A stretch of 64,000 bases of DNA from a bacterium (GTDB taxonomy: Bacteria; Patescibacteriota; Minisyncoccia; Phycocordibacterales; Phycocordibacteraceae), in assembly GCA_021849125.1 (NCBI GenBank), contig JAJZTG010000004.1, positions 1,025 through 65,024 of the forward strand, in the 5' to 3' direction. The notes under the pieces are model-generated. The model saw nothing but the letters and a program-made list of their open reading frames with translations, did not search any database and was not told the DNA's origin. Shown here piece by piece: positions 1-64,000 of the stretch. A program made the position numbers and the translations under genes. Position 1 is the stretch's first letter, and each line of letters opens with the position of its first letter.

Positions 1-1
1 C

Positions 2-505
2 CAGAACTATGCTATCTTCCCGTGGCTTACGACGCTCGACAACGTCGCCTTCGGCCTCAAGATGGCAGGGGTGCCGAAAAAAGAACGGGAACGCATCGCA
101 CGAGAAAAACTGAAGGAGGTCGGCCTTGTCGGTGTCGACGACCGCTACCCGATCGCGCTCTCGGGCGGCCAGCGCCAGCGGGTCGGCCTCGCCCGTGCGC
201 TCGCGGTCTCTCCCGATCTCCTCATCCTTGACGAACCGTTCTCAAATCTCGATACCATAACCGCTGAAGCTCTTAAGCTGGACCTCCTTAAGATCTGGGA
301 GAATTACGGCATGACCGTCCTTATGGTAAATCACCTCATTCCCGATGCGGTCGAGCTCTCTGATCAGATCATCATCATGGGTGCGCATCCAGGACACGTG
401 GAAGACGTGTTCTCGATCGACCTGCCTCGCCCGCGCGATATTCGCGCCACTCCTTTCTTCATCCAAGTCGACCGTCTTACCGAGAGGATCCGGAAGATCT
501 CCTAA
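2..505 (+). CDS. ABC transporter ATP-binding protein (NitT/TauT-like), 5'-partial at window edge
   Basis: Frame continuous from window start; LSGGQRQRV signature and DEPFSNLD Walker B; convergent with and overlapping the pyrG stop. Confidence 0.8.
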   Translation, partial: QNYAIFPWLTTLDNVAFGLKMAGVPKKERERIAREKLKEVGLVGVDDRYPIALSGGQRQRVGLARALAVSPDLLILDEPFSNLDTITAEALKLDLLKIWENYGMTVLMVNHLIPDAVELSDQIIIMGAHPGHVEDVFSIDLPRPRDIRATPFFIQVDRLTERIRKIS

Positions 506-2163
506 GCTTTCTTATCGCGTCGTGTGACTGCAGCTTTCAGAAATTCCGTAAAAAGCGGATGGGGCGAGAGCGGGCGTGCCTGGAGCTCCGGGTGAAACTG
601 CGTACCGAGCATGAAAGGATGCACCTCTTTCGGCAGCTCAGCGATTTCCATGAGGACACCGTCCGGTGAGGTGCCCGAGAAGACAAGACCTTCCTTTTCG
701 AGACGTTCCACGTACTCAGGGTTGATCTCGTAGCGATGGCGATGGCGTTCTTCGACCGTCTCGCTCTTGTAGGCACTGCGTGCGATCGTCCCCTTCTTGA
801 TACGGGCCGGATACGCGCCGAGACGCATCGTTCCGCCGTACTTCTGATTGGTGATGAGATCCTTCTGTTCAGGCATCACGTCGACGACCGGTTCGGTGGC
901 GTTCTTCTTGATCTCGGTCGTAGTCGCCTCCTTGAGGCCGAGCACGTTGCGTGCGTATTCGATCACCATGAGCTGCATGCCGTAGCAGAGCCCGAAATAC
1001 GGGATCTTCTTCTCGCGCGCGAAACGTATCGCGCGGATCTTGCCTTCGATGCCTGTCTCGCCGAAACCACCCGGCACGATGATGCCATCAAAGCCGGGAA
1101 GGATCTTGCCGACGTTCGCGCCCTCTTTGTCGAACTCTTTCGAGTTGATCCAGGTGATCTTCGCGCGCTGCCCGATCTTCGCGGCAGAGAACTTGATCGC
1201 CTCGATGACCGAAAGGTATGCATCGGAAAGGACGAAATCGCCCGTATCGAAATATTTTCCTACGACCGCGATCTTCAGCTCGGGAGCAGAACCGTCGGTC
1301 GCCGCAGTGACGAACTTCTTCCATGCGGCAAGTGACGCTTTGCGCTTATCCGGCAAGTGAAGCGCGTCGAGAAGCGCGTCGGAGAGCTTGTCTTTCTCGA
1401 AGTTGAGCGGGGCTTCGTAGATGCTCTTGATGTCCGGAGCTGAGATGACGCGCTCCTTGTGGACGTTACAGGCGATCGCGATCTTCTCCTTGCGCTTATC
1501 GTCGATCGGCTGCGGAGCGCGCGCGATGATGAAGTCGGCTTGGACGCCATAGGAGTTCAGCTCACGAACGGCATGCTGCGTCGGGCGGGTCTTCATCTCG
1601 CCGATGGTACTCGGCACCGGTAAGTACGAGACCATCACGAAGGTGACATCGTCGGGCTGACGCATCTTGAGCTCGCGTGCAGCATCGATGAAAAGCGCGT
1701 TCTGGAAATCGCCGATCGTACCGCCGATCTCGATGACGGAGATCTGGCTCCCGCTTACTTCCGCCGCTTGCCTGATACGGCGCATGATCTCATCGCGCAC
1801 ATGCGGGATGGCTTCGACACACTTGCCGCCGTAACCCAAGGCGCGCTCTTGAGCGATCACTGACTGATATACCATGCCGCTCGTCATGTAGTCGTCGCTC
1901 GTGAGATCGCGGCCGAGGAAGCGTTCGTAGTTGCCCATATCCTGATCGGTCTCGAGTCCGCTCTTCAGGACGAAGGTCTCGCCGTGCTCGGTCGGATTCA
2001 TCGTGCCGGCGTCGACGTTCAGATAGGGATCGACTTTCACGAGATTCACCGGATATCCCTTCTGTTGGAGAAGAAGACCGATCGATGAAGTGACGACGCC
2101 TTTCCCCACGCCGCTCATAACGCCCCCGAGGACGAATATGTACTTGTGACCCTTCCCTGTCAT
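502..2163 (-). CDS. pyrG: CTP synthase
   Basis: 553 aa; N-terminal YIFVLGGVMSGVGKG synthetase domain and C-terminal glutamine amidotransferase domain (GLCYGMQ). Confidence 0.95.
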   Translation of the reverse strand: MTGKGHKYIFVLGGVMSGVGKGVVTSSIGLLLQQKGYPVNLVKVDPYLNVDAGTMNPTEHGETFVLKSGLETDQDMGNYERFLGRDLTSDDYMTSGMVYQSVIAQERALGYGGKCVEAIPHVRDEIMRRIRQAAEVSGSQISVIEIGGTIGDFQNALFIDAARELKMRQPDDVTFVMVSYLPVPSTIGEMKTRPTQHAVRELNSYGVQADFIIARAPQPIDDKRKEKIAIACNVHKERVISAPDIKSIYEAPLNFEKDKLSDALLDALHLPDKRKASLAAWKKFVTAATDGSAPELKIAVVGKYFDTGDFVLSDAYLSVIEAIKFSAAKIGQRAKITWINSKEFDKEGANVGKILPGFDGIIVPGGFGETGIEGKIRAIRFAREKKIPYFGLCYGMQLMVIEYARNVLGLKEATTTEIKKNATEPVVDVMPEQKDLITNQKYGGTMRLGAYPARIKKGTIARSAYKSETVEERHRHRYEINPEYVERLEKEGLVFSGTSPDGVLMEIAELPKEVHPFMLGTQFHPELQARPLSPHPLFTEFLKAAVTRRDKKA

Positions 2164-2165
2164 AC

Positions 2166-3092
2166 CTATACCTTCAGATATTTACGGATAGCGAGAACGG
2201 ACGCTACGGCGCCAAGCGCGATACCGGAAAGCATGAGGAGAAGGAAGACCTCGATGAAATGATGGCCATAATACGCGGCGACATTAAATCCGCCGAACCA
2301 ATCGGAAGATCGCATGCCGGCGTACCAGGTCATAGGCCAAAGAAGGAGCAGGACGATGCTTGCCGCGATGATGCCGGTAATGACGCCGGTCACGATGAAC
2401 GGTCCTTGTACGTATGCGCCGCTTGCGCCCACGAGCCGCATGACCGCGATCTCGTCGCGTGCGACGTAGATCGCGAGACGGACGGTCGCGAAAGCGATGA
2501 GGATCGAAGCTATGGCGAAGAGAATCACGACGGCGAAACCGATCTCCCTTGTCGCCTTGATCGCGACCGAGAGCCGATTGATGACCTCCTTATTCTGCGC
2601 ATAGTTGATGCGATCGATGATCGACGTCCCTCCCGAAGAAAGCGCAGGCGACGCTTCGAGGAATTGGACGATGCTCTCGTACTCCGAAGGGTCCTTCGCT
2701 CGGATCTCGAGCGAGGCATCAAGCGGGTTCCCGCCGAGCTCATCAAGCGCCTGGAGCGTGAGCTGGTCGGTCGCATGACGTTCGCGGAATGCGGCGAGCG
2801 CATCTTCAGCTGAGGTATAGGAAACGTTTGCTACTTGCGGGAGCTTCTCGATCTGGCTCTTTACCGAGAGGATGTCGGCTTCGCTCGCGCTCGTAACGAA
2901 ATACACCGACACGTCCACTTTGTCCTTGATCGTATCGAGCGTGAACGTGAGGAGCGCGGAGAGGAAGATGAGTGAACCGATGATCGAAAGGGTCACCGTC
3001 ATGATGAGGACGGTTGCAGCAGAGACGGCCCCGCCTCGCATGAAACTTTTCGCACCGCTGCCGAGCACCCGTTTGAAAATCATCCAATCCAT
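2166..3092 (-). CDS. ftsX: Cell division permease FtsX-like
   Basis: 308 aa; 4-TM FtsX topology with periplasmic loop; immediately downstream of ftsE. Confidence 0.85.
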
Positions 3093-3097
3093 AGTGA

Positions 3098-3787
3098 TTA
3101 CAGTATATACTTCCCGGTCGCGTCATCGCGCACGATCTTGCCGCGGTCGATGGTGATGACTCGCTTCCCGACCGCTTCGACGATGCCTTTGTTGTGCGTC
3201 GTGATGATGACGGTCGTGCCGAGCTCATTGACCTTCTTCAGGATCTCGACGATCTCATACGTGTTGATCGGGTCGAGATTGCCGGTCGGCTCGTCGGCGA
3301 TGATGAGATCAGGCTGGTTGATGATCGCACGACCGATGGCGACACGCTGCTTCTCACCGCCTGAAAGCTGGTCGGGGAAATGACGGGCTTTGTCGGATAG
3401 GTTTACGAGCTCAAGGATGTAAGGCACGTCGCTTGCGATCTCTTCATCGGTACGACCTGCCGCTTCCATGGCAAAGGCGATGTTCTCGTACGCGGTCTTA
3501 TTAGGGATGAGGCGGAAATCCTGGAAGACCATGCCGATACGGCGACGGTAGTGGTGCAGTGCGGAGTTGGGCAAATCGTTCACATCGACCGACTCAAAGA
3601 AGACATTTCCTTCTGATGGGCGCTCCTCAGCGAGCAGGAGTTTGAGGAGGGTGGTCTTGCCGGCGCCTGAGTGGCCGACGATAGAAAGGAATTCCTTAGG
3701 GGCGACGGAGAGCGTGACGTCCTCGAGGGCTGCCAGGTCACCGTATTTCTTCGTCACCTTATCGAAATAAATCATCTCGTCCTCCAT
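3098..3787 (-). CDS. ftsE: Cell division ATP-binding protein FtsE
   Basis: Walker [24 protein letters not shown], Walker [12 protein letters not shown]; start may be the internal MIYFDKV. Confidence 0.9.
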
Positions 3788-3857
3788 TGTACCCCGCGCT
3801 GGTCCGCTTTCAAAGCAACGTAGGCGCTGCCTCTCCTAGGAGGCATGGGGATAAGGG

Positions 3858-4742
3858 TTATTCGTCCGCCGTATCGCCTGCGACTACCGCGTCGATAAAG
3901 GGATCAAGGTCACCTTCGAGCACTTTTTCCGGATTTCCTGACTCGTGGCCAGTACGATGGTCTTTCACCATCTTGTACGGATGGAGCACATAGGAGCGAA
4001 TCTGACTCCCCCACTCGTTCGCGGTCGTCGCGGCGATAGAGCGGCCCTTGGCAGCCGCTTCGCGTTCGGCTTCTTCCTTGGCGAAGATCTTTGCGGCAAG
4101 GAGCGCGAAGGCTTTCTCGCGATTAGCCTGCTGGCTGCGCTCGCTTGAGACGTGCACTGAGAGGCCGGTCGGCTTGTGAAGGAGCCGTACGGCCGTCTCG
4201 ACCTTGTTCACGTTCTGCCCGCCCGCGCCTCCGGCGCGGGCAAACGTCATCTCTACATCAGACGGATCGATACTCACGTCTTCATTTGCTGCAAGCACCG
4301 GCAGCACCTCGACAAGCGCGAAGCTCGTCTGACGTTTTGCGTTCGCATTGAAGGGCGAGATGCGCACGAGACGATGCACGCCTGCTTCGTGCTTGAGACG
4401 GCCATAGGCGCCAGGACCCGAAACCTCGATAAGCACGTTCCGATATCCGCCGTGCGGATTCTCATTGCCGTGGAGCTCGTGCGTACGCCAGCCTTTGCTT
4501 GCAGCATACCCTTCGTACATGCGCCTGAGCATCCGTGCGAAGTCTTCGGCATCATCACCACCCGCACCCGCGAGGATTGCAAGAGTCGCGTTCCCGCTGT
4601 CGTGAGGATCGCCAGAGCCGCCCTCCTTGAGCGACTGGTACTCTGCGACCGCACGCTGTGCCGCATCCTTGTCTGCCCAGAAATCGGGCGATGCCATCAT
4701 CGCTTCGAGTTCTGTAATCCGCGTTTCTCGGGATTCGTCCAT
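3858..4742 (-). CDS. prfB: Peptide chain release factor 2 (short N-terminus, no programmed frameshift visible)
   Basis: SPF tripeptide motif ([15 protein letters not shown]) and GGQ motif ([17 protein letters not shown]); 294 aa. Confidence 0.85.
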
Positions 4743-4760
4743 ATATAGAGAGAGTGTAAA

Positions 4761-4795
4761 CGAAAAACGCCGGTTCCGCGATGCGGAACCGGCGT
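4761..4795 (-). terminator. Rho-independent terminator-like hairpin downstream of the tRNA cluster
   Basis: cgccggttccgc/gcggaaccggcg stem followed (minus sense) by TTTTTCGTTT; only ~18 nt before the prfB ATG. Confidence 0.55.
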
Positions 4796-4799
4796 CCTT

Positions 4800-4875
4800 T
4801 GGAGCCGGAGGTCGGGCTTGAACCGACGACCTATGGTTTACGATACCATTGCTCTACCAACTGAGCTACTCCGGC
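4800..4875 (-). tRNA. tRNA-Thr (anticodon CGT), CCA encoded
   Basis: Manual cloverleaf: GCCGGAG acceptor, GCTC/GAGC D-stem, ATGGT-ATCGTAA-ACCAT anticodon arm, GTCGG-TTCAAGC-CCGAC T-arm. Confidence 0.9.
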
Positions 4876-4886
4876 AATCTGTTTAT

Positions 4887-4954
4887 TTTAGCCTGATTAA
4901 CCCCTTTGTGGACGACACTGGCCACAGGCCTTCCACCAACTGAGCTACTCCTGC
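4887..4954 (-). pseudogene. tRNA fragment (duplicate of tRNA-Thr 5' ~20 nt) without T-arm or acceptor 3' strand
   Basis: GCAGGAGTAGCTCAGTTGGT matches the 5' end of the neighbouring tRNA-Thr; no complementary 3' acceptor strand found. Confidence 0.35.
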
Positions 4955-5003
4955 AGAAATGCACTTTTGCGAGTCTATCGCAAAAACTGTCCTACGAACA
5001 GTG

Positions 5004-5076
5004 AGCCGGGAGTCGGGATTGAACCGACGACCCCCACCTTACCATGGTGGTGCTCTACCAACTGAGCTATCCCGGC
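5004..5076 (-). tRNA. tRNA-Thr (anticodon GGT)
   Basis: Manual cloverleaf: GCCGGGA/TCCCGGC acceptor, CCACC-ATGGTAA-GGTGG anticodon arm, GTCGG-TTCAATC-CCGAC T-arm. Confidence 0.9.
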
Positions 5077-5347
5077 ATCGCACGCACGGTGCGTACTACG
5101 AGAGTACGCTATTTCTTCCCTTCTTTCAACCGCATAAAAGCAGGAAGCCCCTTCCGGTGCTTCCTGCTTTTATGCGCGAGAGACGAGCTCGGTCAGGAAT
5201 AATTTGTTCGCCGTCGCTCACAAATTTTCACGACCCTGCCTCGCTATGCTCGCATACAGCTCCGGCTTTCGAGTTCCTTTTTGAGCTGCGCTCAAAACTC
5301 TCGCTTCGTAAAGCAAAACACGCCGACGAGGCGTGTTTTGCTAACTG

Positions 5348-5421
5348 CGCGAGAGACGGGACTCGAACCCGCAACCTTCCGCGTGACAGGCGGATGCTCT
5401 AACCAGTTGAGCTACTCCCGC
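5348..5421 (-). tRNA. tRNA-Asp (anticodon GTC)
   Basis: Manual cloverleaf: GCGGGAG/CTCTCGC acceptor, CCGCC-TGTCACG-GCGGA-type anticodon arm with GTC, GCGGG-TTCGAGT-CCCGT T-arm, discriminator G. Confidence 0.9.
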
Positions 5422-5489
5422 AAGCGAGGGTCGAAATAAAGCTGGCTTTCATTTCACCCGAGCGCAGCGGGTGCAAGCCTGAAAGGCTT

Positions 5490-5640
5490 ACTCCCACAAA
5501 GTGAGGCAAACAAAGCGCGAAGCGCAACCCGTGAGAGACGCAGAAAATCACATGCTTTTGTGATTTTCTGCGGGTCGAGCGGGTTGGCGCCCCAAGGCGC
5601 CTGTTTCGCCGAACGCCGCAGGGAGAAGGCTTTGCCTACT
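5490..5640 (-). repeat. Conserved ~130-150 nt tRNA leader block, copy 1 (upstream of tRNA-Asp)
   Basis: Shares aagtgaggcaaacRaagcgcgRagcgc...gaaaatcRc hairpin...gtttcgccgaacgYcgc with the copy at 5774-5905. Confidence 0.5.
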
Positions 5641-5699
5641 ACCGCAACGGTTTTTGCATCTTACCAGAATGCTCTCGGATTGTCTCCTTTTGATACGGG

Positions 5700-5773
5700 T
5701 GCCGGGGGGCGGGAATGATCCGCCGACCTTAGCGTTATGAATGCTACGCTCTAACCAACTGAGCTACCCCGGC
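5700..5773 (-). tRNA. tRNA-Met (anticodon CAT; could be Ile2-lysidine type) with atypical T-loop
   Basis: GCCGGGG/CCCCGGC acceptor, TAGCA-TTCATAA-CGCTA anticodon arm, T-arm GGCGG-ATCATTC-CCGCC (A54/T58 instead of T54/A58). Confidence 0.75.
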
Positions 5774-5905
5774 AAAGTGAGGCAAACGAAGCGCGGAGCG
5801 CGACTCCGTGAGGGTCGTGAGAAAATCGCGCTCAAGAGTGATTTTATCACGAGACGAAACGAAGTCGGGCCGAAGGCCCGTTTCGCCGAACGTCGCCGGG
5901 GTATG
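5774..5905 (-). repeat. Conserved tRNA leader block, copy 2 (abuts the 5' end of tRNA-Met)
   Basis: Sequence similarity to 5490-5640 including the gaaaatc...gatttt hairpin. Confidence 0.5.
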
Positions 5906-5945
5906 GGCATTTCCATACCACGGCAATCCTACGAGACTACCAGAT

Positions 5946-7520
5946 TTATGCGGGTAGCTCAACGATGAAAGTCGAACCCTTCTCAGCCCCTTCCGACTCT
6001 GCACGGATCGTACCGCCATGCGCTTCCGTGACTTGCTTAGCGATGAAAAGGCCGTAGCCGGTCGAGTTCACGTTCACCTTCTGCGAATCCTTTCCGTGGC
6101 CTCCTTCGGTAAAGAGGTGTGCCTTGTCCTCATCGGTAATACCGACACCCGTGTCTTTCACGCTGAAGACGTACTTGCCTTCGACCTTCTGGAGCGACAC
6201 GGTTATCGAGCCTGTCGGCGTATAGTTGACCGCATTATCGATCAGGTTACGAAGCACATGATCCCCGATCTCGCCCCGATCGCCCATCATGGCGAATGCA
6301 CCCTCAGGAGCCGTAAACGCAAGCGTGAGCCCCTTTACTTCCGCAGCCTGGCGTGCCTTCTCGACAGAATCTTGAACGAGTTCCTTCAGATCAAACGGTT
6401 CCTTCTTGAACGTGGTCGTTCCGCGCTTCAGGTTCGATGCCTTCAAGATATCGCTCACGCTCGTGACGCCATCTTCAGCATCCTGAAGCGCACGTACGAC
6501 GAACGGCTTCATGGTTTCGGAAAGTTCACCCAAATCGCCATCGACCAGGAGCGAGAAGACGCCCTGAGCCTTCGTAAGATACCCCTTCACCTCGTGCCCG
6601 ATGAAGTGGATGAGCCCCTCCTGCCGCTCATTGGTCTCCTTGAGCTCTTCGGTAAGCTGTCGCAGGCTTAGCGTATCTTGTACGATCCGCACGCTCCCGA
6701 GAAGGACGACGAGGAAAGCCGCGATATTAATCGCAATAGCGCTTGCAGAGGTTGAATAGAGGATATTCACGAAACTGAATACCGTGACCATGAAGCCCAA
6801 GAACGCAGTCGTCGCGACCTTCAGATTAAAAAGATGGTGCTTATAGATCGCATATGACGTAAGAGCGACAAAGGGTAAAAGGAAGAGTGCGCCGAGCGGA
6901 ACGAAGCCCGATTCGTTGAAGGCCGCCGGTAGGATGAAATTGAAGGTGAGGAGGAACGTAAACGTGATCGCCATGCCAATGATCACCATCGTATACGGTT
7001 GCCGCTCCCCTTTCGGAGCTCGCATCGTATTGCGCACCAAGCGCCAGATCGCCGTAGCTATGAGATAGAACACAACTATGCCGAAAAGCGGCATCGCGAT
7101 GCCTGGCTGAAGTCCATAGATCGTCCCGCTTGCCGTCACGCTCGTCACGCGTTCAAAGACATACGGGGTAAGTGCCAAGATAGAGACCGTACCCACGACC
7201 GGAATGAGCACGTACATGCCCCATCTCGACTCAAGATAGTGCTCATCGGGAAAGACGGTGGTGAGGTGGTAGAACGTGTACGCATGCCAGACTGCAAAGA
7301 ACATCACTCCGCGCAAGAGCCAGAACGCGAGGTCTCCTGCTGGCAGCTGATATGAGACGTAATTGAAGATGCTCCAAAAGACCGTTATGCCAGCGAAATA
7401 GAAAAAAGCACGGTTCGTCGCGGAGCGCGGATTATGAAAGAGGATAACGAAACCGAGCAAGCCAATACCTGCGACCGCGATGCCTACCGAAAGAAGATCG
7501 AGATTAAGGAATCCATCCAT
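5946..7520 (-). CDS. Sensor histidine kinase with N-terminal multi-TM (7TM-type) sensor domain; no cognate regulator adjacent
   Basis: About 8 predicted TM helices, H-box HEVKGYLT, HATPase_c G-boxes (GYGLFIAKQVTEAHGG). Confidence 0.85.
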   Translation of the reverse strand: MDGFLNLDLLSVGIAVAGIGLLGFVILFHNPRSATNRAFFYFAGITVFWSIFNYVSYQLPAGDLAFWLLRGVMFFAVWHAYTFYHLTTVFPDEHYLESRWGMYVLIPVVGTVSILALTPYVFERVTSVTASGTIYGLQPGIAMPLFGIVVFYLIATAIWRLVRNTMRAPKGERQPYTMVIIGMAITFTFLLTFNFILPAAFNESGFVPLGALFLLPFVALTSYAIYKHHLFNLKVATTAFLGFMVTVFSFVNILYSTSASAIAINIAAFLVVLLGSVRIVQDTLSLRQLTEELKETNERQEGLIHFIGHEVKGYLTKAQGVFSLLVDGDLGELSETMKPFVVRALQDAEDGVTSVSDILKASNLKRGTTTFKKEPFDLKELVQDSVEKARQAAEVKGLTLAFTAPEGAFAMMGDRGEIGDHVLRNLIDNAVNYTPTGSITVSLQKVEGKYVFSVKDTGVGITDEDKAHLFTEGGHGKDSQKVNVNSTGYGLFIAKQVTEAHGGTIRAESEGAEKGSTFIVELPA

Positions 7521-7537
7521 AGGAATCTACCGGCAGA

Positions 7538-8599
7538 TCACTTCTGATGATCTGCGCGAGTCAGGCCGCTATCGAATGAGAAAGCGTACCGTCCCGACGA
7601 TAGCGGACGCCCGAGCACGATTGCCTTGGCAGCATAGCAAAGGGCGGCACCGCGCATGAATGACGATTCGGCGAGCTGTGGGATGCCGACGAGCGTCTCT
7701 CCGAACTGTGCGAATGATTCGACCAATCGGGTATCAAGATATTCTGTGCCCATGAAATCGCGCGCAAGCGCCACCTTCTCTTGCGGCGTCTTCGGCGGTA
7801 TCCCGCCGGCGATGGCCGCGCGAACATGTTCTGGGAGAAGTCCGTTGAGGATAGGCGTATCCGGCTCAAGATCATACCGCTCGACATCGAGAAGGACACC
7901 CTCTCCGTTGCCCGTCACCATGATGACCGGGACGCCGTGCTCGCGCGCCACTTCGCGCACTCGAAGCTTGAGCGGTAACGCATCCATCTCTTCGACCAGC
8001 AGATCGATCTTCGGGTCCGCGATGAATGCTTCGATCGTATCCAACGCAAGGCCCTGTTCCCAAAGCTCCACGTCGTAGTAGGGGTCGACTTCAAGGATCT
8101 GCTGCGCCGAAAGAGTGGCTTTGTTCATGCCGAGGTCAGGCAGCCCGGCGCGGAAACGGTTCAGGTTCGTTACCGAGAGCTCATCCAGATCGGCAAGCTT
8201 GACCGTGTGAGCCCCTCCTTCAAGCGCGATGCAGAGCGCGCCAGGATTACCGACATTGAGTCCTGCGAAACCGATCTTCGCCTGTGCGAAACGTGCCTGT
8301 TCGTCCGAGGTCAGAAGGTTGCGGTTCCGATTAGTGCGCAATTCACGATAGGCCTCGGGACCGACGATACGCACGAGGCTCTTCCTCCATGGGTATACGG
8401 CGACGAATTCGCCAGGTTCCGTCGTGAGCGCGGCTGGCTCTGACCCGACCGACTGCGGATCGCGTATATCAGCCAATTCCTTGCATTGCTCGTCATAAGT
8501 ATCGACGAAGGCATACCCCTCTTCACGCAGTTTCGCGATGACTGACGCATCCTCGCTCTCCTGCGGATTAAGAAGTCGGACGGAAAAAGAGCTCGTCAT
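7538..8599 (-). CDS. ThiF/MoeB/E1-like adenylyltransferase-fold protein with ~110-aa N-terminal extension
   Basis: KIGFAGLNVGNPGALCIALEGG...DLDELSVTNLNRF matches the E1 Rossmann and D-x-D-x-x-SNLNRQ motifs; no CxxC zinc tetrad. Confidence 0.7.
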   Translation of the reverse strand: MTSSFSVRLLNPQESEDASVIAKLREEGYAFVDTYDEQCKELADIRDPQSVGSEPAALTTEPGEFVAVYPWRKSLVRIVGPEAYRELRTNRNRNLLTSDEQARFAQAKIGFAGLNVGNPGALCIALEGGAHTVKLADLDELSVTNLNRFRAGLPDLGMNKATLSAQQILEVDPYYDVELWEQGLALDTIEAFIADPKIDLLVEEMDALPLKLRVREVAREHGVPVIMVTGNGEGVLLDVERYDLEPDTPILNGLLPEHVRAAIAGGIPPKTPQEKVALARDFMGTEYLDTRLVESFAQFGETLVGIPQLAESSFMRGAALCYAAKAIVLGRPLSSGRYAFSFDSGLTRADHQK

Positions 8600-8601
8600 G
8601 A

Positions 8602-9606
8602 TTATGTAAGCTTAGCATCGACTGCGACGCGCGGCGTGCGCCAAGACACTTCCCCTGGCAGTTTGCCGGCCACAAAGACGAATTGGAGCGGCTCGGCAAA
8701 CCCGAACACCGCACCGACTTCCGCGCGCGTATCAGGATATTCGATCGAAGCCACGAATACGGAATAATCGAACGCATGCGCCGTAAGCGTCAACGCAGCA
8801 TGCGATGCGGCATACCCGACCGAAAGCCATCCTGAAATACCCTCTTCTGCGGAAAAACCGAACGCTGCTGGCGCGGATGCGATGGATCCACGATTAAGCT
8901 TCGCGAGCACTTTCCCCATGTTTACGAAACGGATGACCGTCGGGAGGATCCAGCTCATGATAAGCGGCTGATTGAGCGTGTAGCCCGGCAAACCGGTCTT
9001 GCGTGGCGATCCGGTCGGCGTTATCCATTTCGACATCTCTCGTCGGAAGGCCGGTCGCGCGTAGACTCTCATCATGTTCTTCGCCGTCGCTTCAGCGATA
9101 GTATTCCGTGCGACCTCATCCGTAACCGCACGCACGACACACTGCTCGGCAATTCTTCCTGGAATTGCAAGCGCCTCAGCAAGCACGTCTTGAGGGATTA
9201 CCTCTTTACCGAAAAGGCCGCGCCGATTCCTTCGTGTGAAAATGGCTTCCGCAAGCGAGGAAGTGCTTGCGCTTTTAGTCGCTGGAGAGAAGCTTATTTC
9301 GGCAAGATACTCGCTGCCGTCCCCAAGCGTGATCTGCGGATCCATCGAGAGCCACTTGGCCAGCTGCTCTATGTGATGAATGAGAAAACCGATACTCACA
9401 TGCGTATAGCGATACTGCGGATCCGACTGCGGCAATACGATAGCAGTGTCGCGCAGGATGCGAAGGCGGTTGTGCTTGAGATCGAAAAGCCAAGGTTGGC
9501 TGTTGTGTGTCGATGGTGCGCGTACGGCGGCCGTAAGCAACTGCTTGATTTGCTCCTCAATGCTCCCAGCAAACGGAAAACGTTCCTCAAAAGTTGTTGC
9601 GTTCAT
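8602..9606 (-). CDS. Nitroreductase-family FMN protein (SagB/ThcOx-type or Acg-type)
   Basis: APSTHNSQPW motif; 334 aa; translationally coupled to the E1-like gene (3-nt gap). Confidence 0.75.
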   Translation of the reverse strand: MNATTFEERFPFAGSIEEQIKQLLTAAVRAPSTHNSQPWLFDLKHNRLRILRDTAIVLPQSDPQYRYTHVSIGFLIHHIEQLAKWLSMDPQITLGDGSEYLAEISFSPATKSASTSSLAEAIFTRRNRRGLFGKEVIPQDVLAEALAIPGRIAEQCVVRAVTDEVARNTIAEATAKNMMRVYARPAFRREMSKWITPTGSPRKTGLPGYTLNQPLIMSWILPTVIRFVNMGKVLAKLNRGSIASAPAAFGFSAEEGISGWLSVGYAASHAALTLTAHAFDYSVFVASIEYPDTRAEVGAVFGFAEPLQFVFVAGKLPGEVSWRTPRVAVDAKLT

Positions 9607-9611
9607 GGTAA

Positions 9612-11105
9612 TTATCGCGTTTTATGCACCCATTGCTGCTTGATACCTGGCTTAAAGTATAGCGGATCCTCATGCGGCCAAAAGACGAGTTTTGGTTCTG
9701 CGCGCTTGCCGATAAAATCGGAGAGCTCGCGGAACTCTGAGTTCTTTTCGCGCAAGCTCTTTACGATTTCAGCAAGCAGCTTCGCGGCAAGCGCGTTTGA
9801 TATCACTCTGCCCGGTTTCTTTTCGATATTGATCTCGATATATTGATCCTGCTGATCATCATATTTCGTAATGAGCGTAAGCTTTCCGGTCACTTCACTG
9901 TTGAATCGATTATCAAGCAGCACCTCCTTGATAGTCTCAGGATAGACTTGCAGGCCATAGAGGGTAGTCGCCAGGTCGATGCGTTCGAACACATAGACGA
10001 ACGGGAGTTCAAGAATTGTTTTGTCGACACCTGCCTTACGCGCCTCCTTTTTGAGATCAATGCCGTGTGCCTTGAAGCGCTCTATGAGCTCATCGAACGT
10101 GTAGACGCCGCCATGATCCCCTATCGAGTAACGCATGAGCGGTATCGCGCTGTCACCCGAGATGAGGATCTCTCCGTTTTGCGCCTCGAAGGATACGAAT
10201 TCCGGAATGTATTGCGCCAAAGTCGGCGTTTTCGTAATGCCGTCGAAAAGGTCTGCAAAGAGCTCCTTATGCTTCACCGCCAAGCGTCGCGCCAAGATCG
10301 AGAGCGGCGTCTCAAATGCCATAGTCCCCAAATCGGCGCTGCCATAGATATTTACGGTATCGGTAAGCGGATTCTTTATGCCGACGAGCTTCGCCAAGTG
10401 ATCGCGGAAATTCTCGGTAAAGGCTTCAGCGGCAAAGAGAAGCTTCACCGTGTGCTTTTTGAAAGAAATGCCTTGTGCTCGTGCGGCATCAATGACGTCT
10501 TTCAAGAAAGGCGGGTAGCCAGCGAGGATGAGCTGGTCGTACTGCGGCGCGATGTCCGTCAACGCTTTCAGTATCTCGTTCTTATTGATGCCAGGCGTAA
10601 GGATGGCAAGCGGATAGCCGCGACGACCCATGAGCTCGAAAGCCTGATAGGTGATAACCCCGCCGATCCACACGCCCATGCCGAAACAGACGATGACCAG
10701 CGTCGATTTCTCAGGCGAGAGCGAACTGTTCGAGAAGAACATCTCGTGGATGAGGGACGATTGGTTATCGACTGCCTGCGAGCGTGCGAAATACGTCGGG
10801 GTGCCGGTTGAGCCGGATGTCGAGGTGAGTACCTGTGACGAACGTGTCGTGCCATCCCAGAAAAGTTTTGAAAACGGGTTGCGGTGCAAATAGTTTTTCT
10901 TAGTGAGGATCGGCGCATTCGCAGGTGTCATCCCTGCGCGAAGCATCTTCCGATATGCTGGCACCTGCTTTGCCATGCGTTCAAAAAGCGTCGCTCTATG
11001 CTTCTTCTGTGCTCGTGTAAATGATGAGCTTGAGCGTTTACGCAGCCGGGCAATCTGCGAAGAAAACGGTAGACGACCATCCTTCATATTTCCTGACTGT
11101 ACCAT
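9612..11105 (-). CDS. PaaK/F390-synthetase-like adenylate-forming enzyme
   Basis: TSGSTGTPTYF AMP-binding P-loop variant typical of the phenylacetate-CoA ligase / LuxE / CapK clade; 497 aa. Confidence 0.7.
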   Translation of the reverse strand: MVQSGNMKDGRLPFSSQIARLRKRSSSSFTRAQKKHRATLFERMAKQVPAYRKMLRAGMTPANAPILTKKNYLHRNPFSKLFWDGTTRSSQVLTSTSGSTGTPTYFARSQAVDNQSSLIHEMFFSNSSLSPEKSTLVIVCFGMGVWIGGVITYQAFELMGRRGYPLAILTPGINKNEILKALTDIAPQYDQLILAGYPPFLKDVIDAARAQGISFKKHTVKLLFAAEAFTENFRDHLAKLVGIKNPLTDTVNIYGSADLGTMAFETPLSILARRLAVKHKELFADLFDGITKTPTLAQYIPEFVSFEAQNGEILISGDSAIPLMRYSIGDHGGVYTFDELIERFKAHGIDLKKEARKAGVDKTILELPFVYVFERIDLATTLYGLQVYPETIKEVLLDNRFNSEVTGKLTLITKYDDQQDQYIEINIEKKPGRVISNALAAKLLAEIVKSLREKNSEFRELSDFIGKRAEPKLVFWPHEDPLYFKPGIKQQWVHKTR

Positions 11106-11336
11106 AGGACTCCCTCACTAAATTTCATTTCCAGCCGAGTGCCGTAATTCCTTACTTGTCGATACTTATGCCTTAAATAGATCGCGGCAAGCTCATTGCC
11201 GTAGCGGTAGGTATTGAGAAATGACTATGCATCCCCATCGATTCCCGTTAGTTCCCCCTGTCTCTTTCTTCATGCCATTCTAAGTATGCACATAACCCTG
11301 GCTACATCGCCAATGTTGAGAGGTATGATTCAAATT

Positions 11337-11876
11337 ATGAATACCATACAAAATTCTTCCTTCGCAGCAGCGCGTTTCTTCTTTTCTGACACCCGAAGCG
11401 CCTCGTTCTGGCTTCTCGTCCGGCTCTATATCGGCTGGATCTGGCTTTCGGCCGGTTGGGAGAAAGCATCCAATCCTGCATGGTTCGGATCGGATGCCGG
11501 CGCATCGATCAACGGTTTCGTCTTGGGTGCGCTCGCGAAGACTACCGGCGCTCATCCTGATGTCCAAGGATGGTACGCTTCGTTCCTCATGCACGTGATG
11601 CTTCCCCACCCGATGGCGTGGGCAAACGCGATAACCCTCGGTGAAATCCTCGTCGGACTCGGTCTCATCGTCGGACTCTTCACCGCCGCAGCTGCATTCT
11701 TCGGTTTCTTCATGAATATGAATTTCTTGCTCGCGGGTACCGTAAGCGTGAACCCGGTCATGCTCCTTTGCGCTATCGGGCTCATGTGCGCGCACCGCGT
11801 CGCAGGCTACTGGGGTCTCGATCGTTTCGCAAAACGCTGGTACCGCAAGACGTCAGCAGGCCCTCTTACTTCATAA
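11337..11876 (+). CDS. DoxX-family membrane protein
   Basis: 4 TM helices and the DoxX-like FLLAG motif; start chosen at MNTIQNSS with upstream AGAGG. Confidence 0.65.
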   Translation: MNTIQNSSFAAARFFFSDTRSASFWLLVRLYIGWIWLSAGWEKASNPAWFGSDAGASINGFVLGALAKTTGAHPDVQGWYASFLMHVMLPHPMAWANAITLGEILVGLGLIVGLFTAAAAFFGFFMNMNFLLAGTVSVNPVMLLCAIGLMCAHRVAGYWGLDRFAKRWYRKTSAGPLTS

Positions 11877-11944
11877 AACACCCTCTGCTTGATCGATGGT
11901 GACCTGCCGCATCAAGCGGCACCTCTCTCTGCTATAGTTTCTAG

Positions 11945-13240
11945 ATGATGGAGCCTACGATACGAAATTCGGAAGCGCTCGCGAAAACAGAGTTACGTCG
12001 CGATGCGCTCGCTATCGCCGAAGCCGGGTTCGCTGCCGTACAGACGAGCACTGCTCTGCATCGCGAGCTCCGTGTCGAAGGCGAGACACTCCACATCGGC
12101 GAGCGTACGTACCCGATCGAAAACCGCCGCATCTACTTCGTCGGTATCGGTAAATGCGCGATCGATGCGGCGCACGAGATCGAAGAAGTGCTCGGTGATC
12201 GCCTCACGGCAGGCATCGCGCTCGATGTCTCCCCCATCGAGGAGCACAAGCTTCGCAAGATCGTCCCGTATATCGGCACGCATCCGCTCCCGAGCGAGAC
12301 GAACGAACGCGCGACCGAAAGCATCCTGGGACTTCTCGGCATGTGTGAAGAAAAGGACCTCGTCCTCATGCTCATCTCAGGCGGCGGCTCGACCTTGCTA
12401 TGCCTCCACGAAGATTCCAAGCTCTGTCTTAGCGAAGCTGTGCTTTTCTCCAGCCTTACGAAAGCTGGAGTCACGATCCAAGAGATGAATACGGTGCGTA
12501 AGCATATTTCGCCGGCACGCGGCGGCGGACTCGCGAAAGCAGCCTATCCGGCGGAAGTCATCGCGCTCATCGTCTCGGATGTGCCCGGGAACGATATCGT
12601 GCATGTCGCTTCCGGACCGACGATCCTCGACACTTCGACGATCGCTGACGCACAAGCTGTCCTTGACCGGCACCGGATCACCCTGCCCCAAGGCATCATC
12701 CTTGAGGAGACACCGAAGGAACCTAGGTATTTCGAACACGTAGCGAACGTCCTCTTCCTTTCAAATGAAGACGTCCTCCGTGCGATGCAAGAGGAAGGCG
12801 AGCGTCGTGGATATGCCGTAACCGTCGTCGATAACCGGATTACGGGAGAGGCGCGTGACGTGGGTCAACGCATCATCGCAAAGCTGCACGAGGCCCCGAC
12901 ACGATCGCTCCTCCTCTACGCAGGCGAGACGACCGTCACGCTCAGCGACGGGCACGGCAAAGGCGGGCGCAATCAGGAAATGGCGCTCGCGGCGCTCGAG
13001 ACTGTCGATGATGACGAACTCCTCCTCCCCTTCGCGTCCGACGGACACGATAACAGCGATTACGCGGGAGCTATCGCGGATACGACGACGTGCGTGCACG
13101 CCGAAGAGAAAGGTATCGTTCCTGCCGACTACCTCGCGGGGCATCGCTCATATGATTTCTTTTCCACGACTGGTGACGCTCTCGAAACCGGCTATACCGG
13201 CTCGAACGTGTCCGACCTTATCATCGCGATAAAACACTAG
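11945..13240 (+). CDS. Glycerate 2-kinase (MOFRL family)
   Basis: 431 aa; DUF4147/MOFRL-like N- and C-terminal domains (IYFVGIGKCAIDAA..., GGRNQEMALAAL). Confidence 0.8.
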   Translation: MMEPTIRNSEALAKTELRRDALAIAEAGFAAVQTSTALHRELRVEGETLHIGERTYPIENRRIYFVGIGKCAIDAAHEIEEVLGDRLTAGIALDVSPIEEHKLRKIVPYIGTHPLPSETNERATESILGLLGMCEEKDLVLMLISGGGSTLLCLHEDSKLCLSEAVLFSSLTKAGVTIQEMNTVRKHISPARGGGLAKAAYPAEVIALIVSDVPGNDIVHVASGPTILDTSTIADAQAVLDRHRITLPQGIILEETPKEPRYFEHVANVLFLSNEDVLRAMQEEGERRGYAVTVVDNRITGEARDVGQRIIAKLHEAPTRSLLLYAGETTVTLSDGHGKGGRNQEMALAALETVDDDELLLPFASDGHDNSDYAGAIADTTTCVHAEEKGIVPADYLAGHRSYDFFSTTGDALETGYTGSNVSDLIIAIKH

Positions 13241-13244
13241 CACC

Positions 13245-15665
13245 ATGAACGATCCTTTCATCCTTTGGTTCGAAGACGTAAGCATGGACAATGTCAGACA
13301 GGTCGGCGGCAAGAACGCTTCCCTGGGCGAGCTCATCCGTGCGGTCGAGCCCAAAGGGGTCCGTATCCCGCACGGCTTCGCCGTTACCGCTGCGGCGTAT
13401 CAGCACTACCTCAAAGAGACCGGGCTCGCCATTTTCATAAAACAGACGCTCAAAGGGCTCGATACCAAGGACCTGAAAGCGCTCGCGGCGGCGGGATCAG
13501 CGATCCGCAAGAAGATGCGCGCGACCGCGCTCCCGAAAGATCTCGAGAAAGAGATCCGTAAAGCCTACGCGAAGATGGAAAAGAAATACGGTGCGAGCAC
13601 GGATGTCGCCGTACGCTCCAGCGCGACCGCAGAAGACCTGCCGGGTGCGTCATTCGCCGGAGAGCAAGAGACCTACCTCAACATCCGCGGCGCTGATGAT
13701 GTCGTACGTGCCGCTATCTGGACGATGGCCTCCCTCTTCACCGACCGCGCGATCTCCTACCGCGCGCACCGTGGCTTCGATCATATGAAGGTCTCGCTCT
13801 CGGTGGGCGTGCAGAAGATGGTACGGAGCGACAAAGGCGCTTCGGGTGTCATGTTCACCGTCGACACCGACAGCGGCTTCAAGGACGTCGTAGTGGTGAA
13901 CGCGACCTACGGCCTCGGCGAGATGATCGTCCAAGGCCGCGTGACGCCGGACGAATACCTCGTATCGAAATCCCGGATCGGTGCTGTAAAGGATCCTATC
14001 ATCTCTAAGAAGATCGGTACGAATGAAAAGAAGATGGTATATGACACCGGCAAGAAAGCGGTGCAACAGACGAAGGTGGTTCCGGTAAGTGACGCTGACC
14101 AGAAACGCTTCGTCCTAAGGGATGAGGAGATCGTCACGATGGCGACATGGGGTGCGCTCATCGAGGAGCACTACAGCGCCCGCGCGAAGAAGTGGACGCC
14201 GATGGATATGGAGTGGGCAAAAGACGGCATCTCGGGAGAGCTCTTCATCGTGCAGGCACGCCCCGAAACCGTGCAGGCAGGCCGCGACTTCACCAAACTC
14301 ACGGAATACAAGGTAACAGGGGCGGGAAAAGAGCTCTTGCACGGCATCTCGGTCGGCTCGAAAGCAGTCTCTGGCAAGGCGCACGTCATCCTTTCTCCTA
14401 AAGAAATAAAGAAGTTCCGGAAGGGCGAGGTGCTCGTCACGACGATGACCGATCCGGACTGGGAGCCGATCATGAAGATGGCAAGTGCGATCGTGACCGA
14501 CCAGGGCGGCCGCACCTCGCACGCGGCGATCGTTTCCCGCGAGCTCGGCCTCCCTGCGATCGTGGGCTCCGGTAATGCGACCAAACTGCTTAAGACCGGG
14601 ATGGTGGTCACCGTCGACACCACCGGAAGCGAAGGTGTCGTCACTGAAGGACGAGCGAAGAAGATCGAGATGCGCGAACACCACCTCGGTGCGCTTCCCG
14701 CGACCAAGACCAAGATCATGGTGAACATCGCATCGCCAGGTATCGCCTTCGAGAACTCGTTCCTCCCGGTCGCGGGCGTAGGACTCGCCCGCGAGGAGTT
14801 CATCATCGCGTCCGAGATCGGCGTCCACCCGCTCGCCCTCCTGAATCTGAAGAAACAGAAGCCCGGGGTGAAGAAAGAGATCGCCAAGCGCATGCGGGGC
14901 TGGGAGAATCCGGTCGAGTATTACGTCGACAACCTCGCTTACGGCATCGCGAAGATCGCTGCAGCGTTTTCGCCGCGTCCGGTCATCGTCCGCTTCTCTG
15001 ATTTCAAGACCAACGAATACTCGACGCTCCTCGGCGGCGAGGCTTATGAGCCGAAGGAGGAAAACCCGATGCTCGGCTGGCGTGGCGCTTCCCGCTACTA
15101 CGACCCGAAGTTCAGGGACGCGTTCATACTTGAGGTACGCGCGGTCAAGAAAGTGCGTGAGGAGATGAGGCTCGATAACGTGATCCCCATGATCCCCTTC
15201 TGCCGTACGACCCGCGAAGCTGAGCAGGTGCTCTCGGTCATGAAAGAACACGGCCTCGTACCGAAGTCGCTTGCAGGCAAAGGCGAGAAGACGACGCCGG
15301 TCTACATGATGTGCGAGATCCCCTCGAACGTGCTTCTCGCCGAAGAATTCCTCGACCTCGTAGACGGCATGTCCATCGGCTCAAACGACCTGACCCAGCT
15401 CACCCTGGGGCTCGATCGCGATTCAGGCATCGTGACCCATATCGGCAACGAGAATGACGAAGCGGTGCGCGCACTCATAAGCCAGGTGGTACGGAAATGC
15501 GCCGCACGCGGGAAGTATCTGGGCATCTGCGGCCAAGGACCGTCCGACCTTCCCGACTTCGCGGAATTCCTCGTCGAGGAAGGCCTCCCGAGCATGTCGC
15601 TCAACCCCGACTCGGTCATAAAGACGATCGAGCACGTCGCCGAGATTGAGGAAGCTAAAAGATAA
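13245..15665 (+). CDS. ppsA: Phosphoenolpyruvate synthase (pyruvate, water dikinase)
   Basis: 806 aa; PEP-utilising enzyme mobile domain (GGRTSHAAIVSRELGLPAIVG) and C-terminal TIM-barrel domain. Confidence 0.9.
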   Translation: MNDPFILWFEDVSMDNVRQVGGKNASLGELIRAVEPKGVRIPHGFAVTAAAYQHYLKETGLAIFIKQTLKGLDTKDLKALAAAGSAIRKKMRATALPKDLEKEIRKAYAKMEKKYGASTDVAVRSSATAEDLPGASFAGEQETYLNIRGADDVVRAAIWTMASLFTDRAISYRAHRGFDHMKVSLSVGVQKMVRSDKGASGVMFTVDTDSGFKDVVVVNATYGLGEMIVQGRVTPDEYLVSKSRIGAVKDPIISKKIGTNEKKMVYDTGKKAVQQTKVVPVSDADQKRFVLRDEEIVTMATWGALIEEHYSARAKKWTPMDMEWAKDGISGELFIVQARPETVQAGRDFTKLTEYKVTGAGKELLHGISVGSKAVSGKAHVILSPKEIKKFRKGEVLVTTMTDPDWEPIMKMASAIVTDQGGRTSHAAIVSRELGLPAIVGSGNATKLLKTGMVVTVDTTGSEGVVTEGRAKKIEMREHHLGALPATKTKIMVNIASPGIAFENSFLPVAGVGLAREEFIIASEIGVHPLALLNLKKQKPGVKKEIAKRMRGWENPVEYYVDNLAYGIAKIAAAFSPRPVIVRFSDFKTNEYSTLLGGEAYEPKEENPMLGWRGASRYYDPKFRDAFILEVRAVKKVREEMRLDNVIPMIPFCRTTREAEQVLSVMKEHGLVPKSLAGKGEKTTPVYMMCEIPSNVLLAEEFLDLVDGMSIGSNDLTQLTLGLDRDSGIVTHIGNENDEAVRALISQVVRKCAARGKYLGICGQGPSDLPDFAEFLVEEGLPSMSLNPDSVIKTIEHVAEIEEAKR

Positions 15666-15669
15666 CACC

Positions 15670-16914
15670 ATGAACATCACTTCCGTTTCCGCAACACAGA
15701 TTGTCGACACACGCGGGAAACCGACGATCGAAACGACGCTTCGCGCAGGCGACCTCACCGCGACCGCATCGGTCCCTTCCGGCAAATCGACCGGCTCACA
15801 TGAAGCGCTTGAGCTGCGCGACCCGGATGGTGGAGTGCAGACCGCGATCAGTAATGTAGAAGGTGAGATCGCGACGCTCCTTACGAGCCGCGACTGGAAC
15901 ACTCCCGATGAGATCGACGAGGCGATGATCGCACTCGATGGCACTCCGAACAAGTCGCGCTTGGGCGCAAACGCGATCCTTTCCGTCTCGATCGCAGCAC
16001 AACGCCTCTTTGCTCTCGCCGAAGGCATTCCCCTCTGGAAAGCCATCAGCGCACGCGCTGGTCTTACGCCGGGGAACCCTCGCCTTTACCTCAACTTCAT
16101 GAACGGTGGCGTGCATGCCCCCACACCAACTTCAACATCGCACGGGAAAGGCACTGAAAATACGGACTCAAAGTTGGTGTGGGGGCTCCCCTTCCAGGAA
16201 TACATCCTCGTGGTCGAGGGCAAGACGAGCAGCGCACTCCCGATCGCAGAGGAAGCATTCGAGATGCTCGGCAAGCGTTTGGGCAATGTGCCGATGGGAG
16301 ACGAGGGCGGCTACGCGCCTTCCTTTGAGAAACTCGACGAGCCTTTCGAACTGCTCGACGAGCTCGTAAGCGAGTTCCCCGGCACCTCGATCGCGATCGA
16401 CGCCGCCGCGACCGAACTTCGCGATGGAGACGGCTATGCGCTCCTTGGTACCCATTACACTCCCGAAGAACTTACTACCATATATGGTAGTATCGTTGAT
16501 CGCTTTCCGATACATAGCATCGAAGATCCGTTCGCAGAAGATTCGTATTCCGATTTTGTACGTCTTACAGCCGAAATCGGTAACCGAACCATAGTAATCG
16601 GTGACGACTTTACGGTGACGAATCCAGAGCGCATCGACGAAGCGCTCACCGAGCACGCGATAAATGGCGTCCTCATAAAGCCCAACCAGATCGGTACGGT
16701 CGGCGAAGCCATCAAGGCGGTGCAGATGACCCACGAAGCTGGCTGGGCGACCGTCTGCTCGCACCGCTCCGGCGAGACCGATGATACCTTCATCGCCGAT
16801 TTCGCCTACGGCGTGGGAGCGCACGGCATCAAAGCCGGTGGCCTCGGCCAGAAGGAGCGCCGAGAGAAGTACATGCGTCTGCTTGAGATAGAGCACGAGG
16901 CGGGAATGGAGTAG
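15670..16914 (+). CDS. eno: Enolase (with ~20-aa loop insertion after the NGG motif)
   Basis: IVDTRGKPTIE, SGKSTGSHEALELRD, DEGGYAP, SHRSGETDD motifs; start set at MNITS just after the ppsA stop. Confidence 0.9.
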   Translation: MNITSVSATQIVDTRGKPTIETTLRAGDLTATASVPSGKSTGSHEALELRDPDGGVQTAISNVEGEIATLLTSRDWNTPDEIDEAMIALDGTPNKSRLGANAILSVSIAAQRLFALAEGIPLWKAISARAGLTPGNPRLYLNFMNGGVHAPTPTSTSHGKGTENTDSKLVWGLPFQEYILVVEGKTSSALPIAEEAFEMLGKRLGNVPMGDEGGYAPSFEKLDEPFELLDELVSEFPGTSIAIDAAATELRDGDGYALLGTHYTPEELTTIYGSIVDRFPIHSIEDPFAEDSYSDFVRLTAEIGNRTIVIGDDFTVTNPERIDEALTEHAINGVLIKPNQIGTVGEAIKAVQMTHEAGWATVCSHRSGETDDTFIADFAYGVGAHGIKAGGLGQKERREKYMRLLEIEHEAGME

Positions 16915-16925
16915 AATGGGCGTAT

Positions 16926-17927
16926 ATGAAAATACAGTATTTTGCGAGCGAGGATTGGGAGAAGGAGTATGTTGCTGGCAAGCTTGCCGGCAATGAGGTC
17001 GTCTTTAACGATGGCCCGCTCTCCAATTTCCCCGACCTTACGGATAACGCCGCTGAAGCGCTCTGCATCTTTATCGACTCGAAGATCGGTGCCGAGGAAC
17101 TCGACCGCTTCCCTGCTGTAAAGCTCATCGCGACCCGGTCAACAGGCTTCGATCATATCGACCTTGAAGCGACGAAGGCGCGCGGCATCACCGTCACGAC
17201 CGTCCCCTTCTACGGGGAGAACACGGTCGCTGAGTTCGCATTCGCGCTCCTCCTCGCGCTTTCCCGCCGTATTCCCGAGGCAAGCGAGATCGTGAAGCGC
17301 GGCGGCTTCTCCCCTACCGGCCTGCGCGGCTTCGATCTCTCCGGCAAGACGATGGGTATCGTCGGCTGCGGCCACATCGGCATGCACATGATCAAGATGG
17401 CTAACGGCTTCGGCATGAAAGTCCTCGGCTTCGATGTCCACCCCGACCCTGAAGTAGCCAAGGCGAACGACTTCTCGTATGCCTCGCTTCCCGAGCTTTT
17501 CGCCCAGTCCGATGTGATCTCGCTCCACGTCCCCTATAACCCGCACACGCACCACCTCATCAACAAGGAGAACGTGGGCTCGATCAAGAAAGGCGCCTAT
17601 CTCATCAACACTTCCCGCGGAGCCGTCGTCGAGACGGAAGCGCTCGTCGAAGCGCTCAAGAACGGCACGCTGGCTGGCGCAGGTCTCGATGTCCTCGAGG
17701 AAGAGGGCGATATGGCCGACGAAACGGCGCTTCTCGTACAGCCGCATCCCAATGAGGACGCGCTCAAGATCGCGCTTGCCAACCACTACATCATCGACCA
17801 CCCGCGTGTCATCGTGACTCCGCATGCCGCTTTCAACACGACCGAAGCCATAACGCGTATTCTCGATACGACGATCGACAACATCACAGCGTTTGCAACT
17901 GGTGCGCCGCAAAATGCGCTCGCCTGA
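16926..17927 (+). CDS. D-isomer-specific 2-hydroxyacid dehydrogenase (D-lactate / glycerate dehydrogenase-like)
   Basis: NAD-binding GIVGCGHIGMHM and catalytic R/E/H pattern; 333 aa. Confidence 0.85.
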   Translation: MKIQYFASEDWEKEYVAGKLAGNEVVFNDGPLSNFPDLTDNAAEALCIFIDSKIGAEELDRFPAVKLIATRSTGFDHIDLEATKARGITVTTVPFYGENTVAEFAFALLLALSRRIPEASEIVKRGGFSPTGLRGFDLSGKTMGIVGCGHIGMHMIKMANGFGMKVLGFDVHPDPEVAKANDFSYASLPELFAQSDVISLHVPYNPHTHHLINKENVGSIKKGAYLINTSRGAVVETEALVEALKNGTLAGAGLDVLEEEGDMADETALLVQPHPNEDALKIALANHYIIDHPRVIVTPHAAFNTTEAITRILDTTIDNITAFATGAPQNALA

Positions 17928-17988
17928 TCGGCCCGCTTGGGCGAAAACTAAAAAGGACCCCAGTCTCGATTATTATCCACCGACATCA

Positions 17989-18019
17989 GAAAAATCGCGA
18001 CATTTGTCGCGATTTTTCT
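17989..18019. terminator. Bidirectional rho-independent terminator between convergent genes
   Basis: aaaaatcgcgaca/tgtcgcgattttt perfect hairpin flanked by A- and T-tracts. Confidence 0.55.
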
Positions 18020-18032
18020 TCATGTTCAGGAT

Positions 18033-18290
18033 TTAAGATTCAAGCACTTTCTTTCTCTCTTCGAACTCGTGCTTATCGATCTCTCCCTTTGCATAGCGCT
18101 CTCTGAGAAGCTCGAGCGAGGAGCCGCCACGAAATGCATGGCAGCGCCACATCGGCTTGCCGCGCAGTACGCGAACGAGAACGTTTATGAGCACGATCGC
18201 GACGACGATCCAAAATATCGCGTGCAACACCCCGAAAGACCCGCAACCACCGTATCCCATCATCGGATACCCATAGCCATATCCCAACAT
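18033..18290 (-). CDS. SHOCT-domain small membrane protein
   Basis: Gly/Tyr-rich N-terminus, one TM helix, C-terminal LLRERYAKGEIDKHEFEERKKVL SHOCT motif. Confidence 0.7.
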   Translation of the reverse strand: MLGYGYGYPMMGYGGCGSFGVLHAIFWIVVAIVLINVLVRVLRGKPMWRCHAFRGGSSLELLRERYAKGEIDKHEFEERKKVLES

Positions 18291-18380
18291 AGACAGTATT
18301 GCTTAAAAGCTTGTAACAATCTCAGTATACCACCGGCACGCAATCTTCTGTCGCGAGCGGGTCTGTGGTAGGCTGTCCTT

Positions 18381-18707
18381 ATGTTTGGCTTCTCTTTCGG
18401 TCCGAAGACCGTTTCTGCCGCTGACGCGCACGAGCGCATGAAGCAAGACGGCTGCGTCCTCGTCGACGTACGCTCTCGCGAAGAGGTGCGTCAGCTCGGC
18501 ATACCAGGTGCTCTCAATATCCCGCTTGAAACGCTTGAGAACCGGGCTCCTGAGCTTTCCGGCTACGAGACGGTGTACGTCATCTGCCGTTCGGGGGGCC
18601 GAAGCGCGATGGCGACGAATCTCCTCCACTCGCTCGGCATTACCCAAGCAGAGAATGTCGCCGGCGGCATCATCGCCTGGCAGGCTGCCAAGCTTCCGCT
18701 AGCGTAA
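18381..18707 (+). CDS. Rhodanese-domain sulfurtransferase
   Basis: Active-site loop CRSGGRS; 108 aa single rhodanese domain. Confidence 0.85.
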   Translation: MFGFSFGPKTVSAADAHERMKQDGCVLVDVRSREEVRQLGIPGALNIPLETLENRAPELSGYETVYVICRSGGRSAMATNLLHSLGITQAENVAGGIIAWQAAKLPLA

Positions 18708-18730
18708 GCCTTTTGCATATAAACAACGAA

Positions 18731-18762
18731 CCTCCTGCAGGATTGCAGGAGGTCTTTATTTG
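18731..18762 (+). terminator. Rho-independent terminator after the rhodanese gene
   Basis: cctcctgcag/ctgcaggagg hairpin followed by TCTTTATTT. Confidence 0.6.
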
Positions 18763-18773
18763 AAAGAACGCAT

Positions 18774-19343
18774 TCAACTCGTTACCACTCGGCGGCAAAT
18801 GAGCAGTCGGCGAGAAGCCGACCATTTCGGTTTCGCGAGCGGCGCCGGAACATCCACATGCCATACGCCCTGACGGTCGCGATAGATTGACCCGAAGACA
18901 ACCGGGCATTTCTCGTCTCCTGTCTCGAATGGGAATAAGACGCCCCATTCAGGATCAACATCAAGCTGTTCCCCTTGCCCGTTCCGCAAAGCGTCTGCAA
19001 ATTTCTCCGCCTGATGCAGCGTGAGCGTGTACCTTCCCTTGATAAGCAGGATGCCCAGATTTTTCTTACTCAGATCATCTGGGAAGGTTCCCAATACCCC
19101 CGAAACGGCTCGTTCGGTATCCCAGTTCTGCGGGAAGCCGCAAACCTTGATCGAGGCTGGAAGCATTGCCGGTTGCCTGAGCCGCGCATACTTCCGAAGG
19201 TCGGGGTCTGTGCTGTATTGGATAAAGCACTTACTGGTGTCCACCGCCTCGAGCCCGCCGATATGAAACTCGGCGAGAACCGAACAGGTCAGTGGCTCAT
19301 TCGTCCCTTGCCGGGGCGCACTTGGAGAAGCAAGTACCGTCAT
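18774..19343 (-). CDS. Hypothetical protein
   Basis: 189-aa ORF with no recognisable motifs; start uncertain. Confidence 0.35.
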   Translation of the reverse strand: MTVLASPSAPRQGTNEPLTCSVLAEFHIGGLEAVDTSKCFIQYSTDPDLRKYARLRQPAMLPASIKVCGFPQNWDTERAVSGVLGTFPDDLSKKNLGILLIKGRYTLTLHQAEKFADALRNGQGEQLDVDPEWGVLFPFETGDEKCPVVFGSIYRDRQGVWHVDVPAPLAKPKWSASRRLLICRRVVTS

Positions 19344-19493
19344 GATGGTTTCCCTTATAGTCAGAGTGGCCGCTTAAGCCGGATCGGTACGGAACATCCG
19401 TATCCGAAAGCAAGTCAACGTACTGCCACTGCAGACTATACGCAATGCGTGCCCTTATCGTCAAACGCGATCTTTGATACCCATTCAGATAAG

Positions 19494-20201
19494 TCACATT
19501 GGCACCTCTATCGCGAGTACGTCCGCTTCCCCTTTTGCAGAAAGCGAGACCGTGTCGACACCTTCGACGCCGAACGCATCACGCGAATCGAGTCTGGTTT
19601 CCGCGACAGTGACCGGTCCGGTGATGACGAAAAAATACACGCCGTGCCCAGGCTTCTTGAGACGATACGTAAGCGGATGCTCCGCATCGAGCGTAAGTCG
19701 CGAAAGGTACGCATCCTGATGGATCGTGAGTGTGGTTTCGTCTCCCATCGATGCGACAAGGAGCGTCTCGCCCGGCTGCGTGAGCCCTATGGAGCGTTGA
19801 TCGTACCGAGGCGTGACCCTTTCGGTATCCGGTGCGATCCAGATCTGGAACAGCTTCAGATCGCCTTGGCCGCCATTGTATTCGGAGTGGAGGATGCCGG
19901 TTCCGGCGGACATCACCTGCACGTCGCCCGGCACGAGGACCCCGGTCTCGCCCATGCTGTCCTTGTGCGCGAGCGCGCCCTCGAGCACGATCGTGATGAT
20001 CTCCATGTTCGCGTGCCCGTGCATACCGAAGCCGGAACCTTCGGTGATCGTGTCGTCGTTCAGGACCCGCAGCGCACCGAAGCCCATCCGCGACGGCTCG
20101 TACCAGTCCGCGAAGCTGAAACTGTACCGGGTCGAAAGCCAGCCGTATTCGCCCTTGCCGCGATCCTCTGCCCTATGGAGCGTGAGTTGTTCGGGTGGCA
20201 T
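19494..20201 (-). CDS. Pirin-family protein (bicupin, quercetinase-like)
   Basis: N-terminal cupin metal-binding motif GFGMHGHANMEIITIVLEG; 235 aa two-cupin architecture. Confidence 0.85.
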   Translation of the reverse strand: MPPEQLTLHRAEDRGKGEYGWLSTRYSFSFADWYEPSRMGFGALRVLNDDTITEGSGFGMHGHANMEIITIVLEGALAHKDSMGETGVLVPGDVQVMSAGTGILHSEYNGGQGDLKLFQIWIAPDTERVTPRYDQRSIGLTQPGETLLVASMGDETTLTIHQDAYLSRLTLDAEHPLTYRLKKPGHGVYFFVITGPVTVAETRLDSRDAFGVEGVDTVSLSAKGEADVLAIEVPM

Positions 20202-20240
20202 AGTACTCCGATCATACCGTATCTCACGCTCCTCTGTTCT

Positions 20241-20270
20241 AAAACAAAAGGCCCGGCAAGCGGCCGGGCC
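20241..20270 (-). terminator. Rho-independent terminator downstream of the 20288-20836 gene
   Basis: ggcccggc-aagc-gccgggcc hairpin with T-tract on the minus strand. Confidence 0.55.
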
Positions 20271-20287
20271 TTAGCTAGGGGCATAAC

Positions 20288-20836
20288 TTATTCCTCATCG
20301 GGTATCCTGACAGGGTTCCATGCTCCAGCGAGAAGGAATGGTTCCGATACCTCGTGAGTCTTGGCTCTTCCTCCTCGTCTGCGGCTCCCTGCAGAACCTT
20401 CTTTCGGCTCGCGCTGTTTCTTTTTCGTGGTCATACGCAGCACTCCAGAAAACCAATCCTTCCGTATGGAAAGCGAGGCTTTTTCGGGAGTCATCGGGAA
20501 CAGGTAAAACACGATGTTTGCGCCTGCCTTCTTCAAGGCTCGCTCGACTTCCGTTGTCTTAGGTTTGCTTATCTCGAGTAATGCGTGAATGCCGATCGCA
20601 GGATTGATCCTGCTCCGCAGCGCTTCAATGAATTCCACGCCATAGTCAGAAAAGTTCCTGCAACAGACCGCGACAACTTTCAGGCCTTGAGTGCTCGCGC
20701 ATTCATTTATAAGGGCATCTCGATTGAAAGAACTCACGTAGGAGTGAGCATCGATGCCGTACGTTGCAACCAGAAGAGCTGCTATCTGCGAGGCATAATA
20801 GGTCTCGCCGATGATAAAGCACGTTTCGGTAGCCAT
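20288..20836 (-). CDS. Hypothetical protein with basic low-complexity C-terminus
   Basis: 182-aa ORF; no confident family assignment. Confidence 0.4.
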   Translation of the reverse strand: MATETCFIIGETYYASQIAALLVATYGIDAHSYVSSFNRDALINECASTQGLKVVAVCCRNFSDYGVEFIEALRSRINPAIGIHALLEISKPKTTEVERALKKAGANIVFYLFPMTPEKASLSIRKDWFSGVLRMTTKKKQREPKEGSAGSRRRGGRAKTHEVSEPFLLAGAWNPVRIPDEE

Positions 20837-20918
20837 AATGCCTCCTTCGCCGGCTGATTACGTAAAGACTCCGCTTCCGCGTGGAGTAAACCACGCTGCA
20901 CATCCTCGTGCAATACGG

Positions 20919-21914
20919 CTAGCAGGCGACGTTCTGATCGACCGAGGTGCGATCAAGCTCGTACTGGATGATCCAAACCGGACTTCCAGGGATGAAAGAA
21001 GCGCGATTGAGACAAGCATTCAGCGCTTTGACCTGCGTCGAGATACCGATCGGGAACCATGTGGGGATGCTGGTCTGCCCTTTCGCGTTCTGCGTCGGCG
21101 TAAAGTCAAGACCCGCGATATTCTTCCACATATACGGGACCGAATAGATACCGACACGAATATCTTTCGTGTTCAGATAATCGATAGCGCCTTGGATGAC
21201 CTCATCGTTTACCGCCGTGTTGTCCGACCAGCTGTTCGCCTCCTCGATATCAAGCCACCAGAACGGCGATGAGACGTTGGCTTGGTTCGAAACATACGCA
21301 TACGCATGTTTTGCCGTGTTGTAGCCATAGTTGTAAGCCGCGCACGGTGTCGGCTCCGGATACGTCCCACCGGACGAAGCAGAGGTGACTGCGGCACCGA
21401 AGAGCGTTTCGCACTTTCTCGGCCCACTCACGTTCGCCGTCGTAGCGCTGCTTCCATACGGCGCATTCAGGTTGAGGTAGAACGTAGGGCGCACCGCCGA
21501 GCTCAGCGTCGCCCAGTTGAACTCATTGGCGAGACGCGCGTTCGTAGTAAACGCTTTCCCTGCCGTGACGCCGATCACCGCAAACCCGAACGGCGGCTGC
21601 GGATAGTTCTTCGTGTCGTAGGAGAGATCGAACCCGACACCGCTCGAGGGATACATGCTGCCGAGCGTCGAAGGGCGTACATAGGACGTAGTCGTCGCTT
21701 GCGTTTGCGAGGGTGAAACCGTGCTTGCCGCTTCCATAGACACGCCAAGCGCAAGGGACACGTTAGCGACGATCTTCTCTTCCGCACCGAAGGCTCGCAA
21801 AAGACCGAGAATCGCATTCACTTGCGTAGAATTAAGCCCTGCTGCAGAAACCGCACTCGGCGAAAGCAGGCCGAATGCGATCACGAGAGATGCGAGCGAG
21901 GTCTTAAGATGCAT
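20919..21914 (-). CDS. Secreted protein, possibly glycoside-hydrolase-like (GH25/DUF1906-type)
   Basis: N-terminal signal peptide (LASLVIAFGLLSPSAVSAA); FWWLDIE... segment resembles the GH25-like/DUF1906 fold; low certainty. Confidence 0.45.
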   Translation of the reverse strand: MHLKTSLASLVIAFGLLSPSAVSAAGLNSTQVNAILGLLRAFGAEEKIVANVSLALGVSMEAASTVSPSQTQATTTSYVRPSTLGSMYPSSGVGFDLSYDTKNYPQPPFGFAVIGVTAGKAFTTNARLANEFNWATLSSAVRPTFYLNLNAPYGSSATTANVSGPRKCETLFGAAVTSASSGGTYPEPTPCAAYNYGYNTAKHAYAYVSNQANVSSPFWWLDIEEANSWSDNTAVNDEVIQGAIDYLNTKDIRVGIYSVPYMWKNIAGLDFTPTQNAKGQTSIPTWFPIGISTQVKALNACLNRASFIPGSPVWIIQYELDRTSVDQNVAC

Positions 21915-21920
21915 ACCCTT

Positions 21921-22649
21921 TCAGTATACCAAGTCTCCTGATTCTCGACGTCTTCCCAAAATATTCCTTCGCAACCAGACTGTAACGAGCGTGAAAGCAT
22001 GCCCGAGCCGCACCGCTATCATGTCCCACGCACCTCTTGCGGATTCCTGTGCCGACAACACCGAAACATAAATCGGGACCGTTCCGAAGTGGTCGTACGT
22101 CTCGGCCGACTTAAGAAGATCTTCCGCACCGACAGTTGGGAGCACCGCGCGCGCTTCCTCAGTAAAAAGGATGTACTCATCTGCCTGTACTGTATTCTTG
22201 AGGAGACGGTGCGCAAGGATCACGTCCGGGCCGGACAATTCATAAAACTTCCCGACATGCGAGAACAATGCTTGGCCGCTGTGCACCACGATCTTCAGTT
22301 TGAGATCCGTAACATGGCGGCAAGCCTCACAGTCGCACGTGCTCGTAACCTTTCGGAGCCCGCTGAGCTTCTCGGAAAATGCAGCGTGGAATGCTCTGAG
22401 CTTCAGAGCTATCTTCTCGCTCGACTCTGCCCACGCATGCTCCTTGTCTCGTATGGCATATAAAAAGACCGCATCGCCTTCAAGCTTCGATATCTCAAGC
22501 GGTATATCGACCTCCGCGATGATCGCTTGCATAAGCTCGGCGATGATCGTCTGGGCGTGAAAGAGCGCTTTCCGGTTTGCGACCATGAAGCGGGTATACC
22601 CGCTTATGTCCGTGATGACGAGAAGCACGTCTTTCGGGGCGGTATCCAT
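21921..22649 (-). CDS. DUF2652-like (nucleotidyl-cyclase-related) protein
   Basis: N-terminal VITDISGYTRFM motif reminiscent of DUF2652 / class III cyclase FTDIVGFT. Confidence 0.45.
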   Translation of the reverse strand: MDTAPKDVLLVITDISGYTRFMVANRKALFHAQTIIAELMQAIIAEVDIPLEISKLEGDAVFLYAIRDKEHAWAESSEKIALKLRAFHAAFSEKLSGLRKVTSTCDCEACRHVTDLKLKIVVHSGQALFSHVGKFYELSGPDVILAHRLLKNTVQADEYILFTEEARAVLPTVGAEDLLKSAETYDHFGTVPIYVSVLSAQESARGAWDMIAVRLGHAFTLVTVWLRRNILGRRRESGDLVY

Positions 22650-22737
22650 GTGCTCTCTAGTATAGCCTCCCTAGCGGCGCTCTCCGGAATAGCAAACGAG
22701 AACGGCGCCCTTTCGGGCGCCGTTCTCGTCGTGGCCG

Positions 22738-22947
22738 TTACGCCACCTTGCTGACCTTGACCGCGTTCGGTCCTTTCGGACTGTCCCCGATCTCGAAGGT
22801 CACCTTGTCCCCTTCCCGGAGCGAGTCGAACGATACGCCGACGAGCTCGTTGGAATGGAAGAAGAGATCCTTCTCCTGTCCCGCCATCTTGATGAAGCCG
22901 AAGCCTTTGTCAGTGAGACGAGCGATTGTTCCTTCTTGCATATGCAA
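22738..22947 (-). CDS. cspA: Cold-shock protein (CspA family)
   Basis: RNP1 motif KGFGFI and RNP2-like FFHSNEL; about 67 aa. Confidence 0.9.
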   Translation of the reverse strand: MHMQEGTIARLTDKGFGFIKMAGQEKDLFFHSNELVGVSFDSLREGDKVTFEIGDSPKGPNAVKVSKVA

Positions 22948-23070
22948 TATGAATAATGAGTTTTGCCTAAGATATCAATGCAGTGGGCTGGAGAAGAGGC
23001 TCGAACCGGACTCCGCTGGTTCAGCGCTGGTTGATAGGTATACGATACCGCAGAAAATAACTCTAGTCAA

Positions 23071-23403
23071 TCACGACTCGCGCGACTTCAGATGACCCGG
23101 CAGCCAATCCATGAACTTCTTGCGGTGGAGATCGAGCGACCAGAAACCGTCTTTGAACTGGTCAGCGTATTGGCGCTTGTACTCCGCGAGGAATGCGGCC
23201 GTAGCACGAGGGAATTCAAGGGGCAGACCCTGGTTATAGAGCGTGAGGAATTCCGAAGCAGAACGCTTCTGCTCGCTACGCTCCCGGTCCAGATCAGGCC
23301 CTCTCATAGATACACCATAGCACCGATCCGGATTAGGCGCTCTCCTGGGCGCCTTTTGCTTATTTTCCCTGCATGCACTTGGAAGCTTCGCTTCCAAGTG
23401 CAA
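23071..23403 (-). CDS. Hypothetical protein (start may be the internal MRGPD at 23307)
   Basis: ORF only; GGTG 6 nt upstream of the internal ATG. Confidence 0.35.
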   Translation of the reverse strand: MHLEAKLPSACRENKQKAPRRAPNPDRCYGVSMRGPDLDRERSEQKRSASEFLTLYNQGLPLEFPRATAAFLAEYKRQYADQFKDGFWSLDLHRKKFMDWLPGHLKSRES

Positions 23404-23500
23404 AGCTTACGTGCTCAATTTCCCCGTATTTGCTAGAGTTCGATTCTTGCCCCCATTTTTTACTTTGTTCGTTGTAGTTCGATTCCGATTCCCTTCTATT

Positions 23501-24109
23501 TCATTTCTGACTGAGAGTTTTTTCTATCGCCGCAATCCCCTGCTTGATCTGTTCGTGGAGGTCATCTCTTGATGTATCAAAGGTATACACAAATGGAAGA
23601 TCAGGAAGCTTGAACTGATCTTTATGAAAATTGAAACGCTCTATAGCGTGCTCGGCATCCTTAAAGAGCCAAGTGTGCGGATAATTCTTAAGTTTGTTGA
23701 TGATGAACTCGACAGGAGGGTTGATGTGAATGAATAACTGTCGCACGTTTGGAAAAAGTTTCTTTGTTTTTTCATTGTAAGCGAGCCCGCGTGGACTTCC
23801 AGTGTTTGCATCCACGGCAACACTATACCCAAAATCGAGATATTTCTCAGTGAGTTCCTGTGATATTTCTCTGGCACCTTCATACGAATACCCTGCCGAC
23901 TTAAATCTCTTACGAATCTCGTCCGTTGAAATACGAATGAGGCCAAAATGCTCTGCAAGAGGTCTCGTTACTGTCGTCTTTCCTGATCCGACAAGTCCAA
24001 CAGGCATAAGCATCCATTGAGCAGATGGCTTCATGTCCGGAATGTTGAGTGTCGTCTCGTATTCGCATTTGATTTCGTCAAGAACTTCTTTTGGAGCATC
24101 TGGAAACAT
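23501..24109 (-). CDS. P-loop nucleotide/nucleoside-kinase-like ATPase (AAA_33/zeta-toxin-like fold)
   Basis: Walker A GLVGSGKTT; 202 aa; low-GC; immediately downstream (minus sense) of repeat copy A. Confidence 0.6.
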   Translation of the reverse strand: MFPDAPKEVLDEIKCEYETTLNIPDMKPSAQWMLMPVGLVGSGKTTVTRPLAEHFGLIRISTDEIRKRFKSAGYSYEGAREISQELTEKYLDFGYSVAVDANTGSPRGLAYNEKTKKLFPNVRQLFIHINPPVEFIINKLKNYPHTWLFKDAEHAIERFNFHKDQFKLPDLPFVYTFDTSRDDLHEQIKQGIAAIEKTLSQK

Positions 24110-24145
24110 ATATCAAAACCAGTATAACTCTACCTATCGTCTGGT

Positions 24146-24561
24146 AAAAGCCGCCCATTAGGGCGGCTTTTACGTACGTGATGCACCACAAGGGCACTTC
24201 TTGTTTTCTAACTCGCTTCGCTCCTAAGAAAACAATGTCGCCTGGCGGTACTGTACTGATCCCAATGGGGGACGGTACTAGTTCCCCCTCCTTCGTCGGG
24301 ACAGGCTGGCGTCACAATGCGTGCCCCTCGTCGATGACTTCTCGTGACTGCGCAAAACAACAAAGCGCCTACATGGGCGCTTTGTTGTTTTGCTTGTTGC
24401 CCGTGTCGGTACGGTACCCGCCACCGCAAGCAATCCAAAGGTTCTTTGGCGACTCTTCTTCCCTCTTTAGCAATGGGGGCCGGTATGGGTCGACTTTGAG
24501 ATGATTAAAGGATTTTTGGCGAGTTTTGAGTGGCGAACAGGAGGATCGGTACCGTACTAAG
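24146..24561. repeat. Island repeat family, copy A (longest; with internal 19-bp perfect hairpin)
   Basis: Hairpin ccgccc-atta-gggcgg + TTTT, then cgtacgtgatg...cctggcggtacTgtactgatcccaaTgggggAcggtac...; extra gggggccggta modules; hairpin gcaaaacaacaaagcgcc/ggcgctttgttgttttgc. Confidence 0.6.
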
Positions 24562-24567
24562 ATTAAG

Positions 24568-25524
24568 TCACGAATTATCCTTCTCACTTTGAGCCATCTG
24601 GGTGTACCACGCGCGCTCAAACGAGGAACGAACTTCTTCTTGGAGTCTTGCTCTTTCATCTTGATTATTAGAACTGAAATATTGTTCAACAAGAGCATCT
24701 ACTTTTTCTCGCTCGGTGGAATCATGTAATACCCCGAGACACGCGAGAACCCTAAGTGATCCTTTTCCAAAAGTGGCTTCAATGTCCTTAAGAGCGAATA
24801 GATTCTCGGCAAACTGACCGCGCTCGAAACTATCCATCACTTCTCCTACAGAAATCCCTTTCGTCATCGCGACTCCTCTGACAATTTTAGAAAACACATT
24901 ATTGTACTGCGCGTACCCATACGAAAACTCCTCGATATCTTTTTTAGCGATACCGAGCTCCTCTTCGAGCTCATCTTTAGTGGCCTCTAGAATCCTGACG
25001 GCCATATACTCTGTCACGATTTCATTAAAACCAGTAAGAGCCGCGCGACCTTCTGGTTCCTTCCATGGGGATGCAAGCTGATAGCCAATCCGCGCAGGAA
25101 CCATTCCATGCTCCTCACTCCCGAAGAATCGGTGCTTTGATGCGCGATGAACCATTTCGTGAACCAGTGTATCTAACAGATCGGCTCCGCCATGATGTTT
25201 GTCCTTGTTTACGAAAATCGCATCGTCAAATGCAGAGGTGGAGCCATGATCGGCACTATTCCCAAGTCTTTTTTCATACGCTTCTGCTGAAAGTAGGTGG
25301 ATCTTTTCAGGAGATATCGGCGTGTACGGGATACCGAGGTCGGCAAGACGACGCTGTAGCAGGTCATTTGCTTTTTCAATATATGCACGATTTTCTTCGG
25401 TTTTCTCCTCTTCCCCTTCGACATGCATAGCAGATTCTTCTGCCCATTTCCCCAAGGATTTCTCAGCTTGAGCCAACTCTTCCTCGTCGTAGGCTCTACC
25501 GATGAATTTCGGTCCTTTCTCCAT
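24568..25524 (-). CDS. Putative zinc metallopeptidase (HExxH) of unknown family
   Basis: LVHEMVHRASKH motif; 318 aa; low-GC. Confidence 0.5.
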   Translation of the reverse strand: MEKGPKFIGRAYDEEELAQAEKSLGKWAEESAMHVEGEEEKTEENRAYIEKANDLLQRRLADLGIPYTPISPEKIHLLSAEAYEKRLGNSADHGSTSAFDDAIFVNKDKHHGGADLLDTLVHEMVHRASKHRFFGSEEHGMVPARIGYQLASPWKEPEGRAALTGFNEIVTEYMAVRILEATKDELEEELGIAKKDIEEFSYGYAQYNNVFSKIVRGVAMTKGISVGEVMDSFERGQFAENLFALKDIEATFGKGSLRVLACLGVLHDSTEREKVDALVEQYFSSNNQDERARLQEEVRSSFERAWYTQMAQSEKDNS

Positions 25525-25555
25525 ATAGGTGAAGTATAGCTTGATTTCGCAAACG

Positions 25556-25700
25556 CAAAAGCCGCTCTCTCGAGCGGCTTTTGCGTACGTGATGCCTGGC
25601 GGTACGGTACTGATCCCAACGGGGGCCGGTAAAGGTCGGTTTTGAGATGGTTGGGAGATGTTCAGCGAGTTTTGATGGGCGAATAGGCAGGGCGATGACG
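25556..25700. repeat. Island repeat family, copy B
   Basis: gcaaaagccgctc-tctc-gagcggcttttgc hairpin + gcgtacgtgatgcctggcggtacggtactgatcccaacgggggccggta... Confidence 0.6.
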
Positions 25701-25874
25701 TGCGCGCCCGGCGGGTGATGTCGCCGATACAAGCGAAACTCAGTATCTACATCAGTGCCGCAACGAATAATATTGAAACCCGGCCTGTGCCGGGTTTCAA
25801 TCTGGACTTACATCACCTTGCTAACCTTGACGCGTTCTAACCCTTGGGGAAGGTTCGTTGCCTGCCCGAAGATA

Positions 25875-27410
25875 TCAGGGATGGGCCTGTACGTATGCGC
25901 GAGTTACGGACCCGAAGTACCCTGCGGCCGGAACTATGCCTACCGCCTTTTGCAGCTTAATGAGAGCTGCTTGAGTTGCCGACCCGAAAGAGGTAGTCTC
26001 ATGCTCGGCAGACCCCGGACCATCGACTGCAACAGTGAAGCCGTGTGCATTGAGGTAGCGTTGGAGTTCTTGCACATCGACTCCGGTGGAGCCCTTCCGC
26101 AAGTCCCTTTGGAAAACGGGGATTGTGTTTGCAGGGGGAGATACCGGCTGGTGCTGTAGTATGGCGCGCACATTATCGATAACCGCCTGATCGACCTTAA
26201 ATGAGGCGAGGACGTTAATGAGTGCCGCGATTTGACCCTCTGACAGTCCTGCAGGAGCTGGTGCGGATGCGACAGGAGTAGCCGTCTCGGTTACCGAGGG
26301 AGAAGAGGTGGCGGAGATGGTTTGCTCAGAGGAAGACGCTATCGTTCCCGTGGTGTCGGAAGTAGTCGCAGTCGTTTCCATTGTGCTCCAATAGCCGCCA
26401 CCGGATGCCGGACTAAAAACGCCAGACGTAGCGACGGTAGATATGTTCCCAACCGTGTCGCACCCTACGGCTTTAAACGATGCCGTGGAGGAAACAGTGA
26501 TGCTTGAGTACGTAGGGCTTGAACAGGTGGGTGTCGAACCGTCAGACGTGAAGCGAATGGAGGAGGCACCAGTCGAGGTAATGGTAATGGTCTGCGAGCC
26601 ATGGAACACAATCCCGTCGGGGGAAAAGATCGGCGTAAGAGGGGCAAGATTGTCCGTAATCGTTCGAGTACTGCCGGTCGCGGCAATACCCACGGAATCC
26701 TTGACTGCGGAGGTCGGATTAATCGTATCGCCGCTCGCAACCGTCATATCCGAGCCAAGCGTGATAGTAAGGACGGTGCCCGCAGTATTCCATGATATGG
26801 CGAGGCCATTTGCGGTGGTGCCAAACGTATGACTACCCGACAACGAGAGGTTCGTATTGAGGTTTGAGGTCGTGAGCGTCGATGTGGCCAACGTCTCGCT
26901 GAAAGTAAGCGCGAGTGTGTCAGTCCCTGAGATATTCGTGGATCCATCGACATCGGACCACGAAACTGAATTGAGCGTCGGTCCGGTTACGTCATAGGTC
27001 ACATTGGGACCGGTTAAGCTAGACTGAGAGATCGTAGTCGTGGCCGTACCAACCGTATCGCCCCATGAAACTTGGAACGAAACCGCTCCCTCGGTCCAGG
27101 TGCTACTGGTTGTCGTGGCATAGTACCAATTGGTTCCACTGCCAGAAAAGGACGTGGAACCCATAGCGAAGATATTGATCTTAGGCGCTTGCCAAGGGGT
27201 GGCATCGAGCGTCAGCTGATAGTTGACGCCGTCTCCCGTTGTGGCTCGCGATGTCGTAGCGAAGCCGGTATTTACATAGACAGGCGTCGAAGTCGAAGTA
27301 ATTGACGTAAGACTGACCGCGGCAGCGGATACAAAGTGCGGTGCCACACCCAACGACAACCCTACCAGGAGGGCAAGACCAATCGGAATTCTAAGAATGT
27401 AGTTCTTCAT
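25875..27410 (-). CDS. Secreted Thr/Ser-rich surface protein with C-terminal peptidoglycan-binding (PG_binding_1-like) domain
   Basis: Signal peptide MKNYILRIPIGLALLVGLSLGVAPHFVSAAA; beta-rich T/S repeats incl. FTSDGSTPTCSSPTYSS (chitobiase-C-like); C-terminal GVDVQELQRYLNAHGF...GYFGSVTRAYV. Confidence 0.6.
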   Translation of the reverse strand: MKNYILRIPIGLALLVGLSLGVAPHFVSAAAVSLTSITSTSTPVYVNTGFATTSRATTGDGVNYQLTLDATPWQAPKINIFAMGSTSFSGSGTNWYYATTTSSTWTEGAVSFQVSWGDTVGTATTTISQSSLTGPNVTYDVTGPTLNSVSWSDVDGSTNISGTDTLALTFSETLATSTLTTSNLNTNLSLSGSHTFGTTANGLAISWNTAGTVLTITLGSDMTVASGDTINPTSAVKDSVGIAATGSTRTITDNLAPLTPIFSPDGIVFHGSQTITITSTGASSIRFTSDGSTPTCSSPTYSSITVSSTASFKAVGCDTVGNISTVATSGVFSPASGGGYWSTMETTATTSDTTGTIASSSEQTISATSSPSVTETATPVASAPAPAGLSEGQIAALINVLASFKVDQAVIDNVRAILQHQPVSPPANTIPVFQRDLRKGSTGVDVQELQRYLNAHGFTVAVDGPGSAEHETTSFGSATQAALIKLQKAVGIVPAAGYFGSVTRAYVQAHP

Positions 27411-27458
27411 TGCTGTACAATAGCACAGGCTATTTGTGCATGAGCGGCTTGTCCCCAA

Positions 27459-27716
27459 GCGCCCCTTCGGGCGGCTTTTGCGTACGTGACGCCTGGCGGT
27501 ACGGTACTGATCCCAACGGGGGCCGGTACTGGTTGCCTCACGTCACAATCGTGTTGCCCGTGTCGGTACCGTACTGGTCCCCATAGGGAGTTACAAGGTT
27601 TTTCAAGCACCTTCCTTCCCCCTTAGTCGACGGGGGCCGGTATGGGTCAGTTTTCAATGGTTTGCAGGGTTTTCGCTCAGCTTTGAGCGTCGAACAAGGG
27701 GGCCGGTACCGAACCA
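27459..27716. repeat. Island repeat family, copy C (three gggggccggta modules)
   Basis: gccccttcgggcggcttttgcgtacgtgacgcctggcggtacggtactgatcccaacgggggccggtac... plus downstream modules shared with copy A. Confidence 0.6.
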
Positions 27717-27891
27717 AACGGGATAAACGGGATACCCCCTACGATCCGGTTGTGGATTTTATTTCTAGGAAACCTGCTAGCATTGAAATTGACCGATCTA
27801 GGGCAATTGCCGCATCGAGCCACGGCTCACACATAGGCACCGGATTCCTGCAGGTCATTGGATCTCCTTTACTCGATCTAATGATGTAGGT

Positions 27892-29268
27892 ATGCAAACG
27901 CAAGATATTGCGATCAGCTACGTGCCGATCGCGAGCCTCACTCCCGCGCCTTATAACCCCCGCACCTGGACGGCGGAGGCGCTCGAGCAGCTCAAAGAAA
28001 GCCTGCGGCGATTCGGATTCGTCGATCCGGTCGTCGCCAACAAAGCGCCGGGCCGCGAGAACTTGGTGCTCGGCGGGCACATGCGGATCGTCGCGGCAAT
28101 GGAACTCGGCATCGAAAGCGTGCCCGTGGTGTACGTGAATATTCCGGACGAGCAGAAAGAGCGCGAACTCAATCTTCGCCTCAACAAGAACCAGGGCGAG
28201 TTCGATCTCGCGCTCTTGGCAGAATTCGACGAGTCGTTCCTCGAGGAGGTCGGCTTCTCGAGCGAAGAGCTCGATGCGATCTTCGAAGAGGAGAAGGAAG
28301 AAGAACTCTTCGATCTCGAGAAGGAGCTCGAGCGGATCGGAATCGAGGAAGTGAAGGTGCAGAAGGGCGACGTGTACGACCTGGACGGCTCGCGCCTCAT
28401 GTGCGGCGATTCGACGATCGAAGCCGATATGCTCAGACTCATGGGCGATCAGAAAGCGGACATGGTGATGACCGATCCCCCGTACATTCTTGATTACCTC
28501 CACGGCAAGGGGCGGCACGGTTCAGCAACGACCGGCTTCGGCGCGAAACGTAACCGGCGGTATCTCGAGACGGAAAGCCTGCCGGAAAACTTCACCGAAC
28601 TCTGGATGAACGCCGTCGCCAAAGTCCAAGCACCGGATTTCGCCATCATCGTGTACGAGAATTGGAAAAACATCCGGACGATATGGGACGAGATGGCGAA
28701 GCGCTGGAAGGTGCGGAACATGCTGGTGTGGCACCTCCCCAACCGGAACCAGGGCTACGCGGGCAAGCACAAGTTCTTCTCGAAGTACGATATCGCGATG
28801 GTCGGCACGAGCGACGCGGAACGCGAAGCCGACATGGGCGACGAGGACGAGCTCGTGCAGAACGAATACGAGACGGCGCTCTTCGCGATCTCGGGCAGGC
28901 CGCAGTGGGAGTCGTACGAGAAAGGCAAGAAATACTGCCCGACGGATTTCATCGACTTCAACGCGGCCGACGAAAAGTCCTCGGGACAGGCGATCATCTT
29001 CGGCACGAAGCCGGTCGAGATCCTGATTCCGTACATAAAGGTGCTCACCAAGCGCGGCCAGATCGTGCTTGAGCCATTCGGCGGGAGCGGGTCGACGCTC
29101 ATCGCCTCGAACACGATCGGACGCCGCTGCTACATCATGGAAAAATCCACGGTGTACGCGGAAGTCATCCTTAATCGCTGGACCAAATTCTCGGGCAAGA
29201 CGCCCACCAAACTCTATGCGGCAAATAGCGTCGGAGAAGTTGGCCCTGATTCTGGAGCTCAAGTCTAA
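27892..29268 (+). CDS. ParB-like nuclease domain fused to beta-class N6-adenine/N4-cytosine DNA methyltransferase
   Basis: N-terminal ParB/Srx motif (LVLGGHMRIVAAMELG); motif IV TDPPY followed by C-terminal motif I EPFGGSGST (beta-class order); high-GC segment inside the island. Confidence 0.85.
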   Translation: MQTQDIAISYVPIASLTPAPYNPRTWTAEALEQLKESLRRFGFVDPVVANKAPGRENLVLGGHMRIVAAMELGIESVPVVYVNIPDEQKERELNLRLNKNQGEFDLALLAEFDESFLEEVGFSSEELDAIFEEEKEEELFDLEKELERIGIEEVKVQKGDVYDLDGSRLMCGDSTIEADMLRLMGDQKADMVMTDPPYILDYLHGKGRHGSATTGFGAKRNRRYLETESLPENFTELWMNAVAKVQAPDFAIIVYENWKNIRTIWDEMAKRWKVRNMLVWHLPNRNQGYAGKHKFFSKYDIAMVGTSDAEREADMGDEDELVQNEYETALFAISGRPQWESYEKGKKYCPTDFIDFNAADEKSSGQAIIFGTKPVEILIPYIKVLTKRGQIVLEPFGGSGSTLIASNTIGRRCYIMEKSTVYAEVILNRWTKFSGKTPTKLYAANSVGEVGPDSGAQV

Positions 29269-29815
29269 CCCGATCGTGCTCGCCGCGTGCCGGAAACTCG
29301 GCATACCGACGAGCACGTATTACCGGTGGCGGGATCAGGACACGCGGTTCAGGAAAGAGGCGGACCGTTCGATCAGGAACGGCCGGAGGATGGTCAGCGA
29401 CATGGCCGAAGTTCATGTGCTTAAGGGCGTGAAGCATGGCGACAAGACTTATGTCATGTGGTGGCTCAAGACGTTCTCTCCCGCCTACAAGAAACAGGAG
29501 AAATCGGTAATCGAGATCCGGCAGAAAGACGCAGTGCCCAAGGCAAAGCCCGAAAAGCCGTCGAAGTGGCTGCAGCCGACTGTCCCCATGACCACTGACG
29601 AAGATCTTGAAAAAGCCGATCCGAAACTGGCCAAGCATCTGGAGAGAGCGGTCCGAGGAATCTTCAGGCGGAGCAAGCGTGAGGAAGCTCTCGAGCGCGC
29701 GCTTCGGAAAGCCAATGTGTCTCAGCAGGAGATTGATGCGCTCTTGCAGCAGGTCGACGAGGAGGAAAAGAAGAACGAAGAGCTGAACGAGATGTTCAGG
29801 AAGAAGAAATCCTGA
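29216..29815 (+). CDS. HTH DNA-binding protein (terminase-small-subunit/transposase-like HTH), start uncertain
   Basis: LGIPTSTYYRWRDQ helix-turn-helix; Lys/Glu-rich C-terminus; ORF extends upstream into the MTase in another frame. Confidence 0.45.
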   Translation: MRQIASEKLALILELKSNPIVLAACRKLGIPTSTYYRWRDQDTRFRKEADRSIRNGRRMVSDMAEVHVLKGVKHGDKTYVMWWLKTFSPAYKKQEKSVIEIRQKDAVPKAKPEKPSKWLQPTVPMTTDEDLEKADPKLAKHLERAVRGIFRRSKREEALERALRKANVSQQEIDALLQQVDEEEKKNEELNEMFRKKKS

Positions 29816-29822
29816 AGATTGC

Positions 29823-30278
29823 CTAAGCGCCGTCCCGGAGCTCGTCGAGCTTCTTCTTGATCTCGTACGGACGCTCGATGTGCGCGAACACGATTTCCTC
29901 TCCCCTGCTACCGGCAGTATTGATCCCGAGCGAGCCGGTCTTGTATATCCAGCTGTCGAGGATCGGCTCCACGACGGTGACGTCCGTTATCTTGGAGTAC
30001 TCGGTGGTGGTCAGGTTGGTCGAGAGGAAACCGCGATGGCATAGGACGCGACGGTCGGTGAATGCGAACGCATTCGCCGCCTTCGCGTATACGCCGTAGT
30101 ACCAGACGGCGATGCCGATTGCGATCAGGCCCCACATCCACGAAAGGAAGAAAACGAACACGCCGAAGAATATGCCGAGTCCCATGCAGACGTACCTGTA
30201 GCGATCGCCGACCGAGAATTCGTACTTCACTTCTTCGTCCTTGTTGAGGACCTTGTCCCAAATATGCTGATGCTTCAT
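29823..30278 (-). CDS. Bacterial PH-domain (bPH_2/YdbS-like) membrane protein
   Basis: Two TM helices followed by AFTDRRV... PH-like domain; start chosen at MKHQHIW. Confidence 0.55.
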   Translation of the reverse strand: MKHQHIWDKVLNKDEEVKYEFSVGDRYRYVCMGLGIFFGVFVFFLSWMWGLIAIGIAVWYYGVYAKAANAFAFTDRRVLCHRGFLSTNLTTTEYSKITDVTVVEPILDSWIYKTGSLGINTAGSRGEEIVFAHIERPYEIKKKLDELRDGA

Positions 30279-30537
30279 AGGATTACGCGAGTTGGTAATT
30301 CCTGAGAAGCGGGTACACAAAACCCGCCACCAGGAGCCCTTGCGGGCCTATAGGAGTTTCCCCCTATAACGCATCGAACGCCCTGATGACGGGTTTTCTA
30401 GGTTCGATGCGATTTGTGACCATGCCAGCGGCCGGAGCCATTAGTTTAGGTCGTTACTAGCACAGGGCTAGTACTTAAAGAGTAGCTTAGATAAACGGGT
30501 TTGCGAAGAGGTCCACCAACAGCTAGCAAACAGAGAG

Positions 30538-31506
30538 CTATTTTCGACTTTTTAGGCTTTCGTGTGCGCCTACAAGTAATTGGAGAGCAGCAGCCTGGAA
30601 ACGGTGGTCAGTAACTAGCTGAGGAATTTGGATTGCGCGCACAGATTCCGGAAGAGAATAGTTGGCAAAAACCGAAGATTTTTTGCAGCGCATATCATCA
30701 GCGGGCACCACATCAAGCAATGGCCCATACTCCGCCTCGAAAGTTGTGAGCTTCGATTGAAGTGCCTTCTCGAAATCAAGTGGACGTGATTTTATGTATC
30801 GATGGTTTTTAAAGCCGACCCGCGAAGCCAGCTCCATCAAATCTTTTGCTTCCACGCCCTTCCCTAGAGCCTTCCTCATCAATAGACTCTCATTACTAAC
30901 ATGGTCTCGAATGAATGAGTACTGTTCCAATAAATCAATCCTTTTTCGATGGAGTGTTGCAACAATCAAGGATTCTTGAGCATATGCGCGAAAGGTTCCT
31001 CGGTCGTGGTGCTGCAGAAGTCTGAGAATCTCTGAAACCGCACTTTCGAAATTGCCGATTAAAAGATGTCGTTCAAGTCCGTAATAATAAAGAAATACAT
31101 AACTCAGATTTGTTGGCTTAGTGATATCCCTTAACCAGGAGAGATATTGATATCGATGTTTGGGGGAGAGACGAGAATACGATGGGTAATACATCGGTTC
31201 TTTCTCCAGTTCGTCGTTCTCCTCTACGGGCAATTTTGTCCAAATCAAACTAGGTTCTCCAAAAAAATTATGCCCATCATCAACGTGCGTTTCTACCTCA
31301 CCTGACGAAACGGAAATTGTCATCTTAATTGCCATCGGTGAGGCAATTTTCGATACATCTTCAAAAGTAACCCAGAGAAGTGATTTTGTGGGTTCGGGTA
31401 TGACGAACTGCTTTTTGAGAGACGCGGGAGTATGCACAATGAGTCCCGTAGCCGCTTGTTCCTCAACATCGTGTCTAAGGAAGCGAGAAAGATCCATGTT
31501 AGACAC
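30538..31506 (-). CDS. Hypothetical protein (island operon member)
   Basis: 322-aa ORF, 8-nt overlap with the upstream DUF2779 gene; low-GC. Confidence 0.5.
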   Translation of the reverse strand: MSNMDLSRFLRHDVEEQAATGLIVHTPASLKKQFVIPEPTKSLLWVTFEDVSKIASPMAIKMTISVSSGEVETHVDDGHNFFGEPSLIWTKLPVEENDELEKEPMYYPSYSRLSPKHRYQYLSWLRDITKPTNLSYVFLYYYGLERHLLIGNFESAVSEILRLLQHHDRGTFRAYAQESLIVATLHRKRIDLLEQYSFIRDHVSNESLLMRKALGKGVEAKDLMELASRVGFKNHRYIKSRPLDFEKALQSKLTTFEAEYGPLLDVVPADDMRCKKSSVFANYSLPESVRAIQIPQLVTDHRFQAAALQLLVGAHESLKSRK

Positions 31507-33004
31507 CCACGGCCAGCTGGTAGAGATGCTTCCAAATCACGTACATCGCGAATGTGTCGCGTCCGCAATATATCCTTAGATCTGATGCGATTTGCCTACG
31601 TTCTTCTTCAGGAGCCGTGGGGGATATCATTGACCACCAGGCATCGGAAGCCTGACCGCCTTCATGGATGTTAAGATCTCCGTAATTAAGGTCAGGCGCA
31701 AGCGCGGGAAGCACCTTCTTGATAGAAGTTTTACCTCGAAATTCAGGGTGGACGTAATACTGCTTATGGAATACGTCCTTCAGGTCGTACATCTGTTCAT
31801 TGATCCTTTCCAGAGCCGCCTTGTGATCTGGCAAGCGTGCAGCCATCTCTCTGTTCACACCCTGCTCGAAACTTTTGTTCCAAGAAATAATACTACCCTT
31901 TGCACCGATGCTTCGCACCAACAGATCAGCGAGTGGTTTTGATGGGTCAGATGCGATTTCATGCAGATACTCAACATGTTCCGGTTCGACTGAAGGGTCT
32001 CGAAGAATATGGAGAGAGAATTGAAACGGGATACGACTATATGGGCTATAGCCGTTGAACATGGGAATGGCAGGCGCAAAGGTCTCATAATCTAGGAAAT
32101 AAAGCGGAAAGGTCAACTGCTCCAATTCCTCCCGTATCCTATCGACTTCGATAATTGCCGTTTGCGAGCGATGCACTCGTAGCTGATTCACTTGGATTTC
32201 ACTTAGTTCGATATCAGCCGGAACATCGTTAAGATCGAAAAGTCGCCGCTCGACCATTATTGAGAGTTTCTTCTTACTATTTCCGATACGAGCCAGATCA
32301 TGTATGGAGTACTCCGGCACGTCCGGATTTGAGTATTTGAAGGTTGAGCAATGAGAGCTTCTTCCTGAATAGACACAATCACATCCTTCGGAGGGTTCGT
32401 CTGTTCTTGAAAGATATCCCTTTGCCGCGTCCATCTTTTCTTCAATTTCCGACAAACGGGCGGCTATCTTCTCACTCATGTCCTCCACTAGAAACATCTT
32501 GTCGAGCTCCAAATCTCCGGCGCGCACATATTCTTTGTTGAGATGTATGAGGAAGTATTTGCCAACTTCCACCCTAGCCCGCTTTAGGACGGACGCCTGA
32601 AATGCGAGATCGTCTATGTGGCTTCGATCTGACCCCTCTTCCTTGATCGAATTGGTGCCTTTTATCTCGTAGATATCCCATCGCCTGCTCGTCTCGTCAT
32701 AACCGAGAACATCAACCTTCGTGATAAACCCATCAACAACGAAAGTTGCCTGGAAGATGGCCGAAACCCTTGCGAGCACGAGCCTTTCGGTTTCTCTAAC
32801 TGCCTCGTCCTCGGTAGCAGTTACCTGCACACCTCCTGGGAAAAGATTGCGCGCGTATGTCTCCACTTCGTTTCCCTGCTCGACTAATTGCAACTCGAAT
32901 GGCGAGAGCGAGAACATGTCGAGCAACTCCGGCTTGTGCCGTTTAAGCCAGATATTTTTCGGACACATTAGAAACTCGAGAAAGGTAGTTTTGGAGATCA
33001 TCAT
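31499..33004 (-). CDS. DUF2779-like protein (predicted PD-(D/E)xK-type nuclease N-domain plus RNase-H-like C-domain)
   Basis: N-terminus ISKTTFLEFLMCPKNIWLKRHKPE resembles the DUF2779 signature; C-terminal RIYCGRDTFAMYVIWK. Confidence 0.55.
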   Translation of the reverse strand: MMISKTTFLEFLMCPKNIWLKRHKPELLDMFSLSPFELQLVEQGNEVETYARNLFPGGVQVTATEDEAVRETERLVLARVSAIFQATFVVDGFITKVDVLGYDETSRRWDIYEIKGTNSIKEEGSDRSHIDDLAFQASVLKRARVEVGKYFLIHLNKEYVRAGDLELDKMFLVEDMSEKIAARLSEIEEKMDAAKGYLSRTDEPSEGCDCVYSGRSSHCSTFKYSNPDVPEYSIHDLARIGNSKKKLSIMVERRLFDLNDVPADIELSEIQVNQLRVHRSQTAIIEVDRIREELEQLTFPLYFLDYETFAPAIPMFNGYSPYSRIPFQFSLHILRDPSVEPEHVEYLHEIASDPSKPLADLLVRSIGAKGSIISWNKSFEQGVNREMAARLPDHKAALERINEQMYDLKDVFHKQYYVHPEFRGKTSIKKVLPALAPDLNYGDLNIHEGGQASDAWWSMISPTAPEEERRQIASDLRIYCGRDTFAMYVIWKHLYQLAVGV

Positions 33005-33014
33005 GGAACGATAC

Positions 33015-36000
33015 CTAAATAACGGGTTTTATTCCTAGTTCTTCCAATTTTCCCCACAAACTATCAAGTGCCCCTTCTTTGTGGCGATAGAACGAACTAC
33101 CTGTGATACGCCAAAATTCCCATCCCGCACGACGCAATTGTCGTTCGCGTACTTGATCTTCTTCCCAATTCTCGAGCGTATGATACTGATCTCCGTCACA
33201 CTCCACCGCAAGACGAGCTTCGGCACCCTGCACGACTAAATCGATACGGTAACCAATTACGGGATATTCCGGCAGGACCTGATATCCCTTATCAAGGATG
33301 AGATTCCCAACCTCATATGAGAATTGTGATGCTCGTCCAGAATCGAATTCTTTCTTAAGTGCTTCCCGACCCGCCTTGAGCTCTTCTTTCTTCGGATCGT
33401 AGTACCAATTGAGGAGCTTGAATCGCCAGTCGTTCTGATTTCTGAATTCTTCCAAGGGAATTGAATGGAAAAGGAATACCTGGTCGCGTGCGCGAGTGGC
33501 AGCCACATTGAAGCGCTGCGCTGCCCCCTTGTCAGTGAGAGGGGCGATGGTGTCATTTGGTTTGTTGGGATCGAGAGCTCGGACCATCGATAGGAGCATT
33601 ACGTCGCGTTCATCGCCTTGAAAGGCGTAAGCGTCTCCGCAGATGATTTTTCGCTCTTCGATCACCTTCTCTCCGATCTTGGGATGCTTCAAAATGAGAT
33701 CCTTGATGTATTTTGCTTGGTCCTCAGCAAGCAAGGAGATAACCCCGAATGTGCAGAGATGACCATCTGGCCGCTTCTGATAATTCGGATCTTCAAGAAG
33801 CTCAACGAGTTTATCGACAATCGCCTTCGCCTCGGGCTCGTTTACCTTGTTGTTTGTATTTTGATATCCACCCCCAATTAAGATAGGCACGAGAGCCGGT
33901 TTAAGAAGACCTTTCGGATTAGGATGCCGAAGCGGCTGAAGCTTGTGGTCATAAATATAATGATTACTAAATTCGATAATATCTGGAACACATCTAAAAT
34001 GTTCATTCAGTTGGATCATGTTAGGAATTCTTATCTTCGCCAGGTCAAAGAGGCTCGAAGTTATCGAGAAATTATCCTTATGAGGGATATCGAAGAGGAA
34101 TCGAGAAATGAGTTCAAAGATCTTTTCTTGATCCTGGAAGATTCCCGCCGGGCTGATCTGGTCAGGGTCACCCACGACAAGCAATTTCTTACCAAGATAA
34201 CCGATAGTAAGACCGCGAATATCGCACTGACTTGCCTCATCGAAGATCACGACATCGAACATGCCGGGAATAGGATCTGAGAACATTTGAGCTACGCGGT
34301 GCAAGGGCATGATCCATACAGGGACCGCATTCTTTGCCTCCTTAAGAGACTGCTGCGCCGAATTGAGCCACTTGTTGGCATATTTGCCGGTTCCCTTTCC
34401 GTACTTCTTCATCGCATCGGACCATGCCATCAGAGCATCGCGCTGACGCTTGGTAACCTTGTCGATTTGGCGCTGCCAGGCAAGCACCGTAACAAGCTCA
34501 GAATTCAGTTCGAATTCTTTCTTGGTCAGACGCTCGAGCTGACCCTGGAGATTGTCGATGTCGTCATGATCGTGAATGCTATTGAGCCACGATTCGAGTC
34601 GAGCGACCTTCCAAGCCACGAGCAAATTGTCCGGACATTCAAATTTCTGCTTCTGATCAGCAAGCTCGATGATCTCTCCGCAAAGTTGAGGAACCTGCTT
34701 CTTAAGCAGTTCGCACAATTCATTGATCCTAATGGCCTTCTCTTTCTTTCCTACAAGTAGATCAAGCTTCTCAGTGCAGCTTTTCCAACCGGAAGAATTA
34801 TGCTTCACAATTGCCTGTGCAAGCTCATCAACAATTGCGTGCTGTGTGCGGAAATTCACAGATGATCGAATGGCTTCTTCCCATTCAGTAAATGACTTCT
34901 CGAGGTTCTTTAGCTCGAAAGCAGCCGCGCGTGACGCAGTAAGTTCGATGGCAGTATCAATATCTTCCTTTTTGATAAATGAGAGATCGGAGAGTTCCTT
35001 TACCTCATTGAAGCAAGCGTCGATGGCTGAGAAATCAGAGCGGTAATTCACCAATCTCTGAAGGCCCGCAACGAATACCTCGAGCTTAACCATATCGAGG
35101 CGATCCATGTCGATTTCAAGCGGATTCTTGAGCGTCGACAGACCTTGTTCGAGAAGCGTCTTGATGTCGCGCTCCGCAGACTCAACAAGTATCGAGTTCC
35201 GCAGGATCTCTACCCTCTCCGGACTGTCTGGCTCGACACCATCCACCTTGTACATTTCAAGAATGCGCTTTGCGTTTCCAGGAAGGAGCATTTTACCGAA
35301 TGTTCCCAACTTGCCCTTTGATGCTTTTGCATATAACGCTTCTATCGCTTCACGGAGATCATGAGGTGAGAGATTCGATTGTCCTGAAATGATGTGACCG
35401 ATTGAGCTGTTCTTACCCTTTGCAACAATCTGAATCTTATCTGAAATCTTTGAAAGAATGGTGGACCACTTTTCGCGCTCATTCTGACTAATAGTGCATG
35501 CGTCGAAGATTTCCTGTTCGTAGTCTTTATTGATTGATCCCAAGACCCTCTTTGCCTTGTTGAGCAATTCCCACAGCTGACCCAGTTTCTCTTGATCAAT
35601 CTTTGCCTTACTGAATGCCTCGTCAGAAGATTTAGATTTTGCGCTGAGATCACGATATGAGGCAAAAGCACTGAGCACCACATCTTCATTTGGAAGGGTT
35701 GAAGGATCAGGCAGATCCTCTTTGTAGAGGGTACGATCTACAGCTTCTACTTCTCGAGCGAGATCGTAGAGCTCCTGCAGATCTTCTTCGGTAAATTCAG
35801 GATCAGCATCGAATGGAACCTTATCGGTGAACCACGCAACAGCTTCGTTATCTTTATTCTTATCAACAAACTTTGCAGCATCGATCGGCTTAATTTCTGC
35901 ACCATCAATAACTAACTTCTCTGATGAATCAGTGAGAATGTACTGCCGGATCTTTGATGCAAGAGTGGCTTTCTCTTCACGAACCTTCTTAAGATCTCTT

Positions 36001-37811
36001 CGAACATTCTCCGCTCGAGCATCGCTGAATTTGGTATCTCTTTCACCCAAATTTGAGCTAATTTCCGCGATCGATTGCTGAAGCACGTCATCGCGCTTCG
36101 CGGTCTGCTGCAATTGAGATACTGCAAGGCTTCTGATGTTTTCAGGAAGCTTGTCACGCAAGACCTCCAGGGCTTTACTGGTTTGAGAAGTCACCAACAC
36201 GCTTTTACCTTCTGCAAGGAAGCGTGAGATCAGGTTTGCAATAGTGTGACTCTTTCCGGTGCCCGGTGGACCTTTTACGACAACACCATAATTTGCGTCG
36301 AGTCGTTCCGCGATTCTTTTCTGTTCATCATTCCAAGGCAATGGGAAAAAGAGCTCTGATTCAGGAATAGAGACATTGCCGCCTGCTGCCCTCTCGCCAG
36401 ATCCATCATGGGCACCTATAGGAGCCTCGTCATATTCACCAACGAGGTCAGCAATGAATTCGGTTGCTTCAACACCATATTGTTCGATATCTTTTCGAAT
36501 AGTGGCCGCGTACTTTGACCACATATCGTTTGTTCGCTTGCGTGCGAAGATCACTGGCGCATTCCAGATGCTTGGATTCTTTGAAGCCGTAGGGGCCGAT
36601 ACGATTTCATCGGTGAATTGATCCTCTCCATCCGGTGAGATGTAGTTGATAAGCGTCTGAGCCTGGCCTTTCAGTGTCTCAAGGTGCCAGAAGTCAAAAG
36701 GGTTGGTATTGATGGTATCTCCCCACGTGATGAGATCCATTTCTGCCGGGTTGTCAGTTTCATAGAGCGCTGAAGTCTCTACAAAATTTCTGAACATGGG
36801 ATCAGGATTGATCTCAATTGTTCGCTTTGAGGCATCGAAATCGAGCGTGAGCGGGCTTAAGAAGATCGGAGTGTAGATCGTACCTACACCTTGATGCTGC
36901 CAGGCCAAAACACCGTGACCCAAAAGGAGTTCATAGTTGTCGCCTTCATTCTTGAGAAGCAATCGGAGTGCGTAAAGCTGATCATAAAGAAGGTTTGCCT
37001 TATAGACTTTCTTCACCTGCTCTGCCCAAGGTTTCCAGTCATTCTCGGTATACCCATTGAGAAGCTTCGCGAGCGCCGGATGATCCACCCAATGATCAGG
37101 CTCATATCTCACACTAATGATTTCTGGTAGCTTGTTTGGCAAAATAGTTACCCAATCCTTCAAGCTTTCAGGAATATCATCTCCTTGCTCGTAATTCTTG
37201 CGGAAGTCTCTGAATTCCTTCTCACGATCCTTGTCATCAGCAAATCGGACCTTGCGATCGATCTTTTCTTTAGCAATCGGTGCTTGCAACGGATTCACTT
37301 CGTCAATCCATTCTTCGAGAAGGCTTGGCAACTCCGGTGCTGCTTTGATGTTTTTCTTTTCTACCTTGAGCCAAGAAGTGGACTGTACACCCTCAGGAGT
37401 TTTTTCAGTATCAAAAGGACGGATGGTTAGGTTCTCGAGATCTGTTGGATAGTCAGCAAGCCACCAAGGGGAAGGTGCTGCACTAGTGGTGCGGAAATCT
37501 CTAATAATTGAATCATCAATTGCGAGAGCTTTCTCCAAATATGTAAAGAGTCGGATGACTTTATTTTGTGCTTCTGCAGAAAGATTGGAGACACGCTTCA
37601 CCCGAGACTCTGTAACCTCAATATCCGTGGGGCTTGAGATCTCAACGACAGACTTCTGATTCTTGAGAATTTCGCGTTGCTGCTTCATGGCTTCCGCTTT
37701 GCATTCAGAACACACCGTGCCCTGTTTGACTTTGTGTTTCTTGCAGACAGTGCATAGAGGTTTGGTTGCCCAATATCGCCTTGCATCAAATTTGCTGCGA
37801 TAGGGCGACAT
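33015..37811 (-). CDS. 1598-aa SF1 (Upf1-like, AAA_11/AAA_12) helicase with N-terminal zinc ribbon and DUF4011-like region and C-terminal DUF559/Vsr-like endonuclease domain (Hhe-like)
   Basis: CTVCKKHK...CSECK zinc ribbon; Walker A GPPGTGKSH; motif II VVIFDEASQ; LVVGDPDQISP; motif VI NVAATRARD; C-terminal GYRIDLVVQGAEARLAVECDGDQYH (DUF559/MTES_1575-type). Confidence 0.85.
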   Translation of the reverse strand: MSPYRSKFDARRYWATKPLCTVCKKHKVKQGTVCSECKAEAMKQQREILKNQKSVVEISSPTDIEVTESRVKRVSNLSAEAQNKVIRLFTYLEKALAIDDSIIRDFRTTSAAPSPWWLADYPTDLENLTIRPFDTEKTPEGVQSTSWLKVEKKNIKAAPELPSLLEEWIDEVNPLQAPIAKEKIDRKVRFADDKDREKEFRDFRKNYEQGDDIPESLKDWVTILPNKLPEIISVRYEPDHWVDHPALAKLLNGYTENDWKPWAEQVKKVYKANLLYDQLYALRLLLKNEGDNYELLLGHGVLAWQHQGVGTIYTPIFLSPLTLDFDASKRTIEINPDPMFRNFVETSALYETDNPAEMDLITWGDTINTNPFDFWHLETLKGQAQTLINYISPDGEDQFTDEIVSAPTASKNPSIWNAPVIFARKRTNDMWSKYAATIRKDIEQYGVEATEFIADLVGEYDEAPIGAHDGSGERAAGGNVSIPESELFFPLPWNDEQKRIAERLDANYGVVVKGPPGTGKSHTIANLISRFLAEGKSVLVTSQTSKALEVLRDKLPENIRSLAVSQLQQTAKRDDVLQQSIAEISSNLGERDTKFSDARAENVRRDLKKVREEKATLASKIRQYILTDSSEKLVIDGAEIKPIDAAKFVDKNKDNEAVAWFTDKVPFDADPEFTEEDLQELYDLAREVEAVDRTLYKEDLPDPSTLPNEDVVLSAFASYRDLSAKSKSSDEAFSKAKIDQEKLGQLWELLNKAKRVLGSINKDYEQEIFDACTISQNEREKWSTILSKISDKIQIVAKGKNSSIGHIISGQSNLSPHDLREAIEALYAKASKGKLGTFGKMLLPGNAKRILEMYKVDGVEPDSPERVEILRNSILVESAERDIKTLLEQGLSTLKNPLEIDMDRLDMVKLEVFVAGLQRLVNYRSDFSAIDACFNEVKELSDLSFIKKEDIDTAIELTASRAAAFELKNLEKSFTEWEEAIRSSVNFRTQHAIVDELAQAIVKHNSSGWKSCTEKLDLLVGKKEKAIRINELCELLKKQVPQLCGEIIELADQKQKFECPDNLLVAWKVARLESWLNSIHDHDDIDNLQGQLERLTKKEFELNSELVTVLAWQRQIDKVTKRQRDALMAWSDAMKKYGKGTGKYANKWLNSAQQSLKEAKNAVPVWIMPLHRVAQMFSDPIPGMFDVVIFDEASQCDIRGLTIGYLGKKLLVVGDPDQISPAGIFQDQEKIFELISRFLFDIPHKDNFSITSSLFDLAKIRIPNMIQLNEHFRCVPDIIEFSNHYIYDHKLQPLRHPNPKGLLKPALVPILIGGGYQNTNNKVNEPEAKAIVDKLVELLEDPNYQKRPDGHLCTFGVISLLAEDQAKYIKDLILKHPKIGEKVIEERKIICGDAYAFQGDERDVMLLSMVRALDPNKPNDTIAPLTDKGAAQRFNVAATRARDQVFLFHSIPLEEFRNQNDWRFKLLNWYYDPKKEELKAGREALKKEFDSGRASQFSYEVGNLILDKGYQVLPEYPVIGYRIDLVVQGAEARLAVECDGDQYHTLENWEEDQVRERQLRRAGWEFWRITGSSFYRHKEGALDSLWGKLEELGIKPVI

Positions 37812-37815
37812 ATCA

Positions 37816-38136
37816 TTATTTAACTATATCTTGACCCAAAGGCCCCTCAATAAGCTTGATTGTTTCTTTTACGAACTCCTCCCACGTATACGAACCCTTA
37901 TACCAAAGGAGGACGGCATCCGTTCTATGTTTTAAGAGTTTGAGGAACTTCTGCCAAGTAAAACCATTGGGTTTTAATGCGTCTTTCCACTCCCTCCACA
38001 GATATTGAGGCAGCTTATTCCCGTACCAGACATTTAAGGAATCCCAATTTATTCGGCCTGACTTATCAGTCATACCTTCAATCTTTCGAATCCACTCTTT
38101 TACCTCTATGGGCTCTTTGGGCACTGATAATTTCAT
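37816..38136 (-). CDS. Small hypothetical protein immediately upstream of the helicase gene
   Basis: Longer ORF (to 38451) overlaps the recombinase start on the other strand, so the internal MKLSVPKEP start is preferred; 4-nt gap to the helicase ATG. Confidence 0.4.
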   Translation of the reverse strand: MKLSVPKEPIEVKEWIRKIEGMTDKSGRINWDSLNVWYGNKLPQYLWREWKDALKPNGFTWQKFLKLLKHRTDAVLLWYKGSYTWEEFVKETIKLIEGPLGQDIVK

Positions 38137-38241
38137 ACCCCAAGTATATAGGGCATCAAGGAAATTGCAAAGTCTGCCTAGACTCCCTGCGCGGATTGCG
38201 TCATCCCTTGGGGTGTGCGAATTATCAAGTAAACAACGGAC

Positions 38242-39579
38242 ATGCCAACGGAAATAGGGACAGGAACGGGCGTTTTGGGGGCAAAACCGGCACCCCAGGA
38301 GGCGGTAAGGGTGCGGTACTGCCTCTACGCCAGAAAGAGCACCGAGCAGGACGAAATGCAGGCGCTCTCGATAGATAGCCAGATCAAGGAGATGACCGCG
38401 CTTGCGGCGAGGGACGGACTGGAGGTCGTCGAGGTAAAACGTGAAAGCCACTCGGCCAAAGAGGCCAGCCGGAGGCCGGTATTCAATGAGATGCTGGACG
38501 GGATTCGCACTGGCAGGTTCAACGGGATACTGACATGGGCGGCAGACCGCATCAGCCGCAACGCAGGCGACCTCGGGAGGGTCGTCGACCTGATGGATGC
38601 AGGAGTGTTAGTGCAGATACAGACATACAGTCAGAAGTTCTCGAACAATCCGAACGAGAAATTCCTTCTGATGATTCTCTGTTCGCAGGCGAAGCTCGAG
38701 AACGACAATAAAAGTCTGAACGTGAAGCGCGGTCTGCGGACGCGAGCTGAAATGGGCATGCTCCCCGGCTGGGCACCGGTCGGATACCTGAATGACAACC
38801 GCTCGGATCATAAATGCGAGTACCTCCTGGACCCGGTACGCGCACCAGTCGTGAAAATGATCTTCGAGAAGGTCGGCAAAGAAAAATGGAGCGGCGTGCG
38901 TGTCTATCACTGGCTTAAAGAAGAGGTCGGGTTCAAAACGCGGAGCGGTGTGAATCTGAACTTGAGCACGATTTACACCGTGCTAAAAAATCCATTCTAC
39001 TGCGGCGTATTTGAGTACCCGCGCGGTTCGGGCAACTGGTATGTCGGCAAGCACCCTCCCCTGATATCGAGAGAGCTGTTCGAGATGGTTAGACAGAAAG
39101 TGCTCGAGGAGACGAAGCCGCATGCCAAGACGGATGGCTTCGCGTTTCTCCGCATGATGACATGCGGCGACTGCGGATCGGGCGTAACGGCTATCGAAAA
39201 GGAGAAAATCATCAAAGGCACCGGTGAATCAAAGATCTATAGGTACTACGTTTGCGGCCGTTCGCGCGACCGACGTTGCAAGAATCCGTATGTCCGCGAG
39301 GACGCGCTTGTCGAACAACTCTGCGCCCTTATAGACGAGATTGAAATAGACCGCCTCGGCGCGAGGGCGCTTATCGAAAAGGAGGTTGCCCGGTTCAATA
39401 AGATGCAGTCGAAGGTAATGGGGACAAAGATAGCGGAGAAGGCCCGCGATGTAGATATCAAACGCTATGCAAAGTACCTGCTCGAAGAAGGCACGACCGA
39501 AGAGAAGAGGCAGCTTCTAGAGCAATTGCGCGGCAAGCTTGTACTTTCAAATAAGGAGATCGTCCTAGCGCAAGGCTAA
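38242..39579 (+). CDS. Large serine recombinase (resolvase/invertase catalytic domain + recombinase domain + zinc ribbon)
   Basis: YARKSTEQ catalytic-serine motif, ...GDLGRVVDLMDAGV..., CGDCGSG...YYVCG zinc ribbon; start possibly a few codons downstream. Confidence 0.85.
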   Translation: MPTEIGTGTGVLGAKPAPQEAVRVRYCLYARKSTEQDEMQALSIDSQIKEMTALAARDGLEVVEVKRESHSAKEASRRPVFNEMLDGIRTGRFNGILTWAADRISRNAGDLGRVVDLMDAGVLVQIQTYSQKFSNNPNEKFLLMILCSQAKLENDNKSLNVKRGLRTRAEMGMLPGWAPVGYLNDNRSDHKCEYLLDPVRAPVVKMIFEKVGKEKWSGVRVYHWLKEEVGFKTRSGVNLNLSTIYTVLKNPFYCGVFEYPRGSGNWYVGKHPPLISRELFEMVRQKVLEETKPHAKTDGFAFLRMMTCGDCGSGVTAIEKEKIIKGTGESKIYRYYVCGRSRDRRCKNPYVREDALVEQLCALIDEIEIDRLGARALIEKEVARFNKMQSKVMGTKIAEKARDVDIKRYAKYLLEEGTTEEKRQLLEQLRGKLVLSNKEIVLAQG

Positions 39580-39584
39580 AGCAA

Positions 39585-39684
39585 AAGCCGCGACAAGTCG
39601 TCGCGGCTTTTGCTTACGTGATGCCCGTCGGTACCGTACTGGCCTTTGGGCGGGCCGGTACTGGTTCCTGGCGTCACAACCGTG
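39585..39684. repeat. Island repeat family, copy D = trailer and terminator of the tRNA-fMet-like gene (also terminates the recombinase gene)
   Basis: gccgcgac-aagtc-gtcgcggc hairpin flanked by A/T tracts, then gcttacgtgatgcccgtcggtaccgtactgg...gggcgggccggtactgg... Confidence 0.6.
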
Positions 39685-39755
39685 TTGCGGGGGCCGGAAT
39701 CGAACCGGCGTCTGGAGGTTATGAGCCTCCCGAGGTACCTCTCCTCTACCCCGCT
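39685..39755 (-). tRNA. Initiator-like tRNA-Met (anticodon CAT) with A1:A72 mismatch; 3' end identical to E. coli tRNA-fMet (TCCGGCCCCCGCAAC)
   Basis: Manual fold: AGCGGGG/CCCCGCA acceptor (1:72 unpaired), GAGG/CCTC D-stem, GGAGG-CTCATAA-CCTCC anticodon arm, GCCGG-TTCGATT-CCGGC T-arm, 4-nt variable loop. Confidence 0.6.
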
Positions 39756-39829
39756 ATCCTAAACAGCACGAGACGGCACACCGTCTTGCTATGACACTAA
39801 TATAACGATTTTTGAGCGCTCGTGCAACC

Positions 39830-40405
39830 CTAGAGCATCTCGAACTCGCGGAAGACGGATTCGTAGCGCGCGAGCGTGCGGCGCATGAGGGTTTCCGAAA
39901 GATCGAAAGCAGAGCCCTGGTGCGCGATCTGATTGCGCACTTTGTGCGCCTCCCAGGCGTCGTTCAGCGTATCGAAGTCGGCCGGGTCCACCGTCTTCAG
40001 CTTCTCGCCTACACCCTCCCCCGTGTAGCCCTGCTTGGTGAGCATATCGTCGAGCATAATGTCCGCTTCTATGATCGCGGTGCGCCAGTCGCTCGGGTTC
40101 GTGCTCCCTTCAAGCGACTCGATATGCGCCCAGCGCGGGTTGCCGCCCTCCTCTTCTGGCGTAAGGATGAGCGTGCCGTAGTACTCGTCTTCGCGCTTGC
40201 GCAACTCGAAGAGCCGGATCGTCTCATAGATGATGAGAATGAGCGCGAGGACCGCGAGGATATAGCCCACGATGACGATGATGAGCCAGAGGTGCGCAAG
40301 CCACGCAGAGAAACCGGCAAGGTCGACCGATCCGTAACAGCCGCCATGCAGGCAGTCATACAAGAGACGGAACCAATACTCGACGTTGGCCTGGCTAGTA
40401 GGCAT
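39830..40405 (-). CDS. Hypothetical membrane-anchored protein with C-terminal HEPN-like R-x4-H motif
   Basis: One TM helix (HLWLIIVIVGYILAVLALILII); KVRNQIAHQG fits Rx4-6H; weak. Confidence 0.4.
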   Translation of the reverse strand: MPTSQANVEYWFRLLYDCLHGGCYGSVDLAGFSAWLAHLWLIIVIVGYILAVLALILIIYETIRLFELRKREDEYYGTLILTPEEEGGNPRWAHIESLEGSTNPSDWRTAIIEADIMLDDMLTKQGYTGEGVGEKLKTVDPADFDTLNDAWEAHKVRNQIAHQGSAFDLSETLMRRTLARYESVFREFEML

Positions 40406-40436
40406 ATATCCTTAGCATACCAAGCGCGAAGCGTCT

Positions 40437-41867
40437 TTAGCCTGCTTTCTCCACTGCTGATGCTACGTTGAAGAGAATCTCCTCCGCCTGATGCGGTGCG
40501 GTGAAGTGGATGCCGATAGGGAGCGCTCTTCCATCGCGCTCTACCGTACCCATCGGTACCGAGAGTGCCGGCATGCCAGTCAGGTTCGCGGTCACCGTAA
40601 AGATGTCCTCGAGGTACATGGAGATCGGATCACTCTTCTCGCCGAACTTGAAAGCCGGCGAAAGCGTCGTCGGGAAGGCGATGACGTCTACCTTCTCGAA
40701 CGCGTCATCGTATTCGCGACGGAGGACGCCACGTGCGGCATCAGCCTTGCGGTAGTACGCATCGATATAGCCCGACGAAAGGACGAAGGTGCCAAGGAGG
40801 ATGCGGCGACGCGTCTCTTCCCCGAAGCCCTCGGTACGCGAGAGGAGGTAGTCCTCAAGGAGGGTATCGCCGCGCGAGGCGTGCCCGTAGCGGACACCAT
40901 CGAGGCGCGCGAGGTTCGTCGAGACCTCGGCTGGCATGAGGACGTAGTACGCCGCAAGCGCATGCCCGCTCGTGGGAAGCTCGATATCGACGAGCGTATG
41001 CCCTTCTGACTCAAGCTTCTTCAGCGTCTCATCGAACGCCGCGCGAACATCTTCTTGCACGCCCTCCGTAAGAAGGTGACGCGGGACGCCGATCACAAGC
41101 TTCTCTGAAACTTCTTTTGACGGATAGAGCCCGTCCGGAATGGTCGTCGCGTCCATCGGGTCGATGCCGCGGATCGTATCGAAAAGCACCTTCGCGTCTT
41201 CCACCGACTTCGTAAGCGGACCGATCTGGTCGAGGGAAGAACCCATCGCGATCGCACCGCTGCGCGAGACGGCGCCGTAGGTGGGCTTCACGCCGACAAG
41301 GCCGCAGAGTGCTGCTGGCTGGCGGATAGAACCGCCCGTATCGGTACCGAGTGCTGCGATGCAGAGATGTGCCGCGACTGCGGCAGCAGAGCCGCCCGAC
41401 GAGCCTCCGGGCACACGCTCAGGGTCGTGCGGGTTCTTGGTCGAACCGAATGCCGAGTGCTCGGTCGAGCTACCCATCGCGAACTCGTCCATGTTCGCAC
41501 GCCCGACGAAGAGCGCACCCGCTTCCTTGAGCTTCGTGATGACGGTCGCGTCATACGTCGCGCGATAGTTCTCGAGCATCTTCGACGCAGCGCTCGCGAT
41601 CTTCCCTTCTATCAGGATGTTGTCCTTGATCGCAAGCGGGATGCCCGAAAGAAGCGGTGCTGCGTCGCCTTCGCGGTCGATGCGCTCCTGCGCGGCCGCG
41701 ATCGCAGCATCGTCTGCCTCGAAGATCTCAAGGTAGGCGTTCAGCTCCAGATTCTTCTCCTTCGCCGCCGTGACGCACGCATCCCAGAGCTCGCGTACGG
41801 TACACTCCCGTGCGCGGAGCGCGCGGGCTGCTTCGATGATCCCGAGCTCGTTCGGTTTCTTAGTCAT
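40437..41867 (-). CDS. gatA: Glutamyl-tRNA(Gln) amidotransferase subunit A
   Basis: Amidase signature GGSSGGSAAAVA; 476 aa; overlaps gatC by 8 nt. Confidence 0.9.
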   Translation of the reverse strand: MTKKPNELGIIEAARALRARECTVRELWDACVTAAKEKNLELNAYLEIFEADDAAIAAAQERIDREGDAAPLLSGIPLAIKDNILIEGKIASAASKMLENYRATYDATVITKLKEAGALFVGRANMDEFAMGSSTEHSAFGSTKNPHDPERVPGGSSGGSAAAVAAHLCIAALGTDTGGSIRQPAALCGLVGVKPTYGAVSRSGAIAMGSSLDQIGPLTKSVEDAKVLFDTIRGIDPMDATTIPDGLYPSKEVSEKLVIGVPRHLLTEGVQEDVRAAFDETLKKLESEGHTLVDIELPTSGHALAAYYVLMPAEVSTNLARLDGVRYGHASRGDTLLEDYLLSRTEGFGEETRRRILLGTFVLSSGYIDAYYRKADAARGVLRREYDDAFEKVDVIAFPTTLSPAFKFGEKSDPISMYLEDIFTVTANLTGMPALSVPMGTVERDGRALPIGIHFTAPHQAEEILFNVASAVEKAG

Positions 41868-42153
41868 GAGCGATGATCTGCTTCACGACGAGTGCATCGC
41901 CTTCACGTGCGGGGAACTGCGCCGCGATCTTCTCCGTGTACGCACCCGGCGTATGGGGCTCACCGTCTTCGCGCATCACGTTTCGAAGCGGCGGCTTCTT
42001 CGCGTCAGGGCTCGTGGAGATATCGAGCGACTCGAGCTGCCCGACGTACGCGAGGATCGCGTCGAACTCGTTCGTAAACTTCTCCAGGTCAGCGTCCGCG
42101 ATCTTCACGCGCGCGAGCGCCGCAAGCTTCTTCACGTCTTCCGTGGTTGCCAT
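41860..42153 (-). CDS. gatC: Glutamyl-tRNA(Gln) amidotransferase subunit C
   Basis: MATTEDVKKLAALARVKIADADLEKF... typical GatC; start chosen at the internal Met of the longer ORF. Confidence 0.8.
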   Translation of the reverse strand: MATTEDVKKLAALARVKIADADLEKFTNEFDAILAYVGQLESLDISTSPDAKKPPLRNVMREDGEPHTPGAYTEKIAAQFPAREGDALVVKQIIAHD

Positions 42154-42240
42154 AGAAGGTACTCTACCACAGCACCAAAAAGCTTCCATTACTGGCCACA
42201 TGACGCTTGCTAAGATCGTAGGCTTTTGGCGCTGGGCAGG

Positions 42241-44782
<2,542 letters not shown>

Positions 44783-44792
<10 letters not shown>

Positions 44793-45382
44793 GGCGTCAG
44801 ATGGTCAGTGACCGTTATCTGGTAGGGCGAACCGTGGAAAGTCCACGAGACTTGCGAGACGACACGGACCTCGTTTGCGGAGATATCACTCACTTGGATC
44901 GTCCGAGTGAACGGCGTGACCTCCGCACCGCTTAAGCCTCCTTGCTCCGTATAGATATTGTTCACGAGGTAGAGCGGCGAACAGGTCCCTCCTGGGCACG
45001 GCTCAAGCGCGAACCCGCTTCCTGCACCCATGCTGCGCGCCGGATCAAGCGTACAGACGGCCGTCCGGCACGGTGTCACGGAACCCGCGCTCGAGCCGGT
45101 AAGGAAATCCGTCCATGCTGCAGCCGATGCGCCGCTACCGCCTGCCTGATACGCGGAAAGATAGGTATCATCGCGCATCGCTCGAACGTATTCGACGCCT
45201 TCCTGCGCCAGATACGAAGCGGTAAGCTCATCGCGCGCGATCTCGGCAGCGACCAGCGCCCGATTCGCGGTAAAGAGGGGTCCTGCGATCGAAAGGACGA
45301 GGATGGTAACCGCGATCATAGCCTCCACGAGCGTGAAGCCTTCGTTCTTTTTCCGGTACTGCTTGTGAGAGAGCATGGTCAT
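44783..45382 (-). CDS. Minor pilin (prepilin-type N-terminal cleavage/methylation domain)
   Basis: KKNEGFTLVEAMIAVTILVL. Confidence 0.7.
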
Positions 45383-45930
45383 ATGTCGCTTCCGCGCATG
45401 GTGGCGCCCGTCTCGACCGTAAAAGGCTGTGTCTTCCCGGGTCCGGTCGATACCGAGCCGACGACGATGATCGTCAGCCGCGGCTGATGGTAATCACTGG
45501 GCACCGGCTGGCTGCCTGACGTATAAAACGTGAGCGAAGTGATCACGACGGATGGGTCGGTAAGAGAAACCGGTACGCCGTTCGTCACTTTCTGGAGCGA
45601 TGAACCGGAAAGACTGTATGAAACGGGTGTCCCTTCTTTATCGTTGAACGAGAAGGAAGCTCCGCCAGTCGGACAGTCGCCCGCTCCGCCACAGCTATAC
45701 GCCGAACCGGTGCGGATGTCGCGCGTCATGGTCTCAAGCGCGAACGAGAGATTGTTGATACCGACCGTCGTCCCTTGCGCCTGATGATTGAGCGCGATCA
45801 TGATGAGGTATGCGCTCGCCGACATCATCATGACAAATGCGAAGAGACCGACTGCGACGATAAGCTCGATAAGCGTGTACCCGCGCCTCGCTGCATTTCG
45901 TTTTCCGTATGTCGATAGAGACTGTGTCAT
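45379..45930 (-). CDS. Minor pilin (prepilin-type N-terminal domain)
   Basis: RRGYTLIELIVAVGLFAFVMM; start set at MTQSL (ATGA overlap with the upstream gene). Confidence 0.65.
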   Translation of the reverse strand: MTQSLSTYGKRNAARRGYTLIELIVAVGLFAFVMMMSASAYLIMIALNHQAQGTTVGINNLSFALETMTRDIRTGSAYSCGGAGDCPTGGASFSFNDKEGTPVSYSLSGSSLQKVTNGVPVSLTDPSVVITSLTFYTSGSQPVPSDYHQPRLTIIVVGSVSTGPGKTQPFTVETGATMRGSDI

Positions 45931-46586
45931 GGGCATGATGCGGCGGTCGCGGTTATCTCGCCGGATGCCGAGATCGAGACATACCGGGCACCCCCTTGCG
46001 GCGAAGCGAGAGTAAGGCAAGCTTCCGTGATCGGATTGAGCGACGGATAGGTCCCGTTCGTGCTTATGAAAGGATTCGGGTTCGGGCGGGCAAAGACGAT
46101 ATCGAGCGTGGAGAGCCCTCCTCCTTGCGCGACCGCACAGGCCCAGGATCCTCCGGCAAGGGCGCAGAAATCGCTTATCGTGATGTTATTCCCGAGCGTA
46201 TAGTCCGTGACACGCGTATCTTGCGATCCGTAGCTGCAATCTCCTGAAAGCGCGTCCGGGGCCGACGGGTCCGTTATCCTGTGGCACACCGACCCGGTAG
46301 AGGGGGCCGGGTACGTATCGGCGAACACCGTATACGACCCAGGCGTCGCGATATCGAAATGCGCCCCATAGCCGGCGGGCACGGTCCCGATAGCACGCCC
46401 ACCGATGCCATACGTTTCTACGGCTGTCAAAGAAAGCGCGACATCATAGGAAGTATTAGCGAGGACCAAGGTCTTATTGAACGCGCTCTGACTCGAAAGC
46501 ACTACCGCCATCACAACGGCAATGATAGCGAGAACCACGAGGAGTTCTACCAGGGTAAAACCGCGATGAGAGTGAAAGGGTTCCAT
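45927..46586 (-). CDS. Minor pilin (prepilin-type N-terminal domain)
   Basis: HRGFTLVELLVVLAIIAVVMAVV. Confidence 0.7.
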   Translation of the reverse strand: MEPFHSHRGFTLVELLVVLAIIAVVMAVVLSSQSAFNKTLVLANTSYDVALSLTAVETYGIGGRAIGTVPAGYGAHFDIATPGSYTVFADTYPAPSTGSVCHRITDPSAPDALSGDCSYGSQDTRVTDYTLGNNITISDFCALAGGSWACAVAQGGGLSTLDIVFARPNPNPFISTNGTYPSLNPITEACLTLASPQGGARYVSISASGEITATAASCP

Positions 46587-47344
46587 TGGGTAAAGTACGC
46601 GAGGAGGAAGCCCGAAGCGAGAAACGGCGCGAAGGGTACCTCAACTCCCATTCTAAAACCTCGCGGTCTCCGCGCCAACAGCACTATGCCGATAACTGCC
46701 CCGATCCAGAATGAAAAGATGAAGCCAGGGAAAGCTGCGGACCCTGTGAGAAGCGCGAGGCCGAAAGAAAGCGGCGCATCGGCAAACCCCATCGCCCTGC
46801 CGCGCGAAAGCATATTGATCGCCGCAAGGCTTCCTGCAATAAGGAGTGCGGCTACTGCCGTATCACGAAAAGCGACAAGAGACGGAGCGGAGAGAAACGC
46901 GACGATCAAGCTTGCCGTTATGAACACGACGAGAAGCGGCGTCGGCAGTATCTGATGCGCAAGATCGTAGAGAACGAGCGAGAGGAGTGCCGCAAGCGCC
47001 AAAAGCATGAACGGCAGAGCGACCGACAGCCCGAGCTGCAGATACGCGAGAGCGAACAAGGTCCCGAGGAGCGCTTCGCTTATAGGTGAAACCGGCGAAA
47101 GGCGCGTACCGCAACAGGAAGCGCGACCGCCGAGCCCGACGAACGAGAGAATCGGGAAAAGCGCTCCCGGCACAAGCGTCACCGTGCACGCATCACAGGA
47201 GGAGCGGCCGGAAATAAAACCTTGCGCAGTGTAGAGACGTGCGACGATGACTCCTATGAAGCTTGCACTGATCGCACCGAGCGCAAAGAACGTAAGCGGC
47301 AAAAGCAGAGACATGCTCGCATGATAGCAGAAGACCCGCGGCAT
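46547..47344 (-). CDS. pilD: Prepilin peptidase (A24 family)
   Basis: N-terminal Cys-rich zinc motif (CDAC...CCG), polytopic membrane protein of the expected size; first gene of the minor-pilin run. Confidence 0.8.
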   Translation of the reverse strand: MPRVFCYHASMSLLLPLTFFALGAISASFIGVIVARLYTAQGFISGRSSCDACTVTLVPGALFPILSFVGLGGRASCCGTRLSPVSPISEALLGTLFALAYLQLGLSVALPFMLLALAALLSLVLYDLAHQILPTPLLVVFITASLIVAFLSAPSLVAFRDTAVAALLIAGSLAAINMLSRGRAMGFADAPLSFGLALLTGSAAFPGFIFSFWIGAVIGIVLLARRPRGFRMGVEVPFAPFLASGFLLAYFTQWNPFTLIAVLPW

Positions 47345-47381
47345 ACGCCGCGGGTCTTCTGGATATTCTTCTTAGGATCGA

Positions 47382-47876
47382 CTATTGCACCGAAGCGCAG
47401 GTGCCGCAGGATGCTCCGGTCAAGAGGAGCGAGTTCACCCCGCACCGGCTTCCGCTGCTGTCGACGCACCAATAGGTTGAATTAGAGGCTGCAACATCAG
47501 CAGGACGCGATACCGCTACAGCATACGCGGAGCCCGTCGATAGGCAGGCCGCGACACCACCTGCAGAATTCGTTAACGCTCCAGCAATCGCCTTTTCAAC
47601 CGTCGAATCGTGGAAGAGAGTCGTTCCGGCAGTCCCCACCGTAGGACAAGTCGCTGGCGATCCTGAACCGTTATCGAACGTCCCGTAGGAATTTCCGTTA
47701 TCTGACAAGAAGATTGCTGCTTGGGTAGCCACCGTACCGAGATCCGCCTTTATCGCTGCGTCATTACCCTTGCTGCGGGCCGTGTTGAGGGATGCAAGCA
47801 CGACTGCCGAGAGGATGCCGATGATGGCAATCACGACGAGAAGTTCGATAAGGGTGAAACCGCGTTTGACGTTCAT
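47382..47876 (-). CDS. pilA: Type IV major pilin paralog 1
   Basis: [27 protein letters not shown]; C-terminal Cys pairs. Confidence 0.8.
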   Translation of the reverse strand: MNVKRGFTLIELLVVIAIIGILSAVVLASLNTARSKGNDAAIKADLGTVATQAAIFLSDNGNSYGTFDNGSGSPATCPTVGTAGTTLFHDSTVEKAIAGALTNSAGGVAACLSTGSAYAVAVSRPADVAASNSTYWCVDSSGSRCGVNSLLLTGASCGTCASVQ

Positions 47877-47929
47877 GAGTATATCGAGTTACGGAATCCT
47901 TTTAAATTCAAAGGATCCTTTTGAGGAGA

Positions 47930-48391
47930 TTAATTTCCGCAGGCTGTTGCGCCAGCGACCATAGCCGCCGTCGTCTGCTTTGCGGTACCCGTGCTGTCGA
48001 CGCACCAGTACTTGGTATTGTCAGATGCGAGCGGTGACTGAACTGCGTATGCCGATGCCGAGCTGTTGCAGGTAACTGTACCGGTACCATTGGCCGTGTC
48101 TACGCCTGCAAGCGCCTTTACAATCGTCGCGTCTGCGAAGAGAGTTCCTGCCGTTGCGGCACAACTGTTATTAGAAACTGCAACCGAACCGTAGCTATTA
48201 TTACCGGCACCGCCGTAGAAGATTTCCGCCTGGGTCTGAATGGTCGAGAAGTCGGCCTGGATAGCTGCGTCATTACCCTTGCTGCGGGCCGTGTTGAGGG
48301 ATGCAAGCACGACTGCCGAGAGGATGCCGATGATGGCAATCACGACGAGAAGTTCGATAAGGGTGAAACCGTGGGAACGAGTCTTGTACAT
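47930..48391 (-). CDS. pilA: Type IV major pilin paralog 2
   Basis: [39 protein letters not shown] identical to paralog 1 over the N-terminal helix (identical at nucleotide level, 48264-48370 vs 47755-47860). Confidence 0.8.
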
Positions 48392-48471
48392 AATATTTTG
48401 TATTTTATTAATGCTTCAATTGTACGCCATGGTCTCTCGTAAGGAAACCATGCTGTGGATAAGCGATTTCC

Positions 48472-49677
48472 CTAAATGGACCCTGCGAGGTTGTAGATCG
48501 GGAGGAGGACGGCCGCAAGAAGCGTGCCTACGCCAAGACCGAGGAGCACGATCATGACCGGCTCGATGAGCCCGACGAGTGTATCGACAGCATTGGTCAC
48601 CTCACGATTGTAGAATTTCGCGAGCGTCGTGAGGATCTTTCCGAGCTCGCCGGTCTCCTCACCCACTTTCGTCATGGCCACCATGATTCCTGGGATCTCC
48701 GGGTGCTTCCCAAGCGCGTCAGAGATCGGCAAGCCGCCTTTCACGTCAGCAGCGACTGCGGTGAGCACTTGTTCATAAGCAACGTTGCCCACGACCGAGC
48801 TGGTGATATCGATAGCTTCCACCACCGAGATACCCGAGAGGAGCATGGTGGCGAAGTTGTCAGCGATACGCGAAAGGTAGAGCTTGGTATAGAGATCTCC
48901 CACATAGGGTACCGAGAGCTTCAGACGATCAAGAACGAGCTTGCCGTGCTCGGTCTTATGGAGTTGCCAGAGGTATGCAGCCCCCGCAACCAGCGCGATG
49001 AATATCAATATCCCGTATTGCACGAGGAAGTTCGAGAAACCGATGATGATGCTCGTATACACTGGGATAGCCTGGCCAGAGTCGAGTAGTACGGCGGTGA
49101 TCTTCGGAATAACGAGCGTGAGCATGAGACCCATCACGCCGAAGAAGACGGCAATAACAAACACCGGGTAGATGAGCGCATTCTCCGCCTTGGAGATGAC
49201 GTCGTAGGACCGGTCGAGATAGTCGGCAAGATACGTGAACGTATCGGAAAGCTTTCCCGACTCCTCGCCTGCGCGAACCATATTTACATAGAATGAAGAA
49301 AAGACCTGCGGATGGCGTGCGAGCGCCTTGCTGATCGGAATGCCGCCTTGGATATCGTCGCCCACGGCCGAAAGGACGTCTGCGAGATATTTGTTCTCAA
49401 TTTCGGCAGCGAGCAGACGGAAAACGCGGAGCGTCGATACCTGCGCTTCAAAAAGCGTCGCGATCTGGCGCGAAAGGATAACGATCTCGCGATTACTCAC
49501 CCGATGAAAGAACGGGAGGTCTTCAAAGAAGCTTTTCTTGGTCTCTGCGGATTCGATCGCCGAGATGATGAGGCTCCGACGTTGCAGCGCGGAGACGGCG
49601 ATATCCTGCGACGGGGCCTCGATAGTACCCTCTCGTTCGTGTCCATCCTGGTCTATAGCTCGGTAAGAGAAAAGCAT
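48472..49677 (-). CDS. pilC: Type IV pilus platform protein PilC (GspF family)
   Basis: 401 aa; duplicated T2SSF domains; polytopic. Confidence 0.85.
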   Translation of the reverse strand: MLFSYRAIDQDGHEREGTIEAPSQDIAVSALQRRSLIISAIESAETKKSFFEDLPFFHRVSNREIVILSRQIATLFEAQVSTLRVFRLLAAEIENKYLADVLSAVGDDIQGGIPISKALARHPQVFSSFYVNMVRAGEESGKLSDTFTYLADYLDRSYDVISKAENALIYPVFVIAVFFGVMGLMLTLVIPKITAVLLDSGQAIPVYTSIIIGFSNFLVQYGILIFIALVAGAAYLWQLHKTEHGKLVLDRLKLSVPYVGDLYTKLYLSRIADNFATMLLSGISVVEAIDITSSVVGNVAYEQVLTAVAADVKGGLPISDALGKHPEIPGIMVAMTKVGEETGELGKILTTLAKFYNREVTNAVDTLVGLIEPVMIVLLGLGVGTLLAAVLLPIYNLAGSI

Positions 49678-49683
49678 GGCGGA

Positions 49684-50745
49684 TTATAGATAGGCTTCGA
49701 AGGTCTTCGGTTCCATCGCATGCTCATAGGCGTGCTCGACCGTGACTTCCCCGCGTCGCACAAGCTCCGCGAGCGAACGGTCCATGTCGATCATGCCTTC
49801 CTGGGACGATGTCTGGACGACTGCGGTGATCTCATGCGTACGCGACTCGCGGATGAGAGTCGATATCGCGTTGTTATTGATGAGGAGCTCGTACGCCGGG
49901 ATAAGGCCCCCCGAAATACGCGGGACGAGGCGTTGCGAGAAGATGCCGCGCAAGCTTCCGGCAAGCTGCACGCGGACCTGATCTTGCTGTTCGGCCGGGA
50001 ACATGTCGATGATGCGGTCGATCGTCTGTGCCGCATTATTGGTGTGCAGGGTCGAGAAGACGAGGTGACCGGTCTCGGCTGCGGTCACGGCAGCCGAGAT
50101 CGTCTCGTAGTCGCGCATCTCCCCTACCATGATCACGTCGACGTCTTCGCGGAAAGCGCTTTGGAGTGCCGAGTGAAAATCCGGCGCATCGATATGCACC
50201 TCACGCTGATGGATGAGCGACTTCTTGGGCGCGAAGACATATTCGACCGGGTCCTCGATCGTAAGGATATGTTCTGAGCGCGTCTCGTTGATGCGGTCGA
50301 TCATCGCCGCGAGGGTGGTCGACTTACCCTGCCCGACCGGACCCACTACGAGGAAGAAGCCTTGGCTATGCTGTGTGAAAACCTCGAGTACGGGCGGCAG
50401 ATTAAGCTCGGCGAAGGTGCGGGTCGCATTCGGGATGAGTCGGAGCGCGAGCGCGACGGTCCCTTGCACGCGATATCCGTTCACGCGGAAGCGCGCGTCT
50501 TCCTTATGCGCGTATGAGAGATCGATCGCCTGATTCTTGAGGAACGTATCCCATCGCTCGGACGGCACGATGCTCTTCAGGATCGCCTCCGTCTGCTCCT
50601 TCGTGAGCACAGAGTGTTTCGTCACAGGAATGAGCGCGCCTGCTACGCGGATCATCGGCGTACCGCCTGCAAAGATATGCAAGTCGGAACCGCCTTGGCT
50701 GATAACCAGTTCGAGCAATTCTTCGAGGATCTTGTCGGGAGTCAT
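49684..50745 (-). CDS. pilT: Twitching-motility retraction ATPase PilT
   Basis: 353 aa; Walker A GPVGQGKST; Asp box; His box; AIRNLIRE-like LIRESRTHEI. Confidence 0.9.
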   Translation of the reverse strand: MTPDKILEELLELVISQGGSDLHIFAGGTPMIRVAGALIPVTKHSVLTKEQTEAILKSIVPSERWDTFLKNQAIDLSYAHKEDARFRVNGYRVQGTVALALRLIPNATRTFAELNLPPVLEVFTQHSQGFFLVVGPVGQGKSTTLAAMIDRINETRSEHILTIEDPVEYVFAPKKSLIHQREVHIDAPDFHSALQSAFREDVDVIMVGEMRDYETISAAVTAAETGHLVFSTLHTNNAAQTIDRIIDMFPAEQQDQVRVQLAGSLRGIFSQRLVPRISGGLIPAYELLINNNAISTLIRESRTHEITAVVQTSSQEGMIDMDRSLAELVRRGEVTVEHAYEHAMEPKTFEAYL

Positions 50746-50754
50746 AGGAAATGA

Positions 50755-51153
50755 TTATGGATGACCGGCTTCGCCCTTGATAATGCGTTCCGTCTCTGCG
50801 AGCACCTCGGAAGGGATAGCTGCCGCCTTGATGATGTAGCCGTCTACGGTGAGCTTTTTCGCTTCTTCGATATCCGAGTTCTGGCCCTGATTCGAAAGGA
50901 ATATGATCTTCGCTTCTTTCGCGAGATTTTCCTTCCGTATGGTCGCGACCGTCTCAAAGCCGGTCATGCCCGGCATGATGACATCGATCAGGATCGCATC
51001 AGGCATCACCGCGTCCTCTTTCCGAAGAGCGGCCAAGAGCTCTTCTCCTCCAGAAAATGAATGTATGTCATGCCCTGCGTTCTTGAATTTCACCGCATAG
51101 AGATCAAGCAGGAAACGGTCATCATCGACGAGATATATGCGGTAGGCCATCAC
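50755..51153 (-). CDS. CheY-like single-domain response regulator (PilH/PilG-like) embedded in the pilus operon
   Basis: 132-aa REC domain with acidic pocket DDD and phospho-acceptor D in ILIDVIMPGMTGFE. Confidence 0.8.
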   Translation of the reverse strand: MMAYRIYLVDDDRFLLDLYAVKFKNAGHDIHSFSGGEELLAALRKEDAVMPDAILIDVIMPGMTGFETVATIRKENLAKEAKIIFLSNQGQNSDIEEAKKLTVDGYIIKAAAIPSEVLAETERIIKGEAGHP

Positions 51154-51177
51154 TTTCAGTATACTACGCGCCTAGCA

Positions 51178-52959
<1,782 letters not shown>

Positions 52960-52961
52960 TC

Positions 52962-53267
52962 CTAATGGCCTGCGATGCTGCCCGCAAGCGGAGCGAAAGG
53001 ATCCGTACGACCAGAGGTCTCAGCCGCCACGGGAGTCGTAAGGTCGACAAGCGAAGTGAACTTCGTATCGGTAAAGATCGCGGTATTGAACGTGATGGGT
53101 TGTAGCTGGCTCACGAGCGCCTGGAATTGCGTCTGTGCGGCAGCACCGACAGACGAGGTGGACGTGAGTGGCGGCTGGTTCCCTTCACGAGATGAGAAGT
53201 ACCAATAACCTCCCGCGAAGATGACGAGCGTGGCGATGGAAAGCGAGATGGCGTTCGTTGATTTCAT
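52962..53267 (-). CDS. Small hypothetical membrane protein in the pilus operon
   Basis: One N-terminal TM helix; position between pilO and pilB. Confidence 0.4.
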   Translation of the reverse strand: MKSTNAISLSIATLVIFAGGYWYFSSREGNQPPLTSTSSVGAAAQTQFQALVSQLQPITFNTAIFTDTKFTSLVDLTTPVAAETSGRTDPFAPLAGSIAGH

Positions 53268-53275
53268 AGGTGATT

Positions 53276-53836
53276 TCAGCGCAACCAGTAAAGGCGCAAG
53301 GTCATCTGATAAATGTATACGCCCGTGTCCGAACCCTTCACGACCAGGTCGCGGATATCAAGCAGACGCGCGCTCTGTTCGATACCCTTCAGGAAGGTTT
53401 GGAGCGCAGGATACGTGCCAGTTGCAGAAAGAGAGAGGTCGACCGATCCTACCGGCGTAAGCGCAGCTGTCGGAAGGACGCCTGCATCAGGTGCGCGTGC
53501 GACATTTTTTGCGCTTGAAACGACGTCGATATTGGCAACCGAGAGACCGGCACGCGCCGCAAGCGCGTTCAGGTCGAGGATGAGACCCACGTTATCGACT
53601 GAGTCAGGCAAGAATCTGGTCAGAGCGGAAAGATCCGTCGGATCAATCGAATCTCGAGCGGACGCAAGTTGGTTCTGTTGCGTCGCATACTGCTTAGCCG
53701 CCTCAAGTGCTTGATCATCAGCCGCGATAGCAGCGCGAGCGGTAGCGATAGAGCCGGTCCAGGTCGGATTCACGTAGGCGAAAAAGATGACTACGGCAGC
53801 GATGAGGGCGATGATGGGAAGGATGCGGCTGTTCAT
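53276..53836 (-). CDS. pilO: PilO-like pilus assembly protein
   Basis: Single N-terminal TM helix + coiled-coil + periplasmic domain; gene order pilM-pilN-pilO. Confidence 0.5.
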   Translation of the reverse strand: MNSRILPIIALIAAVVIFFAYVNPTWTGSIATARAAIAADDQALEAAKQYATQQNQLASARDSIDPTDLSALTRFLPDSVDNVGLILDLNALAARAGLSVANIDVVSSAKNVARAPDAGVLPTAALTPVGSVDLSLSATGTYPALQTFLKGIEQSARLLDIRDLVVKGSDTGVYIYQMTLRLYWLR

Positions 53837-54468
53837 GGTATCGGGAGGGTCGTCGTACTTGAGACCGTGGTCGGGAACGTGGCCGTGTATGCCGAAGGCG
53901 TGTAGGCGGTAAGTCTCGGATCAAGAGCTGCCGAGAAGCTGAAAGACACGGAGTTATCCTTCGCGACGCTTATCTTCGAGAAGATGACGTCCTTGATACG
54001 TCCGTCAGAAGAGAATCCTGTCGAAGCGGCAGAGAGCGCGTTGAAACTTTTCGCAATGCCGGTTCCTTCAACCTTCGTCGCGACAGTGCCGTCAAAAGAT
54101 AGGTGTAATGTCGTGAACCGGACGCTCGCAGGGAGCAGCTTCTCAAGCGAAGAGAAGAAGTTCGAGTAAGCGACGTGACCGTCAAGGAGCGTCTGTCCGG
54201 CATTCAACCGGTCCCGTAAACGTACGAAACTGTTTACGGTCTCGGGGTCGATCGCTGCTTCCGTCTTCGCGAGTTCGGCCTCCTTGGCCGACTGCTGGGC
54301 AGAAAGGATGCGTCCATAAAAGAAGAGCCCGATCGCGAGCACGAATACGATACCGAGCACGACATACGCGAGGAGACTGAAGGTGCCGAGAAGATCAGCG
54401 CCTGGACGTTGCCGTGCCGACATCTCATGCGGCACGAACGAGGTAGGGATCGAAGGTATGAGCGCCAT
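53833..54468 (-). CDS. pilN: PilN-like pilus assembly protein
   Basis: Short cytoplasmic N-terminus, one TM helix, periplasmic domain; immediately downstream of pilM. Confidence 0.5.
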   Translation of the reverse strand: MALIPSIPTSFVPHEMSARQRPGADLLGTFSLLAYVVLGIVFVLAIGLFFYGRILSAQQSAKEAELAKTEAAIDPETVNSFVRLRDRLNAGQTLLDGHVAYSNFFSSLEKLLPASVRFTTLHLSFDGTVATKVEGTGIAKSFNALSAASTGFSSDGRIKDVIFSKISVAKDNSVSFSFSAALDPRLTAYTPSAYTATFPTTVSSTTTLPIP

Positions 54469-54526
54469 TTCATTCCTAAGTATACGCTACAGGAACGCGC
54501 GTGTGCGTTCTATACTGTGCAAAAGT

Positions 54527-55594
54527 CTAGATTTCTTCGAGCTTACGGAGCGCAAGACCGACCGCAACGGCGAACTCCGGGCCGATCTCCTCAAGCACCG
54601 GACGCATGAACGCAGGAGCTTCCGTTTTTGCGAATGGATCGGCAAGGCGAACATCGATCGAGAATGTTTTTTTCGCGTAGGCACCGAGCGATTTGGTCAC
54701 CCCGCCACCCCCGGTGAGCATGATCGAAGTGACGCTCTTATTATGCGAGGTCTCATATTGCGTGAGCACGCGACGTGCTTCGGAAAAGATACGCGAAAAG
54801 ACGAGTTCTGGGTGTCCCTGCGCCTCCTCCCCTTCTATACCTGCTTCCTTCTTCACGGCTTCCGCCCGCGTAAGCGATACGCCACTTGAAACCGCGATGG
54901 CACGCGTGATGTCCTGACTCCCCACCGCAACCGAGTGCGAAAGAGCGACGACGCCGCGTTCGACTACGTAGATCTTCGTCGAGGCTGCGCCGATATCCAA
55001 GACCATGACCGGGCGCAATGGCTCGTCGACAACCGCACGGATAGTGCTGAAGATCTCGATCTCGTAGAAACTTGCCGCGAGGCCGGCGCCAGAGACGACG
55101 TTCTGCAGAAGCGTAAGTTCGTCGTTGTGTACGGCAACGAGGAGTACGTCCACGGTATCCTTTTCCTTTTCCGACGGTTCCGTTTCGGGAATGATGAACC
55201 AGTCGAGCTGTACTTCGCTCATCGGCACCGGGATATACTTGCGCGCCTCGAGCTCGATGATCGTCTTTTGTTCTGCCTTATCCTTGCGATACGGGAGCGT
55301 GACGAGCGAGAGGAGCGAGCGTGCGAACGGGATCGATACACCACAGCCTTTCGCCGTAACCTTCGCTTCGCGCAGGAGATCTTTCAAGGTTTCGGTAATC
55401 TGCTCGGATGAGAGATTCGTCGCCTGCCCGACCTCGGCACCGCCGTAAGGACCGAGCGCGAGTTCGCCGTAGGTCTCAAGGATCGCTTTCCCGCCCTGCT
55501 TGCGCAGCTGGACGACCTTGAGCGAGGAGGAACCGATGTCGATGCCCAGAACGCTCTCGGGCTTCTTGGCAAACAACGAATCGAAAAACGACAT
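54527..55594 (-). CDS. pilM: Type IV pilus assembly ATPase-fold protein PilM (actin-like)
   Basis: LGIDIGSSSLKVVQL actin/FtsA-like phosphate-1 motif; start set at MSFFDS. Confidence 0.8.
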   Translation of the reverse strand: MSFFDSLFAKKPESVLGIDIGSSSLKVVQLRKQGGKAILETYGELALGPYGGAEVGQATNLSSEQITETLKDLLREAKVTAKGCGVSIPFARSLLSLVTLPYRKDKAEQKTIIELEARKYIPVPMSEVQLDWFIIPETEPSEKEKDTVDVLLVAVHNDELTLLQNVVSGAGLAASFYEIEIFSTIRAVVDEPLRPVMVLDIGAASTKIYVVERGVVALSHSVAVGSQDITRAIAVSSGVSLTRAEAVKKEAGIEGEEAQGHPELVFSRIFSEARRVLTQYETSHNKSVTSIMLTGGGGVTKSLGAYAKKTFSIDVRLADPFAKTEAPAFMRPVLEEIGPEFAVAVGLALRKLEEI

Positions 55595-55608
55595 GTCACA
55601 ATGATACC

Positions 55609-56229
55609 ATGCACCGCCTGCTCGACCTGCTCTTCCCGCCACGCGATGACGAACGCCTTATCCGCGACCTCGAGCCCGACGGGCTGTTTAGCGCGCTCTC
55701 TCCTCAACTCGTTCCAGCAACCCGACCAGGGACTGCTGTTCTCCTCCCTTTTCACGACCCTGTCGTACGCGCCGCGATACATGAAGCGAAATACCACGGC
55801 AGTGCGCGTGCTTCCAACCTCCTTGCTGTCGCGCTCGCCGAATACCTACGCGACGCCGACGAAAGCTCACGACACGTGGTGATCGTACCCGTACCGCTTG
55901 GAAACGTGCGGCGGCGGGAACGCGGTTTCAATCAGACTGAAGAAGTCATACTCCAGACCCTTCCCTTCCTTGAGGAGACCGGACGATTCACGATCGATGT
56001 AGAACTCCTCATGCGGGTACGGGAAACCGCTTCGCAGGTCTCGCTTCCTCGGCACGCTCGAGAAGAAAACATGCGTGGCGCCTTCGGCGCCACGCATGCG
56101 GCCGACCCTGCACACTTATATATAGTCCTCGACGATGTCGTTACGACTGGCGCCACCCTCCAGGCTGCCATCGACGCACTTACAGAAGCCGGCGCTAAAA
56201 ATATCCTGCCGCTCGCCCTCGCGCATTAA
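55609..56229 (+). CDS. comF: ComF-family competence protein (phosphoribosyltransferase domain)
   Basis: C-terminal PRTase motif IVLDDVVTTGATL; divergent from pilM. Confidence 0.75.
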   Translation: MHRLLDLLFPPRDDERLIRDLEPDGLFSALSPQLVPATRPGTAVLLPFHDPVVRAAIHEAKYHGSARASNLLAVALAEYLRDADESSRHVVIVPVPLGNVRRRERGFNQTEEVILQTLPFLEETGRFTIDVELLMRVRETASQVSLPRHAREENMRGAFGATHAADPAHLYIVLDDVVTTGATLQAAIDALTEAGAKNILPLALAH

Positions 56230-56250
56230 ATTTGGTATTCTCACAGTATT

Positions 56251-56343
56251 GGAGACGTGGCTGAGCTGGTCGAAGGCACCTCACTGCTAACGAGGCAGGG
56301 ATCTTAAAGTCCCTCGTGGGTTCGAATCCCACCGTCTCCGCCA
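56251..56343 (+). tRNA. tRNA-Ser (anticodon GCT), CCA encoded
   Basis: Class II tRNA: GGAGACG acceptor, 3-bp D-stem, anticodon loop CTGCTAA, long variable arm CAGGGATCTTAAAGTCCCT, GTGGG-TTCGAAT-CCCAC T-arm, GCCA end. Confidence 0.9.
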
Positions 56344-56622
56344 ATGTGCGCCGCACATTTGCGGGACGAGCAAATGCTCTCGAGCACTGCAAGTGGGATC
56401 CGAAGACCTTGTGAGCAGATTTTGCGAGCGAACGAAGCAGAATCTTCACAAGGTGTACTGACCCTGTATGCAGGGCATACTGCTTCTTCACTCGGCATTA
56501 AAGGATACTGAAATCAGCATCCTTTAATCCTCCCTCATTGCAGTAAGTTTCGAAAAGCGTAATCGTGATTCCACCGTCTCCTTATTTTCAAGAGTAAGGT
56601 GGTACCTGGAAACCAAAGCTAC

Positions 56623-57033
56623 CTATCGTGCGTTGACCTGGAAATTGTACATCCCCATACCACACACGCCTTGTATTTTCTGGCCCGACTGCGGCACACC
56701 AAGATCAATAACCTCTTCGCCCGTCGGTTGTAGTATCTTCTGAAATCCTGCTGAACGAATGACAAGCGCCGCTGAACAATCATAGGTGCCGCTCGTCTGT
56801 ACGATAAGCTTCGTAGGTATTCCCTCCTTTATTTCTGATACGCGTGGGAAATAACCGCCACGTGCAGTAATCGTGACATACTGCACACCGTCTCTGATTT
56901 CTACATTTTGAACTTGTTCCACGCCGGCAGATGATGAATCGTCTGAGACGGCATAGAACGCGATGCCTATGATGCTGAGGCTCAGGGCAACTGATAGAAT
57001 CGTGCTTTTTTGCATAAGATATAAACGATACAT
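56623..57033 (-). CDS. Small secreted cupredoxin-like/putative copper-binding protein
   Basis: N-terminal TM/signal segment, beta-rich domain with CGMGM; last gene of the csoR-copA operon; low certainty. Confidence 0.4.
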   Translation of the reverse strand: MYRLYLMQKSTILSVALSLSIIGIAFYAVSDDSSSAGVEQVQNVEIRDGVQYVTITARGGYFPRVSEIKEGIPTKLIVQTSGTYDCSAALVIRSAGFQKILQPTGEEVIDLGVPQSGQKIQGVCGMGMYNFQVNAR

Positions 57034-58037
57034 TAGATGCTAAACAAGGGCTCAATGACACCTAACCCGGCAAGTCCCGCGAGCAATGCGAATGCGCCAA
57101 GCCCGACCACCACCACCCCAGCTGATTTGAAAAATACCGGCGCATATTTCGATTGTGCAAACGATGCAGAACCAAAAGAGAGGAGCGCAAGCATCGGAAG
57201 CGTTCCAAGCGCGAATGCGAGCATAATGAACAACCCCGAGAGGAATGAACCGCTTGAGAGCGCGGCCACCTGCATCGCCTGAGTGAATCCGCACGGCAAG
57301 AAGAACGTCCCTGCACCAACGAGAAACGGCGTGATAGTCTGATGTTCGATCGTGCGGAAAAAACCGAACACACCTGCGGGAAGCGTTATTCGGCTCTTCT
57401 CAAGCACGCCTATCAGGTGAAGCCCGAGCAGTATCATTACGGATGAAGCGATGATGCCGAGTACCGCCGTAACGATAAAACTGATTCCAATCAACCCGCC
57501 AAGCGCACCAAGCACTCCTCCGAGGACGGCAAAACTCGCGAGCCGCCCTCCATGAAAAAGCATCATCGGCTTTATGTCGCTTACTTTGTCCTGAGAGATG
57601 GTCGCCGATAACGAGAGCACCAGTCCGCCGACTACTGCAAGACAGCTTGATACCGAGGCGACCAATCCGATAATGAAGCTAGTTGTCGGGGTGATTACTC
57701 CTCCCAATCCGAAATCCAGGATTCCTGATTTTTGAATGAAGAAAAAGAGCCCAAGGAACGCGAGTCCTATCGGCAAAGCCTGCCAGACGGCACCTCCATC
57801 TTTTTCACGCACCCCTTTTTCAAGCGAGAGACGATATCCGTTATCCTTTATTTTCTCGGTCAGCGTCTCGGCGAGTGCGCGATCATTCTCATCAAGAGAC
57901 GTCTCGACTGAAACGGTCTCTGTCTTCAAATCGACGTCTGCTCGAATGATACCGACGTGTTCACGTAACGCATCCTCGATAAAGATCTTGCATGACGGGC
58001 AGTGCGTGCCGGAGACATGGAAGGTAATAGTTTTCAT
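57033..58037 (-). CDS. HMA-domain metal-binding protein fused to a DsbD_2/TauE-like permease
   Basis: N-terminal VSGTHCPSCK heavy-metal-associated motif; 6-8 TM helices with conserved Cys pair (LPCGF). Confidence 0.6.
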   Translation of the reverse strand: MKTITFHVSGTHCPSCKIFIEDALREHVGIIRADVDLKTETVSVETSLDENDRALAETLTEKIKDNGYRLSLEKGVREKDGGAVWQALPIGLAFLGLFFFIQKSGILDFGLGGVITPTTSFIIGLVASVSSCLAVVGGLVLSLSATISQDKVSDIKPMMLFHGGRLASFAVLGGVLGALGGLIGISFIVTAVLGIIASSVMILLGLHLIGVLEKSRITLPAGVFGFFRTIEHQTITPFLVGAGTFFLPCGFTQAMQVAALSSGSFLSGLFIMLAFALGTLPMLALLSFGSASFAQSKYAPVFFKSAGVVVVGLGAFALLAGLAGLGVIEPLFSI

Positions 58038-58055
58038 ATATGAAGGTCGGTTTGC

Positions 58056-60350
58056 TTATAAGCGCTGCGCTTTGATCCTCAGCGAATTGGAGACGACCGA
58101 AACGCTTGAGAACGCCATCGCCATTCCAGCAAAGACCGGACTCAAGAGCCATCCGAAGATCGGGTAGAACAGCCCGGCAGCAAGCGGAATGCCGATGCTG
58201 TTGTAAATGAAAGCCCAGAACAGATTCTGCTTGATACCGCGCATCGTGAGTTTCGAGAGCTTAATGGCCTTCACCAGTTTAGAAAGGTCGCCGCCCAAAA
58301 GCGTGATGCCCGCGGATTCTATCGCGACATCGGTTCCCGTCCCCATCGCGATTCCGACGTTCGCTTGAGCGAGCGCTGGGGCATCGTTTACACCGTCACC
58401 AGCCATCGCAACAATCTTCCCTTGTCCTTGCAGTTCTTGTACCTTACGCAACTTGTCCTCCGGTAACACATGCGCGACAACTTCATCGATACCCACCAAT
58501 GAGGCCACATACTGGGCCGTCTTCTCTTCATCTCCAGTAAGCATCACTACCTTGATCCCGAGACGATGCAGGTCCGCGATTGCCTCCTTGGACTCTTTCT
58601 TGATTTCGTCAGCAACCGTAACGAATCCTAAGACTTCTTCTTTCGTTGCGAGGATAACCGGCGTTTTGCCCTGAGTAGTAAAGCGATCGATCGACGACCG
58701 GTCGAATGTCAGCCCGAGCTCATTGATGAGTTTCGCGTTTCCAGCGAAATATTCGACACCTTCGATCGTCCCTTTAATCCCCTTCCCTTGCATTCCTTCG
58801 AATTCCGAAACAACGTTGAAATTAATCTCCTTCTCCTCAGCATACATGCCGATCGCATGCGCGACAGGATGTTCCGACTTTTTCTCAAGCGAAGCCAAGA
58901 TCGTGACGAGCGCTCTTTCATTAAGGGCTGAAAGGCTTTGGATATCGGTGAGCATCGGTTTGCCGATGGTAACGGTTCCTGTCTTGTCTAGGATAACCGT
59001 GTCAATCTTATGCAGAGTCTCAAGCGTAGCTGCGTCTTTTACGAGAATGCCCTCTTTGGCTCCCTTCCCGATCCCGACAATGATAGCCGTCGGGGTTGCA
59101 AGCCCGAGTGCACAAGGACAAGCGATGACGAGCACGCCAACGAAAGAAACGAGCCCGAACGAAAGCGCCTGAGAAAACCCGAGTGTGCTCGTGCCGATAA
59201 GAAGCCAGGCACCGAGCGTGAGAAAAGCGATGACCAGCGTTGTGGGAACGAAAACGCTCGAGATCTTGTCTGCCAAGGCCTGGATGGGTGCACGGCTTCC
59301 TTGGGCCTCTTCGACCATCCTGATGATCTGCGCAAGAAGGGTCTCCGAACCGATCTTCGTGGCTTCGAATGTAAAAGTACCCGTGGTATTCATCGTTCCA
59401 GAGACGACCGCTCCGCCAATCCCTTTTTTGACCGGCATCGGCTCGCCAGTAACCATCGACTCGTCGACGAATGAAGATCCGTCGATAACGACCCCATCAA
59501 CAGGTATCCTTGCACCTGGCTTTACCACGACGTGGTCGCCATGCCGTACGTCAGCGATAGGGATATCTGTCTCTGTGCCGTCACGGATGACCAGCGCTGT
59601 CTTTGCCTGCAGATGCAGAAGCTTTTCGATAGCATCTCCAGTCCTTAGTTTTGATCGAGCTTCAAGATATTTCCCGAGCGCGATAAACGTGATGACGACG
59701 ATGGTCACGTCATAGTACGTGTGCTCGACGTTTATGAAAGGTCTCAATGTGTCCTCGAAGGCGCTTACGATGAAGCTGTACAGAAACGCGACTGAGGTTC
59801 CGATGCCTATGAGCGTATCCATATTCGCCTTACCGTATCGTGCGAAACGATAAACACCGAGGAGATATGGTTTGCCGACGACAAATAACGTATATGTCGC
59901 GAAGATTGGCAGAAGATGATGGAAAAATTCCTTGGGCGTGGTGCCCATCGCCGGCACCATCGCGTATTGCGCCGCTATATCCCAACCCATCACCAATATG
60001 CTGAAAATTGCTAAGGGGATCGCGGATATCACCTTTGATCTCAAGTCCGTGATTTCCATCAGTTTCTCATCTTTTGAGCGGCCCAAACCTGCATGAGCTG
60101 CATGTTCCTCCTCCGACATATTCATCATTTCGGCACCAGGCGGTACCCTGAGAGAATACCCGAGCGATTCGATATGCTTAGAAAGCTCGTGCGGACTGGT
60201 TTTTGAGGGGTCAAAAGAGACTTTCACCCGTTCTGTCCCGTAATTGACCTCGATCGCATGCACTCCCTCCGTTTTCTTCAAAGTCTTTTCGATGATGGAT
60301 GCACAGGAGGCACAGTGCATTCCTTTCACATCGTATGTCTGCGTACGCAT
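58056..60350 (-). CDS. copA: Copper-translocating P1B-type ATPase
   Basis: N-terminal HMA GMHCASC, TGE, CPC (ACPCALGLATP), DKTGT phosphorylation site, GDGVNDAP hinge; 764 aa. Confidence 0.9.
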   Translation of the reverse strand: MRTQTYDVKGMHCASCASIIEKTLKKTEGVHAIEVNYGTERVKVSFDPSKTSPHELSKHIESLGYSLRVPPGAEMMNMSEEEHAAHAGLGRSKDEKLMEITDLRSKVISAIPLAIFSILVMGWDIAAQYAMVPAMGTTPKEFFHHLLPIFATYTLFVVGKPYLLGVYRFARYGKANMDTLIGIGTSVAFLYSFIVSAFEDTLRPFINVEHTYYDVTIVVITFIALGKYLEARSKLRTGDAIEKLLHLQAKTALVIRDGTETDIPIADVRHGDHVVVKPGARIPVDGVVIDGSSFVDESMVTGEPMPVKKGIGGAVVSGTMNTTGTFTFEATKIGSETLLAQIIRMVEEAQGSRAPIQALADKISSVFVPTTLVIAFLTLGAWLLIGTSTLGFSQALSFGLVSFVGVLVIACPCALGLATPTAIIVGIGKGAKEGILVKDAATLETLHKIDTVILDKTGTVTIGKPMLTDIQSLSALNERALVTILASLEKKSEHPVAHAIGMYAEEKEINFNVVSEFEGMQGKGIKGTIEGVEYFAGNAKLINELGLTFDRSSIDRFTTQGKTPVILATKEEVLGFVTVADEIKKESKEAIADLHRLGIKVVMLTGDEEKTAQYVASLVGIDEVVAHVLPEDKLRKVQELQGQGKIVAMAGDGVNDAPALAQANVGIAMGTGTDVAIESAGITLLGGDLSKLVKAIKLSKLTMRGIKQNLFWAFIYNSIGIPLAAGLFYPIFGWLLSPVFAGMAMAFSSVSVVSNSLRIKAQRL

Positions 60351-60353
60351 ATA

Positions 60354-60638
60354 CTATTTTCTCTTCAGCTTATAGACTTTGATAATCTCTGCGCCTGCCT
60401 TCGCGACTTGACCGGCTTTCATCTGATGATGGACGCAGTGATTCAGGTGGTTTTCAAGAAGCATATCCTCGACGTTCGACAACCCTTGCTTCACGGCCGA
60501 GGTCTGAGTGATCACGTCTATGCAGTACGTGTCACTCTCGACCATCTTCTGGAGGCCGCGCACCTGTCCCTCGATGAGCTTGAGGCGGCGGATGACCTTC
60601 GCCTTGGCCTTGTCGTCCATGTATCGCATGGAGTCCAT
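60354..60638 (-). CDS. csoR: CsoR/RcnR-family copper-sensing transcriptional repressor
   Basis: RLKLIEGQVRGLQKMVESDTYCIDVITQ...HCV (Cys/His/Cys copper-ligand pattern); start may be the Met at 60620. Confidence 0.75.
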   Translation of the reverse strand: MDSMRYMDDKAKAKVIRRLKLIEGQVRGLQKMVESDTYCIDVITQTSAVKQGLSNVEDMLLENHLNHCVHHQMKAGQVAKAGAEIIKVYKLKRK

Positions 60639-60639
60639 T

Positions 60640-60656
60640 ATACCCCATGGGGGTAT
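60640..60656 (-). promoter_or_regulatory. Putative CsoR operator palindrome overlapping a TATAAT -10 element
   Basis: ATACCCC-ATG-GGGGTAT inverted repeat immediately upstream of csoR; minus-sense GGGGTATAATGG. Confidence 0.55.
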
Positions 60657-60747
60657 CAGATCAATGCTTCCCACCGCATGGGGATAAGGATTTCTCATAC
60701 TTTTCAGTGCCCTATACTGAAAGAGTCTTAGCCTAATTACCTTATTT

Positions 60748-61482
60748 ATGGGACATTTCTTCGTTCTGCTTCCTATCCTCCTTCTCATGGCAGCGCTCCT
60801 TGAGCGCGCGTACCGCGCCGATCGCACCAATACTTACGCGAAATATTTCCGCAACTTCGCGTGGCTCTGGACCGCCTGTACGCTCATCGGCTCGAGCTCG
60901 ATCTTCCTCGCGGAGTCCGGCATCCTCGACCTGAAGCCGCAATACGCGCAGCTCGTGGGCGCATCGCTCAGTCTCCCCTTCCATTACTTCGCGAGCGCAG
61001 CGCTCCTTCTCCTGCCTTTCGCGATCTACCGTAGGTATATGAAGGTCGGTTACGCGCTCGCGACGCTTGTCATCGCCGGAGGCGCGTTCATCGGCTCGGT
61101 AATCTTCGTCAAGGCGAACAACCTCTTCGCCTCTCTCGGCGCTTTCCAGGGAATCTACCAGTTCGCATGGGCGAACCTCCCTAACATCCGCCTCAGCGTC
61201 ATTCTCATCGTGCTCATCCCTGTCGCGCTCTTCTTCGTACGCGAGGCGCTCGTCGCGAGCACTGCGGAAGCACGCACACGTATCCTCGTCATCGCGATCG
61301 GTACGGCCTGGATCGGCGTCTTGGGCGGTGTCCATGTCTGGCTCGGTCCTCCTCCGGTCGGCTTCGAGGTGGACAATGCTGACCTGCTCCTCCCGCTCGG
61401 CTTCCTTATCGTCTTCCTCGGCCTCTTCTATCACCGTCGAACCGCCATCCAGGCACAGCCGAGCACTCCAGAGCTTAGCTAA
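60748..61482 (+). CDS. Polytopic membrane protein (probable sensor partner of the downstream kinase)
   Basis: 6-7 TM helices; stop overlaps the start of the histidine kinase. Confidence 0.45.
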   Translation: MGHFFVLLPILLLMAALLERAYRADRTNTYAKYFRNFAWLWTACTLIGSSSIFLAESGILDLKPQYAQLVGASLSLPFHYFASAALLLLPFAIYRRYMKVGYALATLVIAGGAFIGSVIFVKANNLFASLGAFQGIYQFAWANLPNIRLSVILIVLIPVALFFVREALVASTAEARTRILVIAIGTAWIGVLGGVHVWLGPPPVGFEVDNADLLLPLGFLIVFLGLFYHRRTAIQAQPSTPELS

Positions 61483-62556
61483 ATGTCTGAACAAAAACCG
61501 AACGGACCGACTTGGAGCGTCGTTAACAGTCTGCTCGGGCTTTTCGCGGGCCTCTATCTCGGCTCTTGGATCTTGAAAGAACTCATCTACCCGGGCGCGA
61601 CCGATGTGACCGCCTACGAACGGATCGTCTCGGATTTCACCGAAGCACCCGTCGTCTTCTGGCAAGCGGTGGTGCTGCTTAGTCTCAGCGCAGCAACGGG
61701 TTTCTTCGCAGGCTTGAGCATCTCGTTGACTCAGCTCTGGCTCAACGAGCGCACGTACTCTCGTGCGGTCCGTGAAGTCGCACGCTCGAAAGACGCGTTC
61801 ATCTCGATGGTGCTCCATCACATCAGGACGCCTCTAACCGGTATCAAGTGGGTACTTGCCGCGCTTGGCGGCGAGAACCAGGAAAAGATACTCACGCCTG
61901 AAAACCTACGCGCCCTGAAGCTTGAGAACGAACGTGCCATTACGGCCGTGAACGAGCTCCTCGAGGCTGCGCGCGTGAGTTCGGCACAGACGACCTACCA
62001 GGTCGAGATCCGTCCGGTCCCTGAAGTCTTTGCGCTTCTCGACGAGATTACCAACGCGGCAAAGTCGCTTGCTGCGGCAAAACATATCGTCCTGAAAGTA
62101 TCGCTTCTCCCTCCTCCGCCTAACACTTATATCGCGATCGACAAAGAGAAGCTGCAAATCGTCTTCGAAGGCCTTCTGAATAACGCCATCAAGTACACAC
62201 CTGAGAATGGTTCCGTGTCCGCTACCATGAGCGTCATCGGCCACCATCTTAACTTTACCGTCGCTGACACCGGCATCGGTATCCCTCCCGAACAGCAATC
62301 GAAGATATTCGGCCAGTTTTTTCGCGCAGATAATGCGCGCGTAAAGGAACCGGACGGTTTCGGAGTCGGTCTCTTCATAGGAAAGACGTTCGTCGAGCGC
62401 ATGAGGGGCACGCTCACGTTCACCTCGACACTCGGCAATGGCACTACATTTAGCGTTGAACTGCCCTTAGTTGGTGCCGCTGGAGAACGCTTCCTAGCCG
62501 GCATTACCGCCACGCCGGTCTCCACACCGCAACCAGACACCGCCCCCAAGGGCTGA
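61483..62556 (+). CDS. Sensor histidine kinase
   Basis: Two N-terminal TM helices; H-box MVLHHIRTPLTGI; N/G1/G2 boxes (NAIKYTP, DTGIGIP, GFGVGLFIG). Confidence 0.85.
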   Translation: MSEQKPNGPTWSVVNSLLGLFAGLYLGSWILKELIYPGATDVTAYERIVSDFTEAPVVFWQAVVLLSLSAATGFFAGLSISLTQLWLNERTYSRAVREVARSKDAFISMVLHHIRTPLTGIKWVLAALGGENQEKILTPENLRALKLENERAITAVNELLEAARVSSAQTTYQVEIRPVPEVFALLDEITNAAKSLAAAKHIVLKVSLLPPPPNTYIAIDKEKLQIVFEGLLNNAIKYTPENGSVSATMSVIGHHLNFTVADTGIGIPPEQQSKIFGQFFRADNARVKEPDGFGVGLFIGKTFVERMRGTLTFTSTLGNGTTFSVELPLVGAAGERFLAGITATPVSTPQPDTAPKG

Positions 62557-62568
62557 TATCATACGGTT

Positions 62569-62937
62569 ATGAAAATCCTAGTCATCGAAGACGATACGTT
62601 CCTCTCTTCCCTTATCTCAAGCGAACTTCAGGGTGCCGGATACGAGGTGCTCGCCGCTCATGACGGTACTCAAGGTCTCGAGATGGCGAAAGAAAAGCCT
62701 GATCTCATCATGCTTGATCTCGTGATGCCTGGTATGGATGGCTTTGAGACCCTCGCTGCCCTTAAGGCCGATCCGGCGACTGCAAGCATCCCGGTCGTCG
62801 TCGCAAGCAATCTCGGCGAAGCTGAGGAAATCAAGCGTGCCAAAGATGCCGGTGCGATAGATTTCCTCGTGAAGGTACACTTTACGCCGGCTGAGATCAT
62901 CGCGAAGATCCGTTCGCTCCTCCCCGGGGTGCACTAG
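62569..62937 (+). CDS. Single-domain response regulator (REC)
   Basis: MKILVIEDD..., phospho-acceptor in IMLDLVMPGMDGFE, conserved K in FLVKV. Confidence 0.85.
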   Translation: MKILVIEDDTFLSSLISSELQGAGYEVLAAHDGTQGLEMAKEKPDLIMLDLVMPGMDGFETLAALKADPATASIPVVVASNLGEAEEIKRAKDAGAIDFLVKVHFTPAEIIAKIRSLLPGVH

Positions 62938-62944
62938 CGCACGA

Positions 62945-62983
62945 AAAAGAAACCGCCGGCATTTATGCCGGCGGTTTCTTTTT
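62945..62983. terminator. Bidirectional rho-independent terminator
   Basis: aaagaaaccgccggc-attta-tgccggcggtttcttt hairpin between convergent genes. Confidence 0.6.
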
Positions 62984-62995
62984 CTGAAGAAGAGA

Positions 62996-63232
62996 TTACA
63001 TCCCCGAAGGGTTTGCGGAACATTCGCGGCAGGCTGCCTTGTGCGTAAACATGCACGAGAGCGCAGCGAGACCGACGAGCACGTAGACGAGATTCTCGAC
63101 CGTCGGCCAGGAGCCGAGGATGAGATTCACGACATTCCAATTGCTGCCCATGAACGAGCCGAGCCCGACGAGACCCCAATTGAGGCCGCCGATGACGAGG
63201 AGCAGGACTGAGAGACGGTGCGTTGATTTCAT
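62996..63232 (-). CDS. DUF378-family small membrane protein
   Basis: LLVIGGLNWGLVGL signature; start chosen at MKSTHRL within the longer ORF. Confidence 0.7.
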   Translation of the reverse strand: MKSTHRLSVLLLVIGGLNWGLVGLGSFMGSNWNVVNLILGSWPTVENLVYVLVGLAALSCMFTHKAACRECSANPSGM

Positions 63233-63436
63233 GCTGGAGGAATGGGTTTTGGTTAGCGCGGGGTGTCCCGCTCCTTTAAGTATGCCCTTCTTTTGCACCT
63301 TCTCGTGTCCCCCTGTGCAAAACTCGATAGAGGATAGCTCGGGTATACTGGAAATATCGTGCTTTCTACTTCCTCCCTCTTCTCAGCCTTCGCGCCTCTT
63401 TTCGCGCCTCTTCTTGTCGTTTTGCTGTGGCTTCTT

Positions 63437-64000
63437 ATGCGACCACGACGTTTCTATTTCGTCCGTCATGGCGAGACCTTGTTGAACGCGCAGCGCATCC
63501 GACAAGGCGAAGAAGGATTGCTTTCTCCGAAAGGCCGCGCTCAAGCCGAAAAAGTCGGCCTGTATCTGAAGCGCTTCCCTATCGAACGGATCATCACGAG
63601 CACCTACCCGCGCGCTGGAGAAACCGCAGCGATCCTTGCGACCGAACTCAAGGTTCCCGTTCTCGCTTCGAAGCTCTTTGCCGAACGAAAGAACCCTTCA
63701 GAGATCATCGGTAAGAGTACGCGCGATCCTGAAGTGATTCGTATCGTCGACCAGATGGACCTCGCCTATCACGCTGATGACTACCGCTTCTCTGACGAAG
63801 AGAGTTTTCTCGACATCAAGATGCGTGCGAAAAAGGCACTCGCTCTCCTCTCCCGCCAAGGTGCGCGTAATACCGTGATCGTGACGCATCACCATTTCCT
63901 CAAGATGCTCCTCGCCTATATGCTCTACCGAGAAAATATTCACGCCGGCGACTTCGTGAAGCTCTCTTTCTTCAATATTTCCGATAATGCCGGCATCACC
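63437..64000 (+). CDS. Histidine-phosphatase (phosphoglycerate-mutase family) protein, 3'-partial at window edge
   Basis: FVRHGETLLN RHG catalytic motif; open to window end; possible upstream GTG start (63359) adding a hydrophobic N-terminus. Confidence 0.7.
   Translation, partial: MRPRRFYFVRHGETLLNAQRIRQGEEGLLSPKGRAQAEKVGLYLKRFPIERIITSTYPRAGETAAILATELKVPVLASKLFAERKNPSEIIGKSTRDPEVIRIVDQMDLAYHADDYRFSDEESFLDIKMRAKKALALLSRQGARNTVIVTHHHFLKMLLAYMLYRENIHAGDFVKLSFFNISDNAGIT

What the first reader, a model, noticed from the sequence alone, without database searches (positions are those of the whole stretch)
29823..38136. Five-gene low-GC operon around a 1598-aa helicase with a Vsr/DUF559 endonuclease domain and a DUF2779 nuclease: candidate antiviral or nucleic-acid-surveillance module of unusual composition
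Seen in sequence: five co-directional, tightly spaced or overlapping genes on the minus strand, all markedly AT-richer than the genome. They are a 106-aa unknown (37816-38136), a 1598-aa protein, a DUF2779-like protein (31499-33004), a 322-aa unknown (30538-31506) and a bPH_2 membrane protein (29823-30278). The 1598-aa protein has an N-terminal zinc ribbon, a long DUF4011-like region, SF1 helicase motifs (GPPGTGKSH, VVIFDEASQ, VVGDPDQISP, NVAATRARD) and a C-terminal DUF559/Vsr-type endonuclease (VECDGDQYH). The DUF2779-like protein is predicted to be a PD-(D/E)xK nuclease N-domain plus an RNase-H-like C-domain. Established knowledge: single-gene helicase plus Vsr-like endonuclease proteins of this architecture (Hhe-type) have been reported as anti-phage defence proteins. 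Inference: a fixed partnership with a DUF2779 nuclease and three unknown genes is not a combination I recognise, and it sits in a mobile island beside a ParB-methyltransferase and a serine recombinase. It may be an undescribed multi-gene defence system or an element-encoded DNA-processing machine.
Basis: partly seen in the sequence, partly recalled or inferred. Interest (0 to 1): 0.75.

Follow-up and report, generated by a model that had tools for sequence, protein, structure and literature searches.

The report
Mobile helicase-nuclease cassette with swappable partners
The five genes are not one fixed system: they are cargo of a small integrating mobile element, built around a stand-alone helicase-nuclease that resembles known single-gene anti-phage proteins, and its neighbouring genes differ from genome to genome.

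Summary
The genes are real and sit at the stated coordinates. The "fixed five-gene system" does not hold.

- **Helicase:** the 1598-aa protein has a zinc ribbon, an unannotated N-domain, an Upf1-like SF1 helicase core and a Vsr-type (MTES_1575) nuclease. Its nearest models are ProA, PDC-S37 and Hhe. It scores far below both curated cut-offs (ProA and Hhe) and has no DUF4011 hit.
- **Partners in 35 non-redundant close relatives (at least 57% identity) with enough flank:** DUF2779 follows the helicase in 16. Other predicted nucleases (DUF2130, Cas4-like) follow it in about 10. TerB_N and bPH_2 follow it in none.
- **Sister contigs:** only three (L138, L144 and L145, the last two near-identical) repeat the block u106–helicase–DUF2779–TerB_N. 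None has bPH_2, whose GC content is host-like.
- **Independence of the partners:** close DUF2779 and TerB_N relatives also occur alone, some in housekeeping contexts. Helicase and DUF2779 divergence are uncorrelated.
- **Wider family:** relatives at 30–40% identity are mostly solitary.
- **Mobility:** the cassette rides serine- or tyrosine-recombinase elements, often next to tRNA genes (tRNA-Met here).
- **u106:** it is a real gene and probably a DNA-binding regulator.

Best reading: a probable defence helicase-nuclease on a mobile element, with a facultative second nuclease. This is a new variant of a known kind and of moderate interest.

The parts
39684..39755 (-). tRNA-Met gene next to the recombinase end of the element. 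This is the likely integration site.
   Evidence: ARAGORN. Related loci show the same layout of tRNA, recombinase, helicase with other tRNAs: Ser, Gln, Asn, Glu.
38242..39579 (+). Large serine recombinase (445 aa), divergent from the cassette. It is the element's integrase.
   Evidence: Pfam Resolvase + Recombinase + Zn_ribbon_recom. A homologue lies next to the helicase in 21 related loci. It is 86% identical in the sister element L144.
38143..38170 (-). Promoter-like site (TTGCAA-16-TATACT) just upstream of the u106 start codon.
   Evidence: Consensus scan. The number of matches in the region is not above the shuffled expectation, so this is weak evidence.
37816..38136 (-). u106, a 106-aa Trp-rich protein and putative DNA-binding regulator of the cassette.
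   Evidence: - No Pfam, PADLOC or NCBIfam hit.
- Under purifying selection.
- 87-94% identical in L006 and L144/L145.
- The family has 115 clusters. Some members are fused N-terminally to Peptidase_S24 or to TPR-PIN proteins.
- In other loci the same position holds XRE or MerR HTH genes.
36372..37811 (-). Helicase N-terminal region, residues 1-480. It comprises a CxxC...CxxC zinc ribbon (37701-37754) and a conserved domain with no family assignment.
   Evidence: Residues are conserved across the clade. No credible Pfam hit (only a sub-threshold DZR_2 match, E 0.065). The AlphaFold model is unusable (pLDDT 46). Homologues at 30-40% identity align from about residue 80.
33471..36332 (-). Upf1-like SF1B helicase core, residues 494-1447, with a helical insertion of about 600 aa between motifs Ia and II.
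   Evidence: Pfam AAA_11, AAA_12, AAA_30. PDB sequence hits are Sen1, Upf1 and DNA2. Motifs GPPGTGKSH, DEASQ, GDPxQ and the arginine finger are invariant.
33045..33323 (-). C-terminal Vsr-type restriction-endonuclease-fold domain (MTES_1575), residues 1497-1589.
   Evidence: PF18741, E 1.6e-26. D1524, E1537, D1539 and H1544 are invariant. Translation checked.
31499..33004 (-). DUF2779 nuclease. The N-half is Cas4-like PD-(D/E)xK with four Cys; the C-half is a DnaQ-like 3'-5' exonuclease. It is a facultative partner of the helicase.
   Evidence: PF11074, 145 bits. PADLOC Cas4, 2.3e-5. Conserved catalytic residues. It lies directly downstream of the helicase in 16/35 close loci.
30538..31506 (-). 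TerB_N-domain protein (322 aa) that overlaps the DUF2779 stop codon. It is an add-on specific to this element lineage.
   Evidence: PF13208, 1.4e-16; PADLOC SngA, 3.4e-15. It follows DUF2779 only in L138, L144 and L145. Elsewhere it is solitary.
29823..30278 (-). bPH_2 membrane protein (151 aa). It is adjacent but not part of the conserved block.
   Evidence: PF03703. GC 0.566. Absent from all 150 related loci, including the sister element. A gap of about 259 nt separates it from TerB_N.
27892..29815 (+). Convergent pair: a ParB_N-N6_N4 DNA methyltransferase (27892-29268) and a 199-aa ORF (29216-29815). These are element backbone genes.
   Evidence: Pfam. PADLOC type II / orphan MTase. Homologues are present in sister element L144 (64%) and in L139.

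Best explanation
Window positions about 27.5-39.7 kb hold a roughly 12-kb integrative element driven by a serine recombinase and inserted beside tRNA-Met. The host is a Patescibacteria-type genome (NCBI assembly GCA_027321305.1).

**Cargo**
- The main cargo is a low-GC cassette built around one self-sufficient protein. That protein combines an Upf1-like SF1B helicase with a C-terminal Vsr-type endonuclease.
- It is of the same kind as the single-gene anti-phage proteins ProA, Hhe and PDC-S37, but it belongs to a separate family.

**Most likely mechanism (inferred, not shown)**
1. The N-terminal zinc ribbon and unannotated domain recognise invading DNA or a replication intermediate.
2. The helicase translocates 5'-3' on a single strand.
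3. The Vsr-type domain nicks or cuts.

**Accessory genes**
- The gene just upstream (u106 here; XRE or MerR HTH genes elsewhere) is a transcriptional regulator.
- The gene just downstream is an optional, interchangeable second nuclease. Here it is DUF2779, a Cas4-like Fe-S nuclease fused to a DnaQ-like exonuclease. It would resect the ends the helicase exposes. Together the pair has the domain make-up of Dna2 or AddAB, split over two proteins.
- TerB_N is a recent add-on confined to this element lineage.
- bPH_2 is an unrelated neighbour.
For: - **Domains and catalytic residues:**
- **Helicase is solitary in the wider family.** 37 of 64 loci at 30-40% identity have no co-directional gene within 250 nt. 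The downstream genes scanned (24 of 27) show no recurring family.
- **Downstream slot in 35 close loci:** DUF2779 in 16, DUF2130 in 6, Cas4+RNase_H_2 in 1, Cas4-like PDDEXK_1 in 2, SNase in 1.
- **Partner swapping.** In L120 the helicase is 85% identical but DUF2779 only 47%. Pairwise identities are uncorrelated (rho 0.08).
- **Solo DUF2779.** Solitary genes nest next to the window's in the tree and sit in housekeeping contexts.
- **Mobility.** A recombinase is adjacent in 21 loci and tRNA genes are nearby. L096 has a tyrosine integrase and a duplicated tRNA-Ile. In L120 a host ATPase gene follows about 300 nt after DUF2779.
- **Sister element.** L144 has the same backbone without bPH_2.
- **u106.** Coding signal and fusions.
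- **GC.** The low-GC block covers only u106 to TerB_N.
Against: - There is no experimental evidence of defence for this family.
- It scores far below the curated cut-offs for ProA (234 bits against 1500) and Hhe (118 against 2000). Function is therefore transferred across families.
- The unusually high conservation (63-69% identity across phyla) is atypical of fast-evolving defence genes.
- A nuclease gene in the downstream slot in 26/35 close loci could reflect a real functional dependence, which would make 'self-sufficient' too strong.
- The N-terminal domain could not be modelled.
- Upf1-like helicases can act on RNA, so the substrate is uncertain.
- The element's left border rests only on weak repeats (68-70% identity).
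Confidence: 0.6

Rival explanations
1. The helicase and the gene just downstream form a true two-component system. The second component is a modular, exchangeable PD-(D/E)xK nuclease effector (DUF2779, DUF2130 or Cas4-like). In this lineage TerB_N is a third subunit and u106 is the repressor.
For: - 26/35 close loci carry a predicted nuclease gene within about 20 nt of the helicase stop codon, or overlapping it. These genes come from at least four families, and 19 of them are Cas4-like.
- An Omnitrophota helicase only 29-32% identical (L069) also carries DUF2779 downstream.
- COG2251-type Cas4+RNase H proteins are reported to occur together with tandem AAA domains (PMC3985635).
- TerB_N is translationally coupled to DUF2779 in four contigs.
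- Shango pairs a TerB-like protein with a helicase (PMC10250203).
Against: - 9/35 close loci and most distant relatives have no such partner.
- Helicase and DUF2779 show no co-divergence.
- The nearest DUF2779 relatives are solitary, some next to UvrA/UvrB or DinB-type genes.
- The helicase already carries its own intact nuclease.
- TerB_N relatives sit between MurJ and LepA.
Confidence: 0.25
2. The helicase-nuclease and DUF2779 serve the mobile element itself. They would process DNA for excision, replication, transfer or exclusion of competing elements, rather than defend against phage.
For: The helicase is often next to serine or tyrosine recombinases and ParB-methyltransferases. It is strongly conserved across hosts, as expected of an element core gene.
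Against: - 11 of 20 close loci with enough upstream sequence have no recombinase upstream.
- In L120 the pair sits between a Fic gene and a host ATPase with no recombinase nearby.
- Distant relatives are solitary chromosomal genes in Bacillota, Actinomycetota and Nitrospirota.
- No relaxase, replication initiator or conjugation genes were seen in the element.
- The helicase travels on two unrelated integrase types, so it behaves as cargo rather than backbone.
Confidence: 0.1
3. These are ordinary chromosomal DNA-repair genes that happen to lie together.
For: DUF2779 relatives at 58-61% identity sit in stable housekeeping contexts in many Patescibacteria genomes. A DUF2779 gene is described as quasi-essential in the minimal Mycoplasma JCVI-syn3.0 (PMC13621843).
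Against: - The block is about 10 GC points below its host.
- It is flanked by a recombinase and a tRNA gene.
- The helicase is patchily distributed and lies in different genomic places in related genomes.
Confidence: 0.05

Closest known systems
ProA anti-phage protein (NCBIfam NF058533)
   Same: It is the best-scoring curated model (E 2.7e-69). The alignment spans the helicase core, the long insertion and the C-terminal nuclease: residues 480-1592 against profile positions 637-1706.
   Different: The score is 234 bits against a cut-off of 1500. The first ~636 profile positions (N-terminal region) are unmatched, so the N-terminal region differs. The whole wider family scores only 180-265 bits. 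I could not find the primary paper on ProA.
Hhe (PADLOC PDLC02194; NCBIfam NF042953)
   Same: One large polypeptide that combines an SF1 helicase with a C-terminal Vsr/DUF559-type nuclease. It is annotated as a single-gene anti-phage protein.
   Different: The match covers only residues 1150-1592. The score is 118 bits against a cut-off of 2000. No DUF4011 domain was detected.
PADLOC candidate PDC-S37
   Same: It is the best PADLOC hit (9.3e-61) and covers residues 497-1591. It is a single-gene candidate.
   Different: About 300 N-terminal and 200 C-terminal profile positions are unmatched. To my knowledge PDC systems are untested candidates.
CoCoNuT type III-B CnuH (PMC11090510)
   Same: An Upf1-like SF1 helicase with a coiled-coil insertion, fused to a Vsr-like nuclease.
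   Different: CoCoNuTs are defined by their CnuB/McrB GTPase and CnuC/McrC partners. None of the genes in or next to this element, all of which were scanned, is of that kind.
Shango (SngABC; PMC10250203)
   Same: A TerB-type protein encoded near a helicase in a defence setting. The window's TerB_N protein hits the SngA model (3.4e-15).
   Different: Only the TerB_N segment matches (profile positions 58-181 of 528). There is no SngB ATPase. The helicase is Upf1-like SF1, not the DEAD/DEAH SngC. The TerB_N link is confined to one element lineage.
Dna2 / AddAB-type helicase-nuclease machines
   Same: The helicase plus DUF2779 together supply an SF1 helicase and a Cas4/RecB-family nuclease with four conserved cysteines. 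That is the domain set of Dna2 (a PDB hit).
   Different: The domains lie on separate, non-co-evolving proteins. The helicase adds a Vsr-type nuclease and DUF2779 adds a DnaQ-like exonuclease. This is an analogy only.

Membership tests
Hhe | Full-length match above the curated NCBIfam cut-off (2000 bits) | tested here: not met
   118 bits, covering residues 1150-1592 only.
Hhe | N-terminal DUF4011 domain | tested here: not met
   No DUF4011 hit for the whole protein at E <= 0.01 or for residues 1-480 at E <= 0.1.
Hhe | SF1 helicase core plus a C-terminal Vsr/DUF559-type nuclease in one polypeptide | tested here: met
   AAA_11, AAA_12 and MTES_1575 (1.6e-26). Catalytic residues are invariant.
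Hhe / ProA | Protects against phage when expressed | not testable with these tools
   Needs a cloning and phage-challenge experiment.
ProA (NF058533) | Score above the equivalog cut-off (1500 bits) | tested here: not met
   234 bits. Six wider-family members score 179-265 bits.
PADLOC PDC-S37 | Full-length match to the single-gene model | tested here: inconclusive
   E 9.3e-61, 204 bits, profile positions 298-1340 of 1550. No threshold is available in this tool.
Mokosh type II (MkoC) | RNA-helicase core plus a PLD-family nuclease domain | tested here: not met
   The MkoC model hits only the helicase part, residues 922-1481. No PLD domain appears in Pfam.
Shango | Three genes: a TerB-like SngA, the SngB ATPase and the SngC DEAD/DEAH helicase | tested here: not met
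   There is only a partial SngA (TerB_N) hit. No SngB or SngC hits for any of the five proteins.
CoCoNuT | McrB-type GTPase and McrC partner genes next to the CnuH helicase | tested here: not met
   All neighbouring genes were scanned and none is McrB- or McrC-like.
DUF2779 (PF11074) | Pfam gathering threshold, with a Cas4-like N-domain and a DEDD exonuclease C-domain | tested here: met
   145 bits against 23.3. Cas4 hit. Conserved D/E/K, four Cys and DEDDy residues.
UU173 family (NF045869) | Score above the cut-off (225 bits) | tested here: not met
   52 bits, C-terminal part only.
Large serine recombinase integrative element | Resolvase, Recombinase and Zn-ribbon domains, next to the cargo and an integration target | tested here: met
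   A tRNA-Met gene lies about 100 nt away. The same layout recurs in related loci. The exact att sites were not determined.

The most novel reading that the evidence does not exclude
In Patescibacteria this helicase-nuclease is the constant 'motor' of a previously undescribed modular defence system. Its second component is an interchangeable Cas4-family or DUF2130 nuclease effector. It is controlled by an exchangeable small repressor (u106, XRE or MerR) and is sometimes extended by TerB_N. The system spreads between phyla on recombinase elements that target tRNA genes.
Probability: 0.25. Interest if true: 0.6.

Novelty: new variant of a known kind. Interest (0 to 1): 0.35.

Why it matters
- **Known kind, new setting.** Single-protein helicase-nuclease defence genes are already known. 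This work shows that a distinct, very highly conserved family of them is widespread in Patescibacteria (the candidate phyla radiation), whose immune repertoire is poorly charted.
- **Mobility.** The family moves as cargo of small integrase elements.
- **The variable nuclease slot.** The position just after the helicase is filled by DUF2779, DUF2130 or Cas4-like nucleases. This gives a testable handle on DUF2779, a widespread uncharacterised family.
- **A caution for annotation.** Tight spacing and shared low GC content in one genome did not predict a conserved operon here.

Tried and rejected
- **AlphaFold model of the helicase N-terminal 480 aa (20-sequence alignment):** pLDDT 46, unusable, so no fold search was run.
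- **AlphaFold model of the TerB_N protein:** pLDDT 76, but no PDB fold match (best E 0.16).
- **PDB sequence search with the helicase profile:** only generic Upf1, Sen1 and DNA2 cores.
- **Literature on 'ProA' and PDC-S37:** no primary paper found.
- **att sites.** The only candidates are a repeat of about 75 nt present four times. The two copies that bracket the element are 68-70% alike, and the repeat is absent around the sister element. I therefore do not claim exact borders.
- **L120 as a clean insertion between genes that are adjacent in the window.** Rejected, because the upstream genes are unrelated.
- **Iterated HMM searches for TerB_N and bPH_2 across the 80 genome loci, and tblastn across all 136:** no hits.
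- **Prophage origin.** PHROGs gave only generic helicase hits, and viral contigs gave two distant hits.
Full report

ORF listing confirms the minus-strand ORFs:

| Coordinates | Product |
|---|---|
| 37816-38136 | 106 aa (u106). The mechanical ORF runs on to a GTG at 38451, but conservation begins at the ATG at 38136. |
| 33015-37811 | 1598 aa |
| 31499-33004 | 501 aa |
| 30538-31506 | 322 aa |
| 29823-30278 | 151 aa |

- GC falls to 0.45-0.48 across 30-38 kb, against 0.55-0.60 in the flanks.
- Per gene the low-GC block is u106 (0.411), helicase (0.467), DUF2779 (0.481) and TerB_N (0.444).
- bPH_2 (0.566), the recombinase (0.549) and the ParB-methyltransferase (0.585) are host-like.
- Spacers are 4 nt, 10 nt and an 8-nt overlap. 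About 259 nt then separates TerB_N from bPH_2.

**2. What the five proteins are**

*Helicase.*
- Pfam gives AAA_11, AAA_12 and AAA_30, which make up an Upf1-like SF1 core, plus MTES_1575 (E 1.6e-26). MTES_1575 is a Vsr-family restriction-endonuclease fold defined in PMC3710099.
- DUF559 scores below its cut-off. DUF4011 is not detected, even for residues 1-480 at E <= 0.1.
- The best curated models are ProA (234 bits against a cut-off of 1500) and Hhe (118 against 2000). The best PADLOC model is the candidate PDC-S37 (9.3e-61).
- PDB sequence hits are only Sen1, Upf1 and DNA2.
- The helicase motifs and nuclease residues D1524, E1537, D1539 and H1544 are invariant in a 13-sequence family alignment.

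*The 501-aa protein* is DUF2779 (145 bits).
- Its N-half is Cas4-like.
- Conserved residues are D98/E113/K115, C14/C208/C210/C219 and D305/E307/D407/Y479/D483.
- This fits the published prediction of a PD-(D/E)xK domain joined to a 3'-5' exonuclease (PMC3985635 and PMC13621843).

*The 322-aa 'unknown'* is a TerB_N protein.

*The 151-aa protein* is a two-helix membrane bPH_2 protein.

*u106* has no family hit but is a real gene.
- Against L144 and L006, 23/30 and 42/58 substitutions fall at codon position 3.
- Its family has 115 clusters at 50% identity.
- Some members are fused N-terminally to Peptidase_S24, which is the DNA-binding-domain position of LexA/CI-type repressors. Others are fused to TPR-PIN conflict proteins.

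**3. Is the partnership conserved?**

The helicase family is large. More than 120 clusters at 90% identity are 63-93% identical to the query, and those that carry a source name are Patescibacteria.

I fetched 80 genome loci and 56 metagenome loci. Among 46 non-redundant close relatives (at least 57% identity), 35 have at least 1.5 kb of downstream sequence.

*Gene immediately downstream of the helicase in those 35 loci*

| Downstream gene | Loci |
|---|---|
| DUF2779 | 16 |
| DUF2130, two subfamilies (a PD-(D/E)xK superfamily member per PMC3424549) | 6 |
| Cas4+RNase_H_2 protein | 1 |
| Small Cas4-like PDDEXK_1 nucleases | 2 |
| Unknown gene followed by an SNase | 1 |
| No such partner, or a host gene | 9 |
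| TerB_N | 0 |
| bPH_2 | 0 |

- The slot just upstream usually holds a small regulator: an XRE HTH gene in 15 loci, a MerR/HTH_17 gene in 4, and u106 in the window, L006 and L144/L145.
- In the wider family (30-40% identity; Bacillota, Actinomycetota, Nitrospirota, Planctomycetota and others), 37 of 64 loci have no co-directional gene within 250 nt. Of the 27 that do, 24 were scanned, and no Pfam family recurs among them.
- These distant members also score far below the ProA cut-off, so the whole family is separate from ProA and Hhe.

**4. The view from the partner genes**

*DUF2779.*
- Its closest relative (84% identity) lies in L144/L145. L144 is a sister element with this layout: recombinase (86%), u106 (94%), helicase (91%), DUF2779, TerB_N (89%), a 196-aa unknown, a 296-aa ORF and a ParB-methyltransferase (64%). 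It has no bPH_2.
- The next relatives are solitary:
  - L146 (75%) lies near a DGR-like reverse transcriptase.
  - L147 (71%) follows methyltransferases and a HEPN gene.
  - L148-L151 (58-61%) sit in stable housekeeping contexts next to UvrA/UvrB or DinB-type genes.
- In a neighbour-joining tree the window's DUF2779 groups with these solitary genes, not with most helicase-linked ones.
- Pairwise helicase and DUF2779 identities are uncorrelated (rho 0.08). L120 has an 85%-identical helicase but a 47%-identical DUF2779.

*TerB_N.*
- It follows DUF2779 only in L138, L144 and L145.
- Other relatives lie beside a serine recombinase and a ParB-methyltransferase (L139), beside a recombinase and a different helicase (L140), or between MurJ and LepA (L141-L143).

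**5. Mobility**

- The recombinase has the Resolvase, Recombinase and Zn-ribbon domains and lies about 100 nt from tRNA-Met.
- A homologous recombinase is adjacent to the helicase in 21 related loci. tRNA genes (Ser, Gln, Asn, Glu) often flank it.
- In L096 the helicase and DUF2779 sit in a 13.6-kb segment. A tyrosine integrase lies at one end, and two near-identical tRNA-Ile genes bracket the segment.
- In L120 the pair is preceded by a Fic gene. A host copper ATPase gene follows about 300 nt downstream, and its homologue in the window lies 20 kb away.
- Only two distant hits occur in viral contigs.
- The cassette is therefore cargo that moves between different element backbones.

**6. Interpretation**

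- The best-supported reading is a self-contained helicase-nuclease with three kinds of accessory: a small regulator upstream, an optional interchangeable second nuclease downstream, and lineage-specific additions (TerB_N). It is probably an anti-mobile-element defence protein, judged by analogy with ProA, Hhe and PDC-S37.
- bPH_2 is an unrelated neighbour.
- Shown here: the domain content, the conservation pattern, the mobility and the absence of a fixed five-gene set.
- Inferred: the defence role, the substrate and the resection role of DUF2779.
- The recurrent nuclease in the downstream slot (26/35 loci) keeps a two-component model alive at about 25%.

**7. Novelty and score**

- The kind (an SF1 helicase fused to a Vsr-type nuclease) is known.
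- The family is distinct in four ways: different N-terminal domains, scores below both curated cut-offs, a Patescibacteria-centred spread, and a variable nuclease slot.
- I rate it a new variant of a known kind, with interest 0.35.

Noticed in passing
window 24146-24286, 25557-25640, 27454-27537, 39586-39669: An intergenic sequence of about 75-140 nt occurs four times. Each copy begins with a terminator-like hairpin followed by TTTTGCGTACGTGATGCC...GGTAC.GTACTG...GGCCGGTACTGGT. The last two copies bracket the 12-kb recombinase element, and the first three separate single genes. These could be att-like scars of serial insertions or a reused regulatory cassette.
   Followed up: partly
L005 4091-9642 (Omnitrophota MAG JANPFV010000103.1): Three ORFs of about 920 aa lie in tandem just upstream of the helicase and cluster together as paralogues. 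The one scanned (4091-6892) fuses a Cas4-like nuclease, an RNase_H_2 domain and an IS66-family DDE transposase. This is an unusual transposase architecture.
   Followed up: partly
window 37816-38136; P0366, P0371, P0367, P0368: The u106 domain has no Pfam model. It forms a family of 115 clusters at 50% identity. It is found fused to Peptidase_S24 (LexA/CI-like layout) and to 1400-aa TPR + PIN-TPR-GreABC proteins. It is probably an undescribed DNA-binding domain of conflict systems.
   Followed up: partly
window 37689-37811 and 37816-38136 (source contig DAHVJR010000001.1): The public annotation starts the helicase at Met42 (1557 aa) and so loses the conserved zinc ribbon. It calls no gene for u106.
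   Followed up: yes
L096 1-13932: The helicase+DUF2779 pair lies inside a 13.6-kb segment. A tyrosine integrase sits at one end and two near-identical tRNA-Ile genes bracket the segment. This is a different element backbone from the window's serine-recombinase element.
   Followed up: partly
helicase family (P0001-P0120): The full 1600-aa protein stays 63-69% identical between Saccharibacteria, Paceibacterota, Woesebacteria, Levybacteria, Omnitrophota and a Bacilli MAG. The adjacent DUF2779 is mostly 37-48% identical (56-84% in L096, L006 and the sister element). That is unusually strong conservation for a presumed defence gene.
   Followed up: no
L001 14958-16007 and L146 8885-10258: Reverse-transcriptase genes (RVT_1; in L146 with a bAvd, so DGR-like) lie next to the helicase or to a solitary DUF2779 in related elements.
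   Followed up: no
window 4800-5774: A cluster of four tRNA genes (Thr-CGT, Thr-GGT, Asp, Met) lies on the minus strand. It appears ordinary.
   Followed up: no
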